Assembly: GCA_009914755.4 (NCBI GenBank)
Contig: CP086569.2
Span: 20,352,001-20,416,000, forward strand
Reading direction: 5' to 3'
From: the human T2T-CHM13v2.0 reference genome, Homo sapiens
Length of the DNA: 64,000 nt
Part shown: positions 1 to 64,000 of the stretch, piece by piece
Numbering within the stretch: the stretch's first letter is position 1
Layout of the letters: each line of letters opens with the position of its first letter
The notes under the pieces: generated by a model
The model's database searches: none
What the model was told of the DNA's origin: nothing
Seen by the model: only the letters and a program-made list of their open reading frames with translations
Position numbers and translations under genes: made by a program

Positions 1-720
1 TAGAAATCCATGGCTGGGCTCAGCTTTGAAAAGGTCTTATCTCATATTCTTTCTATGGAACAAAGTTCCATCAATGCTAGTTTAAAAGGCCTACATAAAA
101 AACAACTATCCTTGCTGCACTTTATTAAAATAATCTGACCAAGTATAATAAAGTAAATATGTCCTATCATGACTTCTCTTTAATAAAAATGGGAAACTGG
201 AGAGAGAAGAATGTTTCCAAAACTATATTATATCCATTGTTAAATTCTAGTCTTGCCTGGTGTTTTTTAATTTTTATTATTTTCTGCAGTTTGAGTTAAA
301 TTCCAAAATAATATTTTCAATTTTTTTCCTTTTTCTTTTACCCCATTTTGTCCTAATTGGAAATCACTAAAACCTAACCTGTGCTTTCTTAATGCTCTGT
401 AAACTGAAGACTAGATGTTTCAGCAGATGCTTCCTCTAGCTCCTTGAAACAGAGAGTGCTACTGGAAACAAACCACCCTCTTATACTCCAGCACTGGGTT
501 GGGTGTCCCATAATGATGACCCCCATTTCAGCAGGAAGTAGCCAAAAAGATTATTATGCCCCATCTCCCTGTGTAGAAACATAATAGAAACCATGCGCCA
601 ATTGATGGTGGGGATTGTGGTAGACCAGGTCTCTGAAACAACTGTTTCAGTACTGACTGAGTGATTAAGTTAAATATTAAAAGCTTAAAAAAAAGCCAGT
701 GACTTTATACAAAGGCTGGG

Positions 721-721
721 A

Positions 722-773
<52 letters not shown>
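721..773 (+). repeat. Uninterrupted poly(A) tract of about 53 nt
   Basis: Pure A run, seen directly. It is probably the tail of a retroposed element or simply A-rich sequence; the upstream element was not identified. Confidence 0.8.
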
Positions 774-775
<2 letters not shown>

Positions 776-1304
776 ACCAAGAGTTTTGACTAGGCCATTC
801 CTGGACCTGAAAGCATGACAAAATAATGAAGGGATTCCTAACAGGACCCATTTAGAACTAAACAAGTTTTATTGTAGGTTTGAGGAAACTCCCCACACCT
901 CCACAGACAAATTTATTGGGGGTTGAAGGAACTCCCCAAACCTCCATGATTTAGCAAGAGACAAAATAAGGATAATCAGCTTAGCACTTAGACCAATTTA
1001 GATTAAGTAAATTTACTGAGGTTCCAGAAGAAGGTCTTCAAGACTCAGACCTTAGTTATAAATTTAAAAAAGCTAATCACTTATATGTTTAGATGAATGT
1101 ACACTTACATATAGACATATAGCTTAGAAAATATATAAGCTCTGGAAAACCTTCTAATTTTGAGTTGTTCTGATAATAATTTCCAGGCCTTCTTCCTGTA
1201 ACCACTCACAGAAATAAAAACTCTCTTCCTCCCCAGCTAATCTGCATCTCATAATTGAACTGTGGTAAATAGTTGCTCAATCCCTCACAGTTTGGTTCAG
1301 AAAC

Positions 1305-1500
1305 ACTATGATGGGGTGTCTGTCTGTGGCCCCATTGTGGGTGCCTAGATTTATGAGTGTCCTAGGTGCTGCCAATGCTACCTTCCTTTTCCTATTTCTC
1401 TAGCCCTATGGTGTGGTATCTGTAGCTTCACTATGGGGTGTCAGTTTGTAGCTCCACTATGGGATGTCTTTGTCTGCAGACCCATTGCATCGTGTCTCCT
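1305..1500. repeat. Minisatellite-like tandem repeat, roughly 40-bp unit in 4-5 copies (cactatggggtgtc.gt.tgt.gc.cc)
   Basis: Repeated cactatgatggggtgtctgtctgtggcccc / cactatggggtgtcagtttgtagctcc units are visible in the sequence. Confidence 0.6.
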
Positions 1501-1695
1501 CAGCTGCTAGAGTGAGGGGTTGATCTTGGCTGGCTCTTTTTAACTAGCAGGAAGAGTCTTTGTTTGGGAGATTTCTCATTCAGAAAGACTTCAAATAGAT
1601 TTCTCAGATGGAGAATAGGAGAAAAGTTTGTAAGGATACTCTTGGAGGTTTTGGTTAGAGATCATCTGATTTGGAAGGCCTTCTGTTTGCCTCAT

Positions 1696-2185
1696 TGTTA
1701 GGTACAGTAAGTTCCTCTTCAAAGAGTCAGCTTGTTCAACTTACTTCTTTGTTTTCTGTTTTCAAAGCCTAGTTTCTTCATTCTTTGTCCCTCCTTGCCC
1801 CTAGTTATGGTAAACAACATTCCCACCAGCTCTAATCAATAACTCACATCTCTTCCCCTGGTTGCCCACTCTGCAGCTATTCTTCCTGCTGAAACCACTT
1901 GTTCTGCCACTCACATCCCCCTTCCCTTCCTTATTTGGGAAAGTATTCACAAATAGCCAGTTGGGTCAGCTTAGATTGTGCGATCTGACACCAGCCCATG
2001 TGGGAGTGACAAATGGGTAGGGACTGCTTTAGGAATAACAACCCTTTTCGTCCTTTGTTTAGTGTGCTCTTGTAACTGTGACTGATGCAGGCAGCACCCT
2101 TCTGCAGAAGTAAATTGTCTTGCTGAGAAAACTTTTTGCCTGAGTGCTAGTTCTTCTTTGCAGCATTGAGTACTTGTTTCTAACA
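1696..2185 (+). repeat. 5' LTR of the HERV provirus
   Basis: Starts TGTTAGG and ends TCTAACA. About 90% identical to 6581-7094. Confidence 0.8.
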
Positions 2186-2187
2186 AT

Positions 2188-2205
2188 CTGGGGGCTCAAT
2201 GAGGA
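2188..2205 (+). promoter_or_regulatory. Candidate primer-binding site (TGGGGGCTCAATGAGGAT) 2 nt downstream of the 5' LTR
   Basis: It begins TGG at the expected position. The first 9 nt match the tRNA-Pro PBS (TGGGGGCTC...); the remainder is diverged. Confidence 0.35.
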
Positions 2206-3599
2206 TTCCCATTCTCCACCAGAGAAAGGGTCACCTCTCATCAGGAGATACATCCTGCTGCCTTATTGTGGTGCCCTCAAGGTGACAGATTGGGACCCAC
2301 TCAGTGCAATGAATAAACCTAGACTCTCAGCAATATGGAAAGAAACAGGCCAACAACTTGGAAGAAAGAATCCTCACATACCATGGCAACCAGGTAAATC
2401 TGTGCACAGACCAAGGTAACAAGCATCACAAAAGTGACAAAGTCCTTCCTTGGTGGTCAGGATATCTTGGAAGTTGAAAGTGTGTGATTCATATTCAAGT
2501 ACACTGAGTGCAGAGTGAGTGAGTGCAATCTGAGATTTGGCTATGGTGCCCCTTTGGGGGTCCTATCAGGGGTTTATACTGACCTGCCAATGTTAAAAGG
2601 GACCTAAATTCACTTTGGGGAAGTGGCCAGAAAGGAAGAAGCAGAAGGAGAAGAGTGCAAGAAACCTCCAGTTGTGGGGGTTGAGCCTCCAGGATAAGAA
2701 AGAAAGAAATCTCCAGTAGGGGGGATTGAGCCTAACACAAACCTTTGGTAATAGACAAGGCAAGACATTTCCAATAGGGGAGATTGAGTGTCACCTCAAA
2801 ACTATTAAGATGGGAAATACCCCAGGTAAGATAGAGGGTAAAAAAGGATAAAGCTAGCAGCAATAACATTCCCCCTGAAAGTTCCCAATAATTTATGCTA
2901 AAATATTGGAAAGACAACGAAAGGACTAAGCACAAGAGAAAGCAACAGATGATAAATATTGTTATGTCATTTGAACCCAGGAACCAATCTTCGAACCCTC
3001 AGTTTTCTGGCCAAAGTTGGAGTCAAATGAGGATTGGATTTGTCAGCTTTTAATAGAACATATGATGACAAAACCTTCATCTCCCAGGAGGAGATAAATT
3101 ATGCCCTATGTTGGTGGCAAGGACCTGTCCTCCTTTACCCTCTAAAAACTGGAGGGAGAAAGTCAAAGACTAACTCCTCTGAAAAAGATAAAGTCCCTAT
3201 TCCTAGACAGCCCAGCAACACACGGGACCCCCTAGACAAACTTGCCCAATCCAATGCTCCTAACTCTAATTTACCTCCCCCTCAAGCAGAGGCAGTTTTC
3301 TCAGATGCTTCTCCTACTCACATTGTCCCACCTCCTTGTACCCCTGCCTCTTGGTAATCATCCCAAGAGCCTCTTCACTACCAGCCTAAGTACGCTTCTC
3401 TGAAAGGACTTCAACGTGAGATAGAGCAATGTAAAAAACGGTATTCAGAACTCCCGATTCCCCTCTACCTCAGGAGAATCAGCTCCAGCCATCTTTTCCT
3501 TAAGAGAGGTGCCCCTAGGAGGAGAAGGCATTAGTTTTATTAATGCTCCTTTAACCAGCATGAAGATCCAAAACCTAAGAGAACTCAAGCCACTATTAG

Positions 3600-4500
3600 A
3601 CAACCTTTATGGGTGTTACCAGACCAAAGAGAAATGTTATCCAAAACCCTCATGAGAGAAGTTCTTTCTCATTTGCATCAAGGGACTCACCGGGGACCTC
3701 AAGCTATGGATGATGCAGCCCTCAGGGTTCATGGATGTACAGGAATTTATACTTTAGCAAGACAATTTACAAATAGCTGCCTGGTACGTAAAAAGACTAA
3801 TAAGCAGACCCTCAGAAAACTATCTCCTGGAAGGAGAAATCCAGGATTAAGTCTGTTCCAAAGTGTCCAATATGATTACACTGAAATGCCCCCAATCGGC
3901 CACTTAAAATATTTATTAATGATAGTAGATCGCCTTCCTCATTGAGCAGAAGCTATTCCCTTTTCAAATGCAACTGCTAATAATGTAGTCAAGGCATTAG
4001 TTGAAAATATTATACCCAGGTTTGGATTAATAGAAAATATCAATTCAGATAATGGGACTCATTTCACTGCTTATGTCACTAAAAAACTAGCACAAATACT
4101 AGATATAACCTGGAACTGCCATACCCCCTGGGACCTACCTTCAACAGGACAAGTAGAAAGAATGAACTACACTTTCAAAAACTGCCTAACTAAATCAGTC
4201 CTAAAAACTCAGTTGCCATGGACTACATGCCTCCCCCTCACCATGTTAAAAATCTGAACTGTCCCGCAGAAAGATACTGGCTTAACCCCTTATGAAATGC
4301 TGTATGGGTTCCCTTATTTACACTCCATTGCTGACATCCCTATGTTCAAAATGGAAGATCAGTTCCTCAAAAACTATATACTTGGTATATCCCCCACTTT
4401 CTCTTCCCTTAGGACCAAAGGCCTCTTAGCACAGATGCCACCCAGTTCACCACACCAGCCCAGAGACTATGTTCTCTTCAAAGGTTAGAAAGATGGGAAG
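3600..4500 (+). pseudogene. Retroviral integrase remnant (pol 3' end) with in-frame stops
   Basis: The translation shows an HHCC-like motif (HLHQGTHRGPQAM...C...C), a DDE core (DYTEMPPIGHLKYLLMIVD...AEAIPF; INSDNGTHFTAY; STGQVERMNYTFKNCLTK) and LTPYEMLYG. These are collinear with MLV-type integrase. The reading frame is interrupted by stops. Confidence 0.8.
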
Positions 4501-4979
4501 CTCGATCCCACCTAGGAAGGACAGTATTTGGTGCTTCTAATGACCAAGTTAGCTGTCCATACTGCTAAAAGGGGATGGATTCATCACACTAGGATCAAAA
4601 GAACACGACGCCCTCCAGAATCATGGACAATTATTCCAGGGCCAACTCCAACCAAGTTAAAGTTAAAACAGGTTTGATCTTCTTATGTTATATTTCTTTA
4701 TCTTCCCCTGCTATTGCTAGTCCTCTCCTTATTAACGTAACCAGGTCAAGTTGACCCCAAACTATTACCTTTGATGCTTGTCTTATTATACCCTGTGAAG
4801 ATCTCCAAAGTCAAAGGCAACTCTTAGCCTCACAGAAGTATCTCTTCCCCTTTAAGACAAAAGGCTCTCCCTCTCAAGACCCTTGTTCCTTAACAAATGC
4901 AGGAAAACATATCTGCAATAGGGAAAATGAAATTATGTGAACAACCAAATATCAAGACTGGACCTCATCAACAGATGGT

Positions 4980-6562
4980 TGTATGTCTTTAAAACCATAC
5001 ATTCACTTTGCTAAAGGAAGCACCCCACCCCCAATTGCCAGTATAACTAATCTAATCCAGTGCAAATTTCTGTCTTACTCCCACTTCTCCTACTTAAGTC
5101 ACTTATACAGCATGGGAGCTGAAATGTCAGGGACATATCTTAATGGATCTTTCAAGATATATTATATTACTCCTTCGCCTCCTACACTTCCTTCTACACT
5201 ATCCCCCAAGGAAACTAGTATTCTTCCTCTACATAATGATAAAATCAAAGTGGCTATTGTAGAACTTAAGGATTTAAAACAAACTGTAGCCTTTGAAATA
5301 GGATATCAAGATGCAAATGATTGGTTGGAATGGATTAAATATTCCGTTTGAACTCTAAACAAAAGCTATTGTTATGCTTGTGCATACCGTAGACCAGAGG
5401 CGCAGGTCATCCCCTCTCCACTGGGATGGTCATCCAGCTGACCAGGCATGTAGCTCTTTTCCAAGATCCCACAGCCTAGGGCAATAAATCCTGCCAAAGT
5501 CTCTCTCTGCTACTCCATGAAGTCCAACACCCTGTGGGTCAGCCCCCAAGGGCCATTCAGCCTCCGTCTTCTGACACCAATTTTACCTCATGTCTCTCAC
5601 AACAAGGGGTAAATTTGGCATTTCTTGGAAACCTAAAGGGTTCCAGTGAAACTACAGCCCTTCCAAGAGCCTACCAATCAGTCTGCCCTTGTTCATCCTT
5701 GAGCAGCTATATGGTGATATTGTGGTGGACCCTTACTGGACACTCTGCAAGTAACTGGAGTGGCACTTGTGCCCTAGTCCAATTGGCCATCCCTTTCACC
5801 CTAGCATACTGTCAACATGATAAAAAAAAAAATTGTAAAAGAAGAAATGCCCCTCATGGATCTTTTGACTCTCTTGTTTATATAGATGCTATTGGAATCT
5901 CATGAGGGGTACCAAATGAATTTAATGCCTGAAATCAAATAGCTGCAGGATTTGAATCTGTGCTGTTTTTGATGGTCAACTCTAAACAAAAATGTAGATT
6001 GGATAAATTACATTTATTATCATCAGCAAAGTTTTGTCAATTACACAAGACATGCCATCAAAGAGACTGCTAAACAATTAGGCCTCACCAGCTAAATGGC
6101 CTGGGAAAATAGAATGGCCCTTGACATGATGTTAGCCAAAAAAAGGGGAGTCTGTGTCATGACTGGAGTCCAACATTGTACCTTTATTCCTAATAACACA
6201 GTCACCAATGGGACAACTACAAAACTTTGCAGGGCCTGACCTCCTCTTTATTCAATGAGTTGGCAAATAATTCTGGAACAAATGACCCCTCTACAAGTTT
6301 AATGGAAACATGGTTTGGGTAATGGAAAGAATTAATGTCCTTAATATGTACTTGTCTTGCAATTGTTGTAGGTGTCATTATTCTTGTTGGATGCTGTATC
6401 ATACGATGCATTCATGGATTAGTACAAAGACTCATAGAGACAGCAATTACCAAAACCTCTCTTATCGCTCCTCTACCTTATTCAGATAAGCTTTTCCTTT
6501 TAGAAAACCAAGCAGAACAGCAAAGCCAAGACATGGTAAAAAGGTTGGAAGAGGAATTATAA
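4980..6562 (+). pseudogene. Retroviral env remnant (SU, TM, membrane anchor and cytoplasmic tail), gamma-type
   Basis: A basic, furin-like stretch (KKKNCKRR) is followed by an immunosuppressive-domain-like WENRMALDMMLAKKGGVCVM...C.F..N.T motif near 6100-6200. A hydrophobic anchor (LICTCLAIVVGVIILVGCCII) and a cytoplasmic tail end at 6562. The frame is broken into 122-, 123- and 75-aa ORFs. Confidence 0.75.
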
Positions 6563-6580
6563 AAATTAAGAGAGGGAAAT

Positions 6581-7094
6581 TGTTAGGTATAGTAAGTTCC
6601 TCTTCAAAGAGTCATCTCGTTCTACTTTCTTGTTCTTTGTTTTCTATTTTTTTGTTCTTTGTTTTCTATTTTCGAAGCCTAGCTTTCTCATACTTTGTGC
6701 TTGTTTGTCCCTAGTTAATGGTAAACAACCTTCCCACCAGTTCTAAAAAATAATTGACATCTCTTCCCTTGGTTACCTGCTCTGCAGCTATTCTTCCCTC
6801 CAAAATGTCCTGCCATTGTAAACCACACCACCTTCCCTTCCTTATTTTGTAAAGTATTCACAAATAGCCAATAGGGTCAGCTTAGATTGTGTGGTCCAAC
6901 CCCAGCCCAGGGGGGAGTGACACAGAGGCACAGACTGCGGGAGGGATAAAAGCCCTTTCCCTCCATTGTTTGGTATGTTCTTGCGATCATGACTGATACA
7001 GGCAGCAGCCCTCTGCAGAGGTAAATTGCCTTGCTGAGAAAACTTTTTGCCTAAGTACTAGTTCTATTTTGTGGTCAAGCACTTGTTTCTAACA
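6581..7094 (+). repeat. 3' LTR of the HERV provirus
   Basis: A PPT lies at 6561-6580. The LTR has TG...CA termini and is followed by the TSD tcat. Confidence 0.8.
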
Positions 7095-8239
7095 TCATCT
7101 TTATGTGTGTTTGTATATGTGGTGAAATAACTCAGAAGGAATTGCTGAAGTACAGCAGGCCTAACTCAGAGAGCCCTCCATATTTGTCTGGTTATATTCA
7201 GCGAGCCTTGAAGAAAGTTCAACAGCCTGTCTTTGGGTGACTATCTGCTCTTTACCTTTCCCAGAGACCCCATCATAAATTTTCACTCTGAAACCATCCT
7301 TCCCCACCTGGAGTAGATCAAAGACAACAAGTACCAAGGGGAAAAAGTTTGAGCTTTGCCAGGTTGATATTGGGTGCTGAACGAAGTGGCTAGTGTCTGT
7401 TTTGTTATGTGTGTTTTGCTGGGATAAAAAAAAAAATGTTAATTCAGTTCTCCACACAGCCTGTTGGGCAGCATCTTGCAAATTAAGAATTTTGCCTATG
7501 GTTCCATAAAATAGAAAAAGTTCCTTTTCTCTTGTAAAGTGGCTTGAACCTCACAGCTATGGCACAAGCAACAGGGTCATCAGAAGCTGCCCTGTTCTTC
7601 TGGAAACTGCAGAGAAAGGGAAACTGGAAATCTGGTATGCCAGCAAAAAGGGTAAGAAATTCTTACCAGCCAAGTTTCTGTACTTTCTCTCTGTCTATCT
7701 GTGTTATGGTAAATATCACTATTCATCTCTCTTCAAGGGTCTGATCAATAGAAAAATGATTTATAAGATTCGTCTTAGTGTATAGCAAATGTAGTGTACT
7801 TTGTGCTGAAAATTTGTCTTTCTGTGTTCTGTAATGGGGAGAGGCATATCATGGAATGAAATGTGGATTTAGCATCCCTATAAGCCTGCTTTTTAAGCCA
7901 GTTCAGCAGGCTGATCAGGTACAAACTTTGCTATGGGTCCCTGAAACCAATATTGTATGAAATTTCTCTATCTTGTTTTGTCTCCTTAAGAGCTTAAACT
8001 TGTGACCCTGTGGGGATACTTTAATTTCCACCATCCAGAGGACAGGAATTTCCACCATCCAGAGGACAGGAATTTTGGGGCCCATGTGATAACACTAATT
8101 TTTTTCCCCTAAGCAGTTAAAAAGCCTTTGCAAGCTTGAAATTGGCTTCTCTAGGTTCCTAGGAAGAGCAGTAGAAACTGTTCAATGCTACAGCATTCAT
8201 TTACGAATCAGTAGCAATCCTAAGGAAAAAGAACAAATC

Positions 8240-9950
8240 TGGAGCCTTTGCATTGCTGGACTATAGGTACCAAAACAGTACAATACTGGTATAAAAATTG
8301 GCATGCAGATTAATGGAATACAAGAGAAACACAGAAATAAAGCCAAATATGTACTGCAAACTGATCTTCAGCAAAATGTACAATAACATAGTTTGGGGAA
8401 TGAATATCCTACGTAATAAATGGTGATGGGAGGCCAGGCGCGGTGGCTTATGACTGTATTCCCAGCACTTTGGGAGGCAGAGGCGGGTGGATCATGAGGT
8501 CAGGAGATCGAGACCATCCTGGCTAACAAGGTGAAACCCCGTCTCTACTGAAAATGTAAAAAATTAGCCAGGCGTGGTGGCAGGCAACTGTAGTCCCAGT
8601 TACTCAGGAGGCTGAGGCAGGAGAATGACGTGAACCCAGGAAGTGGAGCTTGCAGTAAGCTGAGATCACACCACTGCACTCTAGCCTGGGTAGCAGAGCA
8701 AGAAGCCACATGTAGAAGAATGAAACTGGATCTGTATCTCCCAACTAATATGAAAATAAACACAAGATAGATGAAATACTTAAATCTAAGACCAGAAACT
8801 ATAAAAATTCTCGGGACAATGTTGGAAAAACTCTTCTAGACATTAACCTAGACAAAGAATGTATGACTAAGATCCCAAAACCAAACGCAAAAAGAATGAA
8901 GTAAACAAAATGGTTCTAATTAAACTATAAATCTTCTGCATGGTAAAAGAAATAATCAGCAAACATCCCATAGGAGAAAATGTTTGCAGGCTACCTATCT
9001 AACAGTAAGAGTATCCAAAATCAACAAGGAACTCAAACAAATCAGTAAGAAAAAAGCAAATACTCCCATCAAAATGTGGGCAAAGTACATGAACAGACAT
9101 TTCTCAAAAGAAGAAACATAAATGGCCAACAAATATTAATGTACAAAAAAATGTTCAACATACCTAATCATCAGAGAAACACAAATTAAAACCACAATGA
9201 GATACCACCTTACTCCTGCAAGAATGACCATTATTGAAAAGCCAACAAACAATAGGTATTGGCATGGATGGGGGAAAAGGCAACACTTATACTTTGCCAA
9301 AGGGAATGTAAATTAGTACAACCTCTATGGAAAGCAGTGTGGAGATTCCTTAAGGAAACAGAAGTAGAACTAACATTTGATCTAGCAATCACACTATTAT
9401 CTGTCTACCCAAAGAAAAAAGAAGTTGTTATATAAAAACAACATTTGCACATGTATGTTTATAGCAGCATAATTCACACTTGCAAAGATCAGAGATCAAC
9501 ATATATGCTACCCATTGACTGATGCCTGGATAAAGAAAATATGGTGTGTATACACAATGGAATACTATTCAGCCATAAAAAGGAACAAAATAATGTCTTT
9601 CACAGCAACTTGGAGCTGAAGGCCATTATTCTAAGTGAAATAACACAGGAGTGAAAAACCAAAAACTGTATGTTGTCACTTACATGTGGGAGTTAAGCTA
9701 TGAGTACAGAAGTCATGCAGAGTGATACAGTGAACTTGAGATGCAGAAGGTAAAGAGTGAGATGGGGCCAGTGATAAAAGAACCACACATTAGGTACTAT
9801 ATATACTACTCAAGTAACAGATGCACTAAAATCTCAGAATTCATCACTATATTATTCACCCATGTAACAAAAAAAACACTTGTAACCCCAAAAGCTATTG
9901 AAATAAAAAGTTTTAAATAACAGAAATTAAGCCACCAAGGAAATTTGTCA
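8240..9950 (+). mobile_element. Ancient L1 (L1M/L1P-type) 3' region fragments, interrupted by an Alu
   Basis: Diverged L1 ORF2 C-terminal and 3' UTR motifs (aaaaccacaatgagataccaccttactcctgcaagaatgaccattattgaaaag, cttctagacattaacctagacaaagaatgtatgactaagatccc). Confidence 0.6.
8432..8705 (+). mobile_element. Alu element (S/Y-like), no long poly(A)
   Basis: ggccaggcgcggtggctta...gatcatgaggtcaggagatcgagaccatcc...ctgcactctagcctgggtagcagagcaag. Confidence 0.9.
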
Positions 9951-10182
9951 ACTTAAAAAAAATGTAACAACATGTTTTAGGATCACATAGGACACAGACA
10001 GTTCAACATTTTCCTTTCCTCAACAGTTTTATTGCATCTTCAGAAAATTTCTGTAAAAGTGTTACAGAAGCATAAATCTAACAAAGTTGAAAGAAATTAT
10101 AAGCACAGAATTAAAATATTTACATTTTCAAGCAAACTCAACTGTCCTTAATTTTCAATATTTTATAGTGAACAGAAAAACA

Positions 10183-10472
10183 GGCTGGGCATGGCTGCTC
10201 ATGTCTGTAATCCCAGCACTTTGGGAGGTAGAGGCAGGCGGATCACTTGAGCCCAGGTGGTTTAGAACAGCCTGGGCAACATGGCTAAACACTGTCTCTA
10301 CAAAAAAAAAAAAAAAAAAAAAAATTAACGAAGCATGTTTACACAGGCCTATAGTCCTAGCTTCTCCAGAGGCTGATTGTGGGAGGACCACTGAGCCCAG
10401 GGATGTAGAGGCTGCAGTGAGTTCTGACTGTGCCTCTGCACTCCAGCCTGGATAACAGTGAGACATTGCCTC
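10183..10472 (+). mobile_element. Alu element followed by an A-rich / (GAAA)n simple repeat (10473-10550)
   Basis: ggctgggcatggctgctcatgtctgtaatcccagcactttgggagg... with a mid A-run, then (gaaa)n and (gga)n. Confidence 0.9.
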
Positions 10473-10904
10473 AAAAAAAAAAAAAAAGAAAGAAAGAAAG
10501 AAAGAAAAGAAAAAAGGAGAAGAAGAAGGAGGAGGAGGAAAATAAATTAAAGTTTCTTCATTAGAAGATCATAAAATATTTGAGATTGGTTCATAGAAAC
10601 TAATTTACAACCTTTAAGTTAGGTTATAAATCTCATACAATTAGTTGTGTTTCAGTGTAATTTTAAGTTGAAATATACCCAATAGCATATACCTGGCATA
10701 AGAAGATACGCAGCAAACAAAACAAAGAAGTTACAATATCAAATGCTTTTACCAAATTTATTCTCCCAAACACTCAATTTTGATGACATTATTTATAAAT
10801 GTCAATGATCTCTGTCATCAGAGCTTTGTGTGGAAAAAAGTCAATAGGTAGGTAGGTGAGGCTCTTTTTCCTCATTATATTTTCCTTTTAAAAGACGTTC
10901 CAAA

Positions 10905-11439
10905 TGAAAACAAATTTATTCAAAGCAGTTTCTATACATTGAAAATTAAAGAAACATTTCAGCAATTTCATAACAAAAGTTTAAAATAAAAAGACATCTT
11001 TCTAAATCTTCTAGCTAGAGGGTTTATCTTATATAAAGCTGAAATATTTTCATATGTAATAATGTCCCTCCTCCACAGAAGTAGTTGTACTTTGATAAAT
11101 ATAAACAAGGATGAACACTAGAACACACAGTATACAGTGGGATTTGACTTCTCATCAGTGGTCCTTCTCCAAGGCCACATCCCTGGGATTTAAGCATTCC
11201 AGAGAGGAGCCAAGGAGAATCTGGAGTTCATTTGTACATTCTAGTAAATCTAGTAGTTTGTTGCTTTCCAGATTGAAGGCTTCCAAGTCTTTGGAGGAAG
11301 AGAACAAGATACTTGCTGAAACCTGTCTGTAAAACTCTGCCTCTGCAATTGGGACAATTTTCAGATGTGGAAAACTCCAGCGAAATATGCAGGATGACAT
11401 TTTCACTTTCTTAAGTACATCTGAAAGCAATAACCAGTT
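10905..11439 (-). pseudogene. BCORP1: Terminal exon of the BCOR-derived pseudogene (PUFD domain C-terminus, stop, short 3' UTR with AATAAA)
   Basis: The minus-strand 3' acceptor reads ttttctttttattttgcag|ACCACAAAACTGG. The exon translates to [96 protein letters not shown]. This closely parallels the BCOR C-terminus as I recall it ([21 protein letters not shown]...[49 protein letters not shown]...). A minus-strand AATAAA lies at + coordinates 10915-10920, about 235 nt past the stop. The symbol assignment to the Y-linked BCOR pseudogene is an inference. Confidence 0.7.
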
Positions 11440-12009
11440 TTGTGGTCTGCAAAATAAAAAGAAAAGGTAGTCCCAATTTCTGGCAAAAATAAAATTTCCC
11501 CCAACCATTAATTATCATATTGAAAAAGCTACCTTATAGGCATAACAGGAGTCACTTACTTTCACTTCAACACCCCTGCCATTTCTCACCATGCCCACTC
11601 ATAGACCAACATTCTTCTTTCAAGGTAAGGGTAAGTACCTACTTCTGATGAGGGTAACTCTGGATTCATCTGGTTATCAGACATTTGTAGAAGAACAAAC
11701 TGAATTATATAAAGCAAGGGAAACACCTTAGTGAGATTTATTATAACAGTTCCTCCACTGCTCTCATTGCTGATGAAAAAATTAAACTCCTGTTGACTCA
11801 GCTCTCACCATAATTTGGGTAATGACTCTTAATATGTCTCACTAGGCTTACTGAGATAAGTGAGTCTGTACCCCAACCCAAAAGGATGACTATAAACACC
11901 TCTTTGATCTTCCCTCTCCCCCAAGTCCATTCCTTTCACACACTCTGCAACACAACTTTACTATTTCTATTTATAATAAACTTCTAATCAAAACCACAAT
12001 ATTATCTTC

Positions 12010-12790
12010 TCTTAGTTAGGATGCCTATTATCAAAAGACAAAAATATGTTGGTGAGAATGCAGAGAAAAGAGAATGTGTCTATGCTGTTGGTGAATTCCT
12101 CAAAAATGAAAAATAAAATTAACATGTGATTCCGCAATCTCATGGCTAGGTATATATCCCAAAGAAATCAAATCAGTATATCAGTAAGGTATCTGCACTC
12201 TCATGTCTACTGCAGCACTATTCACAATAGCCATGATATGGAATCAACCTAAGTGTCCATCAACAGACAAGTGGATTTTAAAATGGAATATATTTACATA
12301 ATGGAGTGCTAGTCCACCACAAAATGACTTGAATCTTGATATTTGCAACACAGGTGGACTTGGAGGTCATTCTATTAAATGAAATAAACCAGGCACAGAA
12401 AGTTCTACCTATAGGTAGGAAATAAAAAATGTTAACCTCATAGAGGTATGGAGTAGAAGGGTGAGTACTAGAAGCTAGGCAGTGTAGGTGGGAGAGGGAA
12501 TTAAGAGGAGATGATTAAATGGCTATTAAAATACAGTTAGAGAGAAGGAATAACATCCAGTATTTGATAGCACAGTAGGAAAATTATAGTTAACTATAAT
12601 GTATAGTCTGTTTCTAGAAGAGAAGGTTTTAATATTTCTAATACAAAGACATAATACATGTTTGAAGTGATGGGTATCCCAAGTGCCCTCATTTGATGCT
12701 TACATATTGTATGCATGTATCAAAATATCACATGAACCCTCAAATGTAAGAATCCATGGCATACTAACAAAAAATAAAGTGAAATAAAAC
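12010..12790 (+). mobile_element. L1 3'-end fragment (ORF2 C-terminus and 3' UTR)
   Basis: gatgcctattatcaaaagacaaaaat...ggtgagaatgcagagaaaagagaatgt...tatatatcccaaagaaatcaaatcagtatatc...ctactgcagcactattcacaatagccatgatatggaatcaacctaagtgtccatcaacag, a typical L1PA/L1PB 3' region. Confidence 0.8.
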
Positions 12791-13182
12791 TGTCACTGTT
12801 TACAATGGAATACACATAACTCCAGAGCCTGAGGATACTATTGTTTACTAAGCACCAATGTTAAAATGTTAACAAAGTTCTCTTGATAAGATATTGGTCA
12901 CCAGGGCACAGTGGCTCACAAATAGTGTAAGACTGTATCTTACTAAATATGACCATACACAAAGATCTCGAGTGACACTGATGATTTTCCTAATTCTACA
13001 TGAGAAGGGAGATTAACGGCTTTGTACAGTACACATTATATTCCCAAGAAGCCCTTGTAATGATCTGTTGAAGGATTCCTAGGACTCCTTCCCAAAGAAT
13101 TTAGTAAAAGAAACTTCTGTGCTTTGGGTTCTGGGGCCTTACTTACATTGGTGGTGTTCTGATGAGGATAATTTATACTATA

Positions 13183-13313
13183 CTGTACTGTACTATACTA
13201 TACTATACTATACTATACTATACTATACTATACTATACCATACTATACCATACTATACTATACTATACCATACCATACTATACTATACTATACCATACTA
13301 TACTATACTATAC
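13183..13313. repeat. Pentanucleotide microsatellite, (TACTA)n with TACCA variants, about 26 units
   Basis: tactatactatactatactataccatactatacca... seen directly. It lies in an intron of the pseudogene. Confidence 0.9.
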
Positions 13314-13490
13314 AACCAATTAATTAGCTGAGTATAATAAATCTTTAAAAAAAACCTATTTGCTACATCATGTAAAACTCTTGGGCATTTAGCACCCACT
13401 CACCCTCATCTACTTAAAAAGAGCTTTAAGTCCTGCTACTACCCACAAATCAGCTCAGCTAATTTTCAGTGACATAGCAGCCATGCTCAC

Positions 13491-13646
13491 CCCTGCAAAG
13501 ATGAAACTTGAATGTTTTAACAAGGTAAGAGGGGGTATCTGAAAATTTAAATTCAAACACATCACTGCAAGCCTCATTGTCATCATCCTGGTCCTCTGGT
13601 CCTGGGGGGTCTGCCAAAACATTGGATTCCCCTCCATTATCTGGTT
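13491..13646 (-). pseudogene. BCORP1: BCOR-like exon (acidic linker between ANK repeats and PUFD), with a 1-nt frameshift and a TAA nonsense codon
   Basis: Minus-strand acceptor ctgtttcttttctccattag| and donor CTTTGCAGGG|gtgagc. The translation [39 protein letters not shown]... parallels [43 protein letters not shown].... The tail only matches BCOR (LLPCYNIQVSVAQG) in a +1 frame and contains a stop ([15 protein letters not shown]). Confidence 0.7.
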
Positions 13647-13855
13647 CTAATGGAGAAAAGAAACAGACAAAGATGTTAGCAATAGCAGGATTTCAGCTGT
13701 CATCCAATGAAGAACTCTAAATAAAAATATAAAAATAGATTCTTTTCCAACAGAGTCTGTTTTATAGCATGCACAACCTATCCCCCGTCAACCACACCAA
13801 AGAAAAATGTCCTCTTCCTATTTTCCACTCAACTAAAAACAATAATATTGCTCAC

Positions 13856-13913
13856 CACAGACAGAGCTGCCGTAGAACTCCCAAGAGCTATTCAGCTTAC
13901 TGTCACTGCAACC
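13856..13913 (-). pseudogene. BCORP1: BCOR-like micro-exon (58 nt)
   Basis: Acceptor cctacag| and donor TCTGTCTGTG|gtgagc. It encodes [18 protein letters not shown], against BCOR ...ASGTWDFYGSSVC. It is in phase with the flanking exon homologues. Confidence 0.55.
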
Positions 13914-14524
13914 CTGTAGGTCATTTAAGTAATCTGGAGAGAGAGGGGAAAAAAAAGATCAACTTTTTAAAAAATGTTAAAATTAGTAATTCCAGCAAAG
14001 TTGCAGGATACTAAATCAACACACACAAAAAAACCAGTTACATTCCATACTAGTGTATGGAAGTAATCCATTTCCATACTGGTGTATAGAAATGTAGTCT
14101 AGTAATGCCTGGGGCTTGCATGATTAGTTCTTCACTCACTGAGCTACATAGACTATTCTAAATAACCTCTTCTGTGGGAAGTTTGAGGTTTCCATTATCC
14201 AGAATCAAGATGTAAAAATGTGAGTCATTATTTGTTTAAAAATGCTTGGTAGGAAATCCAAATAATTTGGGGAAATCTTTTACAGCATTAGGGTAAAAAT
14301 AGATCAAAGGAAATATAGAATCAACGGCTAATCACCAAAATAATTAGCTTCACTAGACTACTATATTCCACAATACAGAAAAGCCACATTGCTGCTGTTT
14401 TAAAGTCTCAAGCTTTTTAATTTGTACCTAGTAAAACTCAAATCTCAATAACCTGGTCTCCCTCTAATATTTGAATAAAGAACATATCTTGAACTTTGTT
14501 ATTCCTGTTCCGTAAAGTGACCCA

Positions 14525-14653
14525 CCTGTTAGAAACATTTCCATAACTTTGCTGTGGGTCATTTTCATAATGGTTCTGCCTGAGTAGGTGGCCAAAGTGG
14601 GGCCAGCGCCATAGGAAAGGAGGAGGCGGACAATTTCCAAACAATCATTTTCA
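14525..14653 (-). pseudogene. BCORP1: BCOR-like ankyrin-repeat exon
   Basis: Acceptor cctctccatggtgcag| and donor TAACAG|gtgggt. It encodes [42 protein letters not shown], essentially the BCOR ANK segment [42 protein letters not shown]. Confidence 0.75.
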
Positions 14654-16197
14654 ACTGCACCATGGAGAGGCCTAGTAAGAGATGTGCGGTGGGATTAAAC
14701 TCATGCACACTTGCTCATTTCTTGACTTTTCTTTAACAATAGGCAAAATTGGATACATGTGTACCATGTAAGCCTCGTAGACACAATATTCAACTCATGA
14801 GGAATGTAACTGCCATGTACAGATAGTGAAATTGAGACACAGTTACTGACCCATGATCAAATGACAAATTATTGTTATTATACACTTAATCCTTTTAACA
14901 GGACTCATGAAGGGACTATTTCAGCACTAACTCTCAAATGAAAAATCTATCTTAATCTGAGGCCTGAAAAACTGAAGACAGAATAAGTATTTAAAAAGTT
15001 TTGAAGGAAGTATGGACAGGATGTAAAAAGATAACTCAAAAAAAAGTTTACCATTATGAAACCTAATACAACAAACAACTGTTAAACAATTTAAAAAATG
15101 ACTGTTTGTTTATATAAAGAACCTGGGTGCAAAGATAAATGGTGAGTTTAGACTCTCCTAAAAGCCTGCCCTGGCACCTTTCACAGATCTGTGATCAAAC
15201 TTGTGGCTCAGAACCAGAGTTGTCAGGATCAGGATGAGATCTGAAAAAGTACAAAGTTCTCCCACCCATGTCTATTGGAAGGTGGAACACTGCCCACAGT
15301 GCCCTCCTGATGGAATGCTGTTTGGAATCTGTGAAAAAACAAAATACGTTTTAGGTTTTTTTTTCTTTTTTTTTTTAACTATTAGCAAACCCTAATACCC
15401 AACCCTCAAGCAGCCACCACATTTACACCACCAGAGGATTCCACAACTGACAAATCTTGGTTTCTCACCAATAAACTAAGGTCAAAGGCAGGATGAAGGC
15501 CAGATCTGGGGATGTGGATGGTGATAACAGGTCCTTCTGAACCAGCTGTGGGATATTTGTACTCTCAGGACTTAAAACTCAAATATACATTTTGAATATA
15601 GTCACAATAAAGAGTCCAGAGTCTTATAAGGCAGTATCACTAATTATTTGTCACTAATTATTGACATTTTCAGGGGCTTTTGCCCCTGGGAACATTAAAG
15701 AACAGTCCAACATTCCATGCTCTCACCACTTACCAACTGAGGGAAAGATATAAACATACATATACAGGAATAGGAAGAAATAAGGCTCCAAATGCTATCC
15801 AATGGACAAGAAAAGCCCTGAAAGTGAAGGCTGAAGGCAATGAGGAGTTTGAGCTTGGTCTCACTGGGAGACCATACATGAGGTATGAAGAAAGATTGTG
15901 AAGCTTCACAAGACCTCATGAAGCAGAAAACTTCTTCAGTTGGGCGATGAAGAAAAGTGCCAATTCAAGGAAAAAGTGATCAAAATAATAATATCACTAC
16001 CCTATCCCAACCAAATGCTATTTGTATTCTTACTTTTGAGTACAAGAATGACTTGGTCACTGACTTTTGGAAAGAAAAAAAATTAAAAAGAAAATTAGAG
16101 AAAAAATGGTTGTTTTTTTTGAAAACAACACTACTATAAAACCACAACAAGAAAACTAACGTGACCCTAACACTGAAATAAACCATATCTGGTGCAG

Positions 16198-16200
<3 letters not shown>

Positions 16201-16237
<37 letters not shown>
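16201..16237. repeat. (AC)n dinucleotide microsatellite, about 18 units
   Basis: acacacac... run seen directly. Confidence 0.95.
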
Positions 16238-16239
<2 letters not shown>

Positions 16240-16319
16240 CACAGACATACACATATACATATATACACCATAACTTAAAAATCAGAATCAATCCTACAAG
16301 GGTAACCACAAGAGTTTTG

Positions 16320-16635
16320 TTTGTTTGTTTATTTTGAGACTGTGTCTCAACTCTGTCTGCCAGGCTGGAGTGCAATGGCACAATCATGGTTCACTGCAGC
16401 CTCAACCTCACTGGGCTAGGGTGATCCTCTCACATGTCTCCTGAGTAGCTGAGTAGCTGAGATTACAGGCATGTGCCACCATTCCCAGTTGTTTTTTTTT
16501 TTTTTTTTTTTTTTTGTAGAAACAGGGTTTCACCATGTCATCCAAGCTGGTCTCAAACTCCTAGGCTCAAGTGATCCTGCTGCTTTGGCCTCTCAAGCTG
16601 CTGGGATTACAGGCATGAGCCACCGCATCCAGCCC
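16320..16635 (-). mobile_element. Alu element, minus strand, with an unusually long internal T-run (A-rich linker) and a 5' T-rich tail
   Basis: ttttgagactgtgtctcaactctgtctgccaggctggagtgcaatggc...(t)22...tgtagaaacagggtttcaccatgtcatccaagctggtctcaaactcc...gattacaggcatgagccaccgcatccagcc. Confidence 0.9.
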
Positions 16636-17160
16636 CATGTGTAGTTCTTTTTTCAGTATTATCATTCCAACAATGTAGAGATTATAGTAATAACATGGTA
16701 GAGTAGCAGTGTTGAAGAAGAGTAACTAAAATGAGGCTGAACATTTACGAAGGATATATCCTAACTCTTGTTAAATTTGAAACACTAATTTTTTTATTTG
16801 TGGAAAAAATATATGTAATGTACATTTATCATCTTAACCATTTTTAAGTGTTCAGTTCATGGTCATTAACTCTTTCACATTATTGTGCAACCATCACCAT
16901 CATTCATCTAAAGGACTTTCAACAGGCTCTGTACCCATTAAACAGTAACCCCATTAACCTTTCCTACAAACCCAGGCACCCACCATTCTACTGTCAGTGT
17001 CTATGATTTTGACTTCTCTTAGCATGTCACGAGTGGAATAATAAAGTATTTGTCATTTTACAACATGCATATTTCACTTAGCATAAATGAACGTCCTCAA
17101 GGTTCATCCATGTTACAGCATATGTCAGAAATTCCTTCCTTTTAAAAAGAAATAATATTC

Positions 17161-17418
17161 GGGCTGGGTATGGTGGCTCACTCCCATAATCCCAGCACTT
17201 TGGGAAGCCGAGGTGGGCAGATCATGAGGTCAGGGGTTCGAGACCAGCCGGACCAACATGGTGAAACCTCGTCTGTCCTAAAAATACAAAAATTAGCTAG
17301 GCATGGTGGTGTGTGCCTGTAGTCCCACTACTTGGGAGGCTGAGGCAGGAGAATCACTTGAACCCAGGAGGCAGAAGATGCAGTGAGCTGAGATCGTGCC
17401 ACTGTACTCTGGCCTGGA
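17161..17418 (+). mobile_element. Alu element lacking a poly(A) tail, fused directly to an L1 3' UTR fragment
   Basis: gggctgggtatggtggctcactcccataatcccagcactttgggaagccgaggtgggcagatcatgaggtcagg...actctggcctggaca. Confidence 0.85.
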
Positions 17419-17665
17419 CAGCTCTGTGCAATTGAACAATGAGAACACATGGGCACAGGAAGGGGAACATCACACTCTGGGGACTGCTGTGGAGTGGGGG
17501 GACGGGGGAGGGATAGCATTGGGAGATATACCTAATGCTAGATGATGAGTTAGTGGGTGCAGCGCACCAGCATGGCACATGTATACGTATGTAACTAACC
17601 TGCACAATGTGCACATGTACCCTAAAACTTAAAGTATAATAATAAAAAATAAAAAAAAGAAAAAC
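17419..17665 (+). mobile_element. L1 (young L1PA-type) 3' UTR terminal fragment of about 240 bp with a poly(A) tail
   Basis: ttgaacaatgagaacacatggg...ggagggatagcattgggagatatacctaatgctagatgatgagttagtgggtgcagcgcaccagcatggcacatgtatacgtatgtaactaacctgcacaatgtgcacatgtaccctaaaacttaaagtataataataaaaaat. Confidence 0.85.
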
Positions 17666-17833
17666 AATTTAAGAAAATTTTAAGTAAAGTTTATAATGTT
17701 TTTGTTATTGAATTTTATGTAATTAATTTGTTTTGACTTTGACTAGTAGTTTATAAATTTATTAGTTTTTTTTATTAGAGTTTTGAAAGTTTTTATTTGG
17801 CTTTTTGAACAAGTTATTAGAAAGTTGTGTTTA

Positions 17834-18144
<311 letters not shown>

Positions 18145-18229
18145 ATAATATTTGCTGTATTTATATTAATGGCAAATAAAACAAAAATTTCTTTGCCTGC
18201 TTCTTTCCTGCCAGACCACTAATTTCTAA

Positions 18230-19510
18230 CAAGACACCAATAACACACACTGGGGAAAGGACACCCAGTTTACTAAATGGGGCTGGGGAAACTGGATGTC
18301 CATATGAAGAATGAAACTAGATCACAAAACCTCAACAGATAACAATATCAACTCAAATAACAGACTTAAATTTAAGACCCAAAATATAAATGTACTAGAA
18401 AAAAGCAGGAAATGCTTCAGGACATTGGTCTAGGCCAAGATTTTATGTCTAAGACTTCAAAAGCATGGATAACACAAACAAAAATAGGGAAATTGAACTC
18501 TGCAAAACAAACAATCAACAGGAGTGAAGAGACAATCTATAAAATGGCACAATATATTTGCAAACTGTTCATCCAATAAGGGACTAATATATAAGGAACT
18601 AAGCTCAACAGCAAAAAAAAAATGACATTAAAAGGTAGGCAAAGGATCTGAATAGGCAGTTCTCAAATGAAGACATATAAATGGCCATCATATATATGTA
18701 AAAATGTTCAACATCACTAATCATCACAGAAATACAATTCAAAACCACTGTGAGTTACCATATTACACTAGTCAGAATGGATATTACTAAACAAGACAAA
18801 AAAATAAATTCTGCCAAGGATTTGGAGAAAAGGTTGATTTACAAACTCTTGGGATGTAAATTAGTACAGCCAATATGGAAAACAATATGGAGGTCTCTTT
18901 AAAAACTAAAATTAGAACCACAATATAATCCAGCAATCTGACTAGACAGTCTCTATCAAAGAAAAATAAAAAAGTAAATCCCGATAGGTAAACATGGAAT
19001 TGGCCTAAATGCCGACAGTGAATGAAAGGACAAAGAAAATGTGGTATACATACACAACAGAATATTTTAAGCCATATAAATGAATGAAATGCTGTCACTT
19101 GCAACAACCTGGATGGAATTGAAGGTCATTATGTGAAGTAAAATAAGTCAAGCATAGCAAAAGAAATATCACCTATTCTCACTCATATGTAGGAAAAGTT
19201 GATGTCATGAAGGTAGAGTGTAAGATGATAGTCTCCAGAAGCTTGGAAGTGGGTGTAGGTGTGGGCAAGATAAACAGGGGTTGGTTAATTTACGGTACAA
19301 ATATACAGGCATATCAAAAGAATATGATCTAATGTTTAATACCAGAAAAGGGAGACTACAATTAACAAGAGTATGGTATATTTCAAAATATCTAGAAGAT
19401 AAGGTATGAAATATTCCCAAAACAAAAATAGTAAATGTTTGAAGTAACGCATATCCTAAATAGCCTGACTGGATCATTACAAATTGTATGGATGTATCAA
19501 AATATCACAT
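18230..19510 (+). mobile_element. Ancient L1 (L1M-type) 3' region
   Basis: Diverged L1 ORF2 C-terminal and 3' UTR (caaaaccactgtgagttaccatattacactagtcagaatgg; atgtggtatacatacacaacagaatattttaagccataaaa). It ends in an A/T-rich tail near 19950 after an Alu insertion. Confidence 0.7.
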
Positions 19511-19514
19511 ATAG

Positions 19515-19830
19515 GCAGGGAACGGTGGCTTGTGCTTGTAATCCCAGCACTTTGAGAGGCTGAGACAGGCAGATCACTTGAAGTCATGAGTTCGAGAGCA
19601 GCCTGGGCAACATGGCGAAATCGTGTATCTACAAAAAAACAAAAATTAGCTGGGTGTGGTGGTACATGCCTGTGGTCCCAGCTACTCAGGAATCTGAAGT
19701 AGAAGGATCACTTGAGCCCAGGAGGCAGAGGTTGTAATAAGCTGAGATCGCACCACTGCACTCTAGCCTAGGTGACAGAGCAAGACCTTGCCTAAAACAA
19801 AAAAAAAGAAAAAAAAACAGAAAAGAAAGA
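19515..19830 (+). mobile_element. Alu element with an A-rich tail
   Basis: ggcagggaacggtggcttgtgcttgtaatcccagcactttgagaggctgagacaggcagatcacttgaag...ccactgcactctagcctaggtgacagagcaagacc. Confidence 0.9.
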
Positions 19831-20854
19831 AATCATCACATATGTGATATACATACACGATAGAATATATACCCCAGAAATATGTACAATTATTATGTGT
19901 CAAAAAGAGTTCTTTAACTAAAAACTTGTGATCTATTTAAATTACATGTTGCAAATTCACTTAATATCTGAAAAAGTTACTATTTTTCTAACCATCCAAG
20001 TTGCAGTCTAGAAACTTTAATTATCCAAATACCAGAAATCTAAAGCAACGATGACAGCCATCCTTACATAAACAATCTCAAAATCACCTGTGCCATCAAA
20101 GGCTTTGGGGCCTAAAGATGTATAGATGTGGAATTTGTTGAAGCTGTTGATTGGTACAGGCGTCACATCCATCAGTTCTATAAAAACAACCAAAACTGAA
20201 ACTGTTCCTAGGTTATTACCTATCCAAGCCATTTAACACTTCTGGGAGTTAGTTTCCTCATATGAAAACAGTGATAATAGCTGGCAAAGATGATGACAGA
20301 GTAAAATGAGTTAGTTCAGATCATGTGAGCTTAGAAAGAGCACACAGCCCAGTGCTCAGTTGACATAAGTCAACACTGTCATCATGCATCTTGGGAGGAG
20401 TATGGGTGTAGGGGGCAGGAGTGAGAGGGTGATGAAGGAGCAGTGACTTGGGGAGAAACCCTAAGTCTGAATTCTTCCTCCAGTACTCAGCCCCAGGGCC
20501 ACCTTAACCCTCTCTCAGAAAGAGACCACTCAGGTCTGCTCCACACCCTCACATTTGAACACCTGTGCCCAACCTGCATTGCCACTTCCTGCCTGCTCTC
20601 CACACAGGGCCACCATAGCACAAGCAACACCATATAGAGCTAATAACATCTCTTCCTCTTGCTAATCAGAATCCAAAAGGGCCCATTAAATTTCCCCAAG
20701 TCACCAAGCCCTGAATTTTTTCAAGTTTTATAGCAGAAATAAGTAAACCAGACTGGAGGAAGCTGGAGCAACCTGCCTGACTGCTTGCCCGTTTGCACAC
20801 TGTGACTGCAAAAGCCACCAAATAGCAGGGAGACTGGGGCTAACACAGACATGC

Positions 20855-20935
20855 TAGTCCCCTGATGTGAAGGGGCTAAGCTCTGCTCTCCAAGTCCCCT
20901 GATGTGAAGGGGCTGAGCTCTGCTCTTCAAGTACC
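20855..20935. repeat. Tandem duplication of about 34 bp (cccctgatgtgaaggggctaagctctgctct.caagt)
   Basis: Two adjacent near-identical copies, seen directly. Confidence 0.8.
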
Positions 20936-21019
20936 TCCCACTATCCCATCCCAGCTAGCAAGCCCTGCTTTCCAGCTGGAAGCAGCAGCTGCTCTAGGAG
21001 TGCTCACCAGGACACTCAC

Positions 21020-21260
21020 CTCATAGCCAAGCCATGCTGCCTGCTGCAGGAGAGTCTCACCAGCATGCCTATCGACAATAATTCTCCTTGCTCTCAGCTG
21101 CACTGGGCGAGATTGGTTGGTTTCCTGAGGGGAACATGAGTGTGGCAGCTTCATGGACTGGGAAGCTGGTAGCAACTCTTGCAAGCAGTTGAAGGGCTTC
21201 ATCTCCTGCTTGGATGAAGTCAGATCATAGTTGGAACTGGGTTCAAGTTGCTTTCTGAAT
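21020..21260 (-). pseudogene. BCORP1: BCOR-like exon (pre-ANK region)
   Basis: Acceptor ctgtcccaag| and a consensus donor GAG|gtgagt. It encodes (I)[80 protein letters not shown], against BCOR [52 protein letters not shown]...[24 protein letters not shown]. Confidence 0.75.
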
Positions 21261-21630
21261 CTTGGGACAGTTGACTAAGACAAAACGAATTAGTATACAC
21301 AGTTAAGATTAAGACTACATCCTTTCCACATCCACTGCTTCCCCTCCTCCTTCCTGTAAGACAAACCTGCATGGGGAAGGCAGTTTCCTTTCCTTCCTGG
21401 GAGGTGGAATATCAAAGGAAAAGTGTTACAGACTGGGGTATGAACTTAAATTTTAATAGTTTCCAATTTTATCACCATCAAGGAAGACTTCCCCTCTAAG
21501 ACAGGGAAGTTAGGAGTCCAGTAAAAGAAAGGCTTTACATCCTTGAGAAAAGCAGGTAGGTGGGGAATGTTGGGGTGAGGGGAAATAGCCTCTATATAAG
21601 CCCAAGGAGAAAACAAGTGCCAAGAGGTAT

Positions 21631-21956
21631 CTTGCCATCAGCATTCTCAACGTAGCACTTCCCTGTTAGTAGGAACCCCTGCCTCAGGTCCTGAGATATC
21701 AAGTGCTTGGTTTTGCATTGTCTCTTCCCAGATGGCTTCTCACTGTTATTGGTGTATTTCTGCAGCAGGGAGGCAGCAGGGCACTCCTCTTCCTTGTCTG
21801 TGCACAGCATGTCTGTCTTAATGCTCTCATTAACTTTCTGCTGCTTATCAGGCAGCCTCAACAATGGTATGCAGCTTGAGTGAGTCGGCTTTTGGCTGCT
21901 TGCATTGTTGGATAAAACCTTATTCTTCGGTGGAGGGCCTGAGAACAGAGACAAGG
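21631..21956 (-). pseudogene. BCORP1: BCOR-like exon; the donor dinucleotide is apparently mutated (AAG|at)
   Basis: Acceptor ccatctatatttag|CC. It encodes [108 protein letters not shown], against BCOR LPVFSGSPPMKS...[73 protein letters not shown]. The expected GT after ...GGCAAG is AT here. Confidence 0.7.
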
Positions 21957-22062
21957 CTAAATATAGATGGTGCAGCATGGTGGCAGAATAGCTAACAGGA
22001 AAGAGACATGGGGAAAAGGGCAAAAAAAAGGAGTCATTACATAGTTGTAGCCCATGCAGAAA

Positions 22063-22077
22063 GAAAATCCCACTGTT
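22063..22077. repeat. Target-site duplication (gaaaatcccactgtt) at the 3' flank of the full-length L1
   Basis: The same 15 bp recurs at 28243-28257. Confidence 0.85.
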
Positions 22078-22293
22078 TTTTTTTATTATTATTATACTTT
22101 AAGTTTTAGGGTACATGTGCACAACGTGAGGATTGTTACATATGTATACATGTGCCATGTTGGTGTGCTGCACCCATTAACTCGTCATTTACATTATGTA
22201 TATCTCCTAATGCTATCCCTCCCCACTCCCCCCACGCCACAACAGTCCCCGGTGTGTGATGTTCCCCTTCCTGTGTCCATGTGTTCTCATTGT

Positions 22294-26130
<3,837 letters not shown>

Positions 26131-26199
26131 TCCTGTCGTTGTGATGTTAGCTGGTTATTTTGCTTGTTAGTTGATGCAGTTTCTTCCTAGCCTTGATGG

Positions 26200-27210
26200 T
26201 CTTCACAATTTGTCATGTTTTTATAGTGGCTGATACCAGTTGTTCCTTTCCATGTTTAGTGCTTGCTTCAGGAGCTCTTTTAGGGCAGGTCTGGTGGTGA
26301 CAAAATCTCTCAGCATTTGCTTATATGTAAAGGATGTTATTTCTCCTTCCTTATGAAGCTTAGTTTGGCTGGATATGAAATTCTGGGTTGAAAATTCTTT
26401 TCTTTAAGAATGTTGAAAATTGGCCCCCACTCTCTTCTGGCTTGTAGAGTTTCTGCTGAAACATCAGCTGTTAGTCTGATGGGTTTCCCTTTGTGGGTAA
26501 CCCAACCTTTCTCTCTGGCTGCCCTTAACATATTTTCCTTCATTTCAACTTTGGTGAATCTGACAATTATGTGTCTTCGAGTTGCTCTTCTCAAGGAGTA
26601 TCTTTGTGGCATTCTCTATATTTCCTGAATTTGAATGTTGGCCTGCCTTGCTAGATTGGGGAAGTTCTCCTGGATAATATCATGCAGAGTGTTTTCCAAC
26701 TTGGTTCCATTCTCCCCATCACTTTCAGGTACACCAATCAAATGTAGATTTGGTCTTTTCACATAGTCCCATATTTCTTGGAGGCTTTGTTCATTTCTTT
26801 TTATTCTTTTTTCTCTAAACTTCTCTTCTCACTTCATTTCATTCATTTGATCTTCCATCACTGATACCCTTTCTTCCAGTTGATCGAGTCAGCTACTGAG
26901 GCTTGTGCATTCATCACGTAGTTCTCGTGCCATAGTTTTCATCTCCAACAGGTTCTTTAAGGACTTCTCTGCATTGGTTGATCTAGTTAGCCATTTGTCT
27001 AATCTTTTTTGAAGGTTTTTAACTTCTTTATCATGGGTTCGAACTTCCTCCTTTAGCTCGGCAAAGTTTGATCATCTGAAGTCTTCTTCTCTCAACTCAT
27101 CAGAATCATTCTCCGTCCAGCTTTGTTCCATTGCTGGTAAGGAGCTGCCTTCCTTTGGAGGGGAGAGGTGCTCTGATCTTTAGAATTTTCAGTTTTTCTG
27201 CTCTGTTTTT
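26200..27210 (-). pseudogene. L1 ORF1 remnant
   Basis: The 91-aa ORF at 26337-26612 (MPQRYSLRRATRRHIIVRFTKVEMKENMLRAAREKGWVTHKGKPIRLTADVSAETLQARREWGPIFNILKEKNFQPRISYPAKLSFIRKEK) is L1 ORF1p C-terminal sequence. Confidence 0.8.
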
Positions 27211-28242
27211 TCCCCATCTTTGTGGTTTTATCTACCTTTGGTCTTGGTGACAGTGACATACAGATGGAGTTTTTGTGTGGATGTCCTTTCTGTTTGTTAG
27301 TTTTCCTTCTAACAGTCAGGACCCTCAGCTATAGGTCTGTTGGAGTTTGCCAGAGGCCCATTCCAGACCCTGTTTGCCTGGGTATCAGCAGTGGAGGCTG
27401 CAGAGCAGTGAATACTGGTGAATAGCAAATGTTGCTGTCTGATCATTCCTCTGGAAGTTTTGTTTCAGAGGGGTACCCACCCATGTGAGGTGTCAGTCTG
27501 TCTCTACTAGGGGGTGCCTCCCAGTTAGGCTACTCAGGGGTCAGGGACCCACTTGAGGAGGCAGTCTGTCCATTCACAGATCTCAAGCTGCATGCTAGGA
27601 GAAACACTACTGTCTTCCAAACTGTCAGACAGGGACATTTAAGTCTGCAGAGGTTTCTGCTGCCTTTTGTTTGGCTATGCCCTGCCCCTGGAGGTGGAGT
27701 CTACAGAGGCAGGCAGGCCTCTTTGAGGTACAGTGGGCTCCACCCAGTTTGAGCTTCCCGCTGCTTTGTTTACCTATCAAGCCTTGGCAATGGCGGGCAC
27801 CCATCCCCTAGCCTCGCTGCTGCCTTGCAGTTTGATCTCAGACTGCTGTGCTAGCAATGAGCGAGGTTCCGTTGGCATAGGACCCTCTGAGCCAGGTGTG
27901 GGATATAACCTCTTGGTGTCCCATTTGCTAAGACCATTGGAAAAGTGCAGTATTCAGGTGGGAATGGCCCGATTTTCCAGGTGCCATCTGTCACCCCTTT
28001 CCTTCGCTAGAAAAGGGAATTCCCTGACCCCTTGTGCTTCCTGGGTGAGGCAATGCCTTGCCCTACTTTGGCTCATGCTCGGTGTGCTGCACCCACTGTC
28101 CTGCACCCACTGTCCAACAGTCCCCAGTGAGATGAACCCGGTACCTCAGTTGGAAATGCAGAAATCACCCATCTTCTGTGTCGCTCATGCTGGGAGCTGT
28201 AGACTGGAGCTGTTCCTATTCAGCCATCTTGGACAATATTTC

Positions 28243-28257
28243 GAAAATCCCACTGTT
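28243..28257. repeat. Target-site duplication (gaaaatcccactgtt) at the 5' flank of the full-length L1
   Basis: Identical to 22063-22077. Confidence 0.85.
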
Positions 28258-28468
28258 AACTCTTACTTTGGAGCAACTTCAATTTTAAAATTAAGTTTTC
28301 AGACATAATTATCCCTCATTTAAATGGAAAATAGGTTAACACATCAAACTGCAAGTAACAATTTTCTGCAAAGTGCTCAGACAAGAGAACAGAGCACTCT
28401 CGTACCAACTCTCTCTGTACATTCCACAAGGAAGTGGGTAGGGTAGTCAAGAAGTGGCCTCTGCATAC

Positions 28469-28708
28469 CTTCTTCGTTGTCACTGGGTTTAAGAAATTCT
28501 TCCAACCAGCTTCTGTTGCCTTTGACCTCTGCCCTTTTCTTGCTGAGTTTCTCTTTCATGATATCACAATCCCAGGCAGTGACCTCAGGCTGGACTGTCT
28601 GGGTCACTTCCTTCCTGCCTTGCAGACTAGGTTTGTTCTCTGCTGCCAACACCTGCTGCTCCTACTGTTCTCTAAGGTGCATCAAATGGTGTTTCTTAGG
28701 ATGTAGCC
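28469..28708 (-). pseudogene. BCORP1: BCOR-like exon with a TGG-to-TAG nonsense codon
   Basis: Acceptor tacatttacag| and donor GAAGAAG|gtatgc. It encodes [78 protein letters not shown], against BCOR [80 protein letters not shown]. Confidence 0.75.
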
Positions 28709-29204
28709 CTGTAAATGTAATATACACCTTCAGGTTGGTCAGCTCACTATAATGTGGGTCTTCTAAGTAGACAGAGGAATTTGTTACTTCCCTCTAGGGC
28801 CAGGTATCTAATGAATAAATAACTAAAAATTAATCCAAATGCTGCCTTGAAAGAACAAATGACTTTATGCATCACCAGTAGTGTGAGGGGAGGAGAAGGG
28901 AAAGGAGTGTGGTTACTCTCTCTGATTTTGGGAGAGAACCTAATTATTTTTTACCCTCTCTGGGCTTGAGTGCCTGCATCTGGCTGTAAAGCAAGTAAGT
29001 TATGAGTGGAGTCTGTGGGGCTCCATGGTGGAAATCTCATGGAAGAGGAGTGGGAATAAAAACTCTTCACTGCTATGTGTCATGGCTTCCTTCCACTGAT
29101 TCTGTTTATGGGGCTACATGCCACACATCAACAGGCCATGTCTGTCCACTGTGACTGTATGCACAGGCCCACTGAGAAGGCAGCTAAAGGTGACAAAACT
29201 CACC

Positions 29205-29467
29205 TATATAAACCTGTTTTTGCTTGTTTTTTAGGAAAGAGTCCTCTGGCAACTTCTCTGCAGTAGTCTCTGTCTGGTTGCTGTCACTTGAGACTTTGTG
29301 TTTCCTTTCCAGTTGGAGGATGGGGCTGTGCATCACATCCATAGCTACCTGGTCGGCAGCTGGCTCACCTACAGGCTGCCTTTCCATTAAATACTTCTCT
29401 ACAGGAAGATCTTCATCCTTTAGGGCTTTAAAGGAATTGTGCTGTTTGTTTCCAGGACTATGCTTGC
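29205..29467 (-). pseudogene. BCORP1: BCOR-like exon
   Basis: Acceptor ttttctctcctgctag| and donor ATAG|gtgagt. It encodes ...SPGNKQHNSFKALKDEDLPVEKYLMERQPVGEPAADQVAMDVMHSPILQLERKHKVSSDSNQTETTAEKLPEDSFLKNKQKQV, against BCOR ...[82 protein letters not shown]. Confidence 0.75.
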
Positions 29468-30369
29468 CTAGCAGGAGAGAAAACCAGAATACATAAGTGA
29501 ATTCAAAAATCACCAAGAGAAGGCAGGATTCAGGGAACAGCTGAGACCATGCCAAGGTAATCTGCTATTGACAGATGCTTCTTTAGAAACTGGAGTTCTC
29601 ACATTGTTAATATCAAGTTCTCATAAATAGACTTGTCCAAAGGAAGGATACACTGAAGATGAGCAGCAAGCAAAGCAGAAAGTTAGACATACACCACACT
29701 CATAATTCTCTCCTTCTATCTCTGTATATTAGGGGAATGAGACAAATAAGAAAGAAGATGAGACATCAATGCTATCTTTTTAAAAAAAAATATTACAGTC
29801 CTTTCTTTCAGCAGCATGATCCAATCAAGCCAGGACCGGCATAAATATCTCTACAGTAATACGTGCTGAGGTCATTATTTTGAAATAAAAGGCTGATGAG
29901 ATGAAGACACAAAATATACCCAAAATGTCATCTACTGAAGTGGTAACACCAATATTCACTTGGACCAACAGCAGAGATCATGAAGAAGGAGGGAAGGGAG
30001 ACAGCATGTCAAAAGAAACCTAAACCCTTAATGGGCAGAAGTAATCATCTCTTCCATAGGGCCCATGGTCCAGGACATGGCAGTTGCCTGCAAAATCAGC
30101 AGAGGGAAACAACTGCCAGAGGAAGGCTGAGAACCTGGGCAGACTTAAGGTGCTGCGAAGAGGGGTCTGGGAAAAGCCAAAGACAAGGTTTGACAGCACA
30201 TGCACAAGTTCAGAGACAATTTAAAAAAACTCAGTCTGCTGGTTGCACAAATGTGCAAGGAAATGTGGAAGGAAAAGCTTTTCACTGAATCCAAGGAGCT
30301 TCCATTTCCTGTTCAACATAGGACCACCACAATGAGGACACTGGTCACACCAGCTGGGACTAATCAAAT

Positions 30370-30448
30370 GTTTGTAGAACTACAGACAGCAATTTTGTAT
30401 GGAAAATGTATGTAGAACTACAGACAGCAGTTTTGTGTGGAAATGAGG
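30370..30448. repeat. Tandem duplication of about 40 bp (tgtagaactacagacagca.ttttgt.tggaaa)
   Basis: Two adjacent copies, seen directly. Confidence 0.75.
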
Positions 30449-31438
30449 AATATGTCACCAGAAACTGGATGAAAGGCTACCCTTGCTAAAACAAGTTCAA
30501 GGAAGTTGGCAGAATTGCCTTCATGTCCAAGGATGTTGTGAAAGGCAGGACTTAAGAGCGATGAACTAGGATATCTAGAAGAACACTAAGTCTTAAAACA
30601 TTCATGGTACTATATGGCTTCTTCTGGCAAACTACCAGCAAAATGAGAGAAAAGAGAAATGATTTAAAGACAAAATCTGTAATTAAAAAGAAAGCAAAAT
30701 GAATATATTTGGCAAACTCTGTCTAGTCATGTAAAGAAAAACAAAGTGGTTTCAAAAGAATAAAAACAACATATAGCAAAGCTATCATTTGCTAAAGAGA
30801 TAGTTCAGATATAAGGAAAACAGGTGCTATTCATCAAGGCAATGGGATAATGAGCCTGAAGGCATTTGAGAGATTTTGGAGGCAAGCTATGGCCTTGCAG
30901 GCAAGTACACCCCCTCAAGTATCTATTCCCTGCATTTTGTTGCAGTGATCTTTGGCTGCCCCAGCAATGGCTCAAGCTGGCCCAGATGTGCCTCATGTCA
31001 CACTGCCAGAGGGGATAAGCCTTAAACTATAATAATATCCATATAGTTCTGACTCTACAGGTACACATAATCCCTGAGCCAGGGCCACGTTCACCTGCAT
31101 TATAAAAGATGTTTTGGACAGCCTGGGGTTTCAGGCAGAGACATGGCATAGGGAGATAGCCAGGACAGAGTTCCCACTATAGTAATGCTTTGTGGAGCTG
31201 TGAGTCTGGAGTCAACTCCAAGAGCCCAGAACTGTAGAACAACCAGAGTGCAACTTCAGCCTGGAAGAGCTATAGGAATGTAACTCCAAACCATGAGAGT
31301 TTCTGGGTGGACTAAAGCCCAGCAAAATCATTCAGGCAGGAATGCCTAGGCCTTGAGGGCTGAACTCTTACCTCAGTGTACATGATGTAAGACATGAAAT
31401 CAAAAGATATTATTGTCCAGCTTTATAACTCAGTGTTG

Positions 31439-31740
<302 letters not shown>

Positions 31741-32087
31741 ACTCAGTGTTGTTGTTTTTCTCCCTCTTTTGTGTTTTGGGCTTACTTGGAACCAGTTACT
31801 CCTTTCTTCTTGCCTATTCTCCATTTTTAAATGGGAATGTCTTTCCCATGCCTGCTCCACCATGGCATTTTAGAAGCACATAACTTCACAGGCTCACAGT
31901 AGAAGAGAAATTTGTCTTATAGTAAATTAGGTCTTGTGTCCCATTCATATCTGATTAAGAAGAGATTCTAGATTTTGGACTTTTGAGTTGATGCTGGAAT
32001 GAGTTAAGATTGTGGAGCTATTGGGACAGAATGAATACATTCTGCATATGAGAAGGACAGGAATTTTCAAGACTACAGATGGAATAT

Positions 32088-32455
32088 TATGGTTTGAATG
32101 TTTCCCAATATTCAAGTGTTCGAAACCTAGTCCCCAATCCAACAGTGTTGAGAACTGGGACCTGCAAGAGGTAATTAAGTCATGACCATGGGACATTAAT
32201 TAATGTCATTACTGTGAGAGTGAGTTAGTTATTGTGGAACTGAGTTCATAATTAAATTAAATGAGTTTAGTCCCCTTCTTCTCTTTCCCTTGGGCTCTCT
32301 TTCCCATCTGCCTTCCATCATGGGATGCAACTGGAAGATGGAGCTTGCCAGAGCAGTCCCTCATAATTCTTGGCCTCCAGAACTATGAGCAAATACATTT
32401 CTGTTAACTATAAATTACCCTGTTTGTACCAGTAGAAAACATACTAAGACATGAA
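32088..32455 (+). mobile_element. MaLR-family solitary LTR (THE1/MST/MLT1-like, diverged)
   Basis: The start ggaatattatggtttgaatgtttccc parallels the THE1 consensus TGATATGGTTTGGCTGTGTCCCC. Further on, ggtaattaagtcatgaccatgg and ...ctccagaactatgagcaaatacatttctgttaactataaattaccc parallel ggtaattgaatcatggggg and gaactgtgagtccattaaacctctttcctttataaattaccc. Confidence 0.6.
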
Positions 32456-34728
32456 TTCTTCTAGTTAGATCATTCAACTTCTTTGATCCAATTAGCCTCC
32501 CCTGAATGTACCATGGGAGGGAGTGGGGATGTAGAGTGAAAACCTAAGTATTATCTTAGGAAATGCCATGTGCAAGTGGAAAAGTATACTTTTAAACTTT
32601 TAAAGTGTACTGTCTTCTCTCCTTAACTCCTTTAAGGTAGAAAACATGGTTTGAAAAAAGTGATTGCATGGTGTCACAATGCCTTTGAGAGTCACAATCA
32701 GGAAGCAGCTTAGCTAGTGTGGGACCCAACCCAGAATGAACTTCCCTTCCCACATCAAATATCAGATTAAGAAGCTCTTAACCTGAGTGTTTTAGATTCT
32801 ACTTTTGTCCTTTATATCTGAACTACAGATCTCATATGGTCACCTATATCTCTAACACTCTCAACTTCGTATAAGGCATTTTTCTTGAGGAGATAGTTTT
32901 CCAATTAAGTTTTACCCCTACTGCAAAATTATCTCTCATCCACCTGACCTTTTGCCCAAACTGAGAGCATCTTTTACTGGAAGAGTTGTGATGAGTTATT
33001 TCACAGGATGAAGTCAGTGGGCAATGATTGGCTAGTAACCTCATCTCTCTGCTCAGTGAATGACACTACCTCTATAAGAGCCCTGGCTGACTCTTGTCTA
33101 CTCCAAAATTTCCCATCTGGCAAAAGCTGCCCAGTGAGGGTAGGGAGGTTTCCCCTTCACATACCACCTTTTGCTCCCCTCTTCATGAGGAGACCAGCCA
33201 GAAAAGGATGGCCAGCCTGCTACACAACTGTGCCTTGGAAGGTTGTAACTCATCTCATGGGCATTCTCCCGACACCCCATGTAGTACCAGGAAACCCAGG
33301 GGACCATGACCTCATCCTGAACTATTATCAAGAACCCTCCATTGCTAAACGTGGGGTTCACTGCAATCACATTTACTCACATAGAGTTCCCCTACCTCTC
33401 AAAAGGATTTTTCCCCAAAACTGGTTCCATTCACCATTTCCCAAATCCTCCAAGTCATTAAAAAAAGGGACAATAATTTCAAAGAATTGAGGTATCTTCA
33501 CTATTACCTCTTCGGTCAAAGATTCTCATTCCTCTGAATGAACCCCTGCCACTCCCCTCACAAGATATTACATGGCCTTACAAAAGCCAGTAATAATTCT
33601 GCCCACAGTGATGGCCCAAGATACACAGACTACCAGCTATACAGGTGAGAAGTTCTATGTTCCATTGCTGCACATCTTAACCTGGATGTTCTCAAATTAG
33701 ACTATTTCAGTCATCACACACAGCATTAATCACATGGCAAAGGATATAAATTAAGAGATGTAGGGGTCCTAACCATTAGACTCTACCATAGCTGTTATTT
33801 TAAGCCCTTCTAAAAAGCAGAAAACCATGTGCCCTTGATAGATAAGAATGTAAGTCTGTTATCTGAGGTCTACCACCTGCTCCCTGCAACATGGTCTTAT
33901 GAGACACAGCACATACATTCCATAATTTATCACAGCTGTGCCATAGTAGTACCTCATAGAAGTATCTCCATGGCAACATTTACAAGTCTCCACAGCAAAA
34001 ATAAATTCTGCCACTGTTGGTGCCACAGATGCTGGGCCCTAACAAGATGGGAGGAGACTGAGACTTTTGAGGGTTTCCCATGATCCATTTCCTCTGCAGG
34101 CAACTGTATCAGCTCCAGCTGAGACTAACCTTGTTATAACTTATGCCCTCTCCATCACGGGCATCAACTTTCTCTGTATCTAATTCAAGATAATCTACAA
34201 AGCATTCAGGCATATTCTCCTGGAAGAGAAGTTCCTGAGCCAATAATTTCTGCCCAGGCATTGCGACCAAACACACCCCAGGTCTGCTTCAGTGAAGTGG
34301 CTGGCAGAAGAGAAGGAAACCCACATTATCGAAGGAAGGGCTAATATGTACATCTACTATGTATCAACAAAAATAAATCAATAATTAAAAACCTAAAAAT
34401 TGTATTATACTGTTTCTAACTATAGGGCCAAGCCTCCTTTATAAAACGAGATGTGTCCTTGTCTAAAGGAAAATAATACTTCATAGATTATTAAAAGGAA
34501 ATTATCTTTCACAGATAATTCATTCCTGATTGCCACAATGATTAAAAAGACAATCAGTCCTTCACTCCACAGATGGCAAAAACAGCCCATTTTTCTGAGA
34601 AGACACCAAACAGAAGTCAGAATCTTGTATGTGATTGCTTTATCTCACCTCCCTGGGCCCTGGGAACAGGATCACCCTGTTGCCACCAATGTGGTAATTG
34701 AGCCACAAAGCAAGTGGCTCAGCTGTAC

Positions 34729-34858
34729 CTACATCTCTCACAGTTATTCTGGCTGGCAATATCCTCCTCCAGAAGACATTTTGGCTTTTTGTCCTGATTT
34801 CCTTTCCACCTCTCTGAGTCAGCTGTGCTGAATTTGTATGGCTTGGCGTCCTTGGTTT
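34729..34858 (-). pseudogene. BCORP1: BCOR-like exon
   Basis: Acceptor ttttttttccattcag| and donor GATGTAG|gtacag. It encodes [42 protein letters not shown], against [48 protein letters not shown]. Confidence 0.75.
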
Positions 34859-35526
34859 CTGAATGGAAAAAAAAAGAGGGATGAACATCAACACCTTATT
34901 ATAAATGCTATTTCATTTGTCTTACACTAAAGAAAAATATGTCCAAACAAATGTTTGCCCAAAATTAACCATGGACATAAACTCTTTAACCATACTGTTT
35001 TCAAGGAGTTTATGTATCTAGACACACAAGCTATAAGCATGTATATCAGTGAACACATTTTTGTGCACATTCTCTTTTGGAAATAAAAACACAGCATACA
35101 CACAAAACAGAAATAGCAGGAAAAAAATCTCACAAGGAATATAGGCTATAAACTACCTTTTGAATATTTGGAAATAAAATTTAACTTTAAAGGCTTATAT
35201 AATATTATAATGACAATAATATGAAAAACATAAATTTGAAGAACTGAACCCATAATAAACACTAGGCAGACATAAAATACTGTCCTTTTTTAATTCTTCT
35301 AGTCATGTAATTAAAATGGGCACTCAGGGGGTCATTTAAATAACTTCATTTATTTTTATAAAGATAAAACAAATTCTTTTTAACATTCCAAAAAAAGTGG
35401 CCTATTCATCTTTGAAATAAAAGTAAAAATCTTAGAAAATTCCTATACAACATGTATCATAATTAACTATCAAGTTAAATATATGCTATATCCCATTCTG
35501 CCAAGAGGTACAGGAGTAAGCGAGAG

Positions 35527-35533
35527 AGAGCGA

Positions 35534-35568
<35 letters not shown>
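35527..35568. repeat. (GT)n/(AC)n microsatellite, about 20 units, lying inside the BCOR exon-5 homologue
   Basis: gtgtgtgt... run. The flanking minus-strand sequence translates to ...VVLQDRATY-(THTH)n-SLSLAYSC..., against BCOR MEGLQEDSILCLPAAYCE. Confidence 0.85.
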
Positions 35569-35569
<1 letters not shown>

Positions 35570-36230
35570 GTTGCACGATCCTGCAGAACCACAGCTGCTA
35601 CACATCTTCTCAAGCAAGTATCAAGTAAGGTATTCTGAGCAGCTAGATATATTGGTTATTTTATCAACAGAAAAATAAAATCAATTGATAGGTAAATGCC
35701 ATGCATTTTTTAGAAATTATTCACAATAATTAAAACTTCTGTTACAGGCTGAGCATCTCTTATTGTAAATGCTTGGGACAATTATTTTAATTTTTTATCA
35801 GATTTTGGAATATGTACATATACATAATAAGGTATCTTGAATATGAGAACCAAGTCTATACAAAAAAATCATTTATGTTTCACATACACTTTACACACAT
35901 AGCCTAAAAGTAATTTTATTCAGTATTTTTAACAATTTTGCATATGTAACAAAGTTTACGTTAAGTATTTGTTTGTGGGCTTTTCCACTTGGGGCATGAT
36001 GGTGGCATTCAAAAGTTTCAGATTCTGTAGCAAAGTATCCAGAAACATGTATATCCTAAGTACTACTATTCACATTCCCTTACTGGACATAATATATACA
36101 TTCAAATTACAATAAGCTTCATTAGTCAAATCTGCATAGTGCCATGTCCTACCATACTCCCCCAGTACTCTTTACATATTTAAACTGTAACTACAGGTAA
36201 AGTTGCTAAAAGGTGGGTAGAGGGGGTGAC

Positions 36231-39200
36231 CTGCAATGCCCGTTGCTCCCAACTGAGCTGACTAGAATCTGCATACAGTTCAGTAGTAACACACTTGAGT
36301 CGGTCAGCCATGCAACCTGCTGAGGTGGTGACTCTCTTTACCAGGTTAGATGGCTTTGGTTTCAGAAGTTTGCCATCACTTGATTTGGCCTCATTGGCTC
36401 CATCTTTGGTGTAAGTAGAGATTATGTCCATACTTAGTGGGGCACTGCCAAGGCAATATGGTTTGGGATACTCTTGGATTTTACCAAAAGTTACAGCATG
36501 ACCATCACTCACTAGAGTTGGCTCCAGGAATGATGTTGAAACTGGCATCCCTATGTTCTCTTTGTTGGCTGGAGTCCGTTTGAGAGCATAAGCTTCATGC
36601 AAGTCACCAATGTGCCCCAACTCCTCTCTTAGCATGATAAAATCACCATGCTGCTGCAGGGATGCCTTGACAATTGGGGGCTTGGCAGGCTTGGCATTCT
36701 GACCAATATTTTTCACTGTAAAGCATGGTTTGGACATGTTTGCCTCAGTTTTGGCATCTGGTTCTTCTTGGAGAAGGTCTATGTAAACAATCTTTTTATT
36801 TCTGCTAACAGTCTTCCCTTGGTTCCAGCTGAGGTTTAGTTTTAGATTGTCAGTGTGGACTTCTGGATGAAACTCTGTACTGCCAGCTTCCAACATCTCA
36901 GAAAATTGATTCTGGACAGTTGGGTCTTTGTGGCAGGCTCTTTCATGGGAATGGGATCTTTCTCTGGTTTCTCCTCTTTTTTCTCTTTGTTGGTTGGAGT
37001 CTGTTTGATAGTATAAGGTTCATGAAAGTCATCAATGTGCCCCAACTTCTCTCTTAGGGTGATGAAATCACCATGCTGCTGCAGGTATGGCTTGACAATT
37101 GGGGGACTGGCAGGGTCAGCATTCTGGCCAACACTTTTCATTATGAAGCTGGGTTTGGACACATTTGCATCAGTTTTAGCATCTGTTTTTTCTTGGAGAT
37201 GGTCTACATAAACAACCTTATCACTTCTGATAATAATCTTACCTTGATTCCAGCTGGGGTTCAGTTTTAGACTGTCATTGGGGACTTCTGGATGAAACGC
37301 TGTACTGCTAGCTTCCAGCATCTCAGAAAACTGATTCTGGAGAGTTGGGTCTTTGCGGCAGGCTCTTTCTTGGGAATGTGACCTCCTCTCTGGTTTCTCC
37401 TTTTTGGTGATCTCTATGGGCCTGTGTGTTATCAACATGGGTTGCACCATGCCAAATCCCAGGGCATCTTGGTAGATCAGAAACTCTGGATGGCCCATGG
37501 GCACCACATAAGGCAGTCTAGGCTTTGAGGCAAGACACCCCAGAAAGAGACTGTTGTTGGGCAACAAAACTGGATGAGGGTAGACAGGCCCTTTGTCATG
37601 TAAGGAGAAGGGTCTTATAGCAGTGGCCTTAGGTACTGGGTAAGGAAAGTAACTTCTGGGGTGGGAAATTGATGGGGGCCTGAAAGCCTCATTTGGAGGT
37701 AGAAATAGGGGGCTTGGTTGAAGGCCATTCTTATTTGCTTTGAAACTCAGTTCTGGGCTGCTGGCTTTGGCAACCTTGCTGCTAGTGCTGCTGCTTTGCT
37801 TGACAGGCACGGTTGGAGGTTGGCCCACTTGCTGAATGATGGATGATGTGGTATCCACAGAGCTCCTGTTGGTCCTAGTGCCATCTGCCCTATGTGGGGT
37901 TGGGGACTGGTAATATAGAGTTAATATAGAGGTGGGGTGGCCTGCACAGGACACTGACCCCAAAACATTAGGGATCATAGTTCCTTTGCCATTCATGCAA
38001 AGGTAAAAAGAACTTTGCTGTTGTATTATCATCCAGTCCATCACCTTGTTTTTCAACATGCTTTCACCATTGTTCTCTTCATTAGTTCTTGGCCTGGGTA
38101 CTACCCAGGATGATGGATCAGTGCTAATAAATTCAGATCTATAGATAGCACAGCCATTTCTTAGAGAAGATATCTCTTTCAGAATCTCACTTCTGGAGAG
38201 CACTAAGCCACTTCCAGCCATGCTGTGAACCAGGCCCATGGAAGCCATCTTTTTCATGTGATCAGCTTTGGAAGCATCTACCTCCACCACTTTAGAAGAC
38301 AACTCTACTGGCTTATTTGAGATGCTTTTGGTAATACTCTGCTTCTCTAACAGAGGAGGTGAGACACCATCTTTCCTGTCTTGAGCCACTGTCTTCCAGG
38401 TGTACATGGGGACTGGCTGAGCACTCTCACCCACTTCCAGGGTCTCAGGATATTTGCTATTGGAGAGCCTCGCTGTGGGGAACTCACTGCCCATCATGTT
38501 TGCCTTTGACAGTGTCACTGAAGGAGCGGTAGAGATCCTGGCATAATGCTCATGGAACTCAGAGAATATGTCTGCAACAGCCTGGGTGGGAAGGTGGACC
38601 TGGGGTGAGGGCTGAGGGGAGGCACAGAACACGAGAGTTGTATCGCCTGGAAAGCCACTAGCAACTGCCTTGGCAAATGGCACCCTGGTTGTTTCCTGTT
38701 CTGAATATGAGGATAGGTGTGGGAATTGATGGCGTTCCGGGGACTGATGGCCATCCTCCGTGGTACGCTTTTGTCTGCACAGCGGAAGAGAGGTGGAATG
38801 GCTGAGATGGCCAAAGCTGTTGAAAGCCTCATGGGTGATGCCAAGGACAATGGGATGTGGGGACTGAAATAGCAAGGTGATGGCAGGTAGGAAAATTGCT
38901 TCCTATTTCTGTTTCCTGGAAAACATAGCAGCTGGGCCAAGTTGGAGGACTGCTGAGGTAGCCAGAACATGTTCTGTGAATACATATTTGGAAAATCAAG
39001 GGAAGGATGGATGGCTGGTGTGGCACTCTCCATGTAAGGATTGACCCAGGGTAGCTGCAGGTAATGAGCATCATAGATGTTGCAAGGCCTATGATTGTGG
39101 CTGGTAGGCCTGTCCAAGCCAAGTGTTTCTGCTGTGCTGAAAGCATTTTGTATTCCAGGCGGTGTTTTACATACAGCAGTGAAGCAATCTGGGGGTTTTT

Positions 39201-39448
39201 CAGAGACAGCAAAATCTTCCACTATCTCAGGTATATTTAGTTTGAACTGCATCTATGGATTTATTTCTGAAGAAAACCCAAGGCCACCTACAGTGTTCAT
39301 GGTAACCTCATGATCTTGCTTGGAGTTCATTCTGCTCAAACTAGAAAGACAGTGTTTCTGGGGAACAGGAGCCCTTCCTGTTTCAGGCCTGTGTGGTCCA
39401 TGATCAGTGCTTCCAGGCCGTCAATCTGATAAGCCAATTTGCATCCAC
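36231..39448 (-). pseudogene. BCORP1: Large exon of the BCOR-derived pseudogene (homologue of BCOR exon 4, about 3.2 kb), read in three different frames, with an internal tandem duplication
   Basis: Candidate acceptor ttgttgctctgccaag|GTGGATGC at the 5' end and donor GCATTGCAG|gtcacc at the 3' end. The translation is collinear with BCOR from ...LAYQIDGLEALIMDHTGLKQEGLLFPRNTVF (BCOR [31 protein letters not shown]), through MQFKLNIPE...[11 protein letters not shown]...[18 protein letters not shown]...[14 protein letters not shown]...[16 protein letters not shown]...[18 protein letters not shown]...[21 protein letters not shown]...NEENNG...[24 protein letters not shown]...[17 protein letters not shown]...LQQHGDF...[20 protein letters not shown]. 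Stop-free sequence switches frame twice: the 245-aa, 677-aa and 238-aa ORFs overlap in different frames. An in-frame TAG replaces the Glu codon before MQFK. Confidence 0.85.
36545..37400 (-). repeat. Two tandem copies of an approximately 423-427-bp unit inside the large exon (copy B about 36545-36967, copy A about 36968-37400)
   Basis: ttggttggagtctgtttgatagtataaggttcatgaaagtcatcaatgtgccccaacttctctcttagggtgatgaaatcaccatgctgctgcaggtatggcttgacaattgggggactggcagg recurs about 421 bp away as ttggctggagtccgtttgagagcataagcttcatgcaagtcaccaatgtgccccaactcctctcttagcatgataaaatcaccatgctgctgcagggatgccttgacaattgggggcttggcagg. The junction motif tctctggtttctcct occurs at both unit ends. The peptides are [29 protein letters not shown]...NQGK...[19 protein letters not shown], and BCOR has a single copy. 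Confidence 0.8.
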
Positions 39449-39956
39449 CTTGGCAGAGCAACAACATAGATGTTACTTGGGACACTCCTTCAAAACAGCA
39501 GTAGCAGTACATAAGAGAAACTGCCAAGTAGTTCAATATGACATCAGCCTAACATCTGAGCAGAAGGGGTTAAAGATAAAGTAAGAAATATAGTATCTGC
39601 GTGAACTGCTTTTTTCCCTTATGCAGACTCCTTCTTAGGGCATTGTGCTGCCTGTTTTCTTCACACCTCTGTTAAACTATAATTCTAAAAGCATAAAACA
39701 ATGATCCTTTCAGATTTAAAGGATATTAAGTTGTCTATTCACTCTGGAAATTTTGCCTCCTCAGCAAAAATTGTTTGCTGCAACTTAGAAGCTACCAACT
39801 CCAAAACTGTCAGCACCACCCTTACTGGGTAAAGAACTCACACTAACCCTCCCAAGGCCTGTTAAGGTTTAGATAAGATGAGTATTCACTTAGTTTTTCT
39901 TGAGTGTAGGAAGACATTTTTAACAGAATAAGCAACCTTCAGTGGACGACAAAAAC

Positions 39957-40020
39957 TCTAGCCTGGGCAACACAGTGAGACCCTGTCTCAAAAAAATAAA
40001 AATAAAAATATTTAAAAATT
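39957..40020 (+). mobile_element. Alu 3'-end fragment with an A-rich tail
   Basis: ctctagcctgggcaacacagtgagaccctgtctcaaaaaaataaaaataaaaa. Confidence 0.7.
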
Positions 40021-43000
40021 ATAGGTGACACACAGTTTTATAACATAACCATCAGCTGCTATAGTCTGAACAGGAAGCTGCATATATGTGCCAGGCTGCT
40101 ATGTTTGTCTTGGGGCTTGTTTTCAAAAGTATGTAAAATATTTGGTGCCATCTTTCAAATCCCAATATGCAGCAGAAAAAATTGCAGCATTTCCCTGAAG
40201 AGCACCTTTAATTATTTACTGCTTAGACAGAGAAGATGCTACAAGAAAAGAAAGTCACAGGCTAGTATTCCTGATGGACACATACATAAATTCTCAAAAA
40301 CTACTAGCAAACTTAATATAATAACACATTAAAAGATAGTTAACCATGATCAAATGGTATTCATCTCTGAGAAACAGTTTAACATACACAAAACCAATTA
40401 ATGTAACACATCACATTGAAAAAAAAAGAAGAAATGAAAAGTACATGATCATTGTAATATCAACTGCAAAAGCATTTGACAAAATTTGACACCCTTTCAT
40501 GGTAACTCTCAACAAGTTAAGAAGAGAGGAAATTTATAGGCTACATATGACAGATGCATAGCTACCATCAGATTCCATGGTGAAAGGTCAAAATTTTATC
40601 CTAAGAACAGAGACAAGACAAGGATGGCTACTCTTCACCACTTATTTTCATCATAGTACTGGAAGTCTTTGCCAGAATAATTAGACAGCAGATAGTAATA
40701 AACGGTATCCTAACAAGAAAGAAAGAAGTGAATTTATCTCTACTTGGAGATAACATGATCTTATATTTAGAAAACCCCAAAGACTGCACCAAAAGAAAAC
40801 CGCTGGAACAGATAAATAAATTCTATAAAGTTACAGGACCAAGAAAATATGTAAAAATCAATATCATTTCTGCATACCAACAAACTACTAAGAAGGAAAA
40901 ATAACACAATCTCATTTATAAAAGCAACAACAAAGAAATTTAAAACTTGGGTATAAATTTAATCAAGGATATAAAAGACATTTATAATGAAAACTACAAA
41001 AAAAGATCAAATAAACTTAAACACAAATAGATTTGTCCATAAAATAGAAGAATTAATACTGTGAAAATATCCATTCTACCCAAAGTATTTTAGAAACTCG
41101 ATGTTATCACCGTCAAAATTCCAAGGTCTCTTGTCACAGAAATAGAAAACACAAACATTAAATTTGAATGGAACTACAAAAGACGCTGAAAGACTAAAAC
41201 AACCTAAAACAAAAAGAACAAAGCTAGAGGCAGCATATTCCCTGATTACCAGACATATTACAAAGAAAATCTAACAGGAGCACATAGTACTAGCATAAAA
41301 ACTGACACATTCAACCAGTTAAGAATGATAGAAAACCCAAAAATTACTCAAACATTTATGTTCAATTTTTTTTTTCCAAAGGTGCAAGGAGTGCAGAATG
41401 GAAAAAGGACAGGTTCTTCAAACAATGGTGCTGGGAAAACTCAATATCCACATGCAGATGAATGAAATTAGACTGTTATCTTACACAATATACAAAAATC
41501 AACTCGAAATGAATGAAAGAAGCAAATATATAATCAAAAGCTGAAAAACTACCAGAAATCTCAACAATATCAAACTAGGTAACAACTTTTTTGATATCAC
41601 CCCAAAAGCACAGGCAACAAAAGTAAAAATAATCAAATTAAATGGCATTAGACTGCAAAGCTTCTGTGTAGCAAAGGAAAAAAGAAAGGGAAGAAACACC
41701 CCATTGAGTAAGAGAACATATTTGCAAACTGTATATCTTACAAGCCATTAATTTCAAATTTACAAGTAACTCAACTGGATAACAATAAAACAATGTGAAA
41801 GTGGGCAAAGAATATGAACAGTCAGTTATTAAAAGAAGACATTCAATTAGTTGATAGGTCTATAGTCTTTCATACTGCCATGGAGACACCAAGATAACAA
41901 TGATATATGCACCAAACTTTACTCTGCAGACTCATTAAGAAGCTGCAGCACCCAGTCAAATGTATTGTCGAGAAATACTGCAACCAAAAACAGTAGCCAA
42001 GTCCATGATATTTTGCTCATCTTTATCCCTTCCTCTATCTGGTATAGTGAGGAATAATCAGAGTAAACCTTCTAATTCTCAGCTCGTCCCTCAGCATACA
42101 GCAACCCCTCCTTGCTGCCAACATTGTTCTGTCTTATTTTCAGGATGCCTGAGAAACTGGTTTCTATCTCACTTGAATCCGAAGTGCTGAAAGAAACTGT
42201 AGCATCATTTGTATACCAGGATGCACTATGCTGAAAACATGAGCACATCAGAGCAACAATGAGTCTGCAATGTCAGAGGCAGGAACCAGAGGAAGTAAGA
42301 AATGGTGGGCAGATGAATACCAAGACCAGATTGAAACCAAAACCAAATCACCTGAGAAATAGCATGGATGATCCTCTAATGGAAATTAAGACAGTTAAAT
42401 CAACTATACGTGTTAAAATAAAAGCACATACAGACAAGAGGCATCCCAAGAAAGGTACTGAGAAGTCCCAGAACCTCTATCTGGGGTGACTAGAAAAGAT
42501 CTTCCCCTCAATGAAGCCAGTACATAAAATGGAGGGGTGGCTGTTTCTCAAATGCCAAAATCCCAAGAAAGATTGAGAGACATGCAAGTAACATGGAAAC
42601 ATGGCCTAATGGCCAAATCCAAAAACAAAGTACATCACTGGAAACTGAACCTAAAGAAACTGAGATCACACAATTTCCACACAAAGGTTTAAAATAACTG
42701 TCTTAATTGTTCATTGAGAAAACAAAACAAAGACAGGCAACTAAATGAAATAAGAAAAATAGTACATGAACAAAAATGAGACTATCAAGAGAAATAGAAA
42801 CGATTTTCAAAAAAAAATTTTTTTTACAGCTGAAAAACAAAGTACTGAAATTAAAAACTCACCAGAAGACTTTGATGAGGTATGGGAAAGAATCAGTAAA
42901 CTTTAAGATAGTTTATTTGAAATTATTGAGTTACAAGAGAAAACAAAAGAATAAATATACATATCAATATACATATTATGAGAGTCACATAAAAGGAAGA

Positions 43001-43154
43001 GTAAGAGAGAGGCAGAAAACATTATTGGAAGAATACGACTAAAATCTTTCCAAATTCCGAGAAAAAAAGACATACAAATTTGAAAACAACAAATTCCACT
43101 AAGAATTTAAAAACACCCATACCAAGATATACTATGATAAATTGTTTTTCTATG

Positions 43155-43428
43155 GGGGTTTTTTGTTCTCCAGTTTGGAGGGCAGTGGTGCAATCTAAGC
43201 TCACCGCAACCTCTACCTTCAAAGTTCATGCAATTATCCCATCTTAGCTTCCTGAATAGCTGGGATTACAGGCAACTGCCAACACACCCAGCTAATTTTT
43301 TGTGTTTTCAGTAGATATGGGAATTTGCCATGTGGTCCAGGCTGGTCTTGAACTCCTGGGCTAAAGTGATCCATCTGCCTCGGCCTCCCAAAGTGCTGGG
43401 ATTACAGGTGTGAGCCACAGTGCAGACC
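43155..43428 (-). mobile_element. Alu element, minus strand, inserted in old L1
   Basis: ...cctgaatagctgggattacaggcaactgccaacacacccagctaattttttgtgttttcagtagatatggg...cctcggcctcccaaagtgctgggattacaggtgtgagccacagtgcagacc. Confidence 0.85.
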
Positions 43429-44212
43429 CAATCAAGCTGTTGATTTCTAAAGAAAAAGAGAAAATCTTGCCACATACCAGGAAGCTTCTATAAAATTACC
43501 AGTGAATTTCTAAGCAGAAACCTTGAAGGCCAGAAGGCAGTGAGAAATTTAGTGAAAAGAAAACCTGTCAATTAAGATTACATATATACACATACATATA
43601 TATGGCAAACATTCCTTAAAAATGAAGTAGAAATGAAGACTTTCCCAGATAAACAAAACTTGAAGGCATTTATTCCCACCAGACCTCCGTCACAAGAAAT
43701 GCTAAAGAAAGTATTTCAAAGAAAGAATGCTAAACAGCAATAGGAAGCCTTATAAGACATAAAATTATCTGATAAGGTAAATATATGGTCAAATATAGAG
43801 TCCTGTATTTTGAAAGATTGATGACAAATAATACTTTTAAAAGCATTAAAAGACAAAAGCCTTAAAAAATTATACATCCATACATCTGTGTACATGCCAT
43901 ATAAAGATTTAAGTGGGGTGCAGTGGCATGTGCCTGTAGTCCTAGCTACTTGAGAGGCTGAAACAGAAAGACTGCTGAGGTTAGGAGTTCAAATATAGCC
44001 AAGGCAATATACAAGATCCCACAATTTTTTTAATAAAAGATGTTATTTGCAATATCAGTAACAGAAAGTTGGAGGGAAACAAAGCTGTAAACATGCAGTT
44101 TTCATTTGTAGTTGAATTCAATATCAATTTAAAATAGATTATTGCAAGTGTAAGATGTTCTATGTAATCCCCATGTTAACTGTAAAGAAATCTCTACAAA
44201 ATACAGGCAAAA

Positions 44213-44508
<296 letters not shown>

Positions 44509-47500
44509 AATATATATATATATATATATATGCAAAAGGAATGAGAAGAGAATGTCACTAGCAAAAAAATCAAAACACAAAGGAAGACACTAAGAGTGAA
44601 GACAAGGGAACAAAAAGCTCAACACACATAAAAACAATAAACAAAATGGCAGCAATATGTAGGTCCTTCTCTACCAGTAACTACTTTAGATAAATGAATT
44701 AAGTTTCTTAATTTAAAAAAAGACAAATGGACTAAATGCATAAAACACGGGATCCACAAAGAGACTGATTTAGAGTCTTTAGGACATGATGCTAAAAGTG
44801 AATGAGTGGAAAAAGATACTACATGCAAATGGTAACCAAAAGAGAGCAGGGGTGGTTACATTAATATAATGAGTATATTGCAAACTTATGGAATGCAGCA
44901 AAAGTTGTGCTAACAGGAAAGTTAATAGCTGTAAACACTTACAATAAAAAAGAAGGCATCTCAAATCAACAACTTAATTTTACAGCGCAAGTGCAAGAGG
45001 AATACCAAAGTCAACCTAACACTAGTAGAGAGAAGAATAAATGAAAATTAGAGCAGAAATAAAGGAAACAGAAAATAGAAAAACAATACAAAAAAAAATA
45101 AACCAAACTAACAGGTGGCGATTGTTTTGAACACATCAAGAAAACTGACAAAACTTTAGGTAGATATTTTTAAAAAGGGAATAGATTCAAGTAACTAATG
45201 TCAGATTCAAATAACTAATAGATTCAAATAACTAATATCAGATGAAAAGGGGACATTACAACTGATGCCATAGATCAGCAACCCCTACCGTTTTTGCATC
45301 AGACAATAGGTTTAGTGGAAAACAATTTTTCCACAGACAGAGGAGGGTGATGGTATGATTTCTGGATGAAACTGTTACATCTTAGATCATCATGCACTAC
45401 ATTATCAGAAGGAGCACACAGTCTAGATCCCTTGCATGCACTGTTCACAAGCAAGTTTGCACTCTTATGAGAATCTAATGCCACTGCTGATCTGACAAGA
45501 GGTGGAGCTTAGACAGTAATGCTGGCTCACCAACCTCTCACCTCCTCCTGTGTGGCCTAGTTCCTAACAGCCTACGGATTGGAATGGCTCCATTGCCAAG
45601 GGATTGAGGACCCCTGCCATAGAGGTAAAAAGGAGTGTAAGAGAAAACTGTGAAAATTGTACACCAAAAAACTAGATAATCTAGAAAATATAAGTAAATT
45701 ACTATAAACATACAACCTAATAAAAATAAAATATAAAGAATGATAAAATCTGAAGAATCTTACAGTAAAAAGACTGAATCAGAAATCAAAAACCTTCAAA
45801 AAAGAAAAGCTCAGGATCAGAAACCTTCACTGTAGAATTCTACTTAACAAAGAATTAACACCTAAAACTCTTGCAAAAAAAAGTAAAGAGAAGAAAGAGT
45901 TCCACATTCATTGTTTGAAGATTTATACATTCATTCATTCCATACTGCCCAGATAGTAACACTAAAGAAAAGACTTAAGAAGAAAACTATAGGCCAGTAT
46001 AACATTTAAGTGAAAATCCTCAACAAAACACTAGCAACAATTCAACAGAACATTGAAAGCATTATACACCATGACCAAATTATGTAGGGTTTACACCTAC
46101 ATAAATACAAGGACATGCAAGAACATGAATAAATGCAAGGAATGCAAGGATAGTTCAACACCTGAAAATCAATCAATAAAATGCATTCTCACTAAGAGAA
46201 TGAAGAGGGAACATAAACTATCAACTCCATTTATACAAAAAAGGCATTTGCAAAAATTAACTCCATTTTGTGATATAAAAAAATGCTCAGCAGACTTGAA
46301 ATATAAGAAAACTACCTTAACAAATGTCACATATGAAAAATCTAGAGCTATCGTCATACTCAACAGCAAATGATGAAAAGCTTTTCCTCTAAGACCAACT
46401 ACAAGATGAGGATACTTGCTCTAGACTCTTTTAGTCAACATGATACTACAAGTCTTAGCCAGAGCAAATAAGCAGAAATAGTAATAAAATAGAAAGCATC
46501 CAAACTGGAAAAGAAGGAGTAAAAATATCTGTCTCTTCAGATCATATGATTCTATATATAGAAAACCTGAAAGATTCCACTGGTGGAAAACAAACAAATA
46601 AAAAAACCTGTTAAAACTAATAAATTAATTCAGCAAAGTTACAGAACGCAGAGCAATCAAGTTGTGTTTTGTAAGCTTACAATAAAACATACAAAAACAG
46701 CTGACAAAAATTCCATTCATAAGAAAATTTTACAAATAGTAACTTGGCATATTGAAACAAGAAATCATTGCTGAAAAAAATTTAATATACAAATAAAGAG
46801 AAAGACATCCTGTGTTCATAAATTGGAAGACCTAGTATTGTTAAAATGTCAATACTATCCATATTGACATACAGTACAACACTATCTTTCAGAATGTTAA
46901 CGGGTTTTTTTGCAGAAGCACAAAAACATATCCTAAAATAAATATGGAATCTTGGAAAACACTGAGTGGTAAAAACAAGCTTGAAAAAGAACCAAATTGG
47001 AGATCTCAAACTCCATGATACCAAAGCATATGACAAAGTTACAGAAACCAAAAAGTGTGGTGATGAACCAAAGAGAGAGAACAGAAACAAACCCTCAACT
47101 GTATGGTCAAAAGAATAAGAGTGACAAGACCACCCAGCATGGAAAGAAGAGGCCATTCAGCAAGTGGTGTTTAATAAACCTAGATACCCACATGCAAAAG
47201 AATAAACTTGACCCTTATACCATACACAAAAAGTAAATCAAGATTGATTAAAGACCTCATGTAAGTACTAAAGTCATGAAAGAAAGAAAAAAATCATAAA
47301 CAGAAAGGTTCATGACACTTAATTTGGCAGTGATTTCCTGGGTATGACCACAAAATCAAAAACAGAAAAACGGGATTGCATCAAACTAAAACGCCTCTGC
47401 ACAGTAAACAGTCAGCAGGTTAAAGGGATCCTAGTTTTTTGGTGTACAATTTTCACTGTTTTCTCTTACATTCCTTTTTACCTCTATGGCAAGGGTCCCC

Positions 47501-50500
47501 AATCCCTTGGCAATGGACCCTTTTACAAACCAAAAGGCTTTTAATTTGAATTAATACCCAATATATAAGGATTTCCAATCAATAGCAAAAAAATTGAAAA
47601 TGGGACTTTTAAAATGGAAAATAACTTAAATAACATTTCTCAAAAGAAGATATACAAGTGACCAATGGGTATAGGAACAATGTTCAACATCATTAATCAT
47701 CAGGAAAGGCAACATAATACCACCATGAGATACCATCTCACACCTGCTGCAATGGCTGTTACCAAAAAGACAAGAGATAAAATATATTGGCAAAGATGTA
47801 GAGAAAAGGAAATCCTTTTACACCACCAGTGAGAATACAAATTAGTACAGCTAGTATAGAAAACAGTATAAAGTTTCATCAAAACTTAAATATAGAACTG
47901 CCATATGATCCAGTAAATCTGCTTCACAGTATGTCTCCAAAGAAATTGAAATCAGTAGGTTGAAGAGACATCTCTTCTCTCATGTTCACTGCAGCATTAT
48001 TCATAATAACCAAGACATAGAATCAAACAAAGTGTCCATCAATGGATGACCAGTAAAGAAAATGTGGACTATATATACAACGAAATGTTATTGTGAAAAT
48101 TACACACATAAATATTATTTTGAAAATTTATATTGCCTTGATGTGCCTTGGTTTTACTGTGGCAAAATATATATAGTATAAAAGTTACCATTTTTAAGTG
48201 TAAGTTCTGTACAAAAAAATGAAATCCTATCATGTGCTACAACATCAAACTTTGAGGATATTTTGCTAAGGGAAACAAGCTAGTCATGAATACTGCATGA
48301 TTCCACATATATGAGATATCTAAAGCAGCAACACTCAGACACAAAAAGGAATTGTTTGTCAGGCACTTCAGGAAGAAATGTGTGGGGGTGTTCAGTAAGT
48401 ACAGTGTGTCTGATTTGGACGATGAATTTTGGAGATTGATTGCACAACATGAATGTAAGTAATTCTACTGAACTGTACACTTAAAGTGGTTAAGATAGGA
48501 AATATATGGGGTTTTCACCACAGCTTAAAACCCCCCAAAAAATTGTTAAAAGGACACTGGCAGGAAAATTAAAAAGCAATTGACAGAATGGGAGAAAATA
48601 TTAGCAAATTATATATCTGATGAAGGATTAAAATTCTGAACACATAAAGTATAATAACAGCTCAACACCACCACCAAAACAACCCAGCTAAAAAAATGGG
48701 TAAAGGATATAAACAATAAACAGTCATCCAACAAGGGTACAGAAACGATCAATAAGCACATAAAAAGGTGCTCAGCATCGCGAATCTTTGGAAAAATGTA
48801 AATCAAAACCACAATGAGATACCATTAAGCTGGCTATTAGGGTTTACCCCATCAGGATGGCTACTACCAAAAACAAAACAATAAAATGAAACAAAATAAC
48901 AAGTATGGGGAGGATGTGGAAAAACTGGGGCCCTTTTAAATTGCTGGTAGCAAGGTAAAATCATGCAGTCAGTTTGCAAAACCATACTGTGCTTCTTCCA
49001 AAAATTCAACATATAATTACAATTCTGGTCCAGCAATTCCACTTTTTGGTATAATACAGAAGAATTGAAAGCAGAAACTTAAACAGTGTTTTTAAGTGAA
49101 AAAAAGTCCACTGATGGATAAATGGATAAACAAAATGTTGTATGTGTGTATATGCATATATATGTATATGTATATACACACACATATATGGCATGAATGA
49201 ACCTTTAAGATATTATGCAAGTGAATGAAACCATTTGCAAAACAACAAATACTGTATTTAACTTACATAGGTTACCTAGAATAGTGAAATTTGTAGACAC
49301 AAATTAGAATGGTGGTTGACATACATGAGTGGGGAAAGAGCATTTAATGGATGTAAAGTTTCACTTAGGAAAAATAAAGAAATTCTGAGGATGCAGAGCA
49401 GTGATGATTGCACAACAATTTAGATGTGCCTAATGCCACAGAATGTATACTTAAAATGGTAAATATTATATTATATTGTATATATAACAATAATAAATCT
49501 AAAGCACATAAAAGAAATAAAATAAAATAAAATAAAATAAAATAAAATAAAATAAAATAAAATAAAAAAACAGAAAATACTCGACTATTGGTAAGAACGT
49601 TGCAGCCCCAATGGAAAAGAGCCAGAAAGTTACTCAAAGAAATAAAGAAATAGGAAGTTGGACTGAGGACACGATTAACACCAGGGTGTTTTCCGCTGTC
49701 TCTGTCTTCTCTGTATAGACTGAATGTTGAGATTTATTAAAGTCCATAAATTACACTTCTCAGGTAGCACAGACAAAATGGAAGGCATCTCAGAAACCAC
49801 CCCATATAACACAAATCAATGTCTCTCGGTTCTTCATGCAAGCACCAAAGAGTCCATTCCTAGAAAAGGAGAGGCTAAGAACAAAAATCATTTTCATGTA
49901 AATCATTTTGCATAAAATTAATCTGTATCAGGTAGGAGACTCCAATAATGCCCTCAAGGTTGCCAGCAGGTTCGTGTAAGAAGCACTGCAGAGGGAAATA
50001 CTACCCACTGTTGCTATCTGCTGCCATCACCCTCCTGCCTGTCTACACACACACATGCTCACAAGTTCAGCAGTTACAATAAAATGAGTCTTAGCGAAGG
50101 AAAGAAGAGGAGAGAACTGGAAATCTAGAGTAGAAAATACAGTGGCCAAGTACTTGACTCTTGTCAGCAGCAATATAGAGAGAAGGAGAAATGTCCCTTC
50201 CTCTTGGTAGACCAAAGTTCCGTAACACTTACCACACACCAATTGGCCTTGGCAATCCAACTTATTTTTCCCATGCCTGTACCTTCTGTCCCTACTGGAA
50301 TCTTGATGAAAAGAAACTACATGGTCAATGGTGCAATTCCACATGCCACAGGGAGACTCCAGTATACCCAAAGCCTCATTGATAATACTGCTGAGCTTAC
50401 TAGGAAATGGACACTGAAGATACCATCCCTCCACCTTAACCCACCCCCATCTCAGCCTCCACAGTCATTCAGGAAACCTTCCAAACTGACTGAAGTTTTG

Positions 50501-51116
50501 CTTCCCATGGTTGGCCCTTCCTCCCCTACAAAGATACAAGTGAGGTGTAAGCAACCACTGGGGATAAAGCAAAGGAGGGCAGTGCAGACCCTGGGAAGTA
50601 CTGGAGAAAAGGAACTAGCCTGCAAATCAGCAAGGAGCGTATAGGGAAAACCCAGGCTTCCCCACAGAACCCCTCATGCAAAAGTGTCTCGGACCAGGTG
50701 CCTCTCCCAGATCAACTATTGCTGTGAGGGACTCCCTTTTCCATTAATCTCTCAAGCTACTACATCTGCTTTTGTGTTCCTCTCATTTCTTTCACATTGT
50801 GCCACATGCTGAACCATCAGGGAATCATTTGCCTATGTGACAGCAGAAGCATTTGAATGCTGGGGTCCCTCAATAGAAGAGGTCCCAAAAAAAGAAATCT
50901 GTATCTTTCATTACAGTATCTTAGCATTACTTCTTCTCCCCCAAGCACATTCTTGATCTGGTCCCTACAGAGCTGGTTCCCACTCAAAGTGATGGGTGAG
51001 AGGGGTTTGCATAGGGAGGGATAGATCTAGAATAGGCAGATCTACAATAACTATTTATTTAAACCCTGAGTGCCTGTCAAAGCACTTGCCTCCACTAGAG
51101 TATCACAGGAAAAAAA

Positions 51117-51412
51117 TGCACTCGAGCTAGGTATTTTAACTCATGCCTATAATCCCAACACCGTAGGAGGCCAAGACAGGAGGATCACTCTAGCCCAGGA
51201 GTTTGAGACCAGCCTGAGCAACAAAGCAAGACCTATATCTACAAAAAATTAAAATAAAACACTTAGCCTCGTGTGGTGGTATGCACCTGTAGTCCCAGCT
51301 CTTCTAGGGGCTGAGGTGGGAGGATCATTTGTCCAAGTGTTAGAGGCTGTAGTGAGCTATGAGCATACTAATGGACTCCAGCGTGGGTGACAATAATAAC
51401 AATAATAATAAT
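51117..51412 (+). mobile_element. Old Alu (J/S-like) with an (AAT)n tail
   Basis: ...catgcctataatcccaacaccgtaggaggccaagacaggaggatcactctagcccaggagtttgagaccagcctgagcaacaaagcaagacc...gtggtggtatgcacctgtagtcccagct...(aat)n. Confidence 0.8.
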
Positions 51413-54115
51413 AAGGTACTTATTATTGTTGGATAGAGTAAGCTCCTCTATCCAACAAAATGGAACAAATTATACCATAAAGCTAATAGCAGCATTTATG
51501 AGTATACAAAGGGAATATAAAGAAACTTCACTCAGGAGTTCTGAGATTCCTTGCTCTTAATCCAAAGTCTGAGAGTCCACAGAAAGCAGGATAAGGGCCA
51601 GAGCACAAAGTAGGAATCCATTTTCTTTGCAAGGAACAATGGGAACCCCATGGGTGCTGCTTAATGTTAGAAGTCTAAAAACACAAAAGAAAGACTTAGA
51701 AAAACTTCAGTGTACCAACCACCCACAATTACTTTTCTGGTTGGTCAGAGTTCAGTCACTCCTCCTTGCTCCATAGAACTACACACACTGCAACACATGG
51801 AATTGCCTCCAAAGAGCATCAAGCAGATGTAAGGATGCTGGTGCAAATGAGGCCTACCTTGGAGCACAATAGCAAGTGACTAATACATTGCATACCATTA
51901 AAAATATTTTTTTCTATAATTTGCATTTAGTTCAGAAAAATGCCAACCAAAGTCCCTCCTCAAAAGCACAAATCAAATCTTGATAGTACAAGCCCAGCTG
52001 TAAACAGGAAAAGGCCTCTAACGTTTTCACACTACAGGCTTGTTTATCTTTAAGCCTTTCCTCCAGATGAAACTGAAGCAGGTGAAATGGAAGCAACATT
52101 TCTCCAGAAAATGGCACAAGTCATAAAAAGAGACCAATTTATAGAACTGGCAATGAGTTCAGGTATCACTCCAGAAGCATTTCTGTGCTCCCCATTAGGT
52201 ATCCTAAATATATGAAAAAGCCCATGTTAAAACTTAGGAAGACGGGAGGGAGGGGGAATGGAAGTGGACACAAAGAAATGCAAGCATCCTGCAGGTATTC
52301 ACCAGAGATTCAAAGTCATGTAGAAGGGCAGGATACAGATTAAGTCAGCCCTGAATGATTCACTGAACCCCAGGTTCTATGGTTATAAAGCTATCAACTC
52401 CAGAGTTCCTAAGGAGTAAATTTTTACACTAAGCTTGCCCCAACCCAGCCAAAAGGCAGACCTACATTCCTGATCATCTTGATTGCCTGCTTTGGTGACT
52501 TGGGCATTTTAAGGATTCATTGAATAGTCACCACTGCCAATTGATCTCCTTCCCAACATGATGCCTCCATGAAGTGCCTGGAGAGGTGCCAGGAACTTGG
52601 AAATGGCCTATGACTATGAACATCTAGTTTAATAAGTCACAGAGTGGATGGTACAGTAGGCAGACCTGAAGACTACACTTTTGCATCCTACAATTGAAGG
52701 CAAAAATATTTCTGAAAAGGGGAAGGCTTATAAGGGAAATAGATTGTCAAAAGCCAGCTGGCATTCTTTCTTCCCAAATATACCCTGTTTGAGTCCTGGA
52801 ACCTACAATGTTGCATTTCCAACCTGGTAAACAGTGGCAAGTGTAGGGAACACAGCACACTCCTGTTGCTAACTTGTCATCTGAAATAACAAGGCCATTT
52901 CAGAAGGAAACAGTGACTTTCAGAGTATTCTGCAATTTCCAGGATTATTATTACATAACTGATGTATTTTTAAATAATTATTTAATTTAATTAATAATTC
53001 TTACAGCAAGCTTACTACTTACAACTGAAAGTTATTTTCTCAAATCTTAAAAATTCTGTCACAAGCAGCTGAGAAACCAGGTGTACACATCCTAGCCAAA
53101 CTCCTCCAGACACAAACACGCATGACCCTGTAAGCCTTCTCCCATCACCTCCGCCTAACAAGTTCCCTAAACCACAACATACAAACCATCCTGCACCTCA
53201 TCCCAATCCTGGGATGTCAGAAAGATTTGTTTAGTTAAGTAAGGAAGTTCGGTTGAGCTTTCTCAGTAGAAGACACTCTGGCCAGAAACTAGCAGCCACC
53301 TCTGCACTTCCTCTGTGGGTTTACATCCTGTGGGCTTTATAAGTGCTGAGGAAAGACGACTAGAGACACTGTGCTAATCCTTGCCAATAGCGTTTACACT
53401 ATTTACAAATTTGTGATTGATGTAAATGGCCTTGACATTCCCCTTACCAAAGTCAAACCAGACTAGAGATACAGCTACAGATCAAACCTTAATGGCAGTT
53501 CAAAACAAGTCCCATACGGGTCAGCTTCACCAGAGACATCATAAGCAAAAGAATGCTGCCATTTCTTATAGATTTCTGTGCAGTTTATCAGCCCTCTCCC
53601 AGAATTTTCTCCTTGGGTTAAAAAGAAAGCATGATTCCTATAGCCCATTTCCTCAACTAGAAATCAAGTTTGTTCAAACCTCTAGGACTGATTGCTACAC
53701 TCGGCAAAAGCAGGAGCTGATCTACCCTGGACACGTTGAGGTTTTGGCAGTAAGTCTGTACATGTCACAAAGTCCTGATCTGTCCTATAGCCCACACCAT
53801 AGTGGTCTCTTTGTTTTGTAAATTGCCCACCTCAATGTCTCCTTTATGATATTTGATTAACTTCATTCCCATAGCATCATTATTAGAGCAAATTACAAGA
53901 CTAGTGAGTCCTTAAATATGCTTTAACTAAATACTTACATGAGGCTCATTATATGGTTTACCGAAGGCATTACCTTGTATCATAAACTTTCACTAGAAAT
54001 ACAACTGCCCAAGAAACAAATCTTTGGTCTCTGTCTAATGAATATCTTTTACATATAATTGACATTGTTCTTAACAATTAAATTTACCAGGCCAGTTTAC
54101 CTCCCATCTTAGCAC

Positions 54116-54493
<378 letters not shown>

Positions 54494-55044
54494 TAAACAG
54501 TATTTACCCAACTACAATTATTTTCAAAGTATACAGCCTGGGCCTTGCCTATATCAAAATATACTTCAGCTTTAGCTGAGTGCCCTCAGAGAAGGGGTGA
54601 AGGTGGGGAGTACAAGCACAGGAAATTATTTTCAAGTCTTTTTGTTTTCTTCAACAACAGAGGCAGTGGTGGAGCTGGGCAAGTCAAAATGTATGTTCCA
54701 GCTTTGGGTCTGATTAAAACTTGGTTGTCTAGAAACCTTGTTAAATGCCTTGTTAAATGCTTTGAAACTCCCATTTAGCAGTTCTGTACAAATGCAAACT
54801 TGAATAGCTCTAGGCCTACTTCTTCTAAAAAAAAAAAAAATGAAATGTAGTGTACAAATAATGTAAATCCTAGACAAGTGTCATGTTATCACATGACAAG
54901 TGCCAAGGCATTTCCTGTCAAAAACCCATGAATCTATATCCTCTAACCTTTGTAATTTTTTCTTCTATTGACAGCATTTTATACAGCATTTAATAAGCAC
55001 ACCCTGACTGTGTTTCACTGTGACTCTGAGCAAAATAAATGGTA

Positions 55045-55136
55045 GACTGCATTCTGGCCTGGGCGACAGAGCGAGACTCCATCTCAAAATAAACAAATAA
55101 ATAAATAAACAAACAAACAAACAAATAAATAAATAA
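55045..55136 (+). repeat. Alu 3'-terminal fragment plus (AAAC/AAAT)n simple repeat
   Basis: actgcattctggcctgggcgacagagcgagactccatctcaaaataaacaaataaataaataaacaaacaaacaaacaaataaataaataaa. Confidence 0.8.
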
Positions 55137-55540
55137 AGGGTAGAAAACCAGTAAGGGTGGGAAAAACAGTCCACAGAAGAGTGTCATGCTGGAGAAATGT
55201 CTTCAAGTGGGTAAGGAAAAATAGCATTTAGGAGTACTTCTACTGACCAAAAAGAAAACAAAAGTATTTTTTTGGAGGAAAGAAGCCACTCTCACTTGTC
55301 TGGTGGCTCAAAGCTGCGCAGATGTAACGTGTCTGGTTACAGCTTCCATTCCCAAGATAAACCAGTTTTTTTCATGATACTCTGCCCTCAGTTATCAGGT
55401 AATTTTCAAAAGATACAGATCTGATTTTCTACTCATGCTAGAAACTTTTTAAAAAATACAAAACATAAAACAGTGATCCCTGGCCGACTTTGCAGAACAC
55501 CACACTGAGCCCTCATAACATCCAGATTTAATCCTTATCA

Positions 55541-55987
<447 letters not shown>

Positions 55988-57099
55988 CTAAGGGTTAAGA
56001 GCTTTAGAACCAATGTCTAAACCATAAAATGATCCTATTTAGTGGGGAAAAAAAAGATTCAGTCCTTTCAATATGTACTCATTTAAATTACAAAGAACTG
56101 ACATAAAGGGAAAGAGGCAAACCCAGAGAAATAACCTCAGTGGAGAGTATTAACTGGTCAGTCCCAGGACACTGGCATATCACTGTCAGAGGGAATAGTA
56201 GCAGCAAGAAATGAAGGCGCAATCCACAGAATATGACTGGTTAGCTAAGGCACGATTTATCCTTAGGACAATAATGTCCCTAGTGTTCTTTGGTCCTAAA
56301 GATGGATGACTGTTCAATCTTAACAAATGAAAAACTTACTGAGGCTGGAGGGCCCTAAATAACTTATCCGTAAGGACAAAACTCAAGCTCAAACGTAGAA
56401 GTGCACAGAGAAGGCAATTGCTGGTCTAATTTTTCCACTTGAAATCATTATTTTCTCACGCCGTATCCTTGAGGAAATTTGGAAGACTTCCCTAATACTC
56501 CTCCCTAAATAACAGTAAAAAGATACCATTTCAGTCCTAGAAACTAAATTCACAAGAAGCCTTGAACCCAGTTTCTCTTACCTGCAGTAATCTTTTAGCA
56601 CGTTTTAAAATTTCATACTTTTTTCCTATATCCCACTCTCTACTATGAAATTGACCTCCCTGGTGTGAGGTCATTAGTTCCCAGAAGACCCCACTTTCCC
56701 TTCCTCCAGGAGCCCAGAATAGGAAGAGAGAGAAAAAAAAAAGGTAGGTTGGCTACTCTCAGGTCTCCAACTCATTGTTAGAAACTAGGCTTTGACGCTC
56801 TAGTTTTGCCACGTAGTGAACAAATCTATCTGCCTTGGGCTAATGTCTTCAAAAAGTACTTTTACACTAGTCACAGGGCTGAAGCAAAACTACCAGAGAG
56901 GGGGAAGGGAAGCAGGTGAATGAAGAGACTAATGGGAGTGGCTTGCAAGCCAGGTACTGTGCCCTACAACTCTCGCGCTGCCACAAAAAGCCAATTAACG
57001 AAGCAAACTGTTTTATCTTTTCCTCTCCCCAGAAGTTCGCCCTAGAAATCAAAAACCACTGAAGCTTAGGAGTGGCAAACATCGGTTCCCGTTCCGATG

Positions 57100-57780
57100 T
57101 TTGTTCCCACACTATTCCCAGTTTCTAGTTCTCATGGACGCTCCAATGCCCAGGGTTACCGCCAGCTCGGCTCCGTGAGGCCGCGCAGGGGGCACCAGAT
57201 CCTCGGCCACCTCTATTGGTTTTCCAGCCTTGGACCGCTTGCTTCTCCTAACCCCAAAACTCCAGATGTGCGAAATGGCTCCGCTGTGCGACCCAGCAGT
57301 TAGCGGCAGGAGGGACAGAGGGATGATGTCAACTCGTTTTGCCAGCCGAGCACGCCGTCGTGGCCCGGCAGCCCTGGTCTGCGGGCCAGCCCTCCGCAAG
57401 TGACTTTTAAAGACTTTCTAGCCTCGATAATCTGACATAGTTCCGACCTCACCCCGCACCGAGATCTGGGTGGGGTGGGCCTTCCCTCTCAACCCCTCTC
57501 ATAGCATCCCAACACCTCAGGAGAGGGGACGTTCCGCCCAGGCACTGCGAGACAGAACTCAAGTTGCTGACTTCCCCTAACACACCCAGTCTTACTTGGT
57601 CCTCGTAGAGTAGGAGGATTCCCAAAGCGATCTTCTACCAACCGAGCCCGGGAGCTCGGTGTCAGAATTGCCTACAAATCCGACCGTCCAGTCCTACCCG
57701 CGGCGCGCATGCAAAGTGCACCGCAAGTTCGCGCTCTCTCGGAAGTGTCTATAGCTTCCGGAAGGGGGAAGGAGAGGGAG
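57100..57780. promoter_or_regulatory. CpG island with promoter-like motifs (ETS/GABP CTTCCGG palindrome, NRF1-like GCGCATGC, inverted CCAAT)
   Basis: CpG density is far higher than in the rest of the window (for example ccgcggcgcgcatgcaaagtgcaccgcaagttcgcgctctctcggaagtgtctatagcttccggaaggg, ctcggccacctctattggtt, ccgagcacgccgtcgtggcccggcag). A minus-strand candidate 5' donor CAA|gtaaga lies at about 57592-57600, downstream of the ETS/NRF1 cluster. Confidence 0.6.
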
Positions 57781-58100
57781 CAAGGCAGAAGGAGGCTGCC
57801 TAAAAAAAATAAAAAGTAAAAAGTAAAAAACTCTTGCGATAAAAGTCTATTGTATTCCTGTCATGATAGCTAGAGCTCTGAAGAACAGAAATTGGTGTTG
57901 GAGGAAGGTGCCAGAAATGGTACGGAGCGACCCCTACTGGCCCTATAAATCTACCCCTGTGGCAGTTACTATTAGCATTAAAAGACCCTCCTTTCTTCAA
58001 AGCAATAGTGCCTTTTCATAACCTTCCCCCACCTAAAATGGTACTCCTCCCCACATTCTGAAATCACAAGGACAAACAACACCTCGAAGTTGTGACCCCG

Positions 58101-58385
58101 GGGCCGGACGCGGTGGATCACACCTGTAATCCCAACACTTTGGGAAGCCGAGGCTCGTGGATTACGAGGTCAAGAGATCCAGACCATCCTGGCCAACACG
58201 GTGAAACCCCGTCTCTACTAAAAATAGAAAAATTGGTTGGGTGTGGTGGTGCGAGCCTGTAGCCCCAGCTACTCAGGATACAGGCAGGAAAATTGCTTGC
58301 ACCCGGGAGGCGGAGGTTGTAGTATGCCAAGATGGCACCACTGCACTCCAGCCTGGCAACAGAGCGAGACTCTGTCTCAAAATAA

Positions 58386-58432
<47 letters not shown>

Positions 58433-58436
58433 AATA
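58101..58436 (+). mobile_element. Young-looking Alu (Y-type) that retains many CpGs, followed by an (AAAT)n tail at 58381-58436
   Basis: ggccggacgcggtggatcacacctgtaatcccaacactttgggaagccgaggctcgtggattacgaggtcaagagatccagaccatcctggccaacacggtgaaaccccgtctctactaaaaat...cccgggaggcggaggttgtag...agagcgagactctgtctcaaaataataaataaataaat. Confidence 0.9.
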
Positions 58437-59277
58437 AAGTGGAGGCCTCTGAATCTCTTGGTGATCTCACATGCCCTGCTCCTGGCACCCCAATCTGGAG
58501 CCCTGATCTGAAACTCTTTACCTAGCAGTTCCTCTAGTTGCACATAAACAATGAAAATATAGTTTAGCTTCAGGTTTTCAACATTAGCAAAACTCTGTAT
58601 CCATGCAAATCAATATGACAAGTACGACCTAAAAGCTCTATCTGCCCTGTGTCGATGTACATTAATCATTCCCCCCCATCATCTTTGAGATCACTAGTTA
58701 TGTTTTCTGCTAGGTTAAAGATCTTCGGACAGACTTGCCGCCGAATCTAATCGCCAGGAGTGAGCAGGCGATGCTGGTTGGGGTGACAGGGTGCTAAAAA
58801 ATAACCAAGGGAGAACAGCTCGATTATTAAAACCCACAACGACTCTCACTCGACAAAAATTCATACAATCCCTTGGCAGAATGTACTGGGGACAACTGCC
58901 AAAAGCAGTCTAGATAGCTGTAGACCAGGGCAATTTGTCCACCTCAGGGACTGACAAAAGAGGCCAGTCACTCTGACCAGAACGTCTTCTCATGGCTCAG
59001 CTACCTGTGCCTCAGCAAAGAACAGACTTTCCAGAGGGAATCGGGAATTCTGGCCAAAAACACTGAAGAAAAAAGTCAGTATGAGTGGTAGCCAAACTTG
59101 GCCTCCTGCCATTCTGACTAGATCCCTAGCAGGGCTGAGACATAACAGCAGGCACAAGAAGCCCTGATGCAGGAGGGTCCCCTCTTGCAGAGAAAAGAGC
59201 TCACCTGCCCCATGTGTGGTCCTCAACGCACTCATGCACACATGAGAATTGCACTGAGGCCTAATAAAGGACCTTTT

Positions 59278-59577
59278 GGGCAGGCACGGTGGCTTAAGCC
59301 TATAATCCCAGCACTTTGGGAGGCTGAAGTGGGGGGAATCACCTGAGGTGAGGAGTTCAAGACTAGCCTAGCCAACATGGCAAAACCCCCTCTCTACTAA
59401 AAATACAAGTATCAGCTGGGCATCATGGCAGGTGCCTGCAATCCCAGCTACTTCGGAGGCTGAGGCAGGAGAATCGCTTGAACACAGGTTGTGGAGGATG
59501 CAGTGAGCCAAGATTGGGCCACTGCACTCCAGCCTGGGCAACAGAGTGAGACTCCATTGCAAACAACAACAACAAAA
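59278..59577 (+). mobile_element. Alu element
   Basis: gggcaggcacggtggcttaagcctataatcccagcactttgggaggctgaagtggggggaatcacctgaggtgaggagttcaagactagcc...ccactgcactccagcctgggcaacagagtgagactcc. Confidence 0.9.
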
Positions 59578-61198
59578 GGGACTTCTGAGCTCCTTCAGGC
59601 CTGGGGCTGGTGGGAGGTGGGGAACAGGGGTGAAGAAGGGGCTATTGTATGAGATACCACACCTCAGGCGTAAACGCACAAAAGCCCTTGCCCCTCCCAT
59701 GTTTTTCAAAACCTCCAGGATGGCATTCCCAGGGCTACCTGGACCTTCTGAGGAAAGTCCTGGTGATCCTGGGGTTCTGGTGGCATTGAGGCCCAGCCAG
59801 CAGCCAACATGGGCTCCACCCAACAGCAGTCTTGCCAGCTTAAATCCTGCTATGCTGGGGTAGTGAAAAATCCTTGAAGCAGGGCAGAATTTACATGCAT
59901 GTCTGGGTTGGTGGGGGCTTATGCTAATCCACCCTACACAGGCCTTCCTGATGGTTCTCCAGAGGGGTTGGGGGGGAAGTATACAAAAATGAAAGCATTT
60001 TTTTTTTGGCTTTGTCTTTCCCAGGCCACCAGACCCTGCATCACTTGAGACAACAGAACCACAAAATATGCAACATCCACTACTCAGGTTCAGAAAGTGG
60101 AAAGATATTCCTCCCTTTTTCCATCATCATCCATCCATTCAAAGTCAATAACTCAAAATCTCTTAGAAATCTTGCTTCATGCTCAACACATACCCTCTTT
60201 TCTGCTCCATAATGAAAGAAACAATAACCAGAATAAATTTGAAGAATTGAGGGCCATCCACATTCAGGTACGTCACTTTGCCCTCTGTTTCCTGTTTCTG
60301 TTTCTGAAAAAGATGCACTATTTCACTGTGAACAAAAATGTTATGTGCATGAATGTGGTTGTGTAACCCATGCTTCCTTCACAGTGTTGTTCTCTCTCAT
60401 CAGAAAAGCCTTCATTATGCATTGAAGAGGTTTTCCCATTCAGCTTGTGTCCTTAAGCATGGATAGACAGATATTCATGGAACCACCTTCACACCTTTAA
60501 ATGGGCTTTGGTCCCTAGCAACATCTCACAAAATTTCTGCCCAGTATTAAATTAAACAAAATCCCATATTTTTTCTCAAATACAGTTACACTTTCTGTCT
60601 TTGTATTTGCCTATCAATGTTTACATTTCTAGTTCTTAATGGACAACTGAGCACCAAGTGTCTTAATTTGTCTTAGTGCATGTTAGCCTGACACACATCT
60701 TAAACTGAACATTCTTGATACATACAGCTCCCTAAATTGAAATTCAAATTGTCTTGTTCTACCTACTACCAATAACATGATAACATCCACAATCCAGAGC
60801 AACATGGTTTTGAAAAAAAAAAGGAAAACAATTTTGCGAATTAGTAACATTTATAGGGCACCAAATGTTTGATCTGTAATCCATCCATGAATGAGCAGCT
60901 CTGCAAAGAACTGCACTAATGTCTTCATGGTCATTAAGTTTTTAGACCAATCTAATATCGGCACCCCAAATCATCCACACATCAGTCTCCTGCTGCTGAA
61001 TGAAGGCTGTTTCCCTCCACTTTTCTGATTCTATCTCCTCAAAAGTTCAAAAGATGTCTATTTAGGTCCCGTTTGCTCTCTCCAATGCCTAACCGTAGAC
61101 ATTGGCATGGCACTTTAGGCTCATGTTCTCAGTGTGCATCTGTCTTGCTCAGGACTCGTACCCATGTTACAAGGCTGAGCAGACCCTCCTGTACTTGG

Positions 61199-64000
61199 AA
61201 TAGTTTCAGAAGGAATAGTACCATCTCCTGCTTGTACCTCTGGTAGAATTTGGCTGTGAATCCATCTGGTCCTGGACTTTTTTTGGTTGGTAAGCTATTA
61301 ATTGTTGCCTCAATTTCAGAGCCTGTTATTGGTCTATTCAGAGATTCAACTTCTTCCTTGTTTAGTCTTGGGAGGGTGTATGTAGTATTTTCTGAAGGTA
61401 GTTTGTATTCCTGTGGGATCGGTGGTGATATCCCCTTTATCATTTTTTATTGCATCTATTTGATTTTTCTCTCTTTTCTTACTTATTAGTCTTGTTAGCA
61501 GTCTATCAATTTTGTTGATCTTTTCAAAAAACCAGCTCCTGGATTCATGGATTTTTTGAAGCATTTTTTGTGTCTCTATTTCCTTCAGTTCTGCTTTGAT
61601 CTTAGTTATTTATTGCCTTCTGCTAGCTTTTGAATGTGTTTGCTCTTGCTTCTCTGGTTCTTTTAATTGTGATGTTAGGGTGTCAATTTTAGATCTTTCC
61701 TGCTTTCTCTTGAGGGCATTTAGTGCTATAAATTTGCCTCTACACACTGTTTTGAATGTGTCCCAGAGATTCTGGTATTTTGTGTCATTGTTCTCAATGG
61801 TTTCAAACAACATCTTTATTTCTGCCTTCATTTTGTTTTGTACTCAGTAGTCATTCAGGAGCAGGTTGTTCAGTTTCCATGTAGTTGAGTGGTTTTGAGT
61901 GAGTTTCTTAATCCTGAGTTCTAGTTTGTTTGCACTGTGGTCTGAGAGACAGTTTGTTATAATTTCTGTTCTTTTACATTTGCTGAAGAGTGCTTTACTT
62001 CCAACTATGTGGTCAATTTTGTAATAGGTGTGGTGTGGCGCTGAAAATAATGTATATTTTGTTGATTTGGGGTGGAGAGTTCTGTAGATGTCTATTAGGT
62101 CAGTTAGGTGCAGGGATGAGTTTAATTCCTGGATATCCTTGGTAACTTTCTGTCTCGTTGATCTCATTGTCTAATGCTGACAGTGGGGTGTAAAGTCTCC
62201 CATTATTATTGTGTGGGAGTCTAAGTCTCTTTCTAGGTCTCTAAGGACTTGCTTTATGAGTCTGGGTGCTCCTGTGTTGGGTGCTTATATATTTAGGATA
62301 GTTAGCTCTTCTTGTTGAATTGATCACTTTAGCATTATGTAATGGCCTTCTTTGTCTCCTTTGATCTTTGTTGGTTTAAAGTCTGTTTTATCAGAGACCA
62401 GGATTGCAACCCCTGCCTTTTTTTGTTTTCCATTTGCTTGGTAGATCTTCCTCCGTCCCTTTATTTTGAGCCTATTTGTGTCTCTGCACATGATATGGGT
62501 TTCCTGAATACAGCACACTGATGGGTCTTGACTCTTTATCCAATTTGCCGTCTGTGTCTTTTAATTGGATCATTTAGTCCATTTACATTTAAGGTTAATA
62601 TTGTTATGTGTGAATTTGATCTGGCCATTATGATGTTAGCTGGTTATTTTGCTCATTAGTTGATGCAGTTTCTTCCTAGCATTGACGGTCTTTACAATTT
62701 GGCATGTTTTTGTAGTGGCTGGTACCGGTTGTTCCTTTCGATGTTTAGTGCTTCCTTCAGGAGCTCTTTTAGGGCAGGCCTAGTGGTGACAAAATCTCTC
62801 AGCATTTGCTTGTCTGTAAAGGATTTTATTTCTCCTTCACTTATGAAGCTTAGTTTGGCTGGATATGAAATTCTGGATTGAAAATTCTTTTGTTTGAGAA
62901 TGTTGTTCCCCACTCTCTTCTGGCTTGTAGAGTTTCTGCCAAGCAATCAGCTGTTAGTCTGATGGGCTTCCCTTTGTGGGTAACCCGACCTTTCTTTCTG
63001 GCTGCCCTTAACAATTTTTCCTTCATTTCAACTTTGGTGAATCTGACAATTATGTGTCTTGCAGTTGCTCTTCTCGAGGAGTATCTTTGTGGTGTTCTCT
63101 GTATTTCCTGAATTTGACTATTGGCCTGCCTTGCTAGATTGGGGAAGTTCTCCTGGATAATATCCTGCAGAGTGTTTTCCAACTTGGTTCCATTCTCCCC
63201 ATCACTTTCAGGTACACCAATCAGACGTAGATTTGGTCTTTTCATATAGTGCCATATTTCTTGGAGGCTTTGTTCATTTCTTTTTATTCTTTTTTCTCTA
63301 AACTTCTCTTCTTGCTTCATTTCATTCATTTCATCTTCCATCACTGATACCCTTTCTTCCAGTTGATCGAATCAGCTACTGAGGTTGTACATTCATCACA
63401 TAGTTCTCATGCCATGGTTTTCAGCTCCATCAAGTCCTTTAAGGACTTCTCTGCATTGGTTATTCTAGTTAGCCATTTGTCTAATTTTTTTCAAGGTTTT
63501 TAGCTTCTTGGTCATGGGTTCTAACTTCCTCCTTTAGCTCAGAGTAGTTTGATCGTCTGAAGCCTCCTTCTCTCAACTTGTCCGAGTCATTCTCCATAGC
63601 TCAGAGTAGTTAGATCATCTGAAGCCTCCTTCTCTCAACTTGTCCGAGTCATTCTCCATCCAGCTTTGTTCCATTTCTGGTGACTAACTTCATTCCTTTG
63701 GACAAGGACAGGCGCTCTGATTTTTAGAGTTTCCAGTTTTTCTGCTCTGTTTTTTCCCCATCTTTGTTGTTTTATCTACCTTTGGTCTTTGATGATGGTG
63801 ACGTACAGATGGGGGTTTGGTGTGAATATCCTTTCTGTTTGTTAGTTTTCCTTCTAACAGTCAGGACCCTCAGCTGCAAGTCTGTTGGAGTTTGCTGGAG
63901 GTCCATTCCAGACCCTGTTTGCCTGGGTATCAGCAGCAGAGGCTGCAGAACAGCGGATATTGGTGAACAGCAAATGTTGCTGCCTGATCATTCCTCTGGA
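61199..64000 (-). mobile_element. Second L1PA copy, 3'-truncated inside ORF2 (no RT C-terminal half, no 3' UTR). It retains the ORF2 endonuclease region, ORF1 and the start of the 5' UTR, and runs off the window
   Basis: The sequence is collinear with positions 24650 to about 27470 of the full-length copy at 22078-28242 (tagtttcagaag.aat.gtacca.ctcct.cttgtacctctggtagaatttggctgtgaatccatctggtcctgga...). ORF2 N-terminus is at 62324-62518 (CIQETH...KIKGRRKIYQANGKQKKAGVAILVSDKTDFKPTKIKGDKEGHYIM). ORF1 is at 62850-63344 (MMEDEMNEMKQEEKFREKRIKRNEQSLQEIWHYMKRPNLRLIGVPESDGENGTKLENTLQDIIQENFPNLARQANSQIQEIQRTPQRYSSRRATARHIIVRFTKVEMKEKLLRAARKKGRVTHKGKPIRLTADCLAETLQARREWG). A 60-bp internal tandem duplication lies at 63539-63660. 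L1 similarity stops abruptly at about 61199. Confidence 0.85.

What the first reader, a model, noticed from the sequence alone, without database searches (positions are those of the whole stretch)
36545..37400. Pseudogene-specific ~423-bp tandem duplication inside the large BCOR-like exon
A roughly 141-codon unit ([22 protein letters not shown]...NQGK...LQQHGDF..LRE.LGHI.D.HE.Y...) occurs twice in tandem, about 421-427 bp apart. The junction motif tctctggtttctcct is present at both unit ends. As far as I recall, BCOR has only one copy of this segment. The two copies are substantially diverged (about 60% aa identity, by eye roughly 80-85% nt), so the duplication is old. The copies sit in different reading frames, so even before the other lesions the duplication would have truncated the protein shortly into the second copy.
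Basis: seen in the sequence. Interest (0 to 1): 0.6.

Follow-up and report, generated by a model that had tools for sequence, protein, structure and literature searches.

The report
Ancient tandem duplication in Y-linked BCORP1
A 426-base piece of the big exon of a dead Y-chromosome copy of the BCOR gene was duplicated head-to-tail before apes and Old World monkeys split; it is a real but ordinary scar in a known pseudogene.

Summary
Window 36556-37405 (gene on the minus strand) holds two head-to-tail copies of a ~425-nt unit, 85% identical (TRF score 1271). The host is the large exon of a BCOR-like gene whose exons span 39434-11158. X-type BCOR from a hominoid-like contig, other mammals and birds has one copy.

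The duplication is not human-specific. Chimpanzee, two orangutans and two colobine monkeys all carry both copies. Orthologous copies differ by 1-10%, paralogous copies by 14-17%, and either copy differs from X by 18-27%. Copy A and copy B form separate clades (100% and 96% bootstrap). Substitution counts put the event at about 1.7 times the ape/Old World monkey split, roughly 43-55 Mya.

The two unit starts are 426 nt (142 codons) apart. The human frame shift comes from a 1-bp deletion about 20 nt into copy B, shared only with chimpanzee. Orangutan reads in frame through both copies. Colobines have one A fewer at the junction, so an original unit of 425 or 426 nt cannot be decided.

The exon evolves neutrally (omega 0.66-1.17). 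This is an ordinary pseudogene lesion of low interest, apparently undescribed and hidden by gene models that each cut out one unit.

The parts
36980..37405 (-). Copy A, the 5' copy in gene sense. It is 426 nt: 425 nt of unit plus one extra A at the junction. It lies in the BCOR reading frame in human.
   Evidence: TRF array 36556-37405; blastn A against B; boundaries read from the three boundary sequences; translation matches BCOR residues EEKPERRS...TNKE.
36556..36979 (-). Copy B, the 3' copy in gene sense. It is 424 nt in human because of a 1-bp deletion. After its first 6 codons it is in a different frame from copy A.
   Evidence: conceptual translation in the X-derived frame.
36977..36982 (-). 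Duplication junction: an A6 run (GAGAA + A + AAAGAGGAG) in hominoids and A5 in colobines. It is a blunt or +1 junction, not a join inside the nearby AAAGAG microhomology.
   Evidence: Boundary comparison of upstream|A, A|B and B|downstream in six Y sequences and the primate X exon.
36953..36961 (-). Site of the 1-bp deletion: human and chimpanzee CCAGAG-AAAGATCCC against orangutan CCAGAG-AGGAGGTCCC. It throws copy B out of frame. Its exact position within these 9 nt is ambiguous.
   Evidence: Six-species alignment; orangutan and colobines lack it.
36842..36844 (-). TAA that ends the long human ORF, after 45 sense codons of copy B (39 of them out of frame).
   Evidence: ORF 36842..38875 on the minus strand, 677 aa; P0031 (551 aa) matches window 38497..36842 exactly.
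36219..39434 (-). Host exon: the large BCOR-like exon, homologous to the large coding exon of X-linked BCOR. It carries frameshifts and one stop codon in the X-derived frame.
   Evidence: tblastn of X-type P0010 in three frames; lesion list against the primate X exon; 80.5% nucleotide identity to the primate X exon.
11158..34865 (-). Downstream BCOR-like exons of the same gene, for context: 34865-34722, 29465-29202, 21948-21631, 21274-21008, 14676-14491, 13934-13857, 13656-13475, 11445-11158.
   Evidence: tblastn of the Pygathrix Y-type protein P0023, which carries BCOR, ankyrin and PUFD Pfam domains.

Best explanation
The feature is a germline head-to-tail duplication of a 425- or 426-nt segment inside the large exon of the Y-linked, X-degenerate copy of BCOR (human BCORP1, called BCORY in other mammals).

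Origin (inferred): it arose once on the Y lineage, after X-Y divergence and after a Y-specific internal deletion. It predates the split of apes and Old World monkeys, at roughly 43-55 Mya by substitution counts. It became fixed on the non-recombining Y. The two breakpoints lie beside, not inside, a short AAAGAG direct repeat, and the junction is blunt or has one extra A. This points to an end-joining or replication-slip error rather than homologous unequal exchange.

After the event (shown): the two copies have diverged at the neutral Y rate, in step with the species tree.

Effect today (shown): the segment has no function. In human and chimpanzee a later 1-bp deletion about 20 nt into copy B shifts the frame, so the long residual ORF (ATG 38497) ends at TAA 36842-36844 inside copy B.

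Shown: the presence, boundaries, phylogenetic distribution, Y-specificity and neutral evolution of the duplication, and the secondary nature of the human frame shift. Inferred: the date, the mutational mechanism, and whether the original unit was in frame.
For: - Repeat is real.
- Host is BCOR-like: the top hits are BCL-6 corepressor proteins and the exons map along the minus strand.
- Human identity: P0031 matches the window exactly. The cluster holds 'BCL-6 corepressor-like [Homo sapiens]' on a contig of 62,460,029 bp, which is the published length of the T2T human Y (my own knowledge).
[quoted passage not shown] BCORP1 is annotated as a Y pseudogene (PMC13321555).
- Both copies occur in chimpanzee, two orangutans, Rhinopithecus and Pygathrix.
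- Divergence: orthologous 0.9-11%, paralogous 13.7-17.5%, and 24-27.6% against the X-type exon of an unidentified mammal. The reconstructed ancestral copies differ from the hominoid-type X exon by 17-19%.
- NJ tree: A clade 100%, B clade 96%, Y against X 100%.
- Both copies share the Y-specific deletions (3 bp and 33/45 bp) relative to X.
- X-type BCOR has one copy and no internal repeat.
- Dating: 28 differences in 422 sites between the reconstructed copies at the catarrhine ancestor, against 4.7% mean ancestor-to-tip divergence.
- Neutrality: whole-exon omega 0.66-1.17 among Y orthologues. The N:S ratio on the post-duplication stem is 18:10, against a neutral S fraction of 0.24-0.27.
- Frame: 426-nt spacing of the unit starts; the 1-bp deletion is limited to human and chimpanzee, and orangutan is open in frame.
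Against: - The Y assignment of the window and of the primate loci was not verified by mapping. The Pygathrix locus sits at the end of a 117.5-Mb record, which is large for a Y.
- The date assumes a constant neutral rate and no gene conversion. One 2-nt patch in copy B of chimpanzee and orangutan looks like A-to-B conversion, so the true age could be greater.
- No New World monkey, tarsier, gibbon, gorilla or macaque DNA could be obtained. The older bound and the ancestral junction state are therefore open.
- None of the 10 unit copies has a stop in the X-derived frame, where about 4-5 would be expected. This hints weakly at some past constraint.
Confidence: 0.9

Rival explanations
1. One reading: the original duplication was 425 nt, out of frame. 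It would itself have truncated the protein a few dozen codons into copy B, making it a primary inactivating lesion or at least intrinsically frame-breaking. Hominoids later gained one A at the junction.
For: Colobines have A5 at the junction. That is exactly left end GAGAA plus right start AAAGAG with no extra base, so it is the simplest junction. One later insertion in hominoids would explain the rest. In colobines the frame is indeed broken at the junction.
Against: All hominoids have A6, a 426-nt spacing of 142 codons. Loss of one A from an A6 run in colobines is mutationally at least as likely as a gain (general knowledge of homopolymer indels). Two 1-bp deletions near the 5' end of the exon are shared by all five species, so the duplication need not be the first lesion.
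Confidence: 0.4
2. The duplication arose in frame (142 codons) while the Y copy was still a working gene. For a time it encoded a BCOR-like protein with a repeated internal segment, and the gene decayed only later.
For: Hominoid spacing is 426 nt, and orangutan is still open in frame through both copies. The reconstructed pre-duplication unit is an open frame. No X-frame stop is shared between hominoids and colobines, and there is none in any of the 10 unit copies. X-Y omega of about 0.41-0.44 implies long constraint on the Y copy before decay.
Against: The N:S ratio on the stem after the duplication (18:10) does not differ significantly from neutral. Two frameshifting 1-bp deletions upstream are shared by all catarrhines examined. 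The unit has no Pfam domain. An open frame over 346 codons in one lineage can be chance. Omega among Y orthologues is near 1.
Confidence: 0.2
3. The two-copy structure is ancestral to X and Y (or to BCOR generally), and the X gene lost one copy.
For: None found.
Against: A and B are much closer to each other (14-17%) than to X-type exons (24-27.6% against a non-primate mammal; 17-19% for their reconstructed ancestors against the hominoid-type exon). Both carry the same Y-specific deletions. Y against X has 100% bootstrap support. Mammalian and avian BCOR all show one copy, and there is no trace of a second copy in the X exon.
Confidence: 0.01
4. It is an assembly artefact, or a recent human-specific event with unusually fast divergence.
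For: None.
Against: Six independent assemblies from five further species show the same array with copy-specific substitutions that follow the species tree. Independent contigs assembled from public sequencing runs (Logan) and a JGI contig encode the same A-into-B reading.
Confidence: 0.01

Closest known systems
BCORP1 (BCL6 corepressor pseudogene 1, formerly BCORL2), the X-degenerate relic of BCOR on the human Y; called BCORY in other mammals
   Same: The window encodes exactly the ORFs found in human-derived clusters. It has the BCOR exon series with introns, about 80% nucleotide identity to the X exon, frameshifts and stops and neutral evolution. Orthologues lie on ape records of Y-chromosome size.
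   Different: Nothing differs; this is the host locus. The internal duplication is a detail for which I found no paper, and current protein models remove it.
X-linked BCOR, large coding exon (exon 4 in the usual numbering, from my own knowledge)
   Same: The duplicated unit corresponds to the single X segment EEKPERRSRSHER...AGTNKEN, and the flanks are colinear.
   Different: X has one copy, keeps 33-45 nt that the Y unit lacks, and is under strong constraint.
Somatic BCOR internal tandem duplications in tumours such as clear cell sarcoma of the kidney (from my own knowledge, not tested here)
   Same: They are in-frame head-to-tail duplications inside a BCOR coding exon.
   Different: Those lie in the last exon (PUFD domain), are tens of nucleotides to about 100 nt long, and are somatic and oncogenic. 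This one is germline and about 45 million years old, lies in the large exon with no Pfam domain, and sits in a pseudogene.
Canid BCORY1/BCORY2 (whole-gene duplication of a functional BCORY)
   Same: It is a duplication affecting the Y copy of BCOR (PMC3759724; PMC6627929).
   Different: There the whole gene is duplicated and reported as functional. Here only 426 nt inside one exon of a decayed gene are duplicated.

Membership tests
Tandem (head-to-tail) segmental duplication | Two direct copies, adjacent with no spacer, similar far beyond chance | tested here: met
   TRF gives period 425, 2.0 copies, 85% matches, score 1271. blastn E is about 1e-139 and there are only two copies in the window.
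Tandem (head-to-tail) segmental duplication | A single historical event: copy-specific substitutions shared by orthologues | tested here: met
   A and B form separate clades, each following the species tree, with 100% and 96% bootstrap.
X-degenerate Y-linked pseudogene of BCOR (BCORP1/BCORY) | Homology to BCOR over the whole exon series, with introns retained (not a processed copy) | tested here: met
   tblastn maps 9-10 exon blocks over 39434-11158 on the minus strand. The orthologous colobine protein has BCOR, Ank and PUFD Pfam domains.
X-degenerate Y-linked pseudogene of BCOR (BCORP1/BCORY) | Location on the male-specific Y | tested here: inconclusive
   The human model P0024 lies on a 62,460,029-bp contig. 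The chimpanzee and orangutan loci lie on 36-68 Mb records. That these are Y records, and that the locus is named BCORP1, is my own knowledge plus the literature. No mapping tool was available.
X-degenerate Y-linked pseudogene of BCOR (BCORP1/BCORY) | Disrupted reading frame and loss of constraint | tested here: met
   Frameshifts at X nt 36, 127 and 795, the deletion in copy B, and one X-frame stop in human. Omega is 0.66-1.17 among Y orthologues, against 0.41-0.44 for Y against X.
Feature of BCOR proper (X-linked gene) | The same two-copy structure present in X-type BCOR | tested here: not met
   One copy is seen in the hominoid-type X exon L009, in two other mammalian exon sequences, and in mammalian and avian proteins. 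Self-comparisons find nothing at E<=1 for DNA, and the next-best protein hit has E=2.5.
Oncogenic BCOR internal tandem duplication | Located in the last coding exon / PUFD domain; somatic | tested here: not met
   The unit lies in the large upstream exon and matches no Pfam domain. PUFD maps to the last exon, 11445-11158. It is present in the germline of six assemblies.

The most novel reading that the evidence does not exclude
The duplication was born in frame (142 codons) in a still-functional BCORY of stem anthropoids. For some millions of years the Y would then have encoded a BCOR paralogue with a repeated internal segment, and the decay of the gene (with independent frame-breaking indels in the human/chimpanzee and colobine lineages) came afterwards. 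The orangutan array, still open in frame, would be a remnant of that state.
Probability: 0.2. Interest if true: 0.3.

Novelty: new member of a known kind. Interest (0 to 1): 0.15.

Why it matters
The finding matters little for biology at large. It is one more lesion in a known, neutrally evolving Y pseudogene. It has three modest uses.

- **Phylogenetic marker.** It is a clean rare genomic change, with datable copy-specific substitutions, shared by apes and Old World monkeys. Its status in New World monkeys and tarsiers would place the event on the primate tree and help date the decay of BCORY.
- **Annotation.** Automated gene models in human, chimpanzee, bonobo, orangutan and Rhinopithecus each cut out one unit as a false intron, at different points. 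They then present the locus as a 'BCL-6 corepressor(-like)' protein. Anyone using those models should know this, for example in protein arrays or proteomics that report 'BCORP1'.
- **The human ORF.** The C-terminus of the only long human ORF (ATG 38497 to TAA 36842) is an out-of-frame reading of copy B. Any product made from a BCORP1 clone would end in 39 residues unrelated to BCOR.

Tried and rejected
- **TRF on the colobine loci found no array**. This first suggested a single copy in Old World monkeys, but blastn showed both copies, with small indels. The 'single chimeric copy' reading of proteins P0003 and P0023 was therefore dropped. Those proteins are gene-model artefacts.
- **Attempts to get more taxa for the ancestral junction and the older age bound mostly failed.** Exact look-ups of the lemur (P0015) and lemming (P0006) proteins found no contigs. 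The metagenome scan returned only one locus, which turned out to be a useful hominoid-type X BCOR exon. A second protein search with a Y-type profile gave no new species and even missed known Y proteins.
- **Microhomology-mediated origin at the flanking (C)AAAGAG repeat was rejected.** Such a join would leave one AAAGAG at the junction, whereas two are present, separated by AA(A).
- **Constraint tests found no significant departure from neutrality.** This holds for the units and for the whole exon. The lack of stops in the units (0 against about 4-5 expected) is marginal, and I do not build on it.
- **No RNA family and no protein domain** were found in the region (Rfam; Pfam). The plus-strand ORFs of 63 and 65 aa mirror each other in the two copies and have no support.
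- **The literature search found no description of the duplication**.

Full report
**1. The observation.** The repeat is real. Tandem Repeats Finder reports one array at 36556-37405: period 425, 2.0 copies, 85% matches, no indels, score 1271. The repeat finder gives a 300-nt direct pair with spacing 425. A pairwise alignment shows colinear similarity over the whole unit. blastn of one copy against the window finds only the two copies (85.7% identity, E about 1e-139) and no third.

The gene lies on the minus strand. In gene sense, copy A is 37405..36980 and copy B is 36979..36556. It is the beginning of each copy. It does not recur at the far end of copy B, so it is not a flanking repeat.

**2. 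The host.** Translation of the minus strand gives BCOR-like protein. The database search returns BCL-6 corepressor proteins. tblastn maps a complete series of BCOR-like exons from 39434 down to 11158. The large exon is 39434-36219, and the last exon encodes the PUFD domain.

The 551-aa protein P0031, found on many contigs assembled from public sequencing runs (Logan) and one JGI contig, matches the window exactly at 38497..36842. The same cluster family contains 'BCL-6 corepressor-like [Homo sapiens]' on a 62,460,029-bp contig. I recognise that length as the T2T human Y (my own knowledge).

Li et al. [quoted passage not shown] I therefore take the locus to be human BCORP1. The name and the Y assignment are inference, not a mapping result.

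**3. Specificity to the Y copy.** X-type BCOR sequences from several mammals and birds carry the segment once. A metagenome scan returned a 3.2-kb contig, L009. Its 957-codon ORF is 98.5% identical to a gibbon BCOR fragment, so it is a hominoid-type X exon. It has no internal repeat at E<=1 in DNA, and the next-best protein self-hit has E=2.5. A second X-type exon, L006, behaves the same way.

The human Y exon is 80.5% identical to L009. Both copies lack 33-45 nt and a further 3 nt that X retains, so those deletions predate the duplication.

**4. Distribution and age.** I fetched genomic DNA for five primate gene models:
- chimpanzee, L001
- Bornean and Sumatran orangutan, L002 and L003
- Rhinopithecus roxellana, L004
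- Pygathrix nigripes, L005

All five carry both copies. TRF finds the array in the apes. It misses the array in the colobines, but blastn finds it there.

| Comparison | Divergence |
|---|---|
| Orthologous copies, human-chimpanzee | 0.9-1.2% |
| Orthologous copies, human-orangutan | 4-5% |
| Orthologous copies, human-colobine | 9-10% |
| Paralogous copies (A against B) | 13.7-17.5% |
| Either copy against the X-type exon L006 (unidentified mammal) | 24-27.6% |

The reconstructed catarrhine-ancestor copies differ from the hominoid-type X exon L009 by 17-19%.

An NJ tree gives an A clade (100%), a B clade (96%) and Y against X (100%). Each copy follows the species tree.

Parsimony reconstruction gives 28 differences in 422 sites between copies A and B at the catarrhine ancestor. 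Mean divergence from that ancestor to the tips is 4.7%. With a constant rate, the duplication is about 1.7 times as old as the ape/Old World monkey split. Taking 25-32 Mya for that split (my own knowledge), this gives about 43-55 Mya. This is a minimum if gene conversion has acted. One 2-nt patch in copy B of chimpanzee and orangutan carries the copy-A state.

**5. The reading frame.** In human the unit starts are 426 nt apart, which is 142 codons. The first six codons of copy B (KEEKPE) are in frame with copy A.

A 1-bp deletion follows: CCAGAG-AAAGATCCC in human against CCAGAG-AGGAGGTCCC in orangutan. It lies at about 36953-36961 and shifts the frame. The ORF ends at TAA 36842-36844, after 45 codons of copy B. 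The deletion is shared with chimpanzee only.

Orangutan reads in frame through 346 codons covering the upstream flank, A (minus one codon), the junction [10 protein letters not shown] and the downstream flank. Colobines have A5 instead of A6 at the junction, plus a 2-bp deletion further into copy B.

Comparing the three boundaries with the X sequence, the junction is GAGAA + (A) + AAAGAGGAG. With A5 no extra base is needed, giving a unit of 425 nt that is out of frame. With A6 the unit is 426 nt and in frame. An outgroup is needed to choose.

**6. Constraint.** Among Y orthologues the whole exon gives omega of 0.66-1.17, with 1.05 for human-chimpanzee and 1.17 between the colobines. Y against X gives 0.41-0.44. 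On the two stems after the duplication, N:S is 18:10, against a neutral expectation of S at about 0.24-0.27. This is not significant.

All five species share two 1-bp deletions near the 5' end of the exon. Stops in the X-derived frame are all lineage-specific. None of the 10 unit copies has an X-frame stop, although about 4-5 would be expected. I regard this as marginal.

The picture is a gene constrained for much of its history after X-Y divergence. It was already damaged by the catarrhine ancestor and has been neutral since. Whether the duplication came before or after the loss of function cannot be decided with the taxa at hand.

**7. Mechanism.** This was a single mutational event on the Y germline. 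The breakpoints lie next to a short AAAGAG direct repeat present at both ends of the unit in X and Y. But the join is not within that repeat, because both AAAGAG copies survive at the junction. This fits a blunt or +1 end-joining or template-switch error better than homologous unequal exchange (inference). Fixation on a non-recombining chromosome needs no selective advantage. The unit matches no Pfam domain, and the window has no Rfam hit.

**8. Comparison with what is known, and novelty.** The pseudogene is known. Within the searchable library I found no paper mentioning the duplication. Current protein models hide it, each by cutting out one unit-length piece:
- The human, chimpanzee and bonobo models keep A.
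- The orangutan model keeps B.
- The Rhinopithecus model and the Celera human model jump from A to B at a homologous point.

It is unrelated to the somatic BCOR internal tandem duplications of tumours (last exon, PUFD; my own knowledge). It also differs from the whole-gene BCORY1/2 duplication of canids.

**9. Verdict.** It is an ordinary kind of feature, a previously undescribed detail of a known pseudogene, and of low interest. Its main uses are as a phylogenetic marker and as an annotation caveat.

Noticed in passing
window 36556-37405; proteins P0001, P0002, P0003, P0024, P0025, P0029: Automated gene models in five species each remove one unit-length piece as a false intron, at different points. 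They present the locus as a 'BCL-6 corepressor(-like)' protein, so the duplication is invisible in protein databases.
   Followed up: yes
Copy B: L001 (chimpanzee) and L002/L003 (orangutans), homologous to window ~36630-36632: Two adjacent sites in copy B read ATG in human and colobines but ACC in chimpanzee and orangutan. ACC is the state of copy A and of X. This suggests short A-to-B gene conversion, or parallel double changes.
   Followed up: partly
window ~39400-38600 (5' part of the large exon): Two 1-bp deletions (X exon nt 36 and 127) are shared by all five catarrhine Y copies. Hominoids add a third at nt 795, which restores the frame (net -3). Colobines instead have an 8-bp deletion at nt 752. 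No X-frame stop is shared between hominoids and colobines, and human has only one stop in 957 codons.
   Followed up: partly
window 36842-38875, minus strand: A 677-codon ORF (TTG start; 551 codons from ATG 38497) survives in this pseudogene. Its last 39 residues ([14 protein letters not shown]...STLTI) are an out-of-frame reading of copy B.
   Followed up: yes
window 36219-39434 against L009: A 2026 paper on anti-BCORP1 autoantibodies states that BCOR and BCORP1 share >99% nucleotide identity (PMC13321555). The large exon here is only 80.5% identical to a hominoid-type X BCOR exon.
   Followed up: partly
Units A and B in all five species (10 sequences): There is no stop codon in the X-derived frame in any copy, although about 135 inferred substitutions at a 3.4% stop probability predict about 4-5 stops. 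The whole exon is otherwise consistent with neutrality.
   Followed up: partly
P0015 (Prolemur simus, UniProt A0A8C9DKU9): This lemur protein shares 8 derived residues with the reconstructed Y unit against both X sequences, and has a related but shorter internal deletion. It is probably the lemur Y copy. Its model shows one unit, but no DNA was retrievable to check.
   Followed up: partly
L005 (Pygathrix nigripes CM105552.1, 117.40-117.44 Mb of 117.52 Mb): The Y-type BCOR copy sits at the very end of a 117.5-Mb record, which is large for a primate Y. This may be a scaffolding join of Y sequence onto another chromosome.
   Followed up: no
window 35535-35567: A perfect (TG)16.5 microsatellite lies in the intron just downstream of the large exon.
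   Followed up: no
L009 (ERZ1645191 NODE-486, 3226 bp, coverage 25): A metagenome assembly contig is host DNA: the complete large exon of a hominoid-type X-linked BCOR.
   Followed up: yes
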